Below are positions 1-64,000 of a stretch of 64,000 nt of DNA, piece by piece. Made by a program: the position numbers and the translations under genes. Each line of letters begins with the position of its first letter. Position 1 is the stretch's first letter. This DNA comes from Acidobacteriota bacterium. Its GTDB lineage: Bacteria; Acidobacteriota; CAIWXX01. The notes under the pieces were generated by a model that made no database searches, was not told where the DNA came from, and saw nothing but the letters and a program-made list of their open reading frames with translations. Location of the stretch: contig JBFMAF010000035.1 of assembly GCA_040755995.1 (NCBI GenBank), positions 32,001 to 96,000 of the forward strand, given 5' to 3'.

Positions 1-2
1 TG

Positions 3-698
3 CTTCCGATGATTCTCATCCTCCTGGTCTATCTGCTGATCTATGTACTGGCCTACATCGCCATGCTCGTGGCGGCAACGGACGCCGTGATGGGGCGAGC
101 CATCGACATGAAACGCGCATGGCGATTCCCATTTCAATGGCGCGTGCAGGGCACCCTGTTGCGCGCCGGGGTCCTCATCTTTCTGTCCTTCTTGCTGCTC
201 TTCTTCCCCGGCCTCTACGTGAGCCTGCTTTACAGCTTTATCGTGCCAGTCATGGTCGAAGAGAATACGTTCGGATCGGCTGCTCTGCGGCGAAGCAGCC
301 GACTTGTGAAATACAACCCGCGCCGCAGGTTCGTGGATAACCCGATGGTCAAGGTTTTCGCGATCTTCTTTCTCGGGTGGATCCTGGCTTACGCGGTCAG
401 CATGGTCGTGCAGATTCCTCTGATCATCACGCAACAGGTGCTCATGTTTCGATCGATCGCCGAGGGGCAGGCGATGGAGCCGGGTGCGTTGATGGAGCGC
501 CTGCTCTGGTTGCAAGTTCCGTCCAACGTGCTGGGGGTCCTCGCCTACACGGCGGTGAACCTGTACACGAGCGTTTGCCTGGTCCTTTTCTTCGTCGACG
601 TGCGGAGGAGGAAGGAAGGACGAGACATCGAAGCTGCGCTGGCCGAGTTCGCCGGCATGCCTGCTGTGGATCCATATCGGCCGCCGCCGATCGGATGA
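3..698 (+). CDS. Integral membrane protein of the MoxR/DUF58 cluster (5'-partial)
   Basis: Frame open to the left edge; several hydrophobic segments; C-terminal DVRRRKEGRDIE motif typical of membrane proteins in MoxR-DUF58-DUF4350 loci. Confidence 0.75.
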   Translation, partial: LPMILILLVYLLIYVLAYIAMLVAATDAVMGRAIDMKRAWRFPFQWRVQGTLLRAGVLIFLSFLLLFFPGLYVSLLYSFIVPVMVEENTFGSAALRRSSRLVKYNPRRRFVDNPMVKVFAIFFLGWILAYAVSMVVQIPLIITQQVLMFRSIAEGQAMEPGALMERLLWLQVPSNVLGVLAYTAVNLYTSVCLVLFFVDVRRRKEGRDIEAALAEFAGMPAVDPYRPPPIG

Positions 699-741
699 GA
701 ATCCCCCGCCCGGTGGATGTGTGTGCCGACGTGGTGAGAGC

Positions 742-1449
742 GTGAATCGATCGAGACTCCGCGGACTGGCGCTGATCCTCTATCTGGCGGCGGTGGAGCT
801 GCCTTCGGAGGCCGGTATCTCGCATCCCGAGGAGGCGCAAGAATTCTCGGTTGCGCCGTCTGACAAGGTGTTGCTCGAAAAGGTCGTGACCGAGACCGGT
901 GTCGAGACGACCCCGCCGAAACCTGCGTGGACCGACTACGTGGCACTTCTGGTCGAGACTCTGCTGAGGCGCCTGGCGGAAGCCCTCGATCCGCTCGGAC
1001 GGGGAATCACCCGCCTTGTGTCGTATGCCGGTTATGCCGCTGCGGCTCTTCTAGCGGCAGCGACGATCGCAGGTGTGACCCTTGCCGCCCGCTTCTTGAT
1101 CGAGACGCTTCGAGCCAGGCGAAAGCCCGTGACGGCTTCGGTTCAGGTGCTGCTTCCTCCCGGCGAATCCACGCCGGCCGCATCCACCTTGCGCGGGATG
1201 ATAGAACAACGACTCGGCGCGGGCGATGTCGCGGGAGCGATCGAGTCGCTCTGGTGGTGGCTCGCCACGATGCTCGTGGGCGCCGGCGCCGACGCCTCCT
1301 GGACCACGCGCGAGCTCATCCTGCGGGCCGGCCGAAAAGACCTCATGCCCGCCTGCCGCACGATGGACCGGATGATCTACGGATCAGCGAGGCCCACGAT
1401 CCCGGAGATCAGGCTGTTCGTGTCGCGGCTGGACAAGGAGATCGCATGA
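742..1449 (+). CDS. DUF4129-like membrane protein
   Basis: Signal/TM segments, then the pattern AIESLWW..SWTTREL..DRMIYG; start uncertain (GTG 742); ATGA overlap with the next gene. Confidence 0.65.
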   Translation: MNRSRLRGLALILYLAAVELPSEAGISHPEEAQEFSVAPSDKVLLEKVVTETGVETTPPKPAWTDYVALLVETLLRRLAEALDPLGRGITRLVSYAGYAAAALLAAATIAGVTLAARFLIETLRARRKPVTASVQVLLPPGESTPAASTLRGMIEQRLGAGDVAGAIESLWWWLATMLVGAGADASWTTRELILRAGRKDLMPACRTMDRMIYGSARPTIPEIRLFVSRLDKEIA

Positions 1450-2537
1450 GGCGGTCGCACTGGCTGGCCGTTGCGGCCGTCCTGCTCGTCGTGCTGTCCG
1501 CAGCGGTCCTCGTGGGCACGAGGGGCGAGGAGGCTGAGAGCAGCGTGCTTTCGCGAGGCGCAGGGGGGTGGATGGCCGCGAGGGGATACCTGGAAGGGCG
1601 CGGAATCTCGATCAGTCTGCTGGATCGGCCGGTCGGCGACGACGAGGCAGGACGCACTCTCGTCGTGGCCTTTCCATGGCAACGGTTCGAGGCCCCGGCT
1701 TCTCTGGACAAGATCGAGCGCTACGTCGCATCGGGAGGTACTCTCGTCTATGCGTATTCGCGATCGCCGCATACGCCTCCCGAGGACGAGCTGATCGAGC
1801 GACTGCGACTTGCGACGAGGCGCGTGCGGTCGACGCCGCCGTTGCACCCGCTCCGATGGCGCGCTTTCGTCTCGGAAGAGTGGCGTCTGGCGGCGGACCC
1901 TGGACTGGGCAAGAACGCCCAGCCGGTGGTGACTGCCGCGCCACATTCGGTGCCGCTTGCGCCATATTCGGCCCGCGTCCTCTACCGCGGACCCGATGAT
2001 GTCGACGCGATTTTCGTATTCCCGTTCAGACGAGGTCGCGTGTTCGTGCTGCCCGCCGACATGCTCTCCAATTGCCGCGTCTCCAGTCCCGGCAATGCGG
2101 ATCTGCTGGAGAGCCTGGCGCGATTTACAGGCCCGGACCTGCTGGTCGACGAGTACCACCACGGTCTCTCGGCTTCCGTCCCCGCAGCGGCGGGTCACTC
2201 GCGCACCGTCCTGGACCTACTCGTGATGCACATGGGGTTCCTCTATGTCCTGGCGGTGGTTGCGCTCGCGCGACGGTTCGGACCGGCATGGCGGGAAGCG
2301 CCTGCGATCGCGGGGTCAACGACGGCTCTCCTGCAAGGCCTGGGCTCGATGCACGATCGGTTCAAGCACCACGATGAGGCCGTAGCGCGGTTGATCAGCC
2401 GCGCGCGTGAGATCGACCCGCAACTGAGCCTGCCCGACGCCCTGGTCCCCCGCACCAAGACCGCCGGCCCGAGGGATCTTCTCCGCATCGCCAATGAGAT
2501 CGGCCAATTTCCGCAGAAAAGGAGTAGCAGACGATGA
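1446..2537 (+). CDS. DUF4350-domain membrane protein
   Basis: ATG 1446 overlaps the upstream stop; N-terminal TM, GRGRVFVL, DEYHHG and RRFGP motifs; context next to MoxR. Confidence 0.75.
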   Translation: MRRSHWLAVAAVLLVVLSAAVLVGTRGEEAESSVLSRGAGGWMAARGYLEGRGISISLLDRPVGDDEAGRTLVVAFPWQRFEAPASLDKIERYVASGGTLVYAYSRSPHTPPEDELIERLRLATRRVRSTPPLHPLRWRAFVSEEWRLAADPGLGKNAQPVVTAAPHSVPLAPYSARVLYRGPDDVDAIFVFPFRRGRVFVLPADMLSNCRVSSPGNADLLESLARFTGPDLLVDEYHHGLSASVPAAAGHSRTVLDLLVMHMGFLYVLAVVALARRFGPAWREAPAIAGSTTALLQGLGSMHDRFKHHDEAVARLISRAREIDPQLSLPDALVPRTKTAGPRDLLRIANEIGQFPQKRSSRR

Positions 2538-3496
2538 GCGAATCAGAAACCGCCGAGATTGCCGAGAAGCTGATGTCCGTGCTGGACGCATTCGTGCTCG
2601 GCCAGAGAGAAACCGCCGAGTCGCTCTTGTGCGCCTACATGGCAGGCGGGCACGCCCTGATCCAGGGCGTCCCCGGCATCGGCAAGACACTGCTCGCGCG
2701 GTCCTTCGCCTCTTCCCTCGGCGCCCCCTTCAGCCGGCTCCAGTTCACCCCGGACCTCATGCCCTCCGACGTCACCGGGACCAACGTTTTCGACCAGACC
2801 GCGGGCACCTTCCGGCTCGTGCGCGGGCCCGCATTCACGCGGATCCTGATGGCCGACGAGATCAACCGCACTCCGCCGAAAACGCAGTCCGCGCTGCTCG
2901 AAGCCATGCAGGAAAGGCAGGTCACGATCGATGGAGTCTCCCACCCCCTCGATCCCGACTTCTTCGTGATCGCGACACTGAATCCGGTCGAGTTCGAGGG
3001 CACCTACCCGCTGCCCGAGGCGCAGCTCGACCGCTTCCTCCTCCGCATCGAGATGGGGCTTCCCGATCGGAACGCGGAGACGACACTCTACCGCAACGCG
3101 GCGAAGAACGAGCTCCCGGGATGGAACGACCCGTCGAAGCTGCCGCAACCGGTGCTGACAACCGACCAGGCACGCGCACTGCGCCGCGCATCCCGCTCCA
3201 CACACGTCGCCGAATCGTTGACCGACTACCTGATGTCGCTGACCAGCGCCGTGCGCGCGTCGGCGCACGTCGAGCTCGGCGTGAGCCCGCGCGGCGCGCT
3301 CTCGCTGCTCGAGACCGCGCGCGCAGCGGCCATCTTGGCAGGTCGAGACTTCGTCACCCCCGACGACATCAAGCGATTCATTGTGCCATGCTGGGGGCAC
3401 CGGTTGGTGTTGACTGCCGAGGCCGAGCTGGAAGGGCAAACCCCACGCCGCCTCCTGGAGGATGTCTCATCGAAAGTGGAAGTGCCGAAGCAATGA
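2534..3496 (+). CDS. moxR: MoxR-family AAA+ ATPase
   Basis: Walker A GVPGIGKT, RLQFTPDLMPSD, MADEINR, EGTYPLPEAQLDRF, GVSPRG. Confidence 0.95.
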   Translation: MSESETAEIAEKLMSVLDAFVLGQRETAESLLCAYMAGGHALIQGVPGIGKTLLARSFASSLGAPFSRLQFTPDLMPSDVTGTNVFDQTAGTFRLVRGPAFTRILMADEINRTPPKTQSALLEAMQERQVTIDGVSHPLDPDFFVIATLNPVEFEGTYPLPEAQLDRFLLRIEMGLPDRNAETTLYRNAAKNELPGWNDPSKLPQPVLTTDQARALRRASRSTHVAESLTDYLMSLTSAVRASAHVELGVSPRGALSLLETARAAAILAGRDFVTPDDIKRFIVPCWGHRLVLTAEAELEGQTPRRLLEDVSSKVEVPKQ

Positions 3497-3500
3497 GAGC

Positions 3501-3549
3501 TCGGATTTCGGTTTGCAGATTGCAGATTGTGGATTGCAGATTTCGGAGA
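3501..3549. repeat. Degenerate 7-bp tandem array (NNRGATT-like x7)
   Basis: tcggatt tcggttt gcagatt gcagatt gtggatt gcagatt tcggaga. Confidence 0.85.
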
Positions 3550-3650
3550 CTGCCCATGACGATGCTCATCACCGACGTCTCAGCGCACCGAACAGATGTC
3601 ATTGTCGAGTAGCCGGGAGCCAGATGCTGTCGTTCAGTAGTGTCGCTGAT

Positions 3651-3682
3651 GCGGTGACGCGGCGACACGGAGACTCGGTGAA
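3651..3682. repeat. Degenerate 8-bp tandem array (NCGGNGAC x4)
   Basis: gcggtgac gcggcgac acggagac tcggtgaa. Confidence 0.7.
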
Positions 3683-3706
3683 GACTGGATCCATGATTTC
3701 CCGGTC

Positions 3707-3755
3707 TTCCCACTTCGTACTTCATACTTCATACTTCATCCTTCACACTTCAGAT
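3707..3755. repeat. Degenerate 7-bp tandem array (TTCATAC-like x7)
   Basis: ttcccac ttcgtac ttcatac ttcatac ttcatcc ttcacac ttcagat. Confidence 0.9.
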
Positions 3756-3759
3756 TGAG

Positions 3760-5094
3760 ATGCCGACACAACGGCTGCTAGTGATTGCCGCGGCGCTCAC
3801 GCTGCTCGTCGCGGCCGGAGTTGCGGCGCCCTGGCTGGCTTGGGCCGCGATCGCCGGCGACGCCGTGCTGTTTGCCGCCTTTGCTCTCGACTGGCTCCTC
3901 GCGCGCGGGACTCCGGTCACGGCACAGCGCGGGTGGCCGCCGCTGTCGGTGCAGGGGTCGCCTGCGGAGATCCAGGTCTCGTTCTACACATCGGCCCGCC
4001 GCGCTGTGCCGGTCATTGCGCGTGAGGCGCTGCACCCCGCGATTGCCGACAGACCGCTGCGTCACAGCTTCACCCTGAATGCCTCTCGCGGCGTCCTCTG
4101 GACGTACCCCCTCGTGCCGCGCCGCCGGGGTGTGCACACTGTTGGACCGCTGACGCTGCGGATCTCGGGGCCTCTCGGCCTCGCGCGGTCGCAGCGCACG
4201 GCGATCGCTCCGGCGCCGCGTGCCGTCTATCCGCAGGTGCGTTGGGACGGTGCCGTCGGTCGTCTCCTCACCCTCGCCCATCGTCATCAGCTCGGCGTAG
4301 CCCCCATGCGCTATCACGGCGCCGGGACCGAGCACTACGCGCTGCGCGAGTACCGAACGGGGGACCCGCCAAACAAGATCCACTGGAAGGCGACTGCGCG
4401 GCACGGACGGCTGGTGACGCGGGAGGAGACGTGGGAGCGGGGGATGAGACTTGTGATGCTCCTGGACGCCGGCCGCGCCATGGCGTCGATGGACGGATCG
4501 CGGAGCAAGCTGGACCATGCGCTGAGCGCCACGCTGGCGCTGATGCGCGTCGCCGCCGCCCGAGGCGATCGCGTAACGCTGGTGGCGTTCTCGGACCGGA
4601 TCGAGCGCATCCTGAGGGTGCGTGCCGGGGCCAGGGGGATTGCGCACGCATACGAGGCCTTCTTCGATCTGGAGGCGCGCCTTGCCGAGCCGGCCTACGA
4701 CCTCGCGGCGGAGACAGCGATCGAGTCCGCGTCCCGCGGCTCCACCGTCATCCTCCTTACTTCGGTGGTCGACCTTGCGGCGGCCGAGCTGCTGCGGGAG
4801 TCGCTGCTGCGGATGGAGCGCAAGCACCGCGCGATCCTGGTGAACCTCGAGGATCCCGAGGTCGCCGCGCTCGCGTTCGGCCCCGTCAGCACCGTGCAGC
4901 AGGCATTTGCCAAGGTGGCCTCAATCGAGATTCTTCTGAACAACCGCCGCCTCGCCCGGCGTCTCCGCCGCAGCCGAATCCGCGTCGTGTCGACCGCAGC
5001 CGACCGGCTGGCATGGGAAGCGATCGAGGCGTACCTGAACCTCTACCGCATGCGGAGAACCACGGCCATGGTCGCGGAAGTGCGAGCCCGGTAG
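3760..5094 (+). CDS. DUF58 (vWA-like) protein, MoxR partner
   Basis: LREYRTGD..IHWKATAR motif, LLDAGRAM, N-terminal TM pair; follows moxR. Confidence 0.9.
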   Translation: MPTQRLLVIAAALTLLVAAGVAAPWLAWAAIAGDAVLFAAFALDWLLARGTPVTAQRGWPPLSVQGSPAEIQVSFYTSARRAVPVIAREALHPAIADRPLRHSFTLNASRGVLWTYPLVPRRRGVHTVGPLTLRISGPLGLARSQRTAIAPAPRAVYPQVRWDGAVGRLLTLAHRHQLGVAPMRYHGAGTEHYALREYRTGDPPNKIHWKATARHGRLVTREETWERGMRLVMLLDAGRAMASMDGSRSKLDHALSATLALMRVAAARGDRVTLVAFSDRIERILRVRAGARGIAHAYEAFFDLEARLAEPAYDLAAETAIESASRGSTVILLTSVVDLAAAELLRESLLRMERKHRAILVNLEDPEVAALAFGPVSTVQQAFAKVASIEILLNNRRLARRLRRSRIRVVSTAADRLAWEAIEAYLNLYRMRRTTAMVAEVRAR

Positions 5095-5123
5095 TTGACA
5101 CTCCGGCCTGCGAACGACAAGAT
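5095..5123 (+). promoter_or_regulatory. Putative sigma-70 promoter
   Basis: TTGACA-17 bp-CAAGAT immediately upstream of the DUF72 gene. Confidence 0.45.
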
Positions 5124-5138
5124 GAGCGCACTGGTTCG

Positions 5139-6071
5139 ATGATGGAAGAACAGACGCCGTTGGAATACGGGAGAACGCAGGCCCCGATCCTGCGGCGGCT
5201 CGCGGAACGGGGGCTTCTCTTCGGGACCTCGTCGTGGAAGTACGACGGCTGGCGAGGGATCGTTTACGGGGACAGGGCGCGCGGGCGGGGGATCAGCGCA
5301 TTCCTTCACGAGTACGCGTCGATCTTCCCGACCGTGTGTGCGGATTTCACGTTCTACCGCTACTACGACTCTCAGACGTTCAGCGCGCTGTACGATGCCA
5401 CCCCTGAAGGCTTTTCCTTTGCGCTGAAGGTGCCACAGGCTCTACTCATCGATAGATATCCCGACTGGTTCAAGGGAGAGATGGCCGGCAAGGACAACCC
5501 GGAGTTCCTCGACGCCGAGGTCTTCGTCCAGCGTTTCCTCGAACCTGCGCGCGAGCTCGAGCAGAAGCTCGGCCCGATGATCTTCGAGTTCGGGGAGAAG
5601 ACCACCTCGCTTTCGCCGGCAGACTTCATGGCCGCGGCGGACGCCTTCTTCACGCGTCTGCCTCGCGATGCCCTGTACGCAGTCGAAGTGCGACGCAAGA
5701 GCTATCTGACCGACGCGTACTTCGAGATGCTCCGCCGTCACAATATCGCGCACGTGGTCAACAGCCAGGAGAGCGCGCCGCCGATGGACGTGCAGCTGAC
5801 AACGATGCCCGTGCTCACGGCGCGCCACTGTGTTGTGCGAGCGCTCACGCGCCCGCGCGTCGGCTACAAGAAGTCGGTGTCGATCGCGGAGCCATACGAT
5901 CGGATCGTTCAGGAGTATCCGGAGGGGGTGACGGCGATGGTGGGGCTCGCGCGTCGTTGCGAATCCCAACGCGTGACGCTCTACGCCTATATCAACAACC
6001 GGCTCGAAGGGTGTGCGCCGCTGACGATCTCAAAGATACTGGCGGCGTTGGAACCGCCGTCGACCGGGTGA
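5139..6071 (+). CDS. DUF72 family protein
   Basis: GTSSWKYDGWRG, FSFALKVP, KLGPMIFEF, AVEVR, YINNRLEGCAP. Confidence 0.9.
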   Translation: MMEEQTPLEYGRTQAPILRRLAERGLLFGTSSWKYDGWRGIVYGDRARGRGISAFLHEYASIFPTVCADFTFYRYYDSQTFSALYDATPEGFSFALKVPQALLIDRYPDWFKGEMAGKDNPEFLDAEVFVQRFLEPARELEQKLGPMIFEFGEKTTSLSPADFMAAADAFFTRLPRDALYAVEVRRKSYLTDAYFEMLRRHNIAHVVNSQESAPPMDVQLTTMPVLTARHCVVRALTRPRVGYKKSVSIAEPYDRIVQEYPEGVTAMVGLARRCESQRVTLYAYINNRLEGCAPLTISKILAALEPPSTG

Positions 6072-6150
6072 GTCGCGTGCTGCCGGCTTTCATCTATGTC
6101 ATGGCCCGATCGGACCGGCGGCGTATGGAGACTACAGGAAGGAGATCTCT

Positions 6151-7404
6151 ATGTGGTCAACGTCTGGGCTTCGGCTCGCACATGTAGCGGCCTGGCTGTG
6201 GTCGGCAACGGCCGTAGCAATGCCGCTGCTCGCGAGCGCGGCGGAACAGAGCAACGAGGGGAAGTTTGGAATCGCATTTTCGGGGTTCGTAAAGACCGAC
6301 GTGATATTCGATTCGCGGCAGACGGTGAGTCTGCGCGAGGGGCATTTCCTTCTCTACCCGGCCGCTCCGTCCAACGACGTTACAGGCGAGGATGTTTCAG
6401 AGAAGGCCAATCTCAACATGATGTCAATCCAGACGCGCGTGACCGCGAAGCTCACGGCTCCGGAGGCGTTCGGAGCGAAGCCGTCGGGGCTGATCGAGGC
6501 GGAGTTCTTCGGCAGCTCCGATGCGGACGTCAACGGCTTTCGTCTTCGCCACGCTTTCCTGAGCCTGCAATGGCCGAAGACGGGACTCATGATCGGGCAG
6601 TTCTGGCATCCGCTGTTCGTGACCGAAGTCTTCCCGCAGGTCGTTTCGTTCAACACTGGGGCGCCGTTCCAGCCGTTCTCGCGGAACCCCCAGGTCCGAT
6701 TGACGCAGGCACTCGGCAGCGCCAGGCTGATCGCGGCTGCGGCGTCGCAACGCGATTTCACGAGCCCCGGGCCGAACGGCAACAGTTCGACCTACCTGCG
6801 CAACGCAGTCTTGCCGGACCTCAGCCTGCAGCTTCAATACCGCAGAGCCGACAACGTTTACGGCGCAGGGATCGATTTCAAGATATTGACTCCGCAGATC
6901 ACGACGAGCCAGGGATACAAGACAGACGAGACGGTGAAGAGCACGGCCGGGATAGGGTACGCGAAGCTCAAGCTGGGCAGGGCAACGCTCGGAGTCGAAG
7001 CGGTGTATGGCCAGAATCTCTCGGACCACCTGATGCTTGGCGGCTACGGAGTCAGATCGACCGATCCCGCGACGGGCAAGCAGTCATACATTCCGACCAG
7101 CTCCTTCTCGGTGTGGTCAGACCTGTACGCAGGCAAGCGGTTCCAGCCGGGCCTCTTCCTGGGCTACGCGAAGAATCTCGGAGCCGGCGAAATCGTGTCC
7201 AAGGTTTACGTCAGGAATGCTGATATCGACAGCGCCTACCGCATCGCCCCGCGAATGGCGTGGCAGACGGGGTACACGCGGCTCTCCGTCGAGATCGAGT
7301 ACACGGCGGCGGCGTATGGGACGACCAACGAGCGCGCCAAGGTCGTCAACACCACCACGGTCGGAAACCTGCGTATGCTGTTCGCCGGATTCCTGTTCTT
7401 CTAG
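6151..7404 (+). CDS. Outer-membrane porin (DcaP-like)
   Basis: Signal peptide, SGFVKTD, FRLRHAF, GQFWHP, RNPQVR, amphipathic beta strands, C-terminal Phe. Confidence 0.8.
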   Translation: MWSTSGLRLAHVAAWLWSATAVAMPLLASAAEQSNEGKFGIAFSGFVKTDVIFDSRQTVSLREGHFLLYPAAPSNDVTGEDVSEKANLNMMSIQTRVTAKLTAPEAFGAKPSGLIEAEFFGSSDADVNGFRLRHAFLSLQWPKTGLMIGQFWHPLFVTEVFPQVVSFNTGAPFQPFSRNPQVRLTQALGSARLIAAAASQRDFTSPGPNGNSSTYLRNAVLPDLSLQLQYRRADNVYGAGIDFKILTPQITTSQGYKTDETVKSTAGIGYAKLKLGRATLGVEAVYGQNLSDHLMLGGYGVRSTDPATGKQSYIPTSSFSVWSDLYAGKRFQPGLFLGYAKNLGAGEIVSKVYVRNADIDSAYRIAPRMAWQTGYTRLSVEIEYTAAAYGTTNERAKVVNTTTVGNLRMLFAGFLFF

Positions 7405-7406
7405 AC

Positions 7407-7426
7407 AGCGCGACATAAGTCGCGCT
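7407..7426. terminator. Hairpin between convergent genes (terminator or REP-like)
   Basis: AGCGCGAC-ATAA-GTCGCGCT perfect 8-bp stem; no long U-tract. Confidence 0.45.
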
Positions 7427-7468
7427 CCTTAGCGGGGCTGCGGCGTGGACCGGTCGGCCCAGGCCGGG

Positions 7469-8497
7469 TCACTGAGTCGGATCGTCGTAGAGATTCAGGT
7501 CAGGGTAGAGCCGTTTGGCACATTCCGGGCAGATGCCATGCGTGAATGTCGCATGGGAGTGCTCCTGGACGTACTTCTCCAGGCGGTTCCAGTACCCTTT
7601 GTCGTCCCGGATGCTCTTGCAGCTGCTGCAGATGGGGACAAGGCCGCGGAGCGTCTTCACTTCGGCGATGGCTGCCTGAAGCTCCTGAATAACCCTGTCC
7701 CGCTCTCCTTCGGCCACCTTGCGCCGCTCGATCTCCTGCTGGGCGAGTGAGAGCTCCAGCTTGATCTCGGCCACCTGTTTCAGAATGGCGAGCACGGGGC
7801 GATTCTCAATGGCGATTCCTTTCTTGCTGCTCTGCCACTGCAAGTAGAGATAAAGGAAAGGCAGGGCGAAGACCGACACAACCAGGCGACTGACCAGAGT
7901 CCCTTTCATGATGCTGAAGTAGAAGGGCGTTCCCGCGAAGGCTCCCGTTGCGAAGAGAATCACATCCAGCCACATGACCCCCAACAGGGTCAGGAAGGCG
8001 CGCAGCCAGAGCCGCATCCTGAGATCGGGCTTGCCGAGATACTCCCAGGCGACCGCCAGGAAGATGAGATCGAGCAACGTCGCACAGACTGAGGCCGTGT
8101 TTATCCGAAGGCTCGGAACCGGCACGTAGTCCAGCGATATGTTGCCAGTCAGTCCAGCCTGGAAATGCAGGACTGCGGCGATGATCGGCACCAATGCCGA
8201 AACGCCCGCCACAGTCGATATGGCCAGCCGGGCGGCGCGCGGACCGTCGAAGACATAGACCACGAATACACCCAGCAGCAGGGAGGTATAGAACACGGTC
8301 GAGCCCACGACGAAGGTGATGCCGGCCACCTCGATCTTCACCCCCGCGTCGGTCACCCACGACATGATGGCGGTGATCCCCCCGATTACGGCATAGAAGT
8401 GCGCAGGACCAAACCGGTGGCGCAACGAGTGCGCCCAGAGCACCAGGAAATAGACGGACATCGCCTCGACGATCAGTACGATGACTTCACTGGCCAT
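7469..8497 (-). CDS. Multi-TM protein (VUT/YhhQ-like) fused to a coiled coil and C-terminal Cys-rich zinc-ribbon domain
   Basis: About 7 TM segments, coiled coil (EIERRKVAEGERDRVIQELQAA), PICSSCKSIRDDKGYW...THGICPEC. Confidence 0.7.
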   Translation of the reverse strand: MASEVIVLIVEAMSVYFLVLWAHSLRHRFGPAHFYAVIGGITAIMSWVTDAGVKIEVAGITFVVGSTVFYTSLLLGVFVVYVFDGPRAARLAISTVAGVSALVPIIAAVLHFQAGLTGNISLDYVPVPSLRINTASVCATLLDLIFLAVAWEYLGKPDLRMRLWLRAFLTLLGVMWLDVILFATGAFAGTPFYFSIMKGTLVSRLVVSVFALPFLYLYLQWQSSKKGIAIENRPVLAILKQVAEIKLELSLAQQEIERRKVAEGERDRVIQELQAAIAEVKTLRGLVPICSSCKSIRDDKGYWNRLEKYVQEHSHATFTHGICPECAKRLYPDLNLYDDPTQ

Positions 8498-8586
8498 GCT
8501 CGGTCATGCTCCCACTTCGTCTCCGCCACGAGACCGGGTTCTGTCGCCAAGCCCGTCCCCCCAGGCACCCACACCCAGGCCGCGCT

Positions 8587-9813
8587 TCAGGCGTAGATCG
8601 CCTTAAGCTCCTCGACACGGGCCGCGATGTTGATGCTCCGGATGCAGCGGGCGGAACAATCGCCGCACGAGGCGCACGTCGCCAGCCCCAAGTCGTGCGG
8701 CACCTCGTTCAGCGCGGCGCGCGCCGCCTGGAAGTTCCCATAGGTAGCCGCATACATGTGCGTTCGCATCAGGGTGGGGATGTCGACGCCGCGCGGGCAG
8801 GAAGGGAGGCAAGAGGAGCACTGCCGGCAGTAGGCGAGTGACGCGCGCGCGGTCCTGTCCTTGATGAACTTCTCTTCCTCGGCGGTGAAGTCGAGGCCGT
8901 AGGCCACCGTGAAATCCGTTTCCATCTGCGGGAACGTCGTGTACCCGGGAACGGCCGTAGAGATGAACTCGTGCCTCAGTACCCACTTCAACAGCGCTGT
9001 GTGCATGAGCTCACCCTCCCACCGCTTCTGCAGCTCTGCGGGGAGGTTCTCCTTGTACCAATACTGAGAGCACTGGGTCTTCATCGCGACAAGGCCGATC
9101 CCCTTCGCATGGGCGCTCTGCAGTGCCTCGACCATCGGCGTGTCGTCCCACATCGCGTAGTTGAAGGAGGTCAAGATGACGTCGAAGAGCCCGGACCGGA
9201 CGGCATCCTGGATGCACTCCATCATGTTGCGGTGCGTGCTGAACCCGATGAAGCGCGTCTTGCCCTGCTTCTTCAACGTCTGCAACGCGTCGAGGATCCC
9301 CGGGTTGTTGAGATAGCCCGCATCGGAGACGTTATGCGAATACAGGATGTCAAGATGATCGGTCTGAAGCCGCCGAAGGCTTTCCTCGGTCGTCTTCAGA
9401 TAGAACTCCCTAGCCTTCTCAGCGGGCATCGACCGTTGCTCGTGCGGTATGTACACCTTCGTTGCGATGACGACCTGGTCCCGAGCATTGAGCTGCTTGA
9501 TTACGCTGCCAACCATCTCTTCGTTGCGGCCCTGCTGGTAGTAGGCCGCGGTGTCGAAATGGCGTACGCCGAGCTCGTAGGATTGTTTCACGAGCGCCGG
9601 ATTGTCCGCGTTCATCACTCCCATGGAGACGACCGGGAGCTTGATGCCCGTCTTGCCTAGCGGCCGCGTCACGAGTTGACGCGCAAGCTCAGGGAGAGAC
9701 GGCTTGGCTGGTTCGGTCGAACCTCTTGCCAAACTCGTCAATCCCAGCGTGGCGACCCCGGATAGCGCCCCGCCCAGAAATGCCCGCCGATCTACGCTGC
9801 GATTCTCAGCCAT
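8587..9813 (-). CDS. Tat-exported aldo/keto reductase with C-terminal Fe-S domain
   Basis: DRRAFL twin-Arg signal, RPLGKTG, FDTAAYY, SLRRLQTDHLD, CRQCSSCLPSCP, CASCGDCSARC. Confidence 0.9.
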   Translation of the reverse strand: MAENRSVDRRAFLGGALSGVATLGLTSLARGSTEPAKPSLPELARQLVTRPLGKTGIKLPVVSMGVMNADNPALVKQSYELGVRHFDTAAYYQQGRNEEMVGSVIKQLNARDQVVIATKVYIPHEQRSMPAEKAREFYLKTTEESLRRLQTDHLDILYSHNVSDAGYLNNPGILDALQTLKKQGKTRFIGFSTHRNMMECIQDAVRSGLFDVILTSFNYAMWDDTPMVEALQSAHAKGIGLVAMKTQCSQYWYKENLPAELQKRWEGELMHTALLKWVLRHEFISTAVPGYTTFPQMETDFTVAYGLDFTAEEEKFIKDRTARASLAYCRQCSSCLPSCPRGVDIPTLMRTHMYAATYGNFQAARAALNEVPHDLGLATCASCGDCSARCIRSINIAARVEELKAIYA

Positions 9814-9847
9814 CACATGCTCCTTTCCACACGTCCTTGTGCCGATT

Positions 9848-10741
9848 TCAATCCGCCGTCGCAATTCGCGCCGCCAGCGCCTTGAGGTATCTCTCGCGCG
9901 AGCTCTTGTCCTCCACTTTCAGCACTCCGCATATGCAGTTCCCCTTCCTGAGGATGCCGATCTGACCATGATACGGATCCGCGAGCGTCAGCTCTGCTGC
10001 CGCGAGCATGTCAGTCTTCTCACCGAGGAACCGCGCGTACGCGCGAAGCATTTCATCGCAATCGTTCGCGTCGTTTCCCTGAATGATGAACAGCTGGAAT
10101 TCCTTGCCGCCGGCCGCGTAGTCGGCGGTGAAACCGCGATGGAGGAACTCGTAGCCCACGAAGTTCTTTGCGACATACCTCTCGGTGTGCGCTACCTTGC
10201 CTTCGGCCGGGAACCAGGCGAGAGGCGCGGGCAGCGAGCCGCCGCCGCCGAGGGCGGTTGCGGTCGCCTTCGCGAAAGCCATGAGCACGTCGCGCTCATT
10301 ACCGCCAATCTCGTAGCCGCTGATCTTGACGTAGGCATCCCCGAGCACGAAGTTCAGGATGGGCGGTTCCACATAGCCCTCGGCGCCGACATCAACGAAG
10401 CGCCCGTCCGACGGTCGCTCCTGGCTGTAGATCCCGAATGCATCATCGGGCGTTCGGTGCCGATAGACCTCCACGACGATCGAGGCGCCTTTCTCACCCT
10501 GGTATTCTGCGACCTGCAACTGCACAAAGTCGTAGCTCAGATAGAGCTCTGCGGCTCCGTCGATGTACTCGAACAGGTTGCCCGGGTGGAACGTCTTGAC
10601 CTCGCCGCCGGCTTTCCATCCACTCAGCTCGGGGAAGCGAAACCCCGCGGAACTCTGCGAGAGCCCGCGCGCCGGCCAGAACGACATCATGAAAAGAAGC
10701 GGCAGGATACCTGGGCAACGCACGAGCGACGATGTCTTCAT
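9848..10741 (-). CDS. DUF6599-like periplasmic protein
   Basis: Signal peptide; NLFEYIDGAAELYLSYDF, DAFGIYS motifs; precedes the AKR gene. Confidence 0.7.
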   Translation of the reverse strand: MKTSSLVRCPGILPLLFMMSFWPARGLSQSSAGFRFPELSGWKAGGEVKTFHPGNLFEYIDGAAELYLSYDFVQLQVAEYQGEKGASIVVEVYRHRTPDDAFGIYSQERPSDGRFVDVGAEGYVEPPILNFVLGDAYVKISGYEIGGNERDVLMAFAKATATALGGGGSLPAPLAWFPAEGKVAHTERYVAKNFVGYEFLHRGFTADYAAGGKEFQLFIIQGNDANDCDEMLRAYARFLGEKTDMLAAAELTLADPYHGQIGILRKGNCICGVLKVEDKSSRERYLKALAARIATAD

Positions 10742-10821
10742 AGCACTCTCCCTTCGCCAATGGCTCAACGCGAGTATATACGTAGTCGGGCGGGGCCTGG
10801 TTCTTCGGACGGCCGCCTCGC

Positions 10822-12033
10822 CTACTTGAACAATTCGACTCGGAAGAAGCCCCGCTTCCCGACCTTGATCTGCAGGGTGCGGGGGGCGCCGATGTCGAGG
10901 CGCATCAGCGGGTCCGAGATCCTTGCTCCGTCGATCGACACTCCGCCCTGTTCTATCAGCCGCCGGGCGTCAGCCTTGGACCTGGCGACGCTCAACTTCG
11001 CAAGCAGATCGATGAGTGCCGTGGCGCCCGGCTGGCATGGCCACCGGAGCTCGGTCATCTCTTCGGGGGTTCCCTTCTGCGCAAAGACCCGCTCGAACTC
11101 CTCCTCGGCCTGCCTCGCCGCTTCCCGCCCGCAATATCGTTCGGCGAGCTGCAGCGCGAGGTCCTGCTTTACGCGCTTGGGATGCCGTGTGCCATCCTGG
11201 ACGTCCAGCCTGAGCTGGCGTACGTCCTCGCTGCTCAGGTCCGTCAGCAGCTCGTAGTACTTGAACATGAGGTCGTCGGTGATGGACATGAGCTTCCCGT
11301 AGATCTCCCGAGCGGGCTCATTGATGCCGACGTAGTTGCCCAGCGACTTGCTCATCTTCTCCACACCGTCCGTCCCCTCCAGCAGTGGCAACGTGATCAC
11401 CACCTGGGGGCTCTGGCCGTACTCCCGTTGTATCTCCCGCCCCACGAGCAGGTTGAACTTCTGGTCGGTCCCGCCCATCTCGACGTCCGCCTGCAGCGCC
11501 ACGGAGTCATACGCCTGGGCGAGCGGGTAGAGTATTTCGTGGACGCTGATCGGAAGCCCTGCCTTCAGCCGTTTAGTAAAATCGTCCCGTTCCAGGATGC
11601 GCGCGACGGTGTACTTCGCGCACAGGCGGATGAGCTCCTCGCTCGTCAACGCTGAGAGCCAGCGGCTGTTGAAGTCGACAATCGTCCTCTCCGGGTCGAG
11701 GATCTTGAACACCTGGCTCTTGTATGTCTCGGCGTTCTGTGCGACTTCGTCGCGCGACATCGGCTTGCGGGTGACGTTGCGGCCGCTGGGGTCGCCGATG
11801 AGGCCCGTGAAGTCACCGATGAGGAAAACCACGCGGTGGCCGAGGTCCTGGAATTGCTTCATCTTCTGCAGGATGACGGTGTGGCCCAGGTGCAGATCCG
11901 GGGCGGTCGGATCGAAGCCCACCTTGACCGTGAGCGGCCTGTCTTCAAGCAGCTTCGCCTCGAGCTCCTCCTCCCGAATGATCTCCACGGCCCCCTTCTT
12001 GAGCAGCCTGAGTTGCTCCTGCGCTGACTTCAT
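10822..12033 (-). CDS. tyrS: Tyrosine--tRNA ligase
   Basis: [27 protein letters not shown]-terminal S4 domain. Confidence 0.98.
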
Positions 12034-12152
12034 TCTTCCCTCGCGCCGCACATTATATCAACAAACGGTGGCAGGACCGCGACCTGGGTGACCGGCATGT
12101 TACCTGTTGTGGTCGCTTGTGGTCCGGCGCAGGATCACGCATACTACGGTTG

Positions 12153-12389
12153 ATGTCGATCGCCAAGAACACTCTCGCCTCCCCGATCCTGAACTTTGCG
12201 GCGCGCCTACGCTTCCCGTACCTCTTCTTACTGACGGCAGCCCTGTTCCTGGTAGATCTGTTCCTGCCCGACTTCATCCCGCTGGCGGACGAGATCATCC
12301 TGGGCCTGTTGACCCTGCTTTGGGGGTCCATCAAGAAGAAGCGGCTGACGGTGGGCACATCGCCGCCTGGCCAGACAACGCCCAGGTAG
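12153..12389 (+). CDS. Small membrane protein (DUF6116-like)
   Basis: RLRFPYLFLLTAALFLVDLFLPDFIPLADEIILGL pattern. Confidence 0.7.
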   Translation: MSIAKNTLASPILNFAARLRFPYLFLLTAALFLVDLFLPDFIPLADEIILGLLTLLWGSIKKKRLTVGTSPPGQTTPR

Positions 12390-12519
12390 CTTGTGTCCCT
12401 CCGGCAAGAGTGATTCTTGTTCAGGGGACGTGAGGCCTACGCTCTAAGCTCGGACGGGTAGTCCTGGCGTAGCTGCGCGACTTCCACCGAGAAGCCGACC
12501 CTCACGGCAAGCGCTTGCG

Positions 12520-14940
12520 CTACTCGTAGGTGAAGGTCCCCACGGTGGTTGAGGTGACGCTGGAGGTGACCTTCACGTCGACCGTGCCAGTGCCGGGAGG
12601 GCTGTCGCAAGTGATGACGTTCGGCTGGGTGAAGCGCACATTGGAGGCCACGGTTGCCCCGAATAGCACGTTGAACTGCGTACCGGATGTGCCGCTCGGT
12701 GCCAAGATCGTGACACGCGTGCCGCCCTGGGGAGGCCCGGAGGTCGGCTCGACGTTTCCTGATGCCGGCAGGACGATGAACTCGAAGCGGTTACTCCTCT
12801 TGCCGAGAACGTCGACGGTGACGTAGCCCGTTTGCACACCAGTCGGAACCGTAACCTTGATGCTCGTGTCGGACCAGGACTGGGCTACTCCCGAATTCAG
12901 CGCTCCGAAGAGCACTGTGCTTGTCCCCTGCACCGATCCGAAGCCGCTCCCGTTCACGGCGACCGTATCCCCGGCCTTTCCTGCTCCTGGCGAGAGCTGC
13001 TGGATCACCGGGCCTCCCTGCGATCCCTTCCGCGTGTATGAGAACACGCCGTGATCGGTCGCTATCAGGTATCTGTTGGGATCGGACGGATCGATCAGGA
13101 AGTCGTTGCTCCAGAGCGGTCCGAGCCCGGTCGAATCGAAATTGCTCCAGCTCTCGCCGTGGTCGGTGGAAACCCGAATCCCGCCCCAGGTACCGGTGAA
13201 CATCGTCATCGGATTCCTAGGATCCTGGGCGACAAACACGCCTCCCTCGCCTTTGCGAGTCCAGGTGATCCCGCCGTCAGTCGTCATGAATACCCTGTTA
13301 TCACCTGTCGCGAGCCACACAGTCTGGGATCCAGTGGAATCGAATTCGAGGTCAGACGGCCAGCCCATCGAAATGGTGTTGCACTTCTTCCATACCCCGC
13401 CGCCGTCCGTGCTCTTGTAGACCACGCTCTGCGTCCCGACGAAGAGCGTGGAACTGTTTCGCGGATCTATCGCGATGGCAGAGACGTTCTTGTCAGAAAG
13501 GCCGCGATTGATCAGGTCCCAGGTCTTGCCCCGATTGGTGCTCTTTGCGATCCCCAACGCGGCGATTCCTGTATCGGTCCACTTGGTGGGGGCCACGTAC
13601 ATCGTGTTCTCGCTTCTCGGGTCCAGGGCGATACATCTTCCAAAGAAGTAGTCGGCGCAAAATCTCCACGTCCGGCCGGCATCCTCGCTAACAGCTACGG
13701 TCCCCGGACCTCCGACCGCAGCAACCACCAGGTTGGCGTTTCGTGCATGGACCTGGACATCTCCCACCGCCGAAGCCTTCGAATCACCACTGCTGAGGGG
13801 GTTCAGGGTCCACGTGTTGCCCCCGTTTGTGCTCTCGTAGAGGATCCAGCCGTTGACCGCGAACATTCGGCCACCTTTCTTCTTCTGGGCCGCTATCCTA
13901 CTAACAGGGTTGGCGTCCAGCCCGTTGTTCACGAACGGCCAGGTCTTGCCCGCATTCTGTGAACGCAAGATGCCTTGCCCCAGCCCGCCCACGAACACCG
14001 TGTTGCTCTTCTTCGGATGTACCGCCACAACGGCCGTGTCGCTGCGAGGAGCGACGAGTAGCTGCGACCACGTCGTCCCTCCGTCGACGCTCTTGTACAC
14101 ATAATCCCAGCTCAGCGCGTACACGGTTTGCGTGTTGGCTGCGTCCAGGGAAACGCTGCGAACCGCCTGATCGAGGACTCTGGTCCAGTGATCCCCTGCA
14201 TCTGTCGTCTTGAACACGCCGGGATCGCCGGATGCGAATAGCGTTCGCGGGTTCTCGGGGTCTATCGTGAGGCCGTATTCCTCTATTTCAAAGTCGAGTC
14301 CATTCGTCACTTGCTTCCATGAATCACCGCCACTGGTAGAGCGGTACGCCTTGAGGCTCTGCAGCAGCACGTACACCCTCTTCCCATCCGTGGGATCGAC
14401 TTCGATCCGAGGTGGTCCGCCCCATCCGACAGGTGTCAGATCGAGCCCGGCGTTTTTGAGCGCCCAGGTCCTGCCTCCATCCGTGCTCTTGATCACGCCG
14501 CGACAGTATGTCACCGCGTACAGGGTCTGTGGGTTCTTCGGATCGAACTCGAAATCCGAGAAATCCGAGCCGATGTCAGACGCCGGCGCGCAGATCTCAG
14601 TCCAGCTCCTGCCGCGGTCGGTGCTGGTGTACACGGCGTTGGCGGCGGCGATGATTCGCCCTGGATCGCTGGGATGGATCCTGAGAACGGCTGTGGGCCC
14701 GGTATTCCAGAGGCTCAGTCGCTCCCAGCTCGTCCCGCCATTCCTGCTCCGGAACAGCCCCGTCTCAGAGCTCGCGTAGATCATATTGCTCGCGCGCGGG
14801 TCGAAGCAGAAACCCCAGAACGTCCCGCCGTACGGCCCGTTCGAGGTCCACTTGTTGTCGCCGGCGGGGCTCGATGAGCACGTGCCCAACAGCAGCGCGG
14901 CAAAAATCACTACATGCGTGGAAAAATCTCGTCTGAACAT
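12520..14940 (-). CDS. Secreted BNR/Asp-box (VPS10/GH74-like) beta-propeller protein with two C-terminal IPT/TIG domains
   Basis: SD AGGAGG before ATG 14940; signal peptide; more than 10 S/TxDGGxTW Asp-boxes; GPVIQQLSPGAG and EPTSGPPQGGTRVTI IPT starts. Confidence 0.85.
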   Translation of the reverse strand: MFRRDFSTHVVIFAALLLGTCSSSPAGDNKWTSNGPYGGTFWGFCFDPRASNMIYASSETGLFRSRNGGTSWERLSLWNTGPTAVLRIHPSDPGRIIAAANAVYTSTDRGRSWTEICAPASDIGSDFSDFEFDPKNPQTLYAVTYCRGVIKSTDGGRTWALKNAGLDLTPVGWGGPPRIEVDPTDGKRVYVLLQSLKAYRSTSGGDSWKQVTNGLDFEIEEYGLTIDPENPRTLFASGDPGVFKTTDAGDHWTRVLDQAVRSVSLDAANTQTVYALSWDYVYKSVDGGTTWSQLLVAPRSDTAVVAVHPKKSNTVFVGGLGQGILRSQNAGKTWPFVNNGLDANPVSRIAAQKKKGGRMFAVNGWILYESTNGGNTWTLNPLSSGDSKASAVGDVQVHARNANLVVAAVGGPGTVAVSEDAGRTWRFCADYFFGRCIALDPRSENTMYVAPTKWTDTGIAALGIAKSTNRGKTWDLINRGLSDKNVSAIAIDPRNSSTLFVGTQSVVYKSTDGGGVWKKCNTISMGWPSDLEFDSTGSQTVWLATGDNRVFMTTDGGITWTRKGEGGVFVAQDPRNPMTMFTGTWGGIRVSTDHGESWSNFDSTGLGPLWSNDFLIDPSDPNRYLIATDHGVFSYTRKGSQGGPVIQQLSPGAGKAGDTVAVNGSGFGSVQGTSTVLFGALNSGVAQSWSDTSIKVTVPTGVQTGYVTVDVLGKRSNRFEFIVLPASGNVEPTSGPPQGGTRVTILAPSGTSGTQFNVLFGATVASNVRFTQPNVITCDSPPGTGTVDVKVTSSVTSTTVGTFTYE

Positions 14941-14971
14941 GAGAACCTCCTTCTGGCATAGCGTGTCCGAA

Positions 14972-14989
14972 TTACTACTGCAGTAGTAA
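14972..14989. promoter_or_regulatory. Perfect 18-bp palindromic operator
   Basis: TTACTACTG|CAGTAGTAA about 30 bp upstream of the beta-propeller start codon. Confidence 0.6.
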
Positions 14990-15224
14990 CATCTGTGTCC
15001 GGACGGAGGCGCATGCACCCATCCTCCGTTGCGGGGGACGGAGGAAGGGGCGTTTGAAGGGAAAGTTGTCGGGATCGGCGCTTGATCACGGCCAGAAGAT
15101 AAGCCAGAGGTCCCATTAGGTCAAGTGTTCCTGAAAGCGGCGTAGAGCTCTCTCGCGAGAGCCGCCTCCGCGCGGAGCCGCGCTCAGTCCTTGTCCGATT
15201 CAGCCTACCCCATGCAGACGGGCG

Positions 15225-16745
15225 TCAGGGGTTGAGCGGCGCGCCCAAAGCTGCGTGTGGGTCCTTCTGATAGATCGCAAGATTGCTCAGGCGGAGCGCC
15301 GGCTTGAATCCTCGCAGGAAGTTCGGGTTCTCCACCCTGACCTGATCCAGCGCGTCTTTGTCCTCCACAACGATCCAATCGACGACGTCAGCGGGTCTGG
15401 ACAGGGCTCTGTCCCATGTGGCGTAGACGCCTTCGTGGACGGTGTAGCGAAGCGGGATTCCCCAGTCGTGCAGAAACGGCGCCAGCCAGCCCATCGAGAT
15501 AAGGACGGGCCTGCCGTCGTAGTGCCGGTTCATGAACTCGATCGCCTGCTCCCGCTCGTTGATCTCCGGCACGTGATAGGTCGCCTCCTTCAGCAGCCTC
15601 TGGCGCTTCGGCGAGGCGTAAACGGCGTTTGCGACGAGGAGCGCGACCAGCAGGGCCTTCGCCCAATGGCGAGGCCGGGCCGGCCACCATACGGTCGCGA
15701 ATGCAGCAATCGCCGGCACCATCACGACGCTGTATCGCACGCGATACGGATGCCCGTTGAAATACGCGAAGACGAAAAGCGGGATGGGATGAAGCAGCGC
15801 GTAGGCGGCGAGGTACGGCGGCTTGAAGCGCTTGAGGGTGAAAAAGATCGCGATGCCCAAAGCTGCCGCCCAGTAGACCAGCCGCCCCGAGAGATCGCCG
15901 GCGCACTGGACATAGATCCGGAAGCTCTTGAACAGATCACCGCTGGAGTATGGGTCGAGCGGTCTCGCGTCCTTCTGCTGCGGGAACGGCGTGCCCGTTA
16001 CGTAGAAGGCGTAGCTTTGAAACGAGATGATGCCGAGGCTGGAGATCAACAGGAACACGACGAGGTATTTCCTCTTGACGCTCCAGGGCTGCCTGCACTG
16101 CAACAGATACAGAACGAACATGACGTTCATCCCGGCCCAGAGCGACCAGCCGTCGTAGCGGACGAGGGTCGCCAGCGCGATTGCGGCGGATGCGCCGGCG
16201 AGGTCGCGGCGGTCTTCCGTCAACGTGAAGCGAGCGAAGAAATAGCTCCCGCCGAGAAAGAGAAAGAAGTAGAGGGACTCGGTGAGCGGTGTGGCCTGGA
16301 CGTACAGTACGGCCGGTGTGGTGACGAATATCGCCGCGGCGGCGGCCGCAATGAACGCGTCGCTCCGCAGAATGAACATTAGGCGGTACAGGAAGAACGC
16401 GGCGCCGGCGAAGAAGGCAACCGACAGGAGCGAGGAGAGGATCCCCGTACGATAGAGCACATCGCTCGTGACCAGCGGAAGGTTGATCAAGGTTGGCAGC
16501 GGGAGCCAGTAGAGGCCCATCTGCTGTATTCCTGGCGTGGCGTTGTCGAAGATGCGTCGTGCAACCAGCAGCCGTGCCTTGGCGTCGTAATGGACCATGG
16601 TCAGGTCATGCTGGTAGTAGTAGGCGAAGAAGGCGAGGCCGATCGCAGCCGCGCCGGCCAGCACCAGCCAGGGCATGTATCGATTGATCTGGAAGGCGGA
16701 GTCGATCCGCGGATGGCCCGAGTTCGTGTCCGTTTGTCTGTCCAC
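15225..16745 (-). CDS. GT-C fold (GT39/ArnT-like) membrane glycosyltransferase
   Basis: HYDAKARL, WLPLP, TPLTES, LVRYDGW; multi-TM; GTG 16745 after GGGAG. Confidence 0.8.
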   Translation of the reverse strand: MDRQTDTNSGHPRIDSAFQINRYMPWLVLAGAAAIGLAFFAYYYQHDLTMVHYDAKARLLVARRIFDNATPGIQQMGLYWLPLPTLINLPLVTSDVLYRTGILSSLLSVAFFAGAAFFLYRLMFILRSDAFIAAAAAAIFVTTPAVLYVQATPLTESLYFFLFLGGSYFFARFTLTEDRRDLAGASAAIALATLVRYDGWSLWAGMNVMFVLYLLQCRQPWSVKRKYLVVFLLISSLGIISFQSYAFYVTGTPFPQQKDARPLDPYSSGDLFKSFRIYVQCAGDLSGRLVYWAAALGIAIFFTLKRFKPPYLAAYALLHPIPLFVFAYFNGHPYRVRYSVVMVPAIAAFATVWWPARPRHWAKALLVALLVANAVYASPKRQRLLKEATYHVPEINEREQAIEFMNRHYDGRPVLISMGWLAPFLHDWGIPLRYTVHEGVYATWDRALSRPADVVDWIVVEDKDALDQVRVENPNFLRGFKPALRLSNLAIYQKDPHAALGAPLNP

Positions 16746-16780
16746 ACTTCTCCCCGCCGGCCAAGCTCTACGGCCGGCCC

Positions 16781-18976
16781 TCAGCGTGCAGCGTAGTGTC
16801 CACCGTACGCCTCCACCTGAGACTCGATCCCCAGCACTCGTGTGAGGAACGCCCAACGATCGGCAGTCTCCTCGATGAGCTTCGTCGTGGACTTGCCGGC
16901 GCCGTGGCCCGCCTTAGTCTCGATTCGGATCAGCACGGGTGCTTGGCCCGCCTGCGCCGCCTGCAGCGCCGCGGCGAACTTGAAGCTGTGGGCCGGAACG
17001 ACTCGATCGTCGTGATCGGAGGTGGTGATGAGGGTCGCAGGATAGGACGTGTCCGGCTTGATTCTGTGCAGCGGAGAATATGCGTAGAGCGCCTTGAACT
17101 CCGAGGGGTCGTCCGACGACCCGTAGTCCGACGTCCAGGCCCAGCCGATGGTGTACTTGTGGAAGCGGAGCATATCCATCACGCCGACCGCGGGCAGCGC
17201 TGCGCCGAACAGGTCGGGGCGCTGTGTCATGCAGGCACCCACGAGAAGCCCTCCGTTGCTCCCGCCTCCAATCGCCAGCCGCGCACTGGATGTGTACTTG
17301 TTGGCGATCAGGTACTCTGCCGCCGCGATGAAATCGTCAAAGACGTTTTGCTTGCCGAGCATGGTGCCGGCCCTGTGCCACTCCTCGCCGTACTCGCCTC
17401 CGCCCCGCAGATTCGGCACGGCCAGAACGCCTCCCATCTCCAGCCAGACCATGTTCGCGACGCTGAAGAACGGCGCCATCGAGATGTTGAAACCGCCGTA
17501 CCCGTAGAGGTAGGTCGGGTTGTTCCCGTCCAGCCGTAGTCCCTTGCGGCTGGTGATGAACATCGGGATCCGCGTTCCGTCTTCGCCCCGATAGAAGACC
17601 TGCGAGGTCTCGAAGTCCTGCACACGGATGTCGGGCCGTGGCGAGTGAAGAACATCGAGTCTGCCGGTGGGCACATCGCAGCGATAGATGGTCTGAGGAG
17701 AGACGAAACTCTCGAACGAGAAGAATATCTCCCGGTCTTTGCGCCTGCCTTCGATGTCCTCGACGCTCCCGATAGCGGGCAGCTCCAACCGTCGAACCAG
17801 GCCGCCCTGCAGATCAAACGTCCTGATCTCGGAGCTGGCGTCCTTCAGATACTCGACGACGAACGTATCGCCTATGAGGGTGACCGACTCGATCGGCTCC
17901 TCCGCCTGCGGCACCAGCTCCTTCCATTCCGAAGGCTCCGGTGATCTCGTATCGATCGCGACGATGCGGCCTCGCGGCGCGTCGAGGTCGGTCCTGAAAT
18001 AGAGCACCGGCCCGGCGTTGTCTATGAAATCGTATAGGGCGTCGAAGCCGGCCCGCAGCTCGATGAATGCGTTGTCCTTTCTGCCGAGATCCTTGTACAA
18101 GACGGCGTTTGCCGGCCCGGTGTCCCTGTAAACGCCGAGGACCAGATAGCGCCCGTCATCGGTGACCGCCGCTGAGAACATGTACTCCTTTTGGTCCCGC
18201 CGCTCGTACACGAGATCGTCTTCGCTCTGCGACGTGCCGACCTTGTGGAAGAACACCTTCTGGTAGTAGTTGACCCCCTCGTACTCCTCCCCCGTTCTCG
18301 GTTCGTCGTACCGGCTGTAGTAGAACCCCTTCCCGTCAGGCGTCCACGAGGCTCCCGAGAACTTGATCCACTCGATACGATCCGGCAGGTCTTTGCCTGT
18401 CTCGACGTCTCGTAACTTCCATTCTTCCCAGTCCGATCCCGACGTGGAGAGACCGTATGCCAGCAAGCTGCCGTCCTCTGACGGAGATACGCCGGCGAGC
18501 GCGACCGTGCCGTCGGGCGAGAGGGTGTTGGGATCGAGGAGTACCCGCGGAGCTCCGTCGAGCCCTTCCGAGACGTAGAGCGCGCTCTGGTTCTGCAGGC
18601 CGTCATTCTTGAGACAGAAGTAGCGATTCCCGCGCTTCTGCGGCACGCCGTACCGTTCGAAGTTCCAGATCTCGTTCAGGCGTCTCCGAATCCGGCCGCG
18701 TGATGGGACGGCGCCGATGTACTTCGACGTCAGCGCGTTCTCAGCCTCTATCCATGCCCGGCTCTCTGCGGAATCCGGGTCCTCCAGCCAGCGATATGGA
18801 TCCGCCACCCTCACGCCGTGATATACGTCCACCTGATCGCACTTCCGAGCCTTGGGATAGGCCGGGCGCGCGTCGGTCGTGTCCGGCGAGACTCCGCCGG
18901 CTCCCGCCGCCGTCTGTAGACTCAGGGAAAAACAGGCGACAACCGCCAACGATCCTCTCACGTTCACCGCGCGCAT
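16781..18976 (-). CDS. Prolyl oligopeptidase (S9A), exported
   Basis: DPYRWLED, RGGGEYG, GGSNGG catalytic Ser, DHDDRV, AGHG; SD AAGGAGG. Confidence 0.95.
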   Translation of the reverse strand: MRAVNVRGSLAVVACFSLSLQTAAGAGGVSPDTTDARPAYPKARKCDQVDVYHGVRVADPYRWLEDPDSAESRAWIEAENALTSKYIGAVPSRGRIRRRLNEIWNFERYGVPQKRGNRYFCLKNDGLQNQSALYVSEGLDGAPRVLLDPNTLSPDGTVALAGVSPSEDGSLLAYGLSTSGSDWEEWKLRDVETGKDLPDRIEWIKFSGASWTPDGKGFYYSRYDEPRTGEEYEGVNYYQKVFFHKVGTSQSEDDLVYERRDQKEYMFSAAVTDDGRYLVLGVYRDTGPANAVLYKDLGRKDNAFIELRAGFDALYDFIDNAGPVLYFRTDLDAPRGRIVAIDTRSPEPSEWKELVPQAEEPIESVTLIGDTFVVEYLKDASSEIRTFDLQGGLVRRLELPAIGSVEDIEGRRKDREIFFSFESFVSPQTIYRCDVPTGRLDVLHSPRPDIRVQDFETSQVFYRGEDGTRIPMFITSRKGLRLDGNNPTYLYGYGGFNISMAPFFSVANMVWLEMGGVLAVPNLRGGGEYGEEWHRAGTMLGKQNVFDDFIAAAEYLIANKYTSSARLAIGGGSNGGLLVGACMTQRPDLFGAALPAVGVMDMLRFHKYTIGWAWTSDYGSSDDPSEFKALYAYSPLHRIKPDTSYPATLITTSDHDDRVVPAHSFKFAAALQAAQAGQAPVLIRIETKAGHGAGKSTTKLIEETADRWAFLTRVLGIESQVEAYGGHYAAR

Positions 18977-19077
18977 GGCGATCTCCTCCTTCAGACAAGG
19001 GGCTAGTATACTGCTGGGCCGCAGCATTGACCACTGCGACCCCAGCCTCCGTAATTCCCCAGCATCGCCAGTGCTTT

Positions 19078-19113
19078 CGTGAACGTCGACGTCGAGGTGA
19101 ACGTGAACGAATC
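19078..19113. repeat. Degenerate 6-bp tandem array (CGTSRA)
   Basis: cgtgaa cgtcga cgtcga ggtgaa cgtgaa cgaatc, just downstream of the der stop. Confidence 0.7.
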
Positions 19114-19125
19114 CTCGTCCGGGGA

Positions 19126-20433
19126 CTACTCGGAGCGCCGGATATCAGCCTTCAGCACGATGCGCACGGGGGAATGCAGCAGCCCGAAGCGGCGCCGGAT
19201 ATGGTTTTCCAGCATCTTCCGGTAGGCCGGCTGGAACTGGGTCTTCCGCTTCGCGAAGAGCTGGACGCAAGCGGGCAGCCTGCCGATCTGCACGCCGTAC
19301 TTGATCGCACACTGGCGACCGTCGGCGAACAACGGGGACCGCATCTCGAAGAAGCTCTCGAGAAACCGATTCAGGTCCGCGGTCCGGAGCTCCCGCGAGC
19401 CCTCCGCCACCAGCTCCTTCACGGCCTTGAGGATGCGGTCAGTGCCGTACCCGGTGAGCGCGGAAATGAAGAGCACGCGTGCCCACGGCAGCTCCTTCAT
19501 AGCATCGTGCACCTGCTTTTCGGCGCGAGCGCGGTTGAACGATGGCGCGAGGTCGATCTTGTTCACGACGACCAGCACGGATCGCGCGTGGTCCGACGCC
19601 TCCGATGCCAGGTACCGGTCGTGGGCGCTGATGCCTCCCGCGCTGTCCAGCATGAGGACCGTGCAGTCCGCCCTCGGTATCGTGTTCCGTGCAGCGATTA
19701 CAGCTATGATCTCCTGCGAATCGTCGATCTTGGTCTTGCGCCGGATCCCGGCCGTGTCGAGTATTCGAAAGCGTTGCCCGTGCGATTCGAGCTCGGCGTC
19801 GACACAATCGCGCGTCGTTCCCGGCAGCGCGCTGACGGATGCTCGTTCGTAGCCGAGCAGCCGGTTGAGCAGAGTCGACTTGCCGCTGTTCGGCCTGCCG
19901 ACGATCGCGATGGTGACGGCGTCAGATACGGCGACTTCAGCGCGCGGTTCCTCAGGCAGGCTCTGGAGGATCCGTGCGACCAGCTCGTCCACACCTCTCC
20001 CGTGCATCGCCGAGACAGCCAGCGTCTCAACCCCAAGCTCGGCGAAGCCTGCGAGTTTGAGCTCTCGTGCATCTGAATCCATCTTGTTCACGGCCACGAT
20101 GAACGGCTTTCTCTTTCGAATGCCACGGACCAGATCGACGTCCGGTGGGCGCAGCCCCTCATTCCCGTCCAGCAGCACGACCACAAGATCCGACTCTGCG
20201 AGGGCCAGACCGACCTGGCGCTGGATGGCCCGCTGAAGCTCGTCGTGCGCCTCGGCGACTCCGCCCGTGTCGATCACCAGAAACTCGCACCCTTCCGTCT
20301 CGACCACCCCATAGAGCCGGTCGCGCGTCATCCCGGCCTCTCGATGGACCAGCGCGCGCCTTCTACCTGTGAGGCGATTGAAGAGAGTCGACTTGCCGCT
20401 ATTCGGCAGACCGACGATCGCGACTTTCTTCAC
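19126..20433 (-). CDS. der: Ribosome biogenesis GTPase Der (EngA)
   Basis: Two G domains (GLPNSGKS/DTGG/NKMD; GRPNSGKS/DTAG/NKID) plus KH-like C-terminus. Confidence 0.95.
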   Translation of the reverse strand: MKKVAIVGLPNSGKSTLFNRLTGRRRALVHREAGMTRDRLYGVVETEGCEFLVIDTGGVAEAHDELQRAIQRQVGLALAESDLVVVLLDGNEGLRPPDVDLVRGIRKRKPFIVAVNKMDSDARELKLAGFAELGVETLAVSAMHGRGVDELVARILQSLPEEPRAEVAVSDAVTIAIVGRPNSGKSTLLNRLLGYERASVSALPGTTRDCVDAELESHGQRFRILDTAGIRRKTKIDDSQEIIAVIAARNTIPRADCTVLMLDSAGGISAHDRYLASEASDHARSVLVVVNKIDLAPSFNRARAEKQVHDAMKELPWARVLFISALTGYGTDRILKAVKELVAEGSRELRTADLNRFLESFFEMRSPLFADGRQCAIKYGVQIGRLPACVQLFAKRKTQFQPAYRKMLENHIRRRFGLLHSPVRIVLKADIRRSE

Positions 20434-20730
20434 GACGGCATCTCCTGGTAATCGAGAGCATGGCGCTGCACGCAAATCCAGCTCATTCTACGCCATATTG
20501 TCCTGCTGGCCGCAGACATCTGGGCATTGGCGAGGCATCTGTGGATTCTGCCGACAACTGACAATTTCGCGAACCCCGCCTTCGTGGCGTACCATACGCC
20601 GTCACAAGATACCATATGGTGCAACTGGGACGTGTTGTGGAGTCCGGGGACCAGCCCGTCGGCCCGCCGACGCGGAGTTGACGGAAAGCCCCGGCTGCGA
20701 ATAGTCTCTGCGATATCGAGGAGACCTGAT

Positions 20731-21435
20731 ATGCCGGATCGAAGCGCTTTCCACGGGTTCACAAAGCAGACCGTCGCGTTCTTGAACGGCCTGAAGCGGA
20801 ACAATAACAGGGAATGGTTCGAGGCTCACCGCGCCGACTACGAGCAGCATGTGCTCGATCCCGCGAAGGCGTTCGTCGTTGCTCTCGGGAATTCTCTCCG
20901 GGGCATGGCGCCCGGCCTGGTGGCCTTGCCGAAGATCAACGGCTCGATCTTTCGCCTCAACCGCGACACCCGGTTCAGCCCGGATAAGACGCCTTACAAG
21001 ACCCATCTCGCCGTGTTTCTGTGGGAGGGCGAGGAGCGTCTGGAGGGATCCGGGTTCTATTTCCATCTCGAGCCTCCGAACCTGATGCTTGGAGCCGGCA
21101 TCTACATCTTCCCCAAATCGCTGCTCGGCCGCTATCGGAGCGTGGTGGCGGAACCCGAACGAGGCCGGGAGCTGTCGAAGCTCATTGAGCGTCTACGGCG
21201 GAAGGGCTTCGAGGTCGGCGGGAAGCGGCTGAAGCGTCCGCCGGCAGGATTCGATCCAGCAGATCCACGCGTAACGCTGCTCATGCACACCGGCTTGTAC
21301 GCCGGCACCGAGATGCGCATCCCGCAGGAAATCTATTCGCCGAATCTGCTCTCGTACTGCCGCGACAAGTTCGGACAGATGGCCCCACTTCACCACTGGC
21401 TGGTCCGCCTGAGCCGCGGCGATTTCGATCGCTGA
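20731..21435 (+). CDS. DUF2461 family protein
   Basis: NNNREWF, IFRLNRDTRFSPDKTPYK; SD GGAG. Confidence 0.9.
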   Translation: MPDRSAFHGFTKQTVAFLNGLKRNNNREWFEAHRADYEQHVLDPAKAFVVALGNSLRGMAPGLVALPKINGSIFRLNRDTRFSPDKTPYKTHLAVFLWEGEERLEGSGFYFHLEPPNLMLGAGIYIFPKSLLGRYRSVVAEPERGRELSKLIERLRRKGFEVGGKRLKRPPAGFDPADPRVTLLMHTGLYAGTEMRIPQEIYSPNLLSYCRDKFGQMAPLHHWLVRLSRGDFDR

Positions 21436-21464
21436 AGCCTCCGAGCTACAGCGCTCCGCCCGGT

Positions 21465-21893
21465 TCAGCGCAGAGAGATGCGGATTCTTCCGTCTTCGAC
21501 CTGGACCGCGTGGCAGCCCGCCGGCTTCTTGGCGGGGCCGTGAAGCGCCTTCCCACCGTAGTCGTACGTGGTCTTCCCGACGCTGCAGCACTGCACGGTC
21601 TCGGTCCCTGGCACCGGATCCAGACGGCGGCCCATATGCCCACATCGGTTGCGGAAGGCATGGTATCTGCCGTCCTCGCCGTGAATCACCAGCACGCGAT
21701 CAGGCAGCCCTTTGCCTTCGAGACGGATCCCACCGCCGCGCCGCGTGATCTCAGGGGCCCGGCTCAGATCCACGACGACCTCGCCCCCTTCATACCGCCA
21801 GCAGTGCGGGTCCTGAGGCGGTTGGGTAACAGGCAGGCCGAACAGACGCTGCAGGAAACTCCTCTTCAAGATCGTCACTTCCACCTGCGCCAC
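21465..21893 (-). CDS. Rieske-like ferredoxin with atypical second ligand loop
   Basis: NRCGHMG first loop; second loop QCCSVG lacks His; GPAKKP. Confidence 0.7.
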   Translation of the reverse strand: MAQVEVTILKRSFLQRLFGLPVTQPPQDPHCWRYEGGEVVVDLSRAPEITRRGGGIRLEGKGLPDRVLVIHGEDGRYHAFRNRCGHMGRRLDPVPGTETVQCCSVGKTTYDYGGKALHGPAKKPAGCHAVQVEDGRIRISLR

Positions 21894-21910
21894 CTCGCTT
21901 TCGCGCGTAG

Positions 21911-21939
21911 TTTACATCCCGGATCGACTCCGCTACAAT
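21911..21939 (+). promoter_or_regulatory. Putative sigma-70 promoter of the selenoprotein gene
   Basis: TTTACA-17 bp-TACAAT, then SD GGGAG and ATG 21967. Confidence 0.55.
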
Positions 21940-21966
21940 GGGCTCAGTCAAGAGGGAGTTGCGCAG

Positions 21967-22188
21967 ATGGACAATGACGTGCTCATCTTCGGAAAGGACA
22001 CTTGACCCTACACGACGAAGGCCCGTGAGGACTTCGCCAAGAACCGCAAGGTCCGATACCTGAACGTCGCCAAGGATCCGGCAGGCCTCGAACAGATGCT
22101 CAAACATAGCAAAGGCAGGCGCGAGGTACCGGTCATCGTGGATGGCGGCAAGGTGACGATCGGTTGGGGAGGCTCCTGAGGCGTCTGA
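21967..22188 (+). CDS. Glutaredoxin-like UXX-star selenoprotein with two Sec codons (73 aa)
   Basis: MDNDVLIFGKDT-U-PYTTKAREDFAKNRKVRYLNVAKDPAGLEQMLKHSKGRREVPVIVDGGKVTIGWGGS-U-GV*; UGA at 22003 and 22177; Grx-like VPVIV..G motif; SECIS-like hairpin after each UGA. Confidence 0.85.
22016..22036 (+). promoter_or_regulatory. Candidate bacterial SECIS for UGA 22003
   Basis: CGAAG-G-CC-[CGUGA]-GG-A-CUUCG; loop 18 nt after the UGA, with G at loop position 2. Confidence 0.55.
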
Positions 22189-22192
22189 CGCA

Positions 22193-22211
22193 GTGCGGCG
22201 GTCAGCCGCAC
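22193..22211 (+). promoter_or_regulatory. Candidate bacterial SECIS for UGA 22177
   Basis: GUGCGGC-[GGUCA]-GCCGCAC perfect 7-bp stem; loop about 20 nt after the UGA and starting with G. Confidence 0.65.
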
Positions 22212-22245
22212 CACTCTGAGGGCGGCCTCGCTGCGCGGATACCGT

Positions 22246-23874
22246 TCACTTCCAGACGATCTCGCCGCCCAGCAGCGTCATCCACGTTGTGACGCCCTTG
22301 AGCGAGGCATGCTGGATCTCGAACGGATTCTCGTTCGTGACTACGATGTCGGCGAGCTTACCAGGCTCGATCGACCCCAGATCTCGTTCAAGGAAACCGG
22401 CGAAGGCCGACCCCATCGTGTAGTAGTAGAGCGCATCTGCGAGCGGCATGCGCTCCTCGGGGAACCACCCCCTGTCCGGCTTCCCTTCCAGATCCTGTCG
22501 CGTGACGGCTGCGTAGATGCCCAGCCACGGATTCAGCGGCTCCACAGGCCAGTCCGTACCGAAGGCCATTGGGATGCCCGCGCGATGCAGTGACCCGTAG
22601 GCGTAGCTGTCCTTGCAACGCTCTCCCACCCGCTTCTCGCACCAGTGCATATCGTCCAGGATGTGACTGGGCTCGACTGACGCAATCGCTCCGGTCTTCT
22701 TGAACAGCCCGAAATCCTGCCTCCGCACTACCTGTACGTGCTCGATCTTGACCCGCCGGTCGCGCGGCGGGAGCCTGGACAAGTCGTCGAGCGTCATCCA
22801 GATTGCGCGATCGCCGATTGCGTGAATGTGAAGCTGGAACCCGGCTTCGTCGGCGCGCCCGATCAGTGACTCCAGCTCGCCAGGCGCATATAGCGACAGC
22901 CCCGACGTCTGTGGACGGTCGTTGTACGGTTCGAAGAAGAGCGCCGTCCCGGAGCCCATGCTCCCATCGGTCAGGATTTTCAGCCCCTGGATGCGAAGCA
23001 TGTTTCCGCCGAGGCCCTGGGCGATGCCGAGCACCGTCAACGAGTCGAGCGCCGCGATCGGCGGGCAGGCCAGCATCCGCACGCGCAACTCGCTCTTGTT
23101 GTGAAGCTCCGTGTAGACCGAGAGATCGGTCGGAGCCGTGCCCATGTCCATGACCGTGGTGACGCCGCAGCGCGCGGCCTCGGCCTGCGCCGCCCCAGCG
23201 GCATCCCGGACCTGCGCGAGTGATCGCCGTGGTATGACGGCGTAAACCAGATCCATGGCGTTATCCCGAAGCGTCCCGTCCGGATCGCCCGCCGCGTCGC
23301 GGCCGATCTCGCCACCCTCAGGGCTCTTCGTCTCGCGGGTGATTCCGGCAGCGCGGAGCGCGCGCGTATTGACGACTCCCATGTGCATGTCGTGCCGCGT
23401 GAGAAAGACGGGGTTGCGAGGCGCAGCCTTGTCCAGCAGGGCGGCGGCCGGCGGCTTCTTGTCGGGCCAGATCTCATGGTCCCAGCCGCCGCCGGTGATC
23501 CACTCGCCCGGCTCGGTTCTCTTGACATACTCGGCGAGCCGGTTCGCAAGATCCGCCTGGTCGCGGCAGTCCTTCAGCCGGGTCTGCAACAGGCTCGCCC
23601 CGCCGTCTATGAAGTGCACATGAGCATCGATGAACCCGGGCATCGCGAAGCGGCCGCCGAGGTCGATGAGCTGCGCGTCAGGCGAGGCCAGCGCCCGGAT
23701 CTCCGCGGTCGTCCCGATCTTCCAGATCCGGTCGTCCCGGATGATTACCGCCTCTTTCCACGATCGCTGCGCGTCCATCGTATAGATGCGGCCATTCACC
23801 AACAGCTTCTCGTAGCTATCCGCCATGAGCAACCCCGCTGAGAGTAAGAATGGTAGGAACGAGAGTGATTTCAC
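22246..23874 (-). CDS. Amidohydrolase_3 family metallo-hydrolase (YtcJ-like), exported
   Basis: PGFIDAHVH, IHAIGD, KIEHVQ, FGTDWP, GSIEPGKLAD; start uncertain. Confidence 0.9.
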   Translation of the reverse strand: MKSLSFLPFLLSAGLLMADSYEKLLVNGRIYTMDAQRSWKEAVIIRDDRIWKIGTTAEIRALASPDAQLIDLGGRFAMPGFIDAHVHFIDGGASLLQTRLKDCRDQADLANRLAEYVKRTEPGEWITGGGWDHEIWPDKKPPAAALLDKAAPRNPVFLTRHDMHMGVVNTRALRAAGITRETKSPEGGEIGRDAAGDPDGTLRDNAMDLVYAVIPRRSLAQVRDAAGAAQAEAARCGVTTVMDMGTAPTDLSVYTELHNKSELRVRMLACPPIAALDSLTVLGIAQGLGGNMLRIQGLKILTDGSMGSGTALFFEPYNDRPQTSGLSLYAPGELESLIGRADEAGFQLHIHAIGDRAIWMTLDDLSRLPPRDRRVKIEHVQVVRRQDFGLFKKTGAIASVEPSHILDDMHWCEKRVGERCKDSYAYGSLHRAGIPMAFGTDWPVEPLNPWLGIYAAVTRQDLEGKPDRGWFPEERMPLADALYYYTMGSAFAGFLERDLGSIEPGKLADIVVTNENPFEIQHASLKGVTTWMTLLGGEIVWK

Positions 23875-23912
23875 CGTCGTGATTATGTCAATACGCCCGG
23901 CGTTGAGCAAGG

Positions 23913-23933
23913 AGTTGTCAGTTGGCAGTTGTC
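23913..23933. repeat. 7-bp tandem array (AGTTGKC x3)
   Basis: agttgtc agttggc agttgtc. Confidence 0.6.
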
Positions 23934-24010
23934 AGTCAAGGCCCCTCCGCGTCTCCGTGTCAGGGGTGCTCGACGCGCACTCGTGTCCTCTCGGTGCTCA
24001 GGGCGTCGTT

Positions 24011-24094
24011 TTCTCTGCTTCTCCCCTTCTCCGTGTCTCCGTGTCTCCGCGTCTTCCGTCTCCCGTCTTCCGTCTTCCGTCTCCGCGTCGCGCC
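24011..24094. repeat. Mixed 8-bp/7-bp tandem array
   Basis: ttctctgc ttctcccc ttctccgt gtctccgt gtctccgc gtcttcc gtctccc gtcttcc gtcttcc gtctccgc; the 8-mer is the reverse complement of ACGGAGAC at 3667. Confidence 0.85.
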
Positions 24095-24095
24095 G

Positions 24096-24620
24096 TTAGC
24101 TCTTCTTCCGAGTCAGTTTCATGATGGCGGCGTCCTTCTTGGACCCGTTTTCGTAGAAGCTCCATTCGCACCGGACTGTGTCGTCGTCGACGAAGGTGAT
24201 CACCGCGTCATGCATATGGCCGGTCTTGGCCGGGTCGATGTTGGTGCCGCCGTCGAACTTGAAGACGAGCGTCTCCTCGTCGCCGCCGGGTTGGGCCCTC
24301 ATATGCGGCTGATTGTGCTCTGCGCAGTAGTGCGTCAAGACGAGATCATTGCCGTCGAGGTAGTATACAGTCACCATTTCGTGTTCGGTTCCGGCGAACA
24401 ACGTCTCGACCACCGCGCTTCCGGCCGAAGTGAGCTTGTACGTGAAAAGCGCGGGTCCCTGGGGCGTTTCCATCGTCCACTCGCCCAGGAGTTTCTTCAG
24501 CTTCTCGAATCCCGGATTCACTGCCGCCGGCTTGGCAGCCATCTCTTGGGCCGGGGCGGCTGTTGCGCAAACGAGCACGATCGCGAGCATTCCGAACAAG
24601 CATGCCGTCATCAGTTTCAT
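24096..24620 (-). CDS. Conserved secreted hypothetical protein
   Basis: Signal peptide; EMVTVYYLDG..LTHYCAEHNQPHM, GHMH; SD GAGGAG. Confidence 0.8.
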   Translation of the reverse strand: MKLMTACLFGMLAIVLVCATAAPAQEMAAKPAAVNPGFEKLKKLLGEWTMETPQGPALFTYKLTSAGSAVVETLFAGTEHEMVTVYYLDGNDLVLTHYCAEHNQPHMRAQPGGDEETLVFKFDGGTNIDPAKTGHMHDAVITFVDDDTVRCEWSFYENGSKKDAAIMKLTRKKS

Positions 24621-24792
24621 CGGTTCTCTCCTCTTGAATCTCTGTCTCAGCCTCTGATTCAGCTCTCATCAGTACGCTACCAGAGATCGTCGATCCGCTC
24701 AAGGCGGGTTGAGCAGTCCAGCGGACCGCTGTGCAGGTCCGGCGTGGTTGGCCGCGTTGATCGATTCACGCGTTTCCCATAAGATCACGCGC

Positions 24793-26214
24793 ATGACAGA
24801 AGAGAAGAAGCGCGGGTTCAAGCTGCCGCATCCGATCGTTCTCATCTACGTGCTGGTCATCCTCATGGCGATCCTGACGTGGGTCGTCCCGTCCGGAGAG
24901 TTCAACCGGGTCGAAAAGAAGGTCGAGGGCAAGTCGAGGCTGGTGACGGTTCCGGGGACTTATCAGCGGGTGGACCAGAGTCCGGTGGGGCCGGAGATGC
25001 TCCTGATCAGCCCGATCAAGGGCTTTCAGGACGGAATGCTGATTATCGTGTTCTGTTTCATCATCGGAGGCGCGTTCGCCGTCATCCAGGAAACCGGCGC
25101 TATCGACCTTGCGATCCGGAGGATGGCAAACTCCTTTTCCAGGCATCCGTCGGCGCACAAGCTTCTCATCCCGGCTCTCATGATCGTGTTCTCTCTGGGC
25201 GGCGCGATTTTCGGCATGTGCGAGGAGACGATCCCGTTCATTCTCGTCTTCATCCCGCTCGCGATGTCACTCGGCTACGACTCCATCGTCGGCGTGTCGA
25301 TTCCGTTCCTGGGGGCGGCGGCGGGCTTCGCCGCGGCTTTCTTCAACCCGTTCACGGTCGGGATCGCTCAGGGGCTCTCGGACCTGCCGCTCTACTCAGG
25401 TCTGGACTATCGACTCCTGATCTGGGTCGTGGGTACGGCGGTCAACATCTCCTTCGTGATGATCTACGCCGCGAAGATCAAGCGAGATCCGACGCTGAGC
25501 CCCGTCTACGAGCTGGATCGCACACGGGTGCACGAGGTGCCGTCGAACGGCCCTGAGCCGGTGCACTGGACATGGAGGCACCGGCTGGTGCTGGGTGTGT
25601 TCGGCGCGGGCATCGTCATGCTGGTCGTCGGCATCCTGGTCTGGCACTGGTACATCGAGGAGATCGCCGCGCTGTTCATGGCGATGGGCATGCTGTCGGG
25701 ATTCGTTGGAGGGATCGGGCCCAGCCGGATCTCGCAGAACTTCGTGCAGGGGGCCAAGGACATGATGGGGGTCGCATTCGTCATCGCCTGCGGGCGAGCG
25801 ATTCTGGTGGTTGCCCAGGAGGGGAAGATCCTGGACACCGTTCTCTACGGAGCGTCCAACCTGATTTCCGTCTTCCCAGCGGTCATGACGGCCCAAATGA
25901 TGTTTCTGACGCAGTGCGTGATCAACTTCTTCATCCACTCCGGCACGGCGCAGGCGTCTCTGACGATGCCTATCATGGCTCCGCTGAGCGACCTGGTGGG
26001 CATCACGCGACAGACCACGGTTCTCGCGTTTCAGCTCTGCGAGTTCGTGAACCCGATCCTGCCCACCTCGGCCGTCACCATGGGCGTCCTCGGGGTGGCG
26101 AAGATCCCGTGGGACAAGTGGGCGCGCTGGTTCCTCCCGCTGATGCTGGTCCTGATGGCGCTGAGCTTTGTGCTGCTGGTGCCCCCGGTACTGCTGAACT
26201 GGGGGCCGTTCTAG
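24793..26214 (+). CDS. YfcC/DcuC-like ion-transporter-superfamily permease
   Basis: LPHP..LTWVVPSGEF, FNPFTVGIAQ, TMPIMAPLSD; about 12 TM. Confidence 0.9.
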   Translation: MTEEKKRGFKLPHPIVLIYVLVILMAILTWVVPSGEFNRVEKKVEGKSRLVTVPGTYQRVDQSPVGPEMLLISPIKGFQDGMLIIVFCFIIGGAFAVIQETGAIDLAIRRMANSFSRHPSAHKLLIPALMIVFSLGGAIFGMCEETIPFILVFIPLAMSLGYDSIVGVSIPFLGAAAGFAAAFFNPFTVGIAQGLSDLPLYSGLDYRLLIWVVGTAVNISFVMIYAAKIKRDPTLSPVYELDRTRVHEVPSNGPEPVHWTWRHRLVLGVFGAGIVMLVVGILVWHWYIEEIAALFMAMGMLSGFVGGIGPSRISQNFVQGAKDMMGVAFVIACGRAILVVAQEGKILDTVLYGASNLISVFPAVMTAQMMFLTQCVINFFIHSGTAQASLTMPIMAPLSDLVGITRQTTVLAFQLCEFVNPILPTSAVTMGVLGVAKIPWDKWARWFLPLMLVLMALSFVLLVPPVLLNWGPF

Positions 26215-26293
26215 GCGCCGATAGAACCCGCCTGGCGCACCGGCCCGTGAACCTGCCGCCGGCAGCGCTGCCGCGCGATCGGCGCTCGCGCGT

Positions 26294-27508
26294 CTACTCC
26301 CTTGTCGTCGTCTTGAGCACGGTCAGGACCTCCCTGGCGATCTCGCGCTCGAACGCCGCCTTCTGCGCCTTGTCCGGCTGCGTGGCGGTGAACTTGGCGG
26401 TTCTTTCGAGGATGCTGCGTTCCTCTGCGAGGAATCGCGGCAGCCAACCCGAGGCGGCGGTGTTGTCGAGCCTGGTCAGGTCGAGGTAGTCGAGGCGCTC
26501 GTCGTCCTGGTACGGCCGGAGGATCCCCTTGAGCCTGAGCGTCTCCGCGAAAAGCGGCACGGGCGATCCCTCCGACAGCTCCGCCGGCACCTCCTCGGCC
26601 TCCACCCACAGCGGCACGGCGATTCCGCAGACAGGCTCGCCGGGGATGATCCACATCGTTGCCTCGCGCGGGTCGGCTCCCTCCGCCACTCCGTGCACCA
26701 CCACGCAGTTCGCCGTCCAGGCGCGGTTGATGGAGTGCTGAGTGAAGATCAGGCGGGGAGGCTGAGGCGGCAACTTCCGCCGGTCTTCCGGTTCGGGGAA
26801 GCCGAGGAGGGAGTTGCCCAGATCGCGGGCTGCGTCACTGAGTATGAACGAAACCGACAGCTTGCCCTCGGGAGCACGCTCGAGCACCTCCGTCTCGCGC
26901 TCGAATCGAACCAGTCCTTTGCCCTCCCCCTGCTTGCCGCTCCGCGCGAAGTTCGTATTCACGATGTACTTCTCGGGCAGCGTTGCGGCGTCGATTCTCA
27001 CGTAGCCGTGATTGTGAGTCTCGAACAGCGCCGCGCCGCCTTCGGAGTCGATCACGCCGAAATTCGCGCGGCTCCCGACGTCGGGTCCGAGGTTGGCCTT
27101 GACGTAGCCTTCGAAATCGTCCGCCGTCCTGCACGTGCGCAGCGCATCCGCCATGATGAAGCCTTCGAGATCCTGCGATTCGCCCGACTTCTGAGGCAGG
27201 TTGTATGCCACCGAGTTCATGATCGCGAACCCGGCACGGTTCAGACCCACCCACGCTCTGCGCCCGGACGGGTCGTCGGCATTCACCACGCAGAGATAAG
27301 AGTATGGAACGTCCTTGACGAAGACGACCCTGTTGGACAGCTCATCCGTGTCACGGTTCTTCCAGAGGATCGGCCTGCCGTCGGTCGCGGCCTGAACGCT
27401 GACTACGGCCGTGGAGCACTCCTCAGCCGCCAGGTCCGGCAGCCAGCCTGCGATCGACCATGTTGTGTGCAACGCGCAGGCGATTGCGAAACGGGCAGCC
27501 CCCCTCAT
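26294..27508 (-). CDS. Exported Ntn-hydrolase (peptidase C45/C69-like)
   Basis: Signal peptide then catalytic Cys in CSTAVV; DGRPILWKNRD; SD AAGGAGG. Confidence 0.8.
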   Translation of the reverse strand: MRGAARFAIACALHTTWSIAGWLPDLAAEECSTAVVSVQAATDGRPILWKNRDTDELSNRVVFVKDVPYSYLCVVNADDPSGRRAWVGLNRAGFAIMNSVAYNLPQKSGESQDLEGFIMADALRTCRTADDFEGYVKANLGPDVGSRANFGVIDSEGGAALFETHNHGYVRIDAATLPEKYIVNTNFARSGKQGEGKGLVRFERETEVLERAPEGKLSVSFILSDAARDLGNSLLGFPEPEDRRKLPPQPPRLIFTQHSINRAWTANCVVVHGVAEGADPREATMWIIPGEPVCGIAVPLWVEAEEVPAELSEGSPVPLFAETLRLKGILRPYQDDERLDYLDLTRLDNTAASGWLPRFLAEERSILERTAKFTATQPDKAQKAAFEREIAREVLTVLKTTTRE

Positions 27509-27573
27509 GACACCTCCTTGTGCAACCATGCAATATGGGCTTGGCAACGAGGTCGTCGCTGCCGTGCGGCGAC

Positions 27574-30417
27574 TTAACGATATCCGACGAGCATCGTGTA
27601 GACGATCAGCACGATCAGCGTGATGCCGACGGCCAGCGCGACGAAGCCGAACGCTCTGAACCCGCGTTCTACGGCTCTCGGGAGCGGCCTCACGATCCTC
27701 TCAGCCTCCTCGCCCTCGGCCGAGATCTTGTCGTACTCGCGCGGCTTGTCGTACTTCAGCTCATCCATCGGTACGCAGCAGGTGAAGATCACAGTGTCCA
27801 TCGGGAACTTGTCGGGCCTGAAGTGCGTGTTGAAGAAATGGACGGTGAAGATGAAAGCCACGGCGAGCAGCGCTTCGTCGCTGTGTATGATGGTGGCGAC
27901 GTTGATGGCGAGACCCGGTAGGATGCGGGTGAAGAACTCGGGAAACCAGAGGATAAGTCCCGTGGACCCGATCACGAACACGCCCCAGAAGACGGCGAAA
28001 TAGTCGAACTTCTCCCAGTAAGTGTACCGGCCGTAGCGGGGCCGCGGGCCGAGTCCCAGGAACCACTTGATCGAGCCCCACAGCTCTCGGAGGTCGTTCA
28101 GGTTGAAGAGCATGGAGTCGGGGTTCGTCAGATAGCGGAACCAGCCCAATTTCGACTCCTTCCGCTTGCGCCGGAGGTCCCAGAGATGGATGGCGAAGAC
28201 GGTCAGGAGGGTGACGGCGGCGATGCGGTGGAGGCCGCCCATCGAGTCGAACCCGCCCAGGATATGCGAGAGCCTCAACGCCCACGGCATGAACGAGAAC
28301 TTGAGTGACATCCCGGAGAGCGCGAGGGTGAAGAAGCTGATCAACATGGTCAGGTGCAGCGCCCGCTCGAGGCTCGTGAACCTCCTGTGACAGACAACGA
28401 CCGTCGTGGCGGTTTCCTTGTGCGGAAGCCACTGCGCGCGTGAGCGCCACAATCGCCACAACCAGGCGAACGTGTGGATGAGCGCGAAGGTCAGGGTGCC
28501 GGCGAGCAGGATGGTCATGCCCCAGAACGAGTAGAAGAGGTAGGGATACTTCTTACGCTCGTGATGCGTGGCGTGCGTCAGGTATCCGGCGAAGCGCCGG
28601 TGCGCGCCGGGATGGCACTGCGCGCACGTCGCTACGACGTTCTGGCGGCTAAGACGGGAATGCGGATCGGTGGTGGGAAGTATGTCATGCGTGCCGTGAC
28701 AGTCGTAGCATTTTGCCGCGCCGGCCGAGCCCAGGCGCGTGACCTTGCCATGATACGTTTCGAAGAAGGTATTCGCCTCGGTCCGGTGGCAGTTGCCGCA
28801 TTGGGACATCATCTCGAAGCGGAAGTCAGGCCGGTCCGTGCGCTTGATGGAATGCGAGGAATGGCAGTCCTCGCAGGTGGGCAGCTTCTTGTCGGTGGTC
28901 GTGTTGCCCGGCCAGTGGACGCTGTTCTTGAACACCTCCTCGATTCCCCGATGGCACCGGCCGCAGGTGTCTGCGATCCGGGACGGATACACGGTCGATC
29001 GCGGATCCGAAGGCGGGAGCTCGCCGTGTGCGGTGTGGCAGTCGGCGCACGTGGCGGTCACCACGAGACCGCTCTGCACCAGGCCGACTCCGTGGATGCT
29101 CATCTGGTAGCTCCTCACGATGTCCGGTACGTCGGACTTGATCCTCACGGCGGCCTTTTCCCCGGCTCGATGGCATCGCGCGCACAGATCGGGGACGTTC
29201 CGCGGGTAGGTCGGCGAGGACGGCAGCAGCCTGCTCTTCGTGTAGTGCCGGTCGTGGCAGTCGAGGCAGGATGGAGCGTCCGGGTCGCCTTTGGCAGCGA
29301 GCGTCCCGTGGGTGCTCCCCCGGTACGTGTTCACCTGCTCGGCGTGGCACACGCTGCAGTCCACCTTCGAACGTATCGTCTCGCAGGGCCTGTGCCGCGA
29401 CTCCACCACTTCCGTGTGGCATTGAGCGCAAGCTGTGCCGGCGTGCATCGAGGCGGCATAGACCTGCCGGTCGACGTAAAGCGACACCTTCTCGCCGTTG
29501 CGGACCACGGCCAGGTCCGGCTTGCCGTGGCACATCAAGCAGTCCTCATTCGCCATCCGCAGAGTGCTGACGACCTTGCGCACCTTGTGCGGCGAGTGGC
29601 ACTCCGAGCAGACCGGGATCTTGTGCGGTTCCTCTTCCCACAGCCTCCCCTCGACGACCTTCTGGTGCACGTCTTCGATTCGCGCGTGACACCTCGTGCA
29701 GGTCCTCGCCACGTTCCTCCGGTTCACACTGGACTGAGGATCCGTGCTGGGCAGGATGCGGTGCGATTCGTGGCACGAAGTGCAGACCGCGGTGACCGTG
29801 AGCCCCTTCTTGAAAAGCCCTTCACCGTGGATGCTCTCCGAGTAGTTCTCCAGGATCCGATCTTGTGGGATATGATGCGTGAGTGATACCGGCGAGCCTT
29901 CGTGATGGCATCGCCCGCAAGTCGCCGGGACGTTCATGGTGGAAGTCGGCGATCGCGGGTCGCTGCGCGGCAGGATGTGGTGCGTTCCGTGACAGTCGGT
30001 ACAGCGGGGAGCGAGCTTGTCGCCGCGCGCGGCCGCCTTGCCGTGCACCGTCTGAGTGACTTCCTTCTGCTCGTTCTCGTGACAGATGCCGCAATCGACG
30101 CGCTTCAGATCCTCCGCGTGCGGGAACTCAGCATTCTCGATGTCCTGGTGACACGCCACGCACTCCATGTCGCGGTGGACGGAGTCCCGGTGCTGCTTGA
30201 TGTCTACGAAGACGGAGATCTCCCTGCCGTCGCGTGTCCCCTTGAGCGTCTCGTCCCCGTGGCATTCCAGGCACGTCTCGGCGTCCTGAGCCCTGCCCAT
30301 CTCGCCCGCCCACAGGAACGCTATGCAGAAGGCCGCGCAGATGATGACGCGATGCGCCAGACGCGACTCGCCACATCCCGTCCTCCCCCAGCCGGCCTCG
30401 CGCAACCCAACACGCAT
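27574..30417 (-). CDS. Multiheme cytochrome c (19 CxxCH) fused to a cytochrome b membrane domain (CbcL-like architecture)
   Basis: 19 CxxCH counted; C-terminal RALH, GLHR, YWEKFDYFAVFWG, IHSDEA, VHFFNTH; start uncertain. Confidence 0.9.
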   Translation of the reverse strand: MRVGLREAGWGRTGCGESRLAHRVIICAAFCIAFLWAGEMGRAQDAETCLECHGDETLKGTRDGREISVFVDIKQHRDSVHRDMECVACHQDIENAEFPHAEDLKRVDCGICHENEQKEVTQTVHGKAAARGDKLAPRCTDCHGTHHILPRSDPRSPTSTMNVPATCGRCHHEGSPVSLTHHIPQDRILENYSESIHGEGLFKKGLTVTAVCTSCHESHRILPSTDPQSSVNRRNVARTCTRCHARIEDVHQKVVEGRLWEEEPHKIPVCSECHSPHKVRKVVSTLRMANEDCLMCHGKPDLAVVRNGEKVSLYVDRQVYAASMHAGTACAQCHTEVVESRHRPCETIRSKVDCSVCHAEQVNTYRGSTHGTLAAKGDPDAPSCLDCHDRHYTKSRLLPSSPTYPRNVPDLCARCHRAGEKAAVRIKSDVPDIVRSYQMSIHGVGLVQSGLVVTATCADCHTAHGELPPSDPRSTVYPSRIADTCGRCHRGIEEVFKNSVHWPGNTTTDKKLPTCEDCHSSHSIKRTDRPDFRFEMMSQCGNCHRTEANTFFETYHGKVTRLGSAGAAKCYDCHGTHDILPTTDPHSRLSRQNVVATCAQCHPGAHRRFAGYLTHATHHERKKYPYLFYSFWGMTILLAGTLTFALIHTFAWLWRLWRSRAQWLPHKETATTVVVCHRRFTSLERALHLTMLISFFTLALSGMSLKFSFMPWALRLSHILGGFDSMGGLHRIAAVTLLTVFAIHLWDLRRKRKESKLGWFRYLTNPDSMLFNLNDLRELWGSIKWFLGLGPRPRYGRYTYWEKFDYFAVFWGVFVIGSTGLILWFPEFFTRILPGLAINVATIIHSDEALLAVAFIFTVHFFNTHFRPDKFPMDTVIFTCCVPMDELKYDKPREYDKISAEGEEAERIVRPLPRAVERGFRAFGFVALAVGITLIVLIVYTMLVGYR

Positions 30418-30534
30418 CAGGAGCCGCAGCCTATCAGAGTTCTTGAGGCCGATCAACGCGTCTCGCGAACGACCGGCGCGCCCGCGGCGCTTCCTCCCGG
30501 ACGTCCCGGGCATTCCACGCGAGCCTCCGCCCTC

Positions 30535-30576
30535 ATTCTGCATTTTGCCTTTTGCATTTTGCGTTTTTCAGTTTGC
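30535..30576. repeat. 7-bp tandem array (NTTTTGC-like x6)
   Basis: attctgc attttgc cttttgc attttgc gtttttc agtttgc upstream of gap. Confidence 0.8.
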
Positions 30577-30633
30577 CTTGTCTTCTCCCCTTTGCTATCC
30601 TCATCTTCTGCGAAAGAAACCAAGGAGGCATAG

Positions 30634-31632
<999 letters not shown>

Positions 31633-31654
31633 GTCTCGGAAGAGCGGAGGCAAC

Positions 31655-32839
31655 ATGAAACGCTCTATCAACGATGTCGATCTGCGCGGCCGCACAGTCT
31701 TCGTGCGTGTCGACTTCAACGTGCCGCTGGATGAGGCAGGAGGCGTCACCGACGATACGCGCATTCGCGCCTCGCTGCCGACGATCCGCCTGGCCGTCGA
31801 GAAGGGAGCCCGCGTGATGCTGGCGTCTCACCTGGGCCGCCCAAAGGGCAAGCGCAATCCCGCGATGAGCCTGGCGCCTGCGGCCCGGCGTCTGGCCGAG
31901 CTGCTCGGCGCGGGCGTCAAGATGGCTCCCGATTCGATCGGCCCCGAGGTGGCTCAGATGCGGGCGGCGCTCCGAGAAGGCGAAGTGCTGATGCTCGAGA
32001 ACGTTCGCTTCTACAAGCAGGAGGAGGAGAACGACGCCACGTTCGCGGCATCGCTGGCCGAGGGCGTCGATGTGTACGTCAACGATGCTTTCGGGTCGGC
32101 CCACCGCGCTCACGCTTCGACCGAGGGGATTGCCCGGCTGGTGAAGGTGGCCGTCTCGGGGCTGCTGATGGAGAAGGAGCTGGAGTATCTGGGTGGAGCT
32201 CTCGAGAGGCCGGTGAGGCCGTTCGCCGCGGTGCTCGGCGGTGCCAAGGTGTCCGACAAGATCGCCGTGATCGACAACCTGCTCGACAAGGTCGATCTGC
32301 TGCTGATCGGGGGCGCGATGGCATACACCTTCTTCAAGGCGAAGGGCTATGCCACGGGCAAGTCGCTCGTAGAGACCGACAAGGTGGACGTGGCCACGCG
32401 CGTGCTGAAGGAAGCAAGCGAGAAGAAGGTGCCGTTGTTGCTGCCCGTCGACCACGTCACGGCGCCGGAGAAGAAGGCGGGAGCGCCGACCAGGAGGAGT
32501 GAGGTTACAGAGATCGACGCGGACTGGATGGGGCTGGACATCGGCGAGCGGACCGTTGCTCAGTTTGCGGAGAAGCTGCACGCCGCCAAGACGATCGTGT
32601 GGAACGGCCCGATGGGCGTGTTCGAGATTGACGAGTTCGCAGCGGGGACGATCGGAGTGGCGAAGGCCGTGGCCGAATCCGGGGGCACGTCGATCGTGGG
32701 CGGCGGCGACTCGGTGGCCGCAGTCGAGAAGGCCGGTGTTGCCGGCAAGATCACGCACATCTCGACTGGCGGCGGCGCGAGCCTGGAGTTTCTCGCCGGC
32801 GAGAGGCTGCCGGGTGTGGAGGCTTTGAACGACAGATGA
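31655..32839 (+). CDS. pgk: Phosphoglycerate kinase
   Basis: RVDFNVP, SHLGRP, WNGPMGVFE, HISTGGGASLE. Confidence 0.98.
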   Translation: MKRSINDVDLRGRTVFVRVDFNVPLDEAGGVTDDTRIRASLPTIRLAVEKGARVMLASHLGRPKGKRNPAMSLAPAARRLAELLGAGVKMAPDSIGPEVAQMRAALREGEVLMLENVRFYKQEEENDATFAASLAEGVDVYVNDAFGSAHRAHASTEGIARLVKVAVSGLLMEKELEYLGGALERPVRPFAAVLGGAKVSDKIAVIDNLLDKVDLLLIGGAMAYTFFKAKGYATGKSLVETDKVDVATRVLKEASEKKVPLLLPVDHVTAPEKKAGAPTRRSEVTEIDADWMGLDIGERTVAQFAEKLHAAKTIVWNGPMGVFEIDEFAAGTIGVAKAVAESGGTSIVGGGDSVAAVEKAGVAGKITHISTGGGASLEFLAGERLPGVEALNDR

Positions 32840-33588
32840 GAACGCCGTTTGTAGCCGGGAACTGGAAGATGAACTGTACGCGCCGGGAGGCGGAGAGGCT
32901 CGCCGGTGAGCTCGTGAAGCAGATCGGGTCACTGGACGCAATCGATGTGGCGTTGTGCCCTCCGTATACGGCGATCGAAACCGTGAGGCGCGTGATCTCC
33001 GGCTCCCGGCTTCATCTCGGCGCCCAGGACCTGCATTGGGAGCGGAAGGGTGCATTCACGGGGGAGGTCTCTGCCGAGATGCTGCGGGACGCTGAATGCG
33101 AGCTCGTCATCATCGGGCATTCCGAGCGCCGGCAGTTTTTCGGCGAAACAGACGAGAGCGTCAATCGCAAGCTCAAGGCGGCCGCAGCAGCGGGGCTCGG
33201 CGCCATCATGTGCATCGGCGAGACACTGGCAGAGCGCGAGTCCGGGCGCACGCTGGAAGTGGTCGAGCGGCAGTTGAGGGACGGGCTCGACGGCGCGGGG
33301 CACGAGAGGTTGACAATCGCCTACGAGCCCGTGTGGGCGATCGGCACGGGAAAGGTGGCCACACCGGAGCAGGCTCAGGAGGTGCACGCGTTCATCCGCC
33401 GATGGCTGCGCGACAGATACGGCGAGGCTGCCGATCGGATGAGGATCCAGTACGGAGGCAGCGTCAAGCCGGATAACGTGGATGGGCTGATGGCCCAGCC
33501 GGACATCGATGGATCGCTGGTGGGTGGAGCGAGCTTGCAGCCGGAGAGCTTTTGCGGTATCGTACGAGGTTCTGTGAGGATGAAGTAG
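32836..33588 (+). CDS. tpiA: Triosephosphate isomerase
   Basis: GNWKMN, GHSERR, AYEPVWAIGTG, YGGSV. Confidence 0.98.
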   Translation: MRTPFVAGNWKMNCTRREAERLAGELVKQIGSLDAIDVALCPPYTAIETVRRVISGSRLHLGAQDLHWERKGAFTGEVSAEMLRDAECELVIIGHSERRQFFGETDESVNRKLKAAAAAGLGAIMCIGETLAERESGRTLEVVERQLRDGLDGAGHERLTIAYEPVWAIGTGKVATPEQAQEVHAFIRRWLRDRYGEAADRMRIQYGGSVKPDNVDGLMAQPDIDGSLVGGASLQPESFCGIVRGSVRMK

Positions 33589-33876
33589 ATGTTCATTACA
33601 CTCGTCTCGATCGTGCACGTCATCGTCTGTCTGATACTGATTCTGGTGGTATTGCTGCAGTCGGGCAAGGGCGCGGACCTAGCGAGCGCCTTCGGAGGCG
33701 GCAGCAGCCAGACGACGTTCGGACCGAGAGGCGCCGCCACCTTCCTGAGCAAGGCGACCACGATAGCAGCCATCGTGTTCATGATCACGTCCTTGACCAT
33801 GTACCTGTATCAGACCAAGCCGAGATCATCGGTCGTCCAGGACGTGCCCACCAGCCAGACACCAGCCAAGAAGTAG
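33589..33876 (+). CDS. secG: Preprotein translocase subunit SecG
   Basis: VLLQSGKGADLASAFGGG, two TM; follows tpiA. Confidence 0.95.
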   Translation: MFITLVSIVHVIVCLILILVVLLQSGKGADLASAFGGGSSQTTFGPRGAATFLSKATTIAAIVFMITSLTMYLYQTKPRSSVVQDVPTSQTPAKK

Positions 33877-33914
33877 GTTCAAGGTTCCCGGTTCAAGGTT
33901 CCCGGTTCGGTTCG
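33876..33914. repeat. 7-bp tandem array GGTTCNN, left arm around the four-helix-bundle gene
   Basis: ggttcaa ggttccc ggttcaa ggttccc ggttc ggttcg. Confidence 0.9.
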
Positions 33915-34307
33915 ATGGCCACCGTGAGGCGGTTCCAGGACCTTGAGGCGTGGCAGGTCGCCCGGCAACTGACCCGGGCCGTCTACTCGCACACGGGCGC
34001 AGGAGGCTTTGCCAGGGACTTTGGCATGCGGGATCAGGTTCAGCGGGCAGCTGTTTCTGTGATGTCGAACATAGCGGAAGGATTCGAGCGTGGAGGCAAC
34101 ATTGAGTTTGTCCAGTTCCTGTCGACCGCCAAAGGTTCTGCCGCGGAGGTCGAGTCACTGCTTTACGCAGCACTAGACCAAGGGTATCTTTCTGAAGGTG
34201 ATTTCGAGGCGCTTCACGCTCTCACCGTCTCCATCAGAAAACTGCTTCAGGGCTTGATCAACTACCTCAAGAAATCCCCTTACAGGGGCCCGAAGTACAA
34301 GCAGTAG
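33915..34307 (+). CDS. Four helix bundle protein (23S rRNA IVP / Avd-like family)
   Basis: RFQDLEAWQ, RDQVQRAAVSVMSNIAEGFER, AKGSAAEV, ALDQGY. Confidence 0.92.
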   Translation: MATVRRFQDLEAWQVARQLTRAVYSHTGAGGFARDFGMRDQVQRAAVSVMSNIAEGFERGGNIEFVQFLSTAKGSAAEVESLLYAALDQGYLSEGDFEALHALTVSIRKLLQGLINYLKKSPYRGPKYKQ

Positions 34308-34335
34308 GCCCTCAGGAAACAACTCAACCTCCGAC

Positions 34336-34370
34336 AAACCGCGAACCGGAAACCTGGAACCGAGAACCGG
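34336..34370. repeat. 7-bp tandem array RAACCNN, right arm (inverted relative to 33876-33914)
   Basis: aaaccgc gaaccgg aaacctg gaaccga gaaccgg. Confidence 0.85.
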
Positions 34371-34373
34371 CGT

Positions 34374-35276
34374 TTAGCGGATGTCCGGCGCGCTGTCCTC
34401 CGCCTCGTTGTGAGTGAAGCGGAGGGATTCGGCGAAAGGGGTCGACGGCATCAGATACAGCTCGTAGTGGTTCTGGTTCTTCTTGCTGTCGGAAGACGCG
34501 AACACGATCCAGTTCTGGCTCGGGCAGAAGCGCGGGAAGTACGGGAATTCCTTGACGTTCGTCATCCGCTGGTCCTTGCCTGTGACCCGATCGTACATGT
34601 AAATGTCCGTGCGACTCTTGTTCTCGCGGAAGTGGACATAGAGGAGCTTCGTGCCGTCCTTCGAGAACGAAGGCTGGCAACCGCGGCCAACAATCGTCAT
34701 CTCTCCGGTGGTCATGTCCATCAGAGTGACGTGCCAGCCCTCGGGGAGCTCACCCCCCGGCTTCGCGTACTGCGTGAAAGCCAGCGTGACGTTATCCACC
34801 GCGAGCTGTCCCCATTCACAGCGGACGCCGGCCGGGCCCACAGGGCCCGTGATCTCCCGGGTCGCCCGATCGAAGATGAACACACTGCTCCTGCTCTTCT
34901 TGACCGGGCCCGTGAACACGATCCTCTTGCCATCGCCCGAGTAGTGCGGGTAAGTGACCGGGCCGTCCGGGCTCGATATGAGCTGCTCCTGCAGCGTCCC
35001 GTCCGAGTTCATGATCCAGATGCACTCCTCCCCGCCACGATCCGATGTGAACACAAGGCGCTTGCCGTCAAGCGAGAAGGACGGGTACATGTCGTCAGCA
35101 GGATTGTTGCTGATGTTCGTCAGGACCTTGTTCTCATCGCGCAGGTAGATCTCGAAATTGCCCGTCCGGTTGCTCTGAAAAACAACGGGCCCCTTGTACC
35201 ACTCGGGCGCCTCCTCGGCGGCGAGGAGCCCCGCCATGAGAATCGCGCAAATCGGAACAAGCCAACGATGCATCAT
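34374..35276 (-). CDS. Periplasmic TolB-like (PD40) beta-propeller protein
   Basis: Signal peptide; repeats PSFSLDGKRLVFTSDR, PHYSGDGKRIVF, PSFSKDGTKLLY. Confidence 0.85.
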   Translation of the reverse strand: MMHRWLVPICAILMAGLLAAEEAPEWYKGPVVFQSNRTGNFEIYLRDENKVLTNISNNPADDMYPSFSLDGKRLVFTSDRGGEECIWIMNSDGTLQEQLISSPDGPVTYPHYSGDGKRIVFTGPVKKSRSSVFIFDRATREITGPVGPAGVRCEWGQLAVDNVTLAFTQYAKPGGELPEGWHVTLMDMTTGEMTIVGRGCQPSFSKDGTKLLYVHFRENKSRTDIYMYDRVTGKDQRMTNVKEFPYFPRFCPSQNWIVFASSDSKKNQNHYELYLMPSTPFAESLRFTHNEAEDSAPDIR

Positions 35277-35350
35277 CAGCCCAAGCGGGGATTATACTCA
35301 CAGGGTGGGCGCAAGGCCAGCAAGCGGGGGAGTCGGAGGTGGACGCCGGC

Positions 35351-36349
35351 TCAGGACCCGTCGGCCAGCGCGCTCACCACACCGCACAGTCCGGAGCTGA
35401 CGCGCGCTAGCGCTGCGTAGTCGACCTTGTCCGGCGTATCCGTGGGCATGTGGTAGTGAGGATAGCGATAGGGTGCTGTGTCTGTGGCCATGAACGCCGG
35501 ATAACCCTCGTGCCAGAAAGCCCCATGGTCGCTCCAGTCGATCCCCGGAATCCCCGACCACGTCGCGCAGCACTGGACGGGGAAGTCGGAGTGACCTCGG
35601 AACGCTGCCACCGCGCCATGCATGATGCTGCGAGAGCCGAAGTTGGAGACAAAACCGATGAAATTGCCGCGATCGGGATAGAACCAGTTCAGCGGAGCGG
35701 GATATTGCTGGCTTCCGGGATTGTCCGTGTAGTATCCGATGGTCTCGAGAGAGATCATCACCCGTATCTTGTCGCCTCTCGCCCGCGCCATCTTCGCATA
35801 CACGCGGCTCCCCATCTGACCCGTCCGGAAAAACGGCGGTTCCTCGTCGACGAAGGCGACGAACCTGACGGCGGCCACAGGTGCGTTTTTCGCGAAGTAG
35901 CGCGATATCTCGAGCATCGCAGCCACGCCGCTGGCGTTGTCGTTTGCCCCCGGAGTGGCTTCGGCAGATTCGTAGTGAGCCCCCACGAGTACCATTGGCA
36001 TTGAGGCCTGCCGGCCGCCCCGCGTCACCTCGACGTTCGTGCACTCGACGCCCCGCACTTTGTAGGTCTGTCTTGCAACCCGGTAGCCCTGCGCCACCCA
36101 GTTCTGCTCGATATACTCCCGTGCACGCTCCATCGCATCCGAGTGCGTAACGTTCCGCTCTCCGATCTCTCCGGCCAGCACCTGAACGTGCGCCCTGACG
36201 GACTCAGGCGAAATCGCCGGCGCCTTCACCAGAGGCCGGAATGGGCAGAAACATCGAGTCATGTACAGAGCGACAGCCGTTGCGACGACGAAGACCAGCA
36301 AGAGCCCTGTTGCGATCCAGATCAGCGGACGAACACCCGCTCGCTCCAC
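35351..36349 (-). CDS. Peptidase M28 family protein
   Basis: GAHYES, PGANDNASG, DEEPP, SDHGAF, YHMPTD; N-terminal TM; start inferred. Confidence 0.88.
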   Translation of the reverse strand: MERAGVRPLIWIATGLLLVFVVATAVALYMTRCFCPFRPLVKAPAISPESVRAHVQVLAGEIGERNVTHSDAMERAREYIEQNWVAQGYRVARQTYKVRGVECTNVEVTRGGRQASMPMVLVGAHYESAEATPGANDNASGVAAMLEISRYFAKNAPVAAVRFVAFVDEEPPFFRTGQMGSRVYAKMARARGDKIRVMISLETIGYYTDNPGSQQYPAPLNWFYPDRGNFIGFVSNFGSRSIMHGAVAAFRGHSDFPVQCCATWSGIPGIDWSDHGAFWHEGYPAFMATDTAPYRYPHYHMPTDTPDKVDYAALARVSSGLCGVVSALADGS

Positions 36350-36428
36350 GACTGAATCATAGCACATGTGCCTTGTCCGTCATCATGATCCACGCTCAGG
36401 GATGCGCCCTGGATGCCGCCGGGTTCGG

Positions 36429-36463
36429 GAACCATGAACCGGGAACCGGGAACCATGGACCGC
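36429..36463. repeat. Orphan 7-bp array GAACCNN x5
   Basis: gaaccat gaaccgg gaaccgg gaaccat ggaccgc; same family as 34336-34370. Confidence 0.85.
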
Positions 36464-36469
36464 GACGCC

Positions 36470-36498
36470 TTGACTTGCCCGGCAGCGTCGCTGATAAT
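36470..36498 (+). promoter_or_regulatory. Putative sigma-70 promoter, probably for a leaderless transcript
   Basis: TTGACT-17 bp-GATAAT; GTG/ATG starts 6-9 nt downstream with no SD. Confidence 0.55.
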
Positions 36499-36503
36499 AC
36501 CGC

Positions 36504-36893
36504 GTGATGAAGGAGACTGAGCAGGCGAAGTCGTTTCCGCTGGTGCCGTGTGCGCTGGCCTATCTCGTGCCGGGCTGCGGGCACCTGTACCTTGGGAAGA
36601 GGTATCGCGGGCTGATCTTTCTCGTGGCGATCCCGCTGATGTTCGTGATCGGGCTCTACATGGGCGGCAAGCTGTACGAAGCGGACCCGGTGCATCCGCT
36701 CACCTATCTGGCTGTTTTCGCCAACCTCGGCAACGGGCTGCTCTACTTCACCACGAAGCTGCTCGGTATTGGCGCGGGTCGCATTCTGGACGTGACTTTC
36801 GAGCACGGGTGCACGTTCATCCTGGTATCGGGTCTGCTGAACTTTCTGGTCATTCTGGACGCCTACGACATCGCTATCGGGAAGAAGTCGTGA
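36504..36893 (+). CDS. Membrane protein (DUF6677-like)
   Basis: LAYLVPGCGHLYLG..RG and SGLLNFLVILDAYD motifs. Confidence 0.75.
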   Translation: MMKETEQAKSFPLVPCALAYLVPGCGHLYLGKRYRGLIFLVAIPLMFVIGLYMGGKLYEADPVHPLTYLAVFANLGNGLLYFTTKLLGIGAGRILDVTFEHGCTFILVSGLLNFLVILDAYDIAIGKKS

Positions 36894-37063
36894 ACAGCTA
36901 CCTTCTGATCCTCTTCGTCTTCTCGGTTCTGGTGACCGCAGTCCTGACACCGCTCCAGAAGGAAGGCAAGCGCGAACAGATCGTGTACGCCATCAAGCTG
37001 TTCTGCGGCCTGTTCTTCGGAGCTATTCTGGCCGGCTGGCTCATGTATCCGTTTCCGTTCTGA
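36890..37063 (+). CDS. Small two-TM membrane protein
   Basis: GTGA overlap with the upstream gene; two hydrophobic helices ending GWLMYPFPF. Confidence 0.7.
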   Translation: MNSYLLILFVFSVLVTAVLTPLQKEGKREQIVYAIKLFCGLFFGAILAGWLMYPFPF

Positions 37064-37192
37064 GCCCTGTACGGCTCGGATGCGGTGAAACGTCTGGCGA
37101 GAGTCGTGTGATCCGGCCGAGCGGGGAGCCGCGGATCGAACCTTCAAGCTGGGGTCGCATTCGGTGTGCTTATGCTTGATCAGGGCGGGTCC

Positions 37193-38476
37193 ATGGGCGT
37201 TTCCAGACTGTCCAGGGCGCGGGTCCTCATCAGTCGCTGGGGACCCGCGGCGACGTGGATGATTGTGATCTTCGCTCTCTCGGCCCAGCCGGGGAGCAGC
37301 CTGGAGCCGCCATTCCCCGACTATGCCCTCCATTTCTCTGCCTACGCCGTGCTTGGGGCGCTTGTCTACTGGGCCTGCCAGGACTCACGACGGGCTCTGG
37401 TCATAGCTGCCGTGGTGGGATCGCTTTACGGCGCGACCGACGAGATCCATCAGGCGCTGGTGCCCGGTCGCGATCCCTCCACCGTAGACTGGGCGGCGGA
37501 CACCTTGGGCGCGATCAGCGCGCCCGTTCTGCTCGCGCGGCTCCGCGACCGCATGGACCGCCGCCGCGTGATCCTGGCAGTGCTTGCCGGGCTGATCTTC
37601 TTCTCAGTCCCCGCGATCGCGCTTCTCCGAGACCGCTTCCCAGCGGGGACAAGTTTGTTCATACGCATCCTCATGGCTGCCTGCCCGATTCTGCTTGTAT
37701 TCCACTTGCGGCATCGCCGTCTGGGCTACCGGCGGATCGGCATCGTACTCGGACTGATTGCTGCGACCCTTCTCGTGATGTACGGCTATGGCTTGACATT
37801 CCAGGAGATGCTCCATCTCTACGAGTACGGGGCGCTGGCGTATCTCTATCTGGCACTTGCGCCAGCCGGCCAGTCACCCACCATCTGCGCCGCCCTCGCC
37901 TTCTCAGCCGGCGTTGCGCTCTGCGACGAGTCCCTCCAGTGGCTCTGGCCGGATCGCATCGGCGAGATCAAGGATGTGGTCGGGGACGTGCTATTCGCAG
38001 CGGCCGGGGCGATGCTGCTTGCCCGCGGCGTCGCATCCTCCCCGCGACCGCACTGGTGGTCCTTGCGCGCGGCGCTCATGATCATCGCGATGGCCGTTGC
38101 GTCGGTGCCGTTCGTCTGGCAGGTCCACTCCGGCTACCTCGTGTCGGTTGGCGGTGTGAGTTTCTTGAGCGCGGGCAAGGGGGGCTTGTGGCCGCCCGCC
38201 AGCGTCGTTCGCAAGGAGGCCCTTGCACATGTCCAGCTCCGTAATGAGCTGTACAGCGCAGGGAGGCTCGCCGAAGCGTCGGCGGAAAATCTCATCTTGA
38301 GCCGCTGCTACTCGACGTACATGGCTGGGCATAGGTACTCCAAGGCGCAGCTCGCCACTCTGCCGGCTCCTCTCAGCCCATACAGCAGCCGCGTGCCTCG
38401 AATCCTCTGGCTCACTCGCGGGACGGCGTCTCCTGCCTCTTCGCCTGCTCCCAGAGCATCTCCATCTTCTCGTTGA
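37193..38476 (+). CDS. Tandem VanZ-domain membrane protein
   Basis: Two VanZ motif sets: LHFSAY..YGATDEIHQ..PGR..DWAAD and LHLYEY..DESLQ..PDR..D; 3' end overlaps mazG. Confidence 0.8.
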   Translation: MGVSRLSRARVLISRWGPAATWMIVIFALSAQPGSSLEPPFPDYALHFSAYAVLGALVYWACQDSRRALVIAAVVGSLYGATDEIHQALVPGRDPSTVDWAADTLGAISAPVLLARLRDRMDRRRVILAVLAGLIFFSVPAIALLRDRFPAGTSLFIRILMAACPILLVFHLRHRRLGYRRIGIVLGLIAATLLVMYGYGLTFQEMLHLYEYGALAYLYLALAPAGQSPTICAALAFSAGVALCDESLQWLWPDRIGEIKDVVGDVLFAAAGAMLLARGVASSPRPHWWSLRAALMIIAMAVASVPFVWQVHSGYLVSVGGVSFLSAGKGGLWPPASVVRKEALAHVQLRNELYSAGRLAEASAENLILSRCYSTYMAGHRYSKAQLATLPAPLSPYSSRVPRILWLTRGTASPASSPAPRASPSSR

Positions 38477-39215
38477 TCGCCCGGCTCGGCTTCTCTCCCT
38501 CTTCCCTCAGTTTCCCCTCGATCCACTGGAACCGCCGCACGAACTTCAGGTTGGCCTGGCGTAAGGCGTCCTCGGGATCGACACCGGCGAGCCGTGCCAG
38601 GTTGGCTGAGGCGAACAGCAGGTCGCCTATCTCCTCCTGCACGCGCCCCCGGGGCTCAGCCAGCTCCCGCTCCAGCTCCCCAAGCTCCTCCCGCACCTTC
38701 TGGACCACAGCCGCAGCCGTTGGCCAGTCGAATCCGACTCGACTGGCCTTGCTCGATATCAGGTTGCTGTGCAGCAGCGCCGGCAGGCTCCGCTGCACAT
38801 CGTTGAAAATCGACTCAGACTGCTTCTCACGGGCCTTTATCGATTCCCACTGCACCAGAACCTCCTCGCTCGTGCGCGCGTTCGACTCCCCGAAGATGTG
38901 CGGGTGCCGGCGCTTCATCTTGGTGGTGATCTCGTCGAGCACATCGTCGATCGTGAAGTGCCCGTCTTCCTTCATTATTCGGGTGATGAAGATCACCTGG
39001 AAGAGCAGATCCCCCATCTCCTCGCGCAGCTTCGAGGCGTCGCGCGAATCGATCGTCTCCATCACCTCGTAAACCTCTTCGAGGATGTAGGTCTTGAGGT
39101 TTTCCAGCTTCTGTTCTCTGTCCCAGGGGCAGCCGCCTTCGCCGCGAAGCCTGTCCATGATCCCGACGAGATCGCTGAACCGTTCGCCCGTCGTCCGCTT
39201 CCGTTCATCGCTCAT
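38412..39215 (-). CDS. mazG: Nucleoside triphosphate pyrophosphohydrolase MazG
   Basis: GCPWDREQ, EEVYE, EEMGDLLFQ, RRHPHIF, GFDW, EEIGDLLF. Confidence 0.95.
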   Translation of the reverse strand: MSDERKRTTGERFSDLVGIMDRLRGEGGCPWDREQKLENLKTYILEEVYEVMETIDSRDASKLREEMGDLLFQVIFITRIMKEDGHFTIDDVLDEITTKMKRRHPHIFGESNARTSEEVLVQWESIKAREKQSESIFNDVQRSLPALLHSNLISSKASRVGFDWPTAAAVVQKVREELGELERELAEPRGRVQEEIGDLLFASANLARLAGVDPEDALRQANLKFVRRFQWIEGKLREEGEKPSRAINEKMEMLWEQAKRQETPSRE

Positions 39216-39306
39216 TCCATCACGCTCCGCCTTACTTATACCACACACTTGCGCGCCCGAGCGGCGCTCGCGCCTCTGCTATAATCGACATCTTGGAGGG
39301 CGCGCG

Positions 39307-40017
39307 ATGAGGGAGGAGAACAGGGTCGCTGTCGTGACGGGCGCGTCGCGGGGCATCGGACGGGCGATCGCCACGACGTTTTCCCGCGGCGGATTGAAGG
39401 TCGTTCTCGCGGCTCGAGATGAAGCGGCGATCACTTCTCTGGCCGAGCAGTTCTGGCGCCATGGACGCGTGGCCCTCAGTGTTCCGACGGACGTGAGGAA
39501 GCGAAGCGACTGCGAGCGGCTGATTACTACGACTGTAGAAAGGATGGGGCGGCTCGACGTTCTGGTGAACAACGCAGGGATCGGCGCGTTCGCGCCGGTG
39601 GCCGCGCTGGAGGAGGACCAGCTCCGGAACGTCATCGAAACTAATCTCTACTCGCTGTTCTTTCTGTGCAGGGCCGCCGTGCTCCAGATGCGATCCCAGC
39701 CCGAAGGCGGCCATATCGTCAACATCGGCTCGCTCGCATCGAAGAACACGTTCGCAGGCGGAGCCGCATACTGCGCGAGCAAGTTCGGACTGCTCGCGAT
39801 GAGCGAGTGTCTGATGCTGGAGGAGCGCTACAACAACGTGCGGGTCACGGCGGTCTTGCCCGGGTCAGTCAACACATCGTTCGCCGGCGAGGCGGATGCG
39901 TCCTGGAAGGTGCCGGCCGACGACGTGGCACAGGCAGTCTGGGACGTAGTGAGCTCCAATCATGCGAGCCTGACGAGCCTGGTGGAGATCCGGCCGCTCA
40001 GGCCGCCGCGCAAGTAG
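39307..40017 (+). CDS. SDR family oxidoreductase
   Basis: TGASRGIG, NNAG, YCASK; extended -10 TGCTATAAT at 39277-39285 and SD GGAGG. Confidence 0.92.
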   Translation: MREENRVAVVTGASRGIGRAIATTFSRGGLKVVLAARDEAAITSLAEQFWRHGRVALSVPTDVRKRSDCERLITTTVERMGRLDVLVNNAGIGAFAPVAALEEDQLRNVIETNLYSLFFLCRAAVLQMRSQPEGGHIVNIGSLASKNTFAGGAAYCASKFGLLAMSECLMLEERYNNVRVTAVLPGSVNTSFAGEADASWKVPADDVAQAVWDVVSSNHASLTSLVEIRPLRPPRK

Positions 40018-40154
40018 CCGGTCCTCGTACCCGTACGAGCTCGCGTACGCGACGCGGCGCGCGGGGCACGGAGAAGCGGCCGCCCGGGATTCTTCATTGC
40101 CTCTCCGCGCCTCCGCGTCCGGTGCCAAAGGGACGGCTGTGCCCGGCTTGCCGC

Positions 40155-40709
40155 TCAGAGGCTGCCCTGAGGCGCTTCTGGCGGAGCAGGCGGCTCAGGC
40201 AGCTCCGGCGGCGCCTCCTGGCGCATGAAGCCTGGTCCGCGCGGGCGTTCGGCTCCGCCCCACCCGCCCGGACCCTGTCCGAATCCGGGCCCTCCTGATC
40301 TCATCGTCTCGCGCCGCGCCTGCAGCTTCTTCCACTGCTCCGGAGTCAAGACCTTGCGCGCGTCGACGATCGTGCCTACGAGAGCCTTGATCAGGCGCGT
40401 GCGCGCGGCGCCGAGCTGGTCGGTTTGAGCGGCGATCTTGGCCTCGTCGAGGCTGTCCGACCGCAAGGCCGCTTCGAGATCAAGGCGTTTCTTCTCGAGG
40501 TCGGCCTTGAGGTCGATCGTCGACTTTCTCGATTCGAGGAAGATTTTCTCCAGCTGCGCGATCTGCTGATCTTGCAGTCCGATCTCCTTGCCCACCCTCT
40601 CGACCTGCCACCACTGGCCCGGCGGGAACCCGCCGAACGGCATCCCGTCCTCCGCGGAGCCCATGGACACCGCTCCCAGCAACAATGCCATCACAACTGC
40701 TGCGATCAT
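40155..40709 (-). CDS. Spy/CpxP/ZraP-like periplasmic helical protein
   Basis: Signal peptide; IGLQDQQ and VLTPEQW LTxxQ motifs; SD GGGAGG. Confidence 0.85.
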   Translation of the reverse strand: MIAAVVMALLLGAVSMGSAEDGMPFGGFPPGQWWQVERVGKEIGLQDQQIAQLEKIFLESRKSTIDLKADLEKKRLDLEAALRSDSLDEAKIAAQTDQLGAARTRLIKALVGTIVDARKVLTPEQWKKLQARRETMRSGGPGFGQGPGGWGGAERPRGPGFMRQEAPPELPEPPAPPEAPQGSL

Positions 40710-40818
40710 GCTGTCCTCCCTTCTCACATCCATTTGTGAGTCGCAATCGGCGCGGATGGTTTAACGTCACGCCGGCGAGGCGGCAGGAGGTGCGGTTCGC
40801 TGCGGTGCTACATCTGCC

Positions 40819-41931
40819 TCACCCGATGTTGGCGATATCGCTGATGACGCCTGCGGCGACCTCCTCGATGTGTGCGACTGCTTCCGCCACGGCGGGCGTT
40901 CCCTTGAGCGCGTTGCCGACCAGTTCAAGCCGCGGCACGTTCGCGAAGAGCAGCTTGTGAATCGGCACCGCAGTATTGCGCCAGCCCCACCTGACCTCCG
41001 TACGCAAGAATCTGCCGAAAGCCTTGCACAACTTCACGTAGAGCCTCTGCGCTTCGCGCGGCAGCGCGTTCAGCGCGCTCCCGTCGAGTCGAGGGAGTCG
41101 TTGGAGGAACATCGCGATCGCCGGCTGCGGGTAGACCTCATCGAAGAAGCGCTCGATGGTTTGCGTGACGATACCGCGGAGCTCGCAGAGCTCGCCGTTG
41201 AGGCACAGGTAGAGCAGTTCGATTGCGTGCCGGCACCTCACGAGCTCCAGATGAGCCGCTGCCAGAAAGGCGAGCTGCTGGTCTTCGTGCCAGGCCGCCT
41301 GCAACACGTGGCGTCCGACATCGCAGAGGATCTGATCCACGCGATCCGCCAGCCCCTCTTTGTCACTCCGGGTCAACAGAGCAACGCGGTCGCGCAGCTG
41401 CGAGAGCCGCAGGTGGAAGGTCTCGTGACCGTGACGCATCAGCTTGACGAACCGCTCGTCATGCATCGGATACCCGGGGCTCAGGTAGAGATCCTCGACG
41501 ATCAGGCTGTACTCGAACCAGTAGTCGTGGAGCGTACGACAGATGTAGTACACAGGCATCTGTGTGTCGAGGCTGCGGACCTGGAAATGAACCTCATAGT
41601 ATCCCACCTCGCTGAGCATGGCTCGAAGGGCCAGAGGGTTGGCCAGACTCACATTGTAGGTTCCCCAGCGGACTTTGATTTGCGTCTCTTCCGTCAGATG
41701 AGCTGTGAGGCGCGCGATGTCGCCGAGTCGCCCGCCTTGGACCTCCAGCTTCCGTCTCAGAGCATCGTACAAGCGGAGACGGCAAAGAAGCGGCCGTAGG
41801 GCTTCGCAGATATCATCGGTCGGGAGCCTCCACCAGCTCCCGCCGTCGCCGCCCCTGCCGTGTTGCGTGGTGTGGGTCGCGGTGGCAGTCCCAGAGCTGT
41901 TGACGGTGTGATCCGGGCCCTGTGAGAACAT
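40819..41931 (-). CDS. Hypothetical protein, last gene of the AAA-AAA-vWA operon
   Basis: 370-aa ORF starting 17 bp after the vWA stop, SD AAGGA; no recognised motif. Confidence 0.75.
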   Translation of the reverse strand: MFSQGPDHTVNSSGTATATHTTQHGRGGDGGSWWRLPTDDICEALRPLLCRLRLYDALRRKLEVQGGRLGDIARLTAHLTEETQIKVRWGTYNVSLANPLALRAMLSEVGYYEVHFQVRSLDTQMPVYYICRTLHDYWFEYSLIVEDLYLSPGYPMHDERFVKLMRHGHETFHLRLSQLRDRVALLTRSDKEGLADRVDQILCDVGRHVLQAAWHEDQQLAFLAAAHLELVRCRHAIELLYLCLNGELCELRGIVTQTIERFFDEVYPQPAIAMFLQRLPRLDGSALNALPREAQRLYVKLCKAFGRFLRTEVRWGWRNTAVPIHKLLFANVPRLELVGNALKGTPAVAEAVAHIEEVAAGVISDIANIG

Positions 41932-41947
41932 GTGAAACCGTCCTTGC

Positions 41948-44149
41948 CTAGCGTTTCGAGAGAAGCCTGCGGCGTTCGGTCATGCAGGAGGCCACGTACA
42001 CGCCGACCTGCCTCGCCACCTCAGTGTACTCGGTGAGATTCTTTTCCGGCACCGTCATTACCTTGTTCACGAGGTTCTCAAATTCAGTCTCCACCTCGAC
42101 ACCCAACGCAACGAGCGTGACATGGAGCCTGTTGGTCCAGCGCCGATATGACTCTTCCAGAACGTCTCGCACCTCTTCGGCGCCGCTCTTTCCCGAATTG
42201 AAACTGCGATTCCACTCGCAATCCGAGATCAGGATCAGGTAGACCATCTTGCAGCGGGCTACTCGCCGCGCCTCCTCCAGCATGAACGCCAGAGAGAGTG
42301 CGTCTGACTGGACACCTGTCCCGGTGTAAGGCAGCGAGGCGACGGCGCGCACCGCCTCGGTCCGGCTTATCGCCGGCGTCTTTCGAGGATGGTGAATCCA
42401 CTGGATCAGTGGCCCGGACACGCCCTCGCGGATCTGGTCGCTGTGGTAGAGCCCCGCCAGGACCTGCACTTCGGTCCTGGCGGTCGACCTGAGCCAGGCC
42501 GCCGCGAGGATCTTCACCATTCTCATCTGCCGGGTGTCCAGAGATCCCGAGCCGTCGCACGCCAGCAGCAGCACAGGCCGCCCTCGCCGATCGACCTTCT
42601 CGTGTATTCGATATCGCTTGAACACAACGTTGGAGGCATCCACCATCGCGAGCCTGGCCGGGTCGAGCAGTCCGCTCGAGCAGAAGCGCTCGGTCTCCGG
42701 CGTCTGCTCGATGTTCGGATACAGCGCCCTCTGCATCGCGTCGGTGATGACCTGCGACTCCGCGATGAGCGTCTCCACCTCCTCAGCATCCTCTGACAGC
42801 TCCACAGGCCGGTCGAATATCTCGCCTCCAGCCGGCAGCCCTCCGCACATGAGGTTCACCTCGTGGCCCTCCGACGGGTTGCCCTCGATCGGTCCCGTGC
42901 TGAACGCCGTCTCTCGCAGCACATGCTCGACCAGATCCGATCGCATGTCTTCCCACTTGCTGCTCTGCCCGCCCGCCTGCTGCAGTGCTTTCATGAAGTC
43001 GCTCCAGGTCTTCCCAATCGGACTCTCCAGCTCGTCCTCATCGGGCAGGCCCAAGTACCGCTGGGCCTCCTGAATCTTGCCGAGCAGCGCCTGCACGAGA
43101 TGCAGGCCGGACTGTGCTGACTCAAACAGAGCCGGCGGCTGCGGCCCGTCCAGCGGAGGTATCGCGTCGCTGACCGGGGCCGCATCATAATCCGGCGAAA
43201 ACCGGAACTCACTGTCCGCAGGCCGCTGCCACCGCTGCCGACCGTACCTGGCCCCAAGTCGCCGCATCAGCGCCGAAAGGACTGCCTGATCCGGCGCGGG
43301 CCTCTCGCCCTCCCTCGCTGGCTTCTCCTCGGTGCGAGATTTCGGCAGCGGGAGGTGGCGCGACAGCGCGAGACACACCGCCCTGACCCAGTCCTTCCCC
43401 AGGTCCAGCAATCGGTGCGGACGCGTGCCCGCGAGCTGCTCAAAGAACGGACGGCACACCCGAACCACCGTCCCGGCCAGGGTGGCTGTGATGGGATGGA
43501 GGCTCTGGCGTTCCAGGTCGGGAAGCACATCACCATAGAGGATCACCGCGTTTATGATCTCGCGCACCGAACGAAACTTCATGTTCTGCTGCGAGGCGCT
43601 GAAGAGCCTGTACAGCTCGACCGAGGCCATGCTGGAGGACCGTGAGAGATCCTCGAGCAGGAGGCGTGTCTGCACCGCAGCGGCCACGATCTCGGCCATC
43701 TGCTTGTATATCTCAGGTTCCACGCGCACCCGATCGTGAACAGCGGGGTCTTTCAGGTAGTCCTGCATGTGGGTCAGCAGAATCTTCTCGGCTACGCGCT
43801 CCTGGAAGTCCAGGAACCCCGTCAGACCGACGGCTGCGTATGCGGCCAGCGATGGCGGATAGCTCGTGTAGCAGGGGCTCAGCTGTGGCTTCACCGCCGG
43901 CTGAAAATCGTCATCTGTTGCGACCCCCGCCAGCTGCGCCGCGGCGACTTGAACTCTCTTCACGGCTTGGTAGAACAGCCTCTGGGCCGCCATGCGGATG
44001 TAGTAGTCCACCTCCGGCTTGAAGGCATCGCCGATGGAAATCCCAGCCCAGTCTGTCTTGTGCTTCTTTCGCCGGTAAATGTAGGAGCAGCTCCCAGAGT
44101 AGTGGCCGCTGGACACCGTCTCCGGGTTCATCGGCTTTGCTGGGTTCAT
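41948..44149 (-). CDS. vWA (MIDAS) protein, CobT/NorD-like architecture
   Basis: SGLLDPARL, LLLACDGSGS (DxSxS), TGVQSD, LILISD; low-complexity central linker; SD AGGAG. Confidence 0.8.
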   Translation of the reverse strand: MNPAKPMNPETVSSGHYSGSCSYIYRRKKHKTDWAGISIGDAFKPEVDYYIRMAAQRLFYQAVKRVQVAAAQLAGVATDDDFQPAVKPQLSPCYTSYPPSLAAYAAVGLTGFLDFQERVAEKILLTHMQDYLKDPAVHDRVRVEPEIYKQMAEIVAAAVQTRLLLEDLSRSSSMASVELYRLFSASQQNMKFRSVREIINAVILYGDVLPDLERQSLHPITATLAGTVVRVCRPFFEQLAGTRPHRLLDLGKDWVRAVCLALSRHLPLPKSRTEEKPAREGERPAPDQAVLSALMRRLGARYGRQRWQRPADSEFRFSPDYDAAPVSDAIPPLDGPQPPALFESAQSGLHLVQALLGKIQEAQRYLGLPDEDELESPIGKTWSDFMKALQQAGGQSSKWEDMRSDLVEHVLRETAFSTGPIEGNPSEGHEVNLMCGGLPAGGEIFDRPVELSEDAEEVETLIAESQVITDAMQRALYPNIEQTPETERFCSSGLLDPARLAMVDASNVVFKRYRIHEKVDRRGRPVLLLACDGSGSLDTRQMRMVKILAAAWLRSTARTEVQVLAGLYHSDQIREGVSGPLIQWIHHPRKTPAISRTEAVRAVASLPYTGTGVQSDALSLAFMLEEARRVARCKMVYLILISDCEWNRSFNSGKSGAEEVRDVLEESYRRWTNRLHVTLVALGVEVETEFENLVNKVMTVPEKNLTEYTEVARQVGVYVASCMTERRRLLSKR

Positions 44150-44266
44150 GCCGTCTCTCCTGGCGGCTCAGACCAGCACCCTCCACACGGTAGAGAGTAG
44201 AGAGTGGCAGTGAGGCATTGCTCTAAGACTTGACTCAATCGCAGCATCTTCTTCTCCTCAAGCCCG

Positions 44267-45283
44267 CTAGAAGAGGCTTGCTTCCAGTGAGATCTCGGAG
44301 TCCTCGGCCACGGGGATCCCGAAGGTTTCGTTGAGCACGCCGGGGATAAGCTTGTGGTCCTCGACGCCTGCGTTTCCGAGCAGCGTGGCCATGGCAACCT
44401 GCTGCGGCGACATGTGAGGCATCCACAACGCCATGCGCATGAACGCCAGGTACCCGTAAATGGTCGGCGGGCAGAGCGACTGGAGGTTCCCTTCGGAGCG
44501 CTGCCGCCGCACGACCTGGCCGAGTTTGACGACCTTCATGATGAGGTCGTTCTCAGCCTGCCCGAGCGGTTCCCCGTCGAAGAGGAGGTGCCGGAGGACC
44601 TGCACCTCCTGATCAGCCGTGAGGTATTCCAGTGTCAGGTTGACAGAGAAACGCCGTTTGAGAGCATCGTCGAACGTGACCAGCGTGTGCGTGGAATCCT
44701 GCTCGGCCTGATAGTTGCTGTCAGCCACCCAGGCAATTCCCTGACCCGAGATGCGCCGGCCGTCAGGCAGGATAATGTCGTTCTTGGTCATGAGATTCAG
44801 CAAACCCCCTTGCACGCTCGAGGAATGCACCCGGCCCATCTCGCGCAGCCAGATCAACGGGTAGCACTCGCGCCTGCGGCCCGCAGCATCATCGATCGCC
44901 AGTACCAGCTTGCTGAGCTCGTCATAGGTCGTGCCCCCCTTGAGCGCACGGCGCTGGTAGAGTTCCCCCGGCGCTTCGTAGGTCGCCATCTCGATCGGGT
45001 AGAGCTTCAGGGGGAGCCCTGGCAGGCCGAGCGCCGCGCAAACGGACTGGAAGTTCTCGGGGACGAGATAGAGCGCCTCCAGCAGCGAGCTTTTCGCGCT
45101 TCCTGTGGGCCCGCTCAGGTGGATGAACTCGTGGCGAGCGATCGCGTACACGAGCGTCTCGACCAGCCACTTGATCAGGAACAGGCGATGACCTCCCGGG
45201 ACCGGCTGTAGTTCGATCAGATCCATCGGACCCGCTTTCCGACACTCCGCCTGATTCGTGACTCGAAAGATCTGGTTCGCCAT
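44267..45283 (-). CDS. MoxR/CobS-like AAA+ ATPase with variant Walker B
   Basis: GPTGSAKS, LIWLREMGR, VADSN, FDDALKRRF; SD GGAGG. Confidence 0.82.
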   Translation of the reverse strand: MANQIFRVTNQAECRKAGPMDLIELQPVPGGHRLFLIKWLVETLVYAIARHEFIHLSGPTGSAKSSLLEALYLVPENFQSVCAALGLPGLPLKLYPIEMATYEAPGELYQRRALKGGTTYDELSKLVLAIDDAAGRRRECYPLIWLREMGRVHSSSVQGGLLNLMTKNDIILPDGRRISGQGIAWVADSNYQAEQDSTHTLVTFDDALKRRFSVNLTLEYLTADQEVQVLRHLLFDGEPLGQAENDLIMKVVKLGQVVRRQRSEGNLQSLCPPTIYGYLAFMRMALWMPHMSPQQVAMATLLGNAGVEDHKLIPGVLNETFGIPVAEDSEISLEASLF

Positions 45284-45287
45284 GCCG

Positions 45288-47585
45288 TCACCCTCCTCCG
45301 TTGTGGTCCGTCAGGCCGCGGGCCTCACTGGCTGCGTCTCCTGATGGCGCACGTACTGTATCGATCGCCAGGACGCCGTCCCCGCAGCTGCGGGCGAATA
45401 GCGTCGCCCCCGAGATCGCGGCGCCGGATTGATGAAGCCGGAGCAGCGACTCGGCAGCGAGCGAGCGACCCCGCTCCAGGAGCGCCCTTGCACCAAACGA
45501 GGTCATGTTACTGTGGAGAGACTTCAGGAGGGCCGCGCCCAGGCCCTGCTCGAGAATCACGCGGCACCGGGCCAGATGGAGGCGTTCGGTGGCCGAGAGC
45601 AGCGCCGCCCGTATCGCACGCTCCAGAATCGCCGCCAGGGCGTCCCCGCTCAAAGGCTCGAACAGAATCGGCGTCCCCACGCGACTCAGGAAAGCGCTGG
45701 AGAGCATCCGCTTGATCTCGTTGTTGACTCTCCCCGCGACCGCCTCGGCGGGCACTACGTTCTCGAACCCGATCCCTTTGCGCACCGCCTCGTCCATTCC
45801 GTCCGGAAGGTTCATCGTGAAGGCGAAGATCAGGTTGGCACAGGAGAACATGGCACCGGCGGTGCTCTGCGCTTCGCCTGTCTCCAGCACCTGGAGGAAC
45901 AGATCAGCCAACCCGGCCCGTACGCGCTCGTTGGCGTGATCCAGGTCGCTCACTTCGATGAGCGCTCCGGTGTGGTGCTTCGCCGCTTGTTCGAGGCGAC
46001 CGCTCTGGTATGAGCCGACGATGCCCCGGCCGGAGCCCAGAAGCTGTGCGGCGGCGGAGTAGTAGTCCGGGATGCTCGCCGCGTCGACGTTGACATAGGG
46101 GATGCCGAGTCTCTGGGCGATCAGAACGGCGCTTTCCGACTTGCCCGTGCCTGGCGTGCCCTGCGCACAGTAGCGGATAGGCTGATGGAGCGGCCGCGTG
46201 AGGCACTCCATACGAAGCCGCGCGACAAGCTGCTCGATCGCGGCGTCCTGCGCCAGCAGATGTTCCTGGAGATGGGCGAGCAGACCTGGATCCGCCAGCG
46301 CCCGCACGAAGCACGCCTGTGTGGAGGGAGCGCGTTCCGAGCGCGGCCGACAACTCAATCCGGCGAACGTTTCCGAAAGACCGGCTACCGCGGAGGCGAA
46401 GGTCAAGGTGGGCACCATCAGGGCCGTCTTCTGGTGTGCTGCATTGACGCTTCGCGTGGCCACGATTGGCAGGAGCCTCTTCTGTTCAGGTGGAGCCATG
46501 CCCTCGATGCCTGCCAGCACCTCGCGAGCGACCTGGTCCTCCTGGCTCTTCGAGAGCCCGCCGGCGAGGCGCGCTGCGCTCTGCACCGCGAAGGGCGTCA
46601 GGACGTCCATCGTGGCGTCGGGGACTCGGCGCAGAATCGGGTTCAGGGGGTCGCTGGTTCCCCCTTGCCCGCCGTGGAAGACCGCCTGCAGCTGGTCGAA
46701 GCTGCCGCTGAAGATGGCGCAGGCGCCGAGCGAGGACAGTGTTGCCATCAGCGCCTTGATCTCGCTTCCCAGCTCGTATGGGTTCGACCCTAGGCTGAGG
46801 CAGCTGGCGGGAATGACCAGTTTGCCAGGAACCTTCTTCGAGACCTCCACAACGGCTCGACTGTTGATCGATGTCGAGATGACACGGCCGAGGGAGCTGC
46901 CGGAGTCGCGGGCGGCGCGAGCCAACACCGCCAGCCCGAAGCTCTCGACCACGGGGAACGACGCAGAGATCGCCAGCGACGCGCTGCCGGACAGCAAGTC
47001 CATCGTCTCTCGGGCCCATTCCACGAGATCGGAGCCGAGCGACCCCGCGTCGCCATGCCACGGATAGATGGGCTCCACGGCCTCCGAGAAATCCTTGTAC
47101 AGCTGCACGAGATCGGAATCGGTCCGGACAAGCGGCATCTCCGCCTGCAGCGTTCTGGCCAGCTTGTCCAGCGTTTTCAGCTCGGACATGAAAGCAGTCC
47201 CACGGGACAGGGACATCATGGCCGGCTGGATCTTGAGCTCCAGGCCGAGCGATGCGCGCTCAGTCTTGCGATCCCATGCAGGCGGAATCGGACGCGTCCT
47301 CTCGCCCAGGCCCGAGAGGCAGGCGAAAAACGGCATCACCGGCACCCGGATCTCATGCGGCAATCGGACCAGCTCGACCTTCAACGCAATCAGCAGCTCA
47401 TCTGTGAGCCGACCCGATACGCTGACGATACCGGGACCCTCATCGGCTCTCGTGCCCTGGAAGGCGCGTCCGTCTGCAGCGATGCTGATCTCCACACCGG
47501 TTCCATGACGCACGAAGTCGGCCACCTGGCGCAGCGCAGCCTCGGAGCCGGCCGGATCGAGTGACCTCGCCTCTCTAATTGTCAT
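45288..47585 (-). CDS. ClpA/B D2-like AAA+ ATPase with unknown N-terminal region
   Basis: LLAQDAAI, GTPGTGKSE, LLGSGRGIVG, IEVSDLDHA, FLQVLETG, FTMN, AFLSRV..ILFEPL. Confidence 0.82.
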   Translation of the reverse strand: MTIREARSLDPAGSEAALRQVADFVRHGTGVEISIAADGRAFQGTRADEGPGIVSVSGRLTDELLIALKVELVRLPHEIRVPVMPFFACLSGLGERTRPIPPAWDRKTERASLGLELKIQPAMMSLSRGTAFMSELKTLDKLARTLQAEMPLVRTDSDLVQLYKDFSEAVEPIYPWHGDAGSLGSDLVEWARETMDLLSGSASLAISASFPVVESFGLAVLARAARDSGSSLGRVISTSINSRAVVEVSKKVPGKLVIPASCLSLGSNPYELGSEIKALMATLSSLGACAIFSGSFDQLQAVFHGGQGGTSDPLNPILRRVPDATMDVLTPFAVQSAARLAGGLSKSQEDQVAREVLAGIEGMAPPEQKRLLPIVATRSVNAAHQKTALMVPTLTFASAVAGLSETFAGLSCRPRSERAPSTQACFVRALADPGLLAHLQEHLLAQDAAIEQLVARLRMECLTRPLHQPIRYCAQGTPGTGKSESAVLIAQRLGIPYVNVDAASIPDYYSAAAQLLGSGRGIVGSYQSGRLEQAAKHHTGALIEVSDLDHANERVRAGLADLFLQVLETGEAQSTAGAMFSCANLIFAFTMNLPDGMDEAVRKGIGFENVVPAEAVAGRVNNEIKRMLSSAFLSRVGTPILFEPLSGDALAAILERAIRAALLSATERLHLARCRVILEQGLGAALLKSLHSNMTSFGARALLERGRSLAAESLLRLHQSGAAISGATLFARSCGDGVLAIDTVRAPSGDAASEARGLTDHNGGG

Positions 47586-47624
47586 CTCTCGTTCTCCCGT
47601 GTCGCACGTCCCGCTGGAAACCAA

Positions 47625-47640
47625 TGCAGCTTGGGTGCCA
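47625..47640 (-). promoter_or_regulatory. sigma-54 (-24/-12) promoter of the AAA-AAA-vWA operon
   Basis: Minus strand TGGCACCCAAGCTGCA, GG/GC at consensus spacing, 40 bp upstream of ATG 47585. Confidence 0.7.
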
Positions 47641-47755
47641 GCCGTATGTTAGAGGAAATGCCCGATCTGGTTGAGTACTGCGTTGAGTTTCCCAAAGAGG
47701 GTTTGTTGAGATTATCTGAGTCTGGTACAACGGGGAAGAACTCAACGAACGAGGG

Positions 47756-48279
47756 GTGCCCAGGAGTACTCGCGCACTGAAGTTCACCATCACGGCGGAC
47801 ACCGTTGGAGTTTCTCGGGCCTAGCTGGAAACGGACTCGGTTCAGGCGTTCGCCAGGGTGAAGAGGCAGGAAGGCCCCGTGGCTTACATCGTCCGGAACG
47901 AGGATCTGGCGGTGTTGTCTTCTTTCAAGGACCTGGTCGTCGATCGCGGCAGGAAGCACGAAGCCAGCTCTCTCAAAGCTGCTGCTCGGGTGCTCGAAGA
48001 TCCCACTGGCCACAGGCGGCTTCTCTGCACCGGGGCAGCTGAAGCGCAGCATTCGAACCGTGCTGCGCAATGCGATCAAGACAAACGATCGCAACGCGTA
48101 CTTCGTCGGGGTGGAGCAGGTGATCTTCGAGGAGCTGTGGAGAGAGGCCAGACCCGAGCCGGCCGGAAGAACCGCCGTGGCCCCGCAGGGCTGGCGAGAA
48201 CCCCGGCGGCCGAGGCGGCCTCGACGCCAGAGGACATCACGTTGGCCCGCACTCTCCTGGAACTTCACCATACACCGAC
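47756..48279 (+). pseudogene. Disrupted N-terminal region of the sigma-54 activator
   Basis: Protein-like segments spread over three frames plus an in-frame TAG at 47822; decay or sequencing error. Confidence 0.45.
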
Positions 48280-49446
48280 GTGCCCCCAGAACTGGAGAAG
48301 CGATTCGTCGGCCGGTCGATCGAGGCCCAGCTGGTTCGGCAGCTCATTGTGCGAGCGGCACGGTCGGATGATCCGGTGCTCATCGTCGGGGATACCGGCA
48401 CGGGCAAGGAGGTCGTGGCGCGCGGCATTCATGAGTTTAGCAACCGCCCCGGGTTCACACCTGTCAACTGCGGCGCGATTCCCAGCGAGCTGCTTGAGCC
48501 GCTACTCTTCGGGCACCAGAAGGTGTTTACCGGGGCCGATCGAGAGCGGTTGGGTCTGTGGAAGGATGCGGGTGAAGGGACGCTGTTTCTGGACGAGGTC
48601 GCCGACCTGCGTTTGGAGCATCAGATCAAGATCCTGCGGGCGATCGAGGAGAAGAAGGTCAGACAGTTGGGGAAGAGCCAGGAGGTCGACGTCCCGGCGC
48701 GGGTGATTGTCGCCAGCAACCGTGATCTTTTCTCCCTGGTGCAGGCCGGATCGTTCCGCGAAGATCTCTACTATCGCCTCCGCACCTTCATGATCCGTAC
48801 GCCGTCGCTGCGCGACTGCCCCGAGGACATCCCGCTGATCGCGGATTCGCTTTGGAAGCGAATTGCGGGAGACGATCAGGTGTCACTCCCCGATCCGATT
48901 CTTGCGGAGCTGAGCTCCTATGGCTGGCCCGGGAACGTGAGGGAGCTCAAGGCGCTGCTTTCCAATCTGCGTGCCCTGTTCGGGAATCATCATCTGCGAA
49001 TCGAGCATGTGAGAGCCATGATGGGGCTGGAGGGCACCGGTCGGGCACAGGTGGGCACGGCGCCCGAGGACCAGATCGGCCTCCACCGCGTCCAGCGCCT
49101 CCGTCACCTGAAGCGGGTGGACGAGGTGGTACGCGCGAGCAAGGTGGCGCTGCGGCCTCTGGTCGAGCAGAAGCGACAGGATCCTGAGAGCATTGCATCG
49201 GTTCGAACCGCCTTGCATCGCCGCCTGGACGAGCTCGAGGTCCCTTGCCTGCATCCACTGCTCTTCAGCAGCGAGGTCGCATTTTCGATCGTGCATCGTC
49301 TCAAAGGCAAGCTGACCTACTACCACAGCCTTCTCCAGACAGGCGCCGTGAACGCCCTTCGCTACTGGAGGCGGGAGGTGTCCGAGGAGTACAAGCTGGC
49401 AATATCCACAGTCTTCCAGGAAGTCAACCGCCTGACCAAGGGGTGA
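48280..49446 (+). CDS. sigma-54 enhancer-binding protein AAA+ core without a Fis-type HTH
   Basis: GDTGTGKE, NCGAI, FGHQKVFTGA (degenerate GAFTGA), TLFLDEV, FREDLYYRL, WPGNVREL; about 130-aa helical C-terminus. Confidence 0.85.
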   Translation: MPPELEKRFVGRSIEAQLVRQLIVRAARSDDPVLIVGDTGTGKEVVARGIHEFSNRPGFTPVNCGAIPSELLEPLLFGHQKVFTGADRERLGLWKDAGEGTLFLDEVADLRLEHQIKILRAIEEKKVRQLGKSQEVDVPARVIVASNRDLFSLVQAGSFREDLYYRLRTFMIRTPSLRDCPEDIPLIADSLWKRIAGDDQVSLPDPILAELSSYGWPGNVRELKALLSNLRALFGNHHLRIEHVRAMMGLEGTGRAQVGTAPEDQIGLHRVQRLRHLKRVDEVVRASKVALRPLVEQKRQDPESIASVRTALHRRLDELEVPCLHPLLFSSEVAFSIVHRLKGKLTYYHSLLQTGAVNALRYWRREVSEEYKLAISTVFQEVNRLTKG

Positions 49447-49645
49447 TCCCGGATGCCCGCGAGCTGGTGCGGCGCTTGAGCGAGGATCTGCAGGGGCGCG
49501 GGCACGCCGTATGCATCGATGAGAGACAGGCGCGGCCGAGGATTCCTGGGAGCAGCAGATTGAACACGCCGTCCTGGAAAGCCCGGCGTTCGTTGCCTTG
49601 CTGATCGCGCACTCGGTGTGCCGGCCAGACCGCCTTTGCCTCGAC
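49443..49645 (+). pseudogene. TIR (TIR_2-like) domain remnant
   Basis: ELVRRLSEDLQGRGHAVCIDERQ / frameshift near 49536 / EDSWEQQIEHAVLESPAFVALLIAHSVCRPDRLCLD, truncated at the convergent ankyrin gene. Confidence 0.7.
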
Positions 49646-49646
49646 T

Positions 49647-50189
49647 CTACCGGTGTTTGTTGAGCTGCTCCTGCAATAGTGCCAGGTCCTGGGGATTCGC
49701 TCCGTTCTGGAGCAGGAATTGAACCACATCGTTCTTCGCCGTCACGGCCGCGGCCATGACTGCGGTCAGCTGCTGGGGGGTGTGCGCGGTGACATCGGCG
49801 CCCTTCGAAAGGAGCGATCTCACAATCTCGAGATTCCCCGCCTGCGCCCAGAACATCAGGACGGTCCAGCCATCGCGTTTCCGAGCATTGACGTCCGCAT
49901 TTGCTGCGAGAAGCAGTCTCGCCACGTTCGAGTTGTTCTTGCGTGCCGCAATCATCAGAGCGCTGACGCCGTCCTTGTCCTGCTCATTCACATCGGCCCT
50001 TCTGCCGATCAACTCCGCAACCAGTTGTTCGGCATCAAGGGCCACGGCGGCCATCAATGCGGTGCCATGATCGCGATCGCGGTGATTGACATCCCCGCCG
50101 GCGTTGATGAACTGGCGGATGTCCCTCTCATTCATTCGTGCCCAGTCGCGCGGTTCGAGATCCTTGCCTTTGGAACTGAACAACCCCAT
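49647..50189 (-). CDS. Ankyrin repeat protein
   Basis: 4-5 Ank repeats (GTALMAA, GVSALMIA, GWTVLMF); SD AAGGAGG; starts MGLFSSK. Confidence 0.9.
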   Translation of the reverse strand: MGLFSSKGKDLEPRDWARMNERDIRQFINAGGDVNHRDRDHGTALMAAVALDAEQLVAELIGRRADVNEQDKDGVSALMIAARKNNSNVARLLLAANADVNARKRDGWTVLMFWAQAGNLEIVRSLLSKGADVTAHTPQQLTAVMAAAVTAKNDVVQFLLQNGANPQDLALLQEQLNKHR

Positions 50190-50346
50190 ACACTCCCTCC
50201 TTTGAGAAGAAGAATCCTGTGTGCCGGATCGGCGTAGGAGAATAACCAAGTCCGCCAGTGGAAAGCAGGCGAAGCCCACACCGTCTGTCATTTGAGGGGC
50301 CACGCGGAAGCGCTCGCAATTCCCCAGATGTCGTCATTGGGCCGCC

Positions 50347-52014
50347 CTATGCTGCGCGATCCGTCTTGGCTCCGGAGCGCCGAGTGAAGACTCGCACCAA
50401 CTGACCCGACAGGCTCAGAAGAAATATGCCAAGGACGATCACGGCGCCCCAACGGACCATCGAGGCCAGCTGGGACCACGGGATCTGCGCTGACCAATGG
50501 AACCATGTCTGATAGCAGAGAAATGCCAGGATGGCGGTGAAACCCGAGAAGAACCCGAGACATCCCCATTCCACATGACCACAATTCCTGCAGACGGCGC
50601 CAGGGTCTGTCATGATGCTCTGGCAACGTGGGCAGGCACGGTCTTTCGACTCTGATCGGGGTTCCGGACCGTGGCGCTTCTCCAGCGCACGGCTTGCAGC
50701 GTCTGCACGGCGCGCGTCGGTTGTGGACACGCCCATTGAGCCGGCGGCCTTCTTCATCAGGGAGTCCATGACGCGCAACTGCTCGTCCGCGCGCGGATGA
50801 CCAAGATCCTTGGCGCGTTGGAAACACCTTCGAGCCTCGTCATGGCGCTCGAAGCTGTCCATCATCAGGTTGAGCACCACCCCTTTGTTGTACAGGCTCT
50901 TGCTGTCCGCCGGTTGAATCTGGAGCGCCTTGTCGTAACACTGCAGAGCTTCCGCAAGTCGGCCGGTCACGCGCAGCTCCTCGCCTTTGTTGTTCCAGGT
51001 TTGCCACAATGAACCATCGAGCCTGAGTGCCCGGTCGTAGGCTTCGATTGCCCCCTCGGTCCGATGTAGCGCGGACCTGGCGAGTCCGATGTTGTGCCAC
51101 AACTTCGCGTCACTGGAATCGAGCTTGGCCGCGGTTTCGAAGCAGGTGAGGGCCTGCTCCAACTCGCCGTTCGCGCTGTGTTCCATGCCCTTGGAGAGCA
51201 GCGCGGCCCTTCCCATGTCGGCCGTTCGACTGCCGGTTTCGGCGGAGAGCATCTCTGCCACCCCCGTATGGCCGCGTGCCCGGGCGTACATGAGTGGGGT
51301 CGAACCGTCCCGGTTGCTCACTCCGGGATCGGCGCCTCGCGCCACCAACTGCGCGGCCACATCCAGGCAACCGTTCTGAGCTGCGAAGTGAAGAGCCGTC
51401 ATTCCATTGACAGGGTTGGCCTCGTTCACGTCGGCCCCCGCGTTGAGGAGGAGTTCCACGATCTGGGAGAAGCCTCGGTCCGCGGCCAGGCCTAGTGGTG
51501 TCGAACCCCACCTGTTGGGCGTGGCAAGGTCGGCGTTCTCTGCGAGAAGAAGCCGTACAGATTCCGTATGGCCCTCCTCCACAGCATACAGAATGGCCGA
51601 CGAGCCGTCGATGTTCCGGGCGTCGATGTCCACGCCCTGGCCCAGCAGCGCACGAACGATACCGGTTTGGTTCTTCCGCGCGGCCATCATGAGCGCCGTC
51701 CACCCGTTGGAATCCCCGACGTCCGCAAGGGCTCCCGCGCTGAGAAGCATCTTGACAACGTCCTCGTGGCCAGTGTCCGCTGCCAACATGAGCGCCGTGG
51801 TGCCTGTGAGCGAACGCGCGCCGGCCTGGGCGCCTGCACTCAGCAAGAGAGCCACGGTCTCCTTCTTCCCGTGCCAGGCCGCGATCATGAGCGGCGTAAA
51901 GCCCTTCGGGTCTCGACCATTGATGTCGGCGCCTTGGGCCAGCAGGCGATTGACCGCCTCAGGTCCCTGGCTCAGGATCGCCAGTACGACGTCAGCATTC
52001 GACGGGGAATTCAT
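50347..52014 (-). CDS. Ankyrin + TPR + zinc-ribbon + C-terminal TM protein
   Basis: About 7 Ank repeats, about 4 TPRs (LWHNIG, TWNNKG, SLYNKG), CPRC..CRNC, two TM helices. Confidence 0.9.
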   Translation of the reverse strand: MNSPSNADVVLAILSQGPEAVNRLLAQGADINGRDPKGFTPLMIAAWHGKKETVALLLSAGAQAGARSLTGTTALMLAADTGHEDVVKMLLSAGALADVGDSNGWTALMMAARKNQTGIVRALLGQGVDIDARNIDGSSAILYAVEEGHTESVRLLLAENADLATPNRWGSTPLGLAADRGFSQIVELLLNAGADVNEANPVNGMTALHFAAQNGCLDVAAQLVARGADPGVSNRDGSTPLMYARARGHTGVAEMLSAETGSRTADMGRAALLSKGMEHSANGELEQALTCFETAAKLDSSDAKLWHNIGLARSALHRTEGAIEAYDRALRLDGSLWQTWNNKGEELRVTGRLAEALQCYDKALQIQPADSKSLYNKGVVLNLMMDSFERHDEARRCFQRAKDLGHPRADEQLRVMDSLMKKAAGSMGVSTTDARRADAASRALEKRHGPEPRSESKDRACPRCQSIMTDPGAVCRNCGHVEWGCLGFFSGFTAILAFLCYQTWFHWSAQIPWSQLASMVRWGAVIVLGIFLLSLSGQLVRVFTRRSGAKTDRAA

Positions 52015-52015
52015 C

Positions 52016-55000
52016 TCAGGTCCTCCTCGCTCCGAGCTCAATCAAAATATCAGCGACCTGACGGCGATCGGGATGCTTTTCCAGTGCCATGGCCAACGCA
52101 GTGTCACCGTCATCGTCGCACGCGTTGACGTCTGCGCCTCTCTTGACGAGGTCCATCATCAGCTTGAAATACCCGTGCCAGACCGCTCCCATCAGGGGAG
52201 TGCGCCCGAACCTGTCCCGCAGGTTGACCTCGTTCACGGCGTAGAGGATGTCACGTAATTCACGCTCGTTGCACTGGGTCCAATCCAGTTCGTTCGGGCG
52301 AGCCAGATCCAATCCCGGTCCTGGTCTCGAAGGGTGATACGCAATGCCCTGGACAACGCCGGCTGCGTGATCAAGCAGCGGCTTCAGCCCGTAGTCCTCT
52401 CCAATACCAATGGCTTGATTGGCTAGCTGGAGCGCCTGGTTGGTCTGGTTGGCCCTCACGGCGAGCGTGGCCTCACAGAGTAGCGCGTGAACCTTCTCCC
52501 CCGGCTCGTTCAGGGCGCCGGCAAGCCGCGCATGCTCCTCAAAGCGTCGATGCGCTTCGTGAAGGTAGCCCAGCGCCGCAAGAAGCACCGCCTGGTTGCG
52601 CAAGCATCCGAGAAGATCCCGGTCCAGACCCCGGCCGCGGCAGAGGGGCTCCTCCTCGCGCAGCAACCCCAAGGCCTCCTGATTGCGGTTCAGCGAGGCC
52701 AGAGTCGCGGCTCGCCCTCCCAGCGCCGCGACCAACCCAATAGCGTTGCCTGTCTGTCTCGAATGGCCCTCCGCTCGCTCGTAGGATGCCAGTGCCCCTT
52801 CGTAGTCGCCTCTCGCCGCTTGTGCCTGTGCGACTCCGCAGAGCGCCACAGCCTGCATCAACTCCGAGCCTGGCCTGTTGTGCCACCGCTCGACGTTGTG
52901 CTCCCATAGCTGAAACGCCGCTTCCGCGTCACCGCGAGCCCGGAAAAAGCAGGCGAGGTTCCAGACGAGCTCGTCCTCGTGGTCTCCGGGCCGCGCCACG
53001 ACGGGAGAATACGCGGCCACACAGGTCCCGGCGCCGGTTGCCTCGATCTGAGTCCAGTATCTCCACACGTCGGACTTCCGCGTCTGGAATGCAGCAGCGA
53101 AGAACCCGAGGTCGGACAGCAGGGCGAACAGGGCGGGCCACTGGCATGATTCTGCCAGGAGCCATGGCAGCTCAGAACACTTCCGATAGTTGGGCCTCTT
53201 GGCAGCCGTCCCATCGACCACATGATGCGGCTGCGATCGGAAGTACTCGACGAGGTGTGCATGCCGGCCGGCAAGCTCGCCCTGCCGTTCCAGGCGATCA
53301 ACGATCCCCTTGCGAATGGCCGCGTGATAGAAATTCAGTACGCTCGTGGCATCCGCCCGACGCTCGGCGAGGTGGGGCTCTACGTCGGCATGCAATCGCG
53401 ACCATACCACTACAGGAAGCCGAGTTACGAGGGGCGAGCGGGGGGAGCGGCGGCGAAAATCTCCCAGCACCTCAGGATCCGCTGAGAGGACATCCAGCAG
53501 TTCTTCTTCCGTCAATCCGTGGCGGCTCGCCGCCAGCAGACCCAGTGCCCGAAGTGTCAACACCCGCCCATGTTGTCGCTCGTCCTCGAGTCGGGTCAGC
53601 AGTTGTTCCACCAGTCCAGGCACGTCCGAACCGAGCGCGCCAAGGGGATCGTAGGACTTCCAGCGCCGGGCTTCCCCGAAGGCGAGACGCAGATACAGCG
53701 GGAGGCCGGCGACGGCCGATTTCCCCAGTACCTCGCTGCGTTGATCGGGCCGCAGGCTTCGGCCGGCCGCCAGGAGCCACTCGTCGAGCAGCGCCTCTCT
53801 CTCGACCACGTCAAGAGCGTCGACTCTGGCCAGGTTATCGGCGCCTGCAATGCGACTCGCCGTCCGGTAGCATTCGCCTTCAGGGCCGTCGGACTCGATT
53901 CCGGACACGATCAGCTTCACGTTGGGTGGCAGCTCGTGTGGCAACCATGTGAGGTCGCGTGCCCCGTCCGTGGGACTGAGTTGATCGAGTGCATCGAGCA
54001 GCAGGATGAGGGGTCGTTCGGCTGTCGCTAATCTCAAGCGGCTGGAGAACTCCTGGGCCAATTCACGAAAACCGCTGGGCACCGGCCATTCGTTTCCGTA
54101 CTTCTCTCCCAATTCGCTGCATAGCGACTCCAGCAGGGAGGCGCCGTCCGAGGATGCGGGTGTCGCACCGATGAAACGCGCAATAATCGTCGCGGTTGCT
54201 GCCTGATGCGCGACCGTCTCCAGCACCCTCCCCATGAGCGCCGTCTTGCCCGAACCGGAGACTCCGTGGATCAAGAAGGGACAGTTCCGGTCGCCTCCGA
54301 TGTAAGTGTCGATCTTCTCAAGCTGTGCCATCCGGCCCTTGAAGTGCTCGGCGCGCTGCAAACCGAGGTCCCAGTGAGCTCGTATCTCGCGGTCCAGCTC
54401 CCTGCCCCTCTCGAACTCATCTATCTCCCGCTCTATGATCGAGATGAGATCACGCTCCACGCGCGCACAGAGAGTCGAGATCTCTTCATTTGAGATCACA
54501 GGCCAGTTGGTCGTGTACTCATACACATGATCATGTGCGAGCAGACCTGGTTGGCTATCATCCCCCTTCAGGGAGTGCTTGAGAGCACGGAGGCACTCCT
54601 CTGCCTCGAGATCGCGTGCCCCGTTGATCAGGTCGCGGTAGTCCCTGGCGGAGTGGTCTGTGGGCAGACCTGTGATCGTCCGGAAGTAACCAAACACCTG
54701 CCGCTGAGCCCCTGGCTCCTCGAGAGCGCTGCGAATCTCTTGATGACTTGCCGAGTCCTGGTATTTGTCGAGACGTCGATCGCCAGTGTCGAATAGCTGC
54801 TTCGCCGCCGCCAGTAACAGCGAGTGCAGACTTGGTTCCACCGCCTTCCACTGGTCTTCGGCATCATTGTTCGCCTCTCTCGGCAAGAGGTCGTATCTGG
54901 CCGGGACCGCGTTGTCGTCGCGTCTGTACCAGCTGTGGACGACTACACCGGCCGGAACCGCGCTGTCGTCGCGTACATCGCGCCCGGTCGTCTTTTCGCG

Positions 55001-55381
55001 ATGTCTATACCAGCTGGGCAGGAGATTATGGTGTGGGATGCGCCGCAAGAGCGCCTCGAATTCGATCGCCTCGATCTGCGCCGGCAGCGGCCTCCAACCA
55101 TATCGTTCACCAAGCAGCACAATGAAATTCGGACGAGGGGAAAGTCTCTGACAACGCCTCAGCTCCTGGAGGCAGATATTCATCGTCTGCTGGTCGAGCG
55201 CGGCCTCCTCGCTCACGCCCCAGCGAAGGTCGACCGCGTGGAACCGAGCGCCGCGGTCACGGCAATAGGTGCGTAGGTGGGTGAATGTGTTCTCCTGCAG
55301 TGCATTTCGTTCTGCGACCATGTCGCTGAACGTGGAGCTCACAAAGACCCGAAAAATCAGATCCCGTCGCGTCATTGTCAT
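52016..55381 (-). CDS. DUF4062-NACHT/STAND-TPR-ankyrin NLR-like protein
   Basis: RVFVSSTFSDM..VDLRWG..LLGERYGW; GVSGSGKT; LLLDALDQL; GLPLYL; TPR-like helices; C-terminal Ank repeats. Confidence 0.88.
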   Translation of the reverse strand: MTMTRRDLIFRVFVSSTFSDMVAERNALQENTFTHLRTYCRDRGARFHAVDLRWGVSEEAALDQQTMNICLQELRRCQRLSPRPNFIVLLGERYGWRPLPAQIEAIEFEALLRRIPHHNLLPSWYRHREKTTGRDVRDDSAVPAGVVVHSWYRRDDNAVPARYDLLPREANNDAEDQWKAVEPSLHSLLLAAAKQLFDTGDRRLDKYQDSASHQEIRSALEEPGAQRQVFGYFRTITGLPTDHSARDYRDLINGARDLEAEECLRALKHSLKGDDSQPGLLAHDHVYEYTTNWPVISNEEISTLCARVERDLISIIEREIDEFERGRELDREIRAHWDLGLQRAEHFKGRMAQLEKIDTYIGGDRNCPFLIHGVSGSGKTALMGRVLETVAHQAATATIIARFIGATPASSDGASLLESLCSELGEKYGNEWPVPSGFRELAQEFSSRLRLATAERPLILLLDALDQLSPTDGARDLTWLPHELPPNVKLIVSGIESDGPEGECYRTASRIAGADNLARVDALDVVEREALLDEWLLAAGRSLRPDQRSEVLGKSAVAGLPLYLRLAFGEARRWKSYDPLGALGSDVPGLVEQLLTRLEDERQHGRVLTLRALGLLAASRHGLTEEELLDVLSADPEVLGDFRRRSPRSPLVTRLPVVVWSRLHADVEPHLAERRADATSVLNFYHAAIRKGIVDRLERQGELAGRHAHLVEYFRSQPHHVVDGTAAKRPNYRKCSELPWLLAESCQWPALFALLSDLGFFAAAFQTRKSDVWRYWTQIEATGAGTCVAAYSPVVARPGDHEDELVWNLACFFRARGDAEAAFQLWEHNVERWHNRPGSELMQAVALCGVAQAQAARGDYEGALASYERAEGHSRQTGNAIGLVAALGGRAATLASLNRNQEALGLLREEEPLCRGRGLDRDLLGCLRNQAVLLAALGYLHEAHRRFEEHARLAGALNEPGEKVHALLCEATLAVRANQTNQALQLANQAIGIGEDYGLKPLLDHAAGVVQGIAYHPSRPGPGLDLARPNELDWTQCNERELRDILYAVNEVNLRDRFGRTPLMGAVWHGYFKLMMDLVKRGADVNACDDDGDTALAMALEKHPDRRQVADILIELGARRT

Positions 55382-55611
55382 GGATCGTGTCCTGGCGCAG
55401 CGGGGCGAATAGGTTGTTGCTCCCAACCTGAGATCACAGGGAGCGCCCGATCACCACTTGGCCGGTCTGGAAGGCAACGATATGGCGTGCATCCGGAGCG
55501 CTCCGGTTCGCGGCCGGAGGCGATGCCCACTTGCATTGCAGCCATAATGATCGTCGAGTCATGTTGTGTCAAGTCAGGTAAGACCGCGACCGGGCGCTTC
55601 GGGTCTGTCAT
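55378..55611 (-). CDS. Possible small protein or remnant upstream of the NLR-like gene
   Basis: SD GAGGGA, 77 aa, ATGA overlap with the NACHT start; no motif. Confidence 0.3.
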   Translation of the reverse strand: MTDPKRPVAVLPDLTQHDSTIIMAAMQVGIASGREPERSGCTPYRCLPDRPSGDRALPVISGWEQQPIRPAAPGHDP

Positions 55612-55711
55612 GTATCCCTCGCCGTGCGTCGTGCGTCGAACGCGGGATCGCCTTGATCGGATGCGTGGCGCCCCGGCCGGGTTCCGGCGGAGCGCCACGC
55701 TCGCTCACCTC

Positions 55712-58081
55712 CTACTTCACGACGAACGGTACAGTGTTGCTCTTCGTTCCGTCGACCACCGCATACACGCTGACCGTTCCTTTCTTGAGCTTCTTCGGGA
55801 TGCTCACCTTCAGCCGGCTCGGGGACGCCGAGTTCACGGTCCCCTTCGACTTGCCGAAGTACACGATGTTCTTGGTCTTGTCCGGACTGAAGCCGCTGCC
55901 GTAGATCGTGGCGGCACTCCCCGGCTTACTGGTTCTGGACTTGATCCGCGTGATGACCGGCCCACCAGATGCGCCGACCGTGATGGTCGCCGTCGTGCTG
56001 TTTGCCGCCCCGCATGGGTTGGCCACCTGCACCCAGAAGCTGCTGGTTGAAGTCAAGGGCGGGGTGACAAAGACATTGGAATTCGTCCCGACAGCATCGC
56101 TGGTGTCGCCCGTGGTGCCTTGATACCACTGGTAGAACAACGGTGCCGTGCCATTGGCCACCACGCTGAGGGTCACGCTTTGTCCGCTGGTCACGGTGGT
56201 GCTCTGTGGCTGCAGTGCGATCGAGGGCGGGACGCAGCCGGAGCTCACGGTGACGGTCGCCGTGAAACTGTTCACGGAGCCGCACGCGTTGCTCACGCGC
56301 ACCCAGTAGCTCGCGTTGGCGGAAAGCGGCGGTGTAGTGTGCGTGCTCGAGTTCGCCCCGACCGGGAAGCTCGTATCACCGCTCGCACCCTGGTACCACT
56401 GGTAGTTCAACGGGGTAGTCCCCGTGGCCGCCACGGCGAGAGCCGCCGATTGTCCTATGCCAACAGTGGTGTTCTGCGGTTGAACCGTTATCGAGGGTGG
56501 CACGCACCCAGAGGTCACCGTGATGGTGGCCGTGTTGCTGTTGGCAGACCCGCACGCATTGCTCACACGCACCCAGTAATTGGTGGTTGCGGTCAGTGGC
56601 GGCGTGACATACGTGCTGGAATTCGTGCCTACGGGTGTGCTCGTGTCGCCGGTGAGCCCACGGTACCACTGGTAGTTGAGCGGTGCCGTGCCGTCGGCCG
56701 ACACGCTCAGCGTGGCGGACTGGCCGTTGGAGATGGTCTGGCTGGATGGATGCGATGTGATCGACGCCGGATTGCACGCCGGCGCCTTCTTCAGGATCGT
56801 GCCGCCGGTGCCCGATGCATAGCCGAGATCCGGGGTGATCATGCAGATTCCCCAAAGGTTGGTGGTAACGCCGCTCGCCTCAGGCGTCCACGTGGCCCCA
56901 CCGTCAGTCGTCGACAGGATGAGCCCGCCGTCTCCGACCGCCCAGCCCTGGTACGCGTTGAGGAAATGCACGTTGTTGAGATCGGTCGATGTTCCGCTGG
57001 TCTGAGGCACCCAGGTGGCTCCGCCATCGACCGTATGGAGTATGGTTCCGCCGTCGCCCACGATCCAGCCCGTCATGAGGTCGAGCATCCTGATCGATTT
57101 CAGCCACTGCGTCGTCCCGCTGGACTGAGCGATGATCGTCGGCCAGCTGGGATACTGCGCTGAGCCGTTCGAAATGCGATGGATCGTGCCGCTGGAGCCG
57201 ACGGTCCACCCGTTGTCCTGATCGACGAAGTAGATGTCATAGGGTGTGGGTCCTGGGCAAGTCCTCATCGCCAAGGTGGACAGCCCGCCGCCAAGAGGCA
57301 TCGTATATCGGCCGAGGTTGCGGCAACCTGTGCCGCTCTCATACCTGGCTCCCCATGCCACTGTGGAGGAGACGGGGAAGAGGCGGTATGACGCGGGCGG
57401 GGATGAACCTCCGTCGGTTGTGACCGTCCAGCTGGCCCCGCGGTTGGTCGTGCGGATCCACGAGTACGGTGCGCCTGCCCATCCCGTGTTCTGGTCGAGG
57501 AAGCGCACGGAGTAGTAGCCCTGCGAGGACGAGACCCCGGGCACGACGACCGGCGGCCAGCTCGCGCCTCCGTTGCTGGTGTGCAACAGGACCGCAGAAC
57601 TCCCCGCTGCCCACCCTTCGTCAGGGCTCGTGAAGTGGACATCCCACACGGTCTGCGACGTACCGCTGTTGAGAGGCTGCCACACTGAAGCCTGAGACTC
57701 CGATGTGATCAGGACTGGACCGGAGCTCACACAGGTCGTGGCCCCCGCGCGGACCGTCAGCGACCAGGTGTACAGCCCGTCGGCAGGATATGCGTGAACC
57801 GGGTTTCGGTCCGTCGACATAGTGCCGTCGCCGAAATCCCAGAAGTACTCGATCCCGTCCTTGTCGTAGCTTTCGTCTACCGCGACCTTGAATACCACGG
57901 CTCGCTCGCGTCGAGCATCAGTCTGAACCTTGGCCGACTGTGCGGTGAGCAGACCGCACTCGCTGTTCCTGGCCGCAAGCTCGTCTTTGGCCACGGCGGC
58001 CGGCGCCCCCGCCGACCCCAACGAACCGAATGAGCACATGAAGAGTACCAAGAGAACTGGGAACCATTTGTGGTTGTTCAT
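55712..58081 (-). CDS. Secreted surface protein: PKD + YCF48-like beta-propeller + 3 Ig-like repeats + basic IPT/TIG domain
   Basis: Signal peptide, YFWDFGDG, repeated GWxVGxGGxILxTxDGGxTW, three PSI..QP..LNYQWY..YWVRVSNACG units; SD AAGGAG. Confidence 0.88.
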   Translation of the reverse strand: MNNHKWFPVLLVLFMCSFGSLGSAGAPAAVAKDELAARNSECGLLTAQSAKVQTDARRERAVVFKVAVDESYDKDGIEYFWDFGDGTMSTDRNPVHAYPADGLYTWSLTVRAGATTCVSSGPVLITSESQASVWQPLNSGTSQTVWDVHFTSPDEGWAAGSSAVLLHTSNGGASWPPVVVPGVSSSQGYYSVRFLDQNTGWAGAPYSWIRTTNRGASWTVTTDGGSSPPASYRLFPVSSTVAWGARYESGTGCRNLGRYTMPLGGGLSTLAMRTCPGPTPYDIYFVDQDNGWTVGSSGTIHRISNGSAQYPSWPTIIAQSSGTTQWLKSIRMLDLMTGWIVGDGGTILHTVDGGATWVPQTSGTSTDLNNVHFLNAYQGWAVGDGGLILSTTDGGATWTPEASGVTTNLWGICMITPDLGYASGTGGTILKKAPACNPASITSHPSSQTISNGQSATLSVSADGTAPLNYQWYRGLTGDTSTPVGTNSSTYVTPPLTATTNYWVRVSNACGSANSNTATITVTSGCVPPSITVQPQNTTVGIGQSAALAVAATGTTPLNYQWYQGASGDTSFPVGANSSTHTTPPLSANASYWVRVSNACGSVNSFTATVTVSSGCVPPSIALQPQSTTVTSGQSVTLSVVANGTAPLFYQWYQGTTGDTSDAVGTNSNVFVTPPLTSTSSFWVQVANPCGAANSTTATITVGASGGPVITRIKSRTSKPGSAATIYGSGFSPDKTKNIVYFGKSKGTVNSASPSRLKVSIPKKLKKGTVSVYAVVDGTKSNTVPFVVK

Positions 58082-58111
58082 TTCGTTACTCCTTTCGCTA
58101 CGGCCGGAGCG

Positions 58112-58127
58112 TGCAAGCGCCGTGCCA
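58112..58127 (-). promoter_or_regulatory. sigma-54 promoter of the surface-protein gene
   Basis: Minus strand TGGCACGGCGCTTGCA, a perfect TGGCACG-N4-TTGCW match 31 bp upstream of the ATG. Confidence 0.85.
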
Positions 58128-58492
58128 ATAGAGCGTGGCCTCTCGGGCCAGCCGAACCGCTTGATTTCGCTCTTCTGCGATGACGTGGGCGGGTCGAGTC
58201 AGAGCTAACTCAACCTCGTCGTGACTTGAGATGGACTATAACTCAACTACTCTCATCGCAACGCGGGATGACTTCCGGTCCGCAGAAGACCGAGGCCGGA
58301 GCGTGCTCTAGTAGGGGCGAACTCGACCTGACGTCCATCCTGAGAGTCATGAGCGCATCCCGTTTCGATGGCGATCATCATTGATGCGCGTACCGAACGC
58401 TTGTATCATCTCGCAAATAATGAGGGCGATTCAGGGCGGCACTCGAGTCTGGCCTACCGAACCAACTGGTGGAAGCGAAGGGGATTGGGGGA

Positions 58493-61400
58493 ATGATGAG
58501 CCTTTGGAAACGATTCTTCGGGAAGAAGGAACCAAGCGCCCGTAGGCTGGAATCGAACAGGTCCACGGCCATTCAGTCGGGTGTGCCTGTCACGGCGTCT
58601 GGCGACGGTGCGAATCCATCCCGGCCCGGCACTGCAGCTGTTCCCCCGCAGTCCCAGGTCTCGGGACTTGCGGGAACTCCGCTCACGGGTCCCGGTTCGG
58701 CGCCCGTCGCTGGCAACCGGCGCATCCGCGTCTTCGTCTCCTCCACATTCCGCGACATGGTCGAGGATCGCAACCAGCTGATGACCCACGCATGGCCGGC
58801 GCTTCGCCGGCTTTGCCGGGAACGTCAGGTAGAATTCGTCGAGGTGGACTTGCGCTGGGGCATCACCGAAGCCCAGAGCACTCGCAGGGAAACTCTCAAG
58901 CTCTGTCTCGATGAGATTCGTGCCTGCCGCCCCTTTTTCATCTGTATGCTGGGCGAGCGATACGGCTGGGTCCCCGGAGACGATGCCTTCACGGAGGACT
59001 TGAAGGAGGAACAGCCCTGGCTTGCCGGCCTACGAGGGAAGAGCGTGACCGAGATGGAAATCCTCCACGGCGTGCTCAACAATCCCGAGATGGTTCAGCG
59101 CACCTTCTTCTACTTCCGCGATCCGGCCTACGCCAAGACACGGGGCTCCGACTACCTCTCCGATACTGAGGCGGATGCCGAAAAGCACGAGGCTCTCAAG
59201 GCGCTGATCCGCGACGTTTGCAGGACAAGGCACATTCCGCTCCGCGAGAACTACGCGGACCCAGGGCAGCTGGCTGCCATGGTGCTGGCGGATCTCTCGG
59301 CTGCGGTCGAGGCTCAGTTTCCCAAGGAAAGCATCCCAGACCCACTGAGCAAAGCAGCTCAGGAGCATGAGGCTTTCGCGGAAACCCGCCGCCGCACGTA
59401 CGTTGGGCGGGCGGAGTACTTCGAGGCGCTCGATCGACATGCCGTCAGCGGGGGGGGCCCGCTGGTCCTTCTCGGTGACTCGGGCAGCGGCAAATCCGCC
59501 CTTCTGGCCAACTGGTTGGCGCACTGGCGCCAAGGGCATCCGGAGGACTTCGTGGTGCAGCAATACGTCGGCGGCACTGCAGACAGCGCCAACCACTGGT
59601 GGTTGATGGGAAGGGTCATCGCAGAAATCAAGCGGTGGAGCGAGGACCCCGAGGCTCAGCCCAGCACGTGCGACGATATCCGCAGGGACTTCCCCCTCTG
59701 GCTGGCCAAGGCCAGGGCCAGGGCGGCGCACAAAGGCGTGCGCCTCATACTGGTGCTCGATGCGCTCAACCAGCTCGACGACCAGGACCACGCGCGGCTG
59801 CTCGGCTGGCTCCCGGAGCACCCATTCAGCGGCCCGTTGCGGCTGGTCGTCTCCACCTTGCCGGGCAAGTCCGGAGAGGACGATCCACTGTCGGCGATTC
59901 GCAAGCGTGGCTGGCAGGAGCTGCACATCGAGCCGCTGACGGTGGAAGAGCGCCGGCGGCTGATCGTCGACTACCTCGCCCGCTTCGGCAAGACCCTGGA
60001 TGAGCATCGCCTGGTCCGTTTGGCCTCGGCTGCCTCTGCCGACAACCCCCTGTATCTCAAGATTCTCCTGGATGATCTCCGTGTCACGGGGACCCATGAG
60101 CGCCTCCATCAGCGCCTCACTGACTACCTCGCCGCCACCGACATCCCGTCCCTGTTGCAGCAGGTGCTCGATCGCTATCAGCGCGACTACGAGCGCGACC
60201 GCCCGGGCCTTGTAGCGGATGTTCTGGGCCTCATCTTCGCGTCCCGGCGAGGGCTCTCGGAAACAGAGCTTCTGCAACTACTGCGACCCGCCGATCAGGC
60301 GCAACTGCCGCCGGCCATCTGGACGCTGCTGCGGGCTGCACTGGAGGACTCCCTGGTGGATCGCGGTGGGATACTCAACTTCGCCCATGAATTCCTTCGT
60401 AGAGCCGTGGGCAGAACCTTCGCGATAGATGAGAAGCGCTCCGCCACCCTGCGCCTGCAACTGGCCGACTACTTCGAGGCGCAGCCCATCACGGAGCGCT
60501 CTTGCGACGAACTACCCTGGCTCCTGAAGGAGACAGCCTCGCTCGACCGCCTCCGGAGCTGCCTGCTTCACATCGACCGTTTCCTCCTGATCAAGGAGCG
60601 CGACGAGCAGGAACTGCGCCGCTACTGGATCGAGGAACTGCGGGAGCGGCAGACGATGGGGAAGGCCTACCTCTCGAGCTTCGAAAGCTGGTCTGCGGAA
60701 TCGGGCCCCAGCGAACAGCGTATAGCGTTCGCGGCCAACGAGCTTGGTCTCTTCCTGCTTGATGCATCCCTTCACGCCGAGGCCGAGCCGCTCATGCGCC
60801 GCGCCCTAGAGACCGACGAGCGCGTATTCGGGGAAGACGAAGCTCCTGTCGGCAGGGATCTCAATGGCCTCGCCCTGTTGCTTAAGGCCACCAACCGGCT
60901 CGATGAGGCAGAGCGGTACATGCGCCGTGCAATTGACGTCTGTGAGTGGAGCTGTGGCGAGGGCCACCTAATGGCCGCCACAAGCCTCAACAACCTGGCG
61001 GGGTTGCTCGTGGATCGCGGTCGGCCAGAGGAGGCCAAACCGCTCATGCGCCGCGCCCTGGAGATAGATGAACTGAGCCTCGGAAAGGACCACCCAGTTG
61101 TCGCGAATGATCTAAACAACTTGGCAGGATTGCTGCATGAAACCGGCCACATCGCCGAGGCCGAACCGCTCATGCGCCGCGCCCTCGACATTCTTGAACG
61201 TGGTTTGGGGGAACACCACCCGGATGTCGGCAGAGTTTCGAACAATCTGGCACAGTTGCTACAGGATCGCGGACGGGGTCGCGAGGCCGAATCACTCATG
61301 CGGCGAGCCATCGAAATCGATGAACTGAGCTTCGGTGAAGATCATCCCTCCGTGGCCAGAGACATCAACAACTTGGTGGGTTTGCTCATCGATACCGGTC

Positions 61401-61984
61401 AGATCGAGGAAGCAGACCAGCTGATGCGCCGACCCCTCGAAATCGCCGAACGCTGTTTCGACGAACACCATCCGGTGGTCGCAAGATGCATCAACAACTT
61501 GGTACAGGCACTTCTGGCTACCAGCCAACTCGATGAGGCGCTACGCTACATGCGCCGCGCACTCGAAATCGCTGAGCACAACCTGGGAAAGTCCCACCCC
61601 GATATCGCCATGCATCTCGACCAAATGGCTTCTGTGCTTTCCAAGACTGGCCAGATCACTGAGGCGGAACATGTCATCCGCCGCGCAGTCGAAATCGCTG
61701 AATACAACCTCGGAGAGGACCACCCTGATGTCGCCACGAGGCTCTACAGACTGGCCGTATTGGTGTCCCTCCACAGCCCAGACAGAGCCGAGCCGCTCTT
61801 GTGCCGCGTGATGGAAATCCACATGAAGCATTCGCAGGCCACAGGGAATACGCGCCCACAACTGAATCAGAGCCTCCAAAACTATCGATTCCTGCTCGAG
61901 CAGCTAGGCTTTTCAGCTGAGCAGATTGCCCTCAAGATCGGCAGCACGGGGCGCAAGTATGGAATAAGGACGCCAGGGTGGTAA
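58493..61984 (+). CDS. DUF4062-NACHT/STAND-TPR NLR-like protein (NPHP3/TEP1-like architecture)
   Basis: RVFVSSTFRDM, VDLRWG, SVTEMEI, GDSGSGKS, LVLDALNQL, NPLYL; eight 42-aa TPR repeats. Confidence 0.92.
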   Translation: MMSLWKRFFGKKEPSARRLESNRSTAIQSGVPVTASGDGANPSRPGTAAVPPQSQVSGLAGTPLTGPGSAPVAGNRRIRVFVSSTFRDMVEDRNQLMTHAWPALRRLCRERQVEFVEVDLRWGITEAQSTRRETLKLCLDEIRACRPFFICMLGERYGWVPGDDAFTEDLKEEQPWLAGLRGKSVTEMEILHGVLNNPEMVQRTFFYFRDPAYAKTRGSDYLSDTEADAEKHEALKALIRDVCRTRHIPLRENYADPGQLAAMVLADLSAAVEAQFPKESIPDPLSKAAQEHEAFAETRRRTYVGRAEYFEALDRHAVSGGGPLVLLGDSGSGKSALLANWLAHWRQGHPEDFVVQQYVGGTADSANHWWLMGRVIAEIKRWSEDPEAQPSTCDDIRRDFPLWLAKARARAAHKGVRLILVLDALNQLDDQDHARLLGWLPEHPFSGPLRLVVSTLPGKSGEDDPLSAIRKRGWQELHIEPLTVEERRRLIVDYLARFGKTLDEHRLVRLASAASADNPLYLKILLDDLRVTGTHERLHQRLTDYLAATDIPSLLQQVLDRYQRDYERDRPGLVADVLGLIFASRRGLSETELLQLLRPADQAQLPPAIWTLLRAALEDSLVDRGGILNFAHEFLRRAVGRTFAIDEKRSATLRLQLADYFEAQPITERSCDELPWLLKETASLDRLRSCLLHIDRFLLIKERDEQELRRYWIEELRERQTMGKAYLSSFESWSAESGPSEQRIAFAANELGLFLLDASLHAEAEPLMRRALETDERVFGEDEAPVGRDLNGLALLLKATNRLDEAERYMRRAIDVCEWSCGEGHLMAATSLNNLAGLLVDRGRPEEAKPLMRRALEIDELSLGKDHPVVANDLNNLAGLLHETGHIAEAEPLMRRALDILERGLGEHHPDVGRVSNNLAQLLQDRGRGREAESLMRRAIEIDELSFGEDHPSVARDINNLVGLLIDTGQIEEADQLMRRPLEIAERCFDEHHPVVARCINNLVQALLATSQLDEALRYMRRALEIAEHNLGKSHPDIAMHLDQMASVLSKTGQITEAEHVIRRAVEIAEYNLGEDHPDVATRLYRLAVLVSLHSPDRAEPLLCRVMEIHMKHSQATGNTRPQLNQSLQNYRFLLEQLGFSAEQIALKIGSTGRKYGIRTPGW

Positions 61985-61990
61985 GAATCA

Positions 61991-62374
61991 ATGAGCCCTA
62001 AACCAAGGATTGCGGACGTGCAAGCGCATTTGATGAAGAAAAGAGGTGAAGGGGACTTCGCCGCCCAGCTGGCCGCCTACGGTGACCTTGGGCGGCTGTG
62101 GAGGCAGCAGGGCGCAGCTGCCAGGGCTGCCGAGAATTTCGAGAAAGCAATCCAAGTGGCCGTTCATCTCGAGAGATCAGACGAAATGTATTCGCTCTAC
62201 GAATCACTGATTTCCGCTCACCAGGATGCCGGCGACATGGATGGCGTCCTCGACGATTACACCATGCTGTTCGCCGCCCGGTCCAGCTGGTTCGCAGGTG
62301 CGAGAAGCCCCCAAGAGCCCGGCGCGGGGGGAAAAGGCACAGGTACTCCAGTGGGTGGTACGCGACCTCGGTGA
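61991..62374 (+). CDS. Short TPR-like protein, possibly truncated
   Basis: AYGDLGRLWRQQG..AAENFEKAI TPR; 3' part runs into DUF433 sequence in another frame. Confidence 0.55.
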   Translation: MSPKPRIADVQAHLMKKRGEGDFAAQLAAYGDLGRLWRQQGAAARAAENFEKAIQVAVHLERSDEMYSLYESLISAHQDAGDMDGVLDDYTMLFAARSSWFAGARSPQEPGAGGKGTGTPVGGTRPR

Positions 62375-62609
62375 CGCCTTCCCAGGTATAGACAGCGTTG
62401 CGGGTGTCTGCGGGGGCGAGCCATGCGTGGTCCGTACCAGGATCCCCGTCTGGCTGCTGGTCCAGGCAAGACAGCTGGGGATGAGCGAAGCGGAAATGCT
62501 GCGCGCCTACCCTACTCTGAGAGCGGAGGATCTGGCGAATGCCTGGGCCTGATATCGCGCTCATCGCGACGAAATCGAGCGGCAGATCCATGAGAACGAA
62601 GAGGCGTGA
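62319..62609 (+). pseudogene. DUF433 antitoxin remnant
   Basis: EKAQVLQWVVRDLG..GVCGGEPCVVRTRIPVW..YPTLRAEDLANAWA*YRAHRDEIE; no clear start, internal TGA at 62550. Confidence 0.8.
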
Positions 62610-62669
62610 GTGGCGCGCCTCTACTCCAACGAGAACTTCCCGCTGCCTGCTGTTGAGGAGCTGCGGCGC
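62610..62669 (+). pseudogene. DUF5615-like PIN toxin, first 20 codons only
   Basis: GTG directly after the DUF433 stop: ARLYSNENFPLPAVEELRR, then similarity ends at the WD40 gene's 3' end. Confidence 0.7.
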
Positions 62670-64000
62670 GTGTCGACGATGAAGGGGTTCAAGCGCAACG
62701 GGCGGCTGCAGTGCGGGCAGGAGGTTGCGAGGATGGGGTCTTGCCAGAGGGCGAGCGGTAGATCGAGAGAGGGACAGTGAGGCCCCGCAGTCGCAGGCAC
62801 GACGCCGCGAATGGCTGTGGCGATGTCCGATGGCAACTCGAATCGGCTCAGACACCATGCACAACGCACGGTGACAGCGTCGTCCCATCTGCCGCTCGAG
62901 AAATCAAACGCGATCGATGCCGTGACGGTCGGCAGGCTCAGCTGCAGACCGCGGGGCTCGAAGAAGACGACACGGCCGTCGCGGTCCCCAACTGCCAACA
63001 CCTGGCCGCGCCAAGCCAGCGCAGCGACACTCGCCGGGTGCGCGCAGAGCGCCTCACAGTGGCCGGTGCCCAGATCGAAAACGCGGAGAGTTCTGTCGAG
63101 ATTCCCACAAGCCAGGTAGCGTGCGTCGGCACTCAGCGCGAGGGCAATTGCCGCGTCACCGCCTGCCTGGAGTGTATGCCTGCACTGGCCAGTCCGGACG
63201 TCCCATACGCGAACGCTGCGATCACGACCTCCGGAGGCCAACTGCCGGCCATCCGCTGAGACAACCACGCTCTCGACCCAGCCTGTGTGCCCTTCGAGCA
63301 TCGCGATGGGGTGGCCATCTTCCAGCCGCCAGGAATAGACATTGCCGTTGTCAGTGCCGCAGAAAGCCACACACCCATCCGGCGAGAGCGCCAGGCTGTA
63401 AATCATCCCGTCGGGGCACTCGACAACTGCCCGCGACTGGCCCGTCACGATGTCCCACCACCGCAGCGTACGGTCCCAGCTGCCGCTGACAAGCGACCGG
63501 CCGTCCGGCGTCACGGCGATGCAGCTCACTTCTCCCCTGTGCCCCACGAACTCGCCTTCGCAGTCGCCCGTCGTCGCGTCCCACAGGCGCAGCATGGCGT
63601 CCTTGCTCGCCGAAATCACCTTGGAAGCATCCTGAGTGAATGCGACGGCGAACACCGTACCCGCGTGTCCGGGCAGCATCGCGTTGAGATTGGCGCTCTC
63701 TGTGTCCCAGATTCCGACGAGCATGTCTCTGCCGCCTGATGCGGCCCGCCGCGCGTCAGGTGACAGGGCCACGGTCTCCACCCAGTGTGAGTGTCGAGGC
63801 GAGAAGATCGTCGAGGAGCCATCGTGGATGTCCCATAGTCTTAGCGTGCCGTCCCTTCCCGCGGAAACGCCGAGGCGCCCATCGGCAGAGAGCGAAACGG
63901 CGAGGATCGTCTCGATATGTCCATACAGCACCTTGAGACATCTCCCTCGATCGACATCCCACACACGGACAGTTCTCTCGCTGCCGCCCGTGATGGCCAG
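62621..64000 (-). CDS. WD40-repeat protein with C-terminal zinc ribbon (5'-partial)
   Basis: About 8 GH..WD repeats; CAWC...CPHC..LRLNPF; frame open to the right edge. Confidence 0.9.
   Translation of the reverse strand: MAITGGSERTVRVWDVDRGRCLKVLYGHIETILAVSLSADGRLGVSAGRDGTLRLWDIHDGSSTIFSPRHSHWVETVALSPDARRAASGGRDMLVGIWDTESANLNAMLPGHAGTVFAVAFTQDASKVISASKDAMLRLWDATTGDCEGEFVGHRGEVSCIAVTPDGRSLVSGSWDRTLRWWDIVTGQSRAVVECPDGMIYSLALSPDGCVAFCGTDNGNVYSWRLEDGHPIAMLEGHTGWVESVVVSADGRQLASGGRDRSVRVWDVRTGQCRHTLQAGGDAAIALALSADARYLACGNLDRTLRVFDLGTGHCEALCAHPASVAALAWRGQVLAVGDRDGRVVFFEPRGLQLSLPTVTASIAFDFSSGRWDDAVTVRCAWCLSRFELPSDIATAIRGVVPATAGPHCPSLDLPLALWQDPILATSCPHCSRPLRLNPFIVDTRRSSSTAGSGKFSLE

Follow-up and report, generated by a model that had tools for sequence, protein, structure and literature searches.

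The locus described here raises the question of what task might call for a Clp-like ATPase, a MoxR-like ATPase, a vWA protein and a 370-aa protein to be encoded side by side. The window (the whole stretch of Acidobacteriota DNA that was analysed, 64,000 nucleotides) carries these as four co-oriented minus-strand ORFs. Specifically, they encode a ClpA/ClpC-like ATPase (765 aa, 45288..47585, assigned by sequence searches and motifs), a CobS-like MoxR-clade AAA+ ATPase (338 aa, 44267..45283, assigned by its best match, CobS, and its motifs), a NorD/CobT-type vWA protein (733 aa, 41948..44149, assigned by structural model matches and its MIDAS) and a two-lobed protein of 370 aa with a probable PolE (DUF6421)/DPP III (M49) fold (40819..41931, assigned by its model and fold searches). 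The initial annotation reported gaps of 4, 117 and 16 bp between the genes, and the ORF coordinates bear this out. We place the start of the Clp-like gene at the ATG at 47585 and not at a TTG at 47624, which would give 778 aa. The 765-aa form is present in a public protein collection from which the 778-aa form is absent, and the TTG abuts the -24/-12 promoter. All four genes are intact, free of the damage seen in the activator gene next to them.

The operon had been placed on the border of an NLR/TIR island, and this placement stands; the island is absent from this position in two genomes of the same family. Since both genomes keep a vanZ-mazG-spy-like block (window 36.7-40.6 kb) with no module adjoining it, the start of the operon coincides with the border of an insertion. 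Neither a terminator nor a sigma-70 site of any significance was found at the locus. Also, clpP and clpS are absent from the operon, and ClpP is encoded elsewhere in this genome.

The suggestion that these genes form a conserved module was confirmed by comparing 83 homologous loci, 32 from species genomes and 51 from metagenomes, which are syntenic across many phyla. Where the flank is long enough, the 370-aa gene is accompanied by a vWA gene in 71 of 73 loci, a MoxR gene in 53 of 54 and a Clp-like gene in 47 of 48, and the misses trace to two loci with a mere fragment of the 370-aa gene. An activator gene lies beside the module in 28 of 38 loci with sufficient flank, a count that takes in an AAA-only match at L067 and, at L025, a copy that has moved. 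The order Clp-MoxR-vWA-370-aa gene is constant with a single exception (L034), and identity between core proteins from different phyla is mostly 40-70%. Among the hosts are Acidobacteriota, Thermodesulfobacteriota, Nitrospirota, Bacteroidota, Lentisphaerota and Anaerolineales. The module is rare and patchy, being present in 6 of 301 genomes and 3 of 185 genera of the window's phylum. Scoring of 8000 candidates gave 186 relatives of the 370-aa protein, whose family comprises 262 clusters at 50% identity. The protein has no match in plasmid or phage records, and no longer or fused form of it was found, which is weak evidence. A search for adaptor domains common to several module components gave none that was convincing.

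We propose, giving the idea slightly less than an even chance, that the module represents a new subtype, marked by its Clp protein, among the predicted MoxR-vWA ternary conflict systems, and that it redirects host ClpP when the cell is under attack or stress. The linkage of the core genes, their patchy spread and the insertion relative to same-family genomes all speak for this proposal.

A connection to ClpP is suggested by the product of the first gene. Its identity as a Clp-like AAA protein holds (Pfam AAA_2 in 22 of 22 members), but the earlier ClpB-D2-like assignment does not: the best solved relatives are ClpA (E 1e-16) and then ClpC, and a ClpP-docking loop is present. The architecture comprises a novel N-domain, a putative, degenerate D1 without Walker A or Walker B, and a D2 with ATPase motifs that retains Walker A, sensor 1, Arg finger and sensor 2. 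An IGF-type loop, [ILVMF]G[FY], follows sensor 1 in all 22 aligned members, where it aligns to the IGL of ClpA, and in 15 of 18 further members, the other three of which could not be parsed. As a control from the same genome, a ClpC-like protein has VGF at the loop position and a ClpB-like protein has a gap. In the available text of PMC9035409, loops of the IGF type are described as docking on ClpP and opening it. By homology, the ClpA-like ring of the module would dock in the same manner, through its IGF loops, on the host ClpP encoded elsewhere, and this loop counts in favour of ClpP redirection.

The Clp-like protein shares with ClpA and ClpC the D2 fold, the sensor motifs and the position of the IGF-type loop. 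Unlike them, it lacks Clp_N repeats, has an apparently dead D1, carries SD in place of DE and reads GIVG for GYVG. Walker B of D2 reads hEhSD, with E-h-[SCA]-D in 22 of 22 members (SD, CD or AD replacing DE). The pore loop is GIVG, with GIV in 21 of 22 and the pore Tyr mostly missing; the pore motif GYVQ is retained only in the distant loci L079 and L081. The N-terminal half, which has no Walker motifs, shows weak homology to Clp D1 (E 0.08), and an invariant Tyr270 may lie near the D1 pore-loop position.

The second motor is unusual too. The best match of the MoxR-like protein is CobS (E 7e-8), and its Walker A reads GxxGxAKS. Its Walker B reads WLRE, without the Asp, which is found in none of 35 members, 30 of them having Arg, two Lys, two Met and one Cys at this position. 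The Walker A Lys, the Walker B Glu, sensor 1 and an Arg pair are invariant. With a non-canonical Walker B in both motors and a D2 mostly lacking its pore Tyr, processive unfolding may be weak. These non-canonical Walker B motifs and the marginal D1 homology weigh against a conflict machine that works through ClpP. The Walker B motifs also permit the quite improbable view that the rings bind ATP and barely hydrolyse it, so that the module would act as a nucleotide-gated scaffold or decoy sequestering ClpP or another host machine. The loss of the Walker B Asp in all 35 MoxR members and of DE in all 22 Clp members fits such a device. Against it, the Walker A Lys, sensor 1, the Arg fingers and the catalytic Glu of MoxR are invariant, as in working motors.

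The vWA protein has a helical N-domain (model residues 31-270), a linker and a C-terminal vWA region that ends at the MIDAS domain, and no Pfam domain was detected in any of 49 members. Its model matches NorD (Z 17.9) and Rea1-MIDAS (Z 17.5). The C-terminal MIDAS is intact (D532, S534, S536 and D643), with its residues invariant in 49 of 49, which counts in favour of the ClpP-redirecting proposal. CobS-CobT, NorQ-NorD and Rea1-MIDAS are therefore the systems closest to this MoxR/vWA pair, with an intact MIDAS and an Arg finger in common. By homology to them, the CobS-like ring and the vWA MIDAS would take hold of an acidic residue in a client and pull on it. Unlike such AAA+/vWA pairs, the module has no CobN, NorBC or Rubisco client nearby, and it has a replaced Walker B Asp, occasionally separate core and lid genes, and a coupled Clp ring.

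The same kinship with CobS and NorQ/NorD, the nearest relatives of the pair, favours a different and unlikely function, namely metallo-enzyme maturation. In that case the CobS-like/vWA pair would insert or exchange metal in the 370-aa protein and the Clp ring would clear failed copies. The 370-aa protein would then be a non-haem Fe or Zn enzyme of an atypical kind that relies on H215, D217 and E238, and the setting in the island would reflect hitch-hiking. The nature of the 370-aa protein bears directly on this possibility.

The model of the 370-aa protein is confident (pLDDT 91). Foldseek ranked PolE first (E 1.5e-3, probability 1.00), as did VIA-align over 48,161 chains (Z 7.5, rmsd 6.8, 250 residues). 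The other VIA-align matches cover about 60-115 residues each, nearly all at the helical end, and on a second look bacterial DPP III emerged as a further whole-length match (Z 6.0, 254 residues). The PolE match (Z 7.2-7.5, rmsd 6.6-7.2) is borderline, and the tool indicates that such a match may reflect a common arrangement. According to the accessible part of PMC12614342, the PolE family is structurally akin to DPP III, carries the motif H[ED]xxH-x(21-23)-E and includes PolE as an Fe/pterin oxidase. Structural atlas matches, with TENT5C at the top (TM 0.40), fell under the bar, and a nucleotidyltransferase fold was considered but supported by neither Foldseek nor VIA-align.

Several observations qualify the resemblance. 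The 370-aa protein probably resembles PolE and DPP III in its two-lobed fold over the whole length (243-258 of 370 residues) and has the His-x22-Glu spacing, but is only 9-14% identical to them, with the first His apparently changed to Gln and the Glu/Asp to Ala. Furthermore, its gene, unlike that of PolE, lies outside an amino-acid-modifying cluster and has no Pfam match; none of 122 scanned relatives gave a convincing one. A search of PDB sequences with the family profile gave nothing, nor did a profile comparison with one M49 neighbour, leaving no sequence-level link to M49. The viral fold library yielded nothing under E 0.1, and no DUF6421 gene was found in this genome or in 301 sampled genomes.

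The candidate metal site is degenerate, reading Q-A-A-W-H215-x22-E238. The spacing of 22 between H215 and E238 occurs in all 119 close relatives and in 114 of 122 from the wide set, and it fits the x(21-23) of PolE, a mapping made by spacing and not by residue-level superposition. The first-His and Glu positions of H[ED]xxH hold mostly Gln and Ala, and in the alternative register, HEDQR, the second His is missing. The full metal motif (H[ED]xxH-x(21-23)-E or HExxGH) is thus one His short in either register. Conservation is high at H215, D217, Q218, E238 and many Arg, seven of which exceed 90%, and the figure for H215 drops to 88% when the family is taken more widely. The conserved residues, the constant core and the oxidase activity of PolE favour metal maturation; the incomplete motif in both registers and the drop in H215 conservation oppose it.

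A weaker inference is that the 370-aa protein is a DPP III-like clamshell without catalysis that would bind a peptide or a charged or small ligand and is likely a pseudo-peptidase adaptor or sensor. An atypical site built around D217 is the alternative. The earlier suggestion that this protein is an effector fares less well, in that the model resembles a disabled peptide-binding clamshell more than a toxic effector. For ClpP redirection, the ranking of the PolE/DPP III fold and the H-x22-E spacing are favourable evidence, offset by the borderline match, the missing sequence link to M49 and the mapping of the motif by spacing.

How the operon might be switched on is indicated by the DNA upstream. 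The sigma-54 (-24/-12) promoter reported previously, TGGCAC-N5-CTGCA at 47625..47640 on the minus strand, is present with one mismatch to the motif, 40-55 nt upstream of the Clp-like ATG. The window contains four -24/-12 matches against a shuffle mean of 1.67, and at least four were reached in 14 of 100 shuffles, so the site by itself is not above chance. Across loci the picture is different: 17 of 42 have a site with at most two mismatches ahead of the Clp gene (six of the 17 from one lineage) versus 1.2% per shuffled window. An RpoN box is present in the genome.

The divergent gene, 47762..49446 on the plus strand, had been described as encoding an enhancer-binding protein. It is not an intact 388-aa gene: alignment to an intact 561-aa paralogue (79% identical) reveals the remnant of a gene of about 560 codons, a broken HTH-less sigma-54 activator-type AAA+ gene starting at 47762. 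Relative to this paralogue, the assembly lacks the start codon (47762) and has a stop at 47822. Three deletions (47968, 48187 and 48267) shift the frame, a fourth takes 3 nt out of the GAFTGA loop (48520), and only codons ~175-561 (48280-49446) are open. These lesions may be assembly errors. The intact paralogue, on contig C28 (L005:10648-12333), adjoins only the last 68 codons of a 370-aa gene. With a broken activator beside a whole operon here and an activator beside an operon remnant there, each of the two copies has lost what the other kept. The activator of this genome would have to act in trans, and since the loop of the C28 paralogue reads RVFTGA, such activation is possible but uncertain. 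The genome has about 40 further activator matches.

All 20 aligned activators have a sigma-54 AAA+ core, flanked by a novel N-domain and a helical C-domain (~135 aa), and none of the 20 has a member of an HTH family. When the N- and C-domains were compared with the genome's ORFs and the neighbour genes of the loci, only the two activator copies of this genome matched. A SIR2-like atlas match for the N-domain (0.78-0.81) was under the bar and was set aside. HTH-less sigma-54 activators are known, and FlgR and CtcC, group 5 bEBPs in the available text of PMC7175178, have a sigma-54 AAA+ core without HTH as do these proteins. Unlike that group as described there, the activators of the module have the novel N-domain instead of a receiver, the extra C-domain of ~135 aa, and in 8 of 20 cases a lost GAFTGA.

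A GA[FY]T[GDN]A loop is kept by 12 of 20 activators, and the eight that lost GAFTGA yet retain their ATPase motifs and location are further evidence for a nucleotide-gated scaffold, in which the activator-like ATPase would perhaps be a third ring. By a hand count of lineages, a sigma-54 site occurs in 7 of 12 with an intact loop versus 1 of 8 with a decayed loop, so loop intactness goes with the site, an association that is suggestive only. In four draft genomes whose locus lacks the activator, no full-length activator was found elsewhere. Sigma-54 control thus survives in part: sites are enriched and an activator usually adjoins the module, but the control is accessory and the activator of the window is broken. 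The absence of sites in 25 of 42 loci counts against the ClpP-redirecting proposal. In a subset of hosts, the HTH-less activator would turn the operon on at its sigma-54 promoter.

Neighbouring genes provide a further indication of function. From 379 flanking genes called, 271 remained after removal of 10 near-duplicate loci and short ORFs, and 267 were scanned; counts refer to 47 dereplicated loci with at least 3 kb of flank. RyR and/or RelA/SpoT genes occur in 9 of these loci, with RyR matches in 6. STAND/TIR-type genes occur in 14, or in 12 if two labelled on NPHP3-type TPR or WD40 alone are set aside, and either class is found in 19 (17 by the stricter labels). Relative to densities in five host genomes for each of the two, selected because such neighbours occur in them, RyR is found in 6 loci where 0.31 were expected and TIR_2 in 9 where 0.54 were expected. 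All five RyR matches of this genome lie within ~18 kb of its two module copies. In L015, L020 and L051, the activator is the first of a co-oriented run that includes NUDIX and/or RelA/SpoT-like genes. All eight RelA/SpoT-like neighbours appear to have intact RxK, DxxGxR, GYxxxH and EIQxRT-type motifs, which we take to be the synthetase motifs of such genes. A literature search for a link between RyR and the module returned only ternary-system papers.

The RyR/TIR_2 excess and the NUDIX-RelA/SpoT runs favour a conflict role that acts through ClpP; the available flanks of 28 to 30 of the 47 loci lack any immune-type neighbour, and PADLOC gave generic AAA matches only, both of which tell against it. 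No metabolic or cofactor gene recurs beside the module in the scanned flanks, where signalling and NLR genes do, a pattern at odds with metal maturation. The many loci lacking immune neighbours could also reflect general stress proteostasis, a doubtful explanation in which the module is an accessory sigma-54-inducible disaggregation or proteolysis unit carried on islands and not aimed at invaders. The constant core, the ClpP loop, the near-consensus sigma-54 sites of a subset and the Hsp70/GrpE or Hsp90-like neighbours in L015 and L021 agree with this explanation. An apparently dead D1, an odd Walker B and an odd pore loop suit a general unfoldase poorly, however, and the strong excess of RyR/RelA and TIR/NLR neighbours is not what it would lead one to expect.

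The relationship to ternary systems is informative for the conflict proposal. FtsH-type MoxR-vWA ternary systems are predicted conflict systems (Kaur et al., 2020, PMC7159879). As far as the accessible text of that paper goes, their simple type resembles the module in having a MoxR and vWA pair in an operon, a vWA protein with a large helical N-domain, a stand-alone uncharacterised gene and a patchy spread. Its third protein has two AAA+ domains, the first inactive, a likeness that for the module depends on the marginal D1 homology. In contrast, this third protein is an active FtsH-type AAA, whereas that of the module is of the ClpA-D2 type with a ClpP loop and a non-canonical Walker B. Radical SAM or Ubl genes, unlike in the FtsH system, lie outside the module core; radical SAM genes occur in two flanks only, L025 and L057. 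The HTH-less activator and sigma-54 promoter of the module have no mention in the available portion of the paper, and NEFF1 does not occur in two of its supplements.

The VMAP, iSTAND, beta-propeller and TERNS3 systems, so far as they are set out in the available sources, carry variable effector domains on the vWA or next to it, via vWA-L. The core of the module is constant and lacks these, unlike the described ternary conflict systems, which is a point against the conflict proposal. Other third components are described in the accessible parts of PMC8195603 and PMC12839542, none of them Clp-like. The claim that the combination is undescribed agrees with our literature searches, which gave ternary-system papers only, with most subscription journals outside their coverage. 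From the text available, the four-gene Clp/MoxR/vWA/370-aa combination appears to be new and the MoxR-vWA ternary kind is known, though still predicted.

If the module does redirect ClpP, the 370-aa clamshell might bind a peptide or small ligand as sensor or adaptor, and the MoxR-vWA pair might load or release it. The Clp ring could then deliver targets to ClpP or dysregulate ClpP, with dormancy, death or removal of invader proteins as the possible outcome. The activator possibly answers an alarmone-type nucleotide from a linked RelA/SpoT-like-RyR protein, a signal that NUDIX would erase. A more elaborate and improbable scheme is an immune module that turns host ClpP on the infected cell. There, a hydrolysis-poor ClpA-like ring would act as a gene-encoded ADEP-like gate opener or as a competitor of ClpX/ClpC, licensed by the pseudo-DPP III sensor. 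The MoxR-vWA motor would reset this sensor, and the HTH-less activator would read an alarmone-type signal from RelA/SpoT-RyR proteins.

The module is small and constant enough to be cloned whole, making ClpP docking, MIDAS dependence and ligand binding by the pseudo-peptidase directly testable. Several naturally occurring AAA+ peculiarities come with it: two motors that lack the Walker B Asp or the DE pair, activators that retain their ATPase after loss of the sigma-54 loop, and a ring ATPase whose core and lid came to lie in separate genes at least twice. This last case is the MoxR gene, which in 11 of 54 homologous loci is divided at one linker. Programmed frameshifting was rejected because the break falls in two different frames and the lid begins with an ATG preceded by a Shine-Dalgarno-like stretch. 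The six +1 splits form one clade in a quick vWA tree (SH-aLRT 100), and the cases with an ATGA overlap fall apart from it.

A second, decayed copy of the four-gene module resides on another contig (C28) of the same genome, G000, at positions 162307-177200 (L005:10308-18554 and L094:1785-13213). In this copy the sigma-54 activator-type gene is intact and the 370-aa protein gene is reduced to a 68-codon remnant. It is adjoined by genes for TIR-NACHT-WD40, 908-aa RyR, inositol monophosphatase-like, TrkA-RyR and RelA/SpoT-RyR proteins. Two further stretches, L086:10001-10537 and L087:1700-2236, match the 370-aa protein over its residues 197-366 and stand alone, with no operon; in these partial genes the 3′ end is the surviving part, as in the C28 remnant.

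A NUDIX gene with RelA/SpoT-like-(SLOG)-RyR, TrkA-RyR and AAA-RyR genes forms a recurring set (L008:16511-20978, L016:12753-15924, L024:11266-17187, L015:1-2578, L020:2-2337 and L051:2-2215). A literature search on this set found no paper, and it may constitute a separate nucleotide-signalling system in its own right.

The island beside the operon (window 49647-64000 and L093:622-5859) contains ankyrin, ankyrin-TPR, two DUF4062-NACHT-TPR and WD40 NLR-type genes, together with a single small RyR gene standing alone. A perfect sigma-54 consensus match (window 58112-58127, minus strand) is positioned 30 nt upstream of a PKD/BNR/Ig-domain gene (55712-58081).

At loci L009, L011, L013, L016, L022, L027, L031, L032, L041, L054 and L055, the MoxR AAA+ gene is naturally split near residues 235-245 into a core gene and a lid gene of approximately 100 aa, an arrangement that arose independently at least twice.

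Among other neighbours, the gene immediately after the activator in locus L008 (709-2355) encodes a true peptidase M49 (DPP III), the one case of this kind. Phosphofructokinase-domain genes adjoin the module in three loci (L023:11631-13898, L025:2-973 and L060:7805-8947), one of them with a long N-terminal extension.
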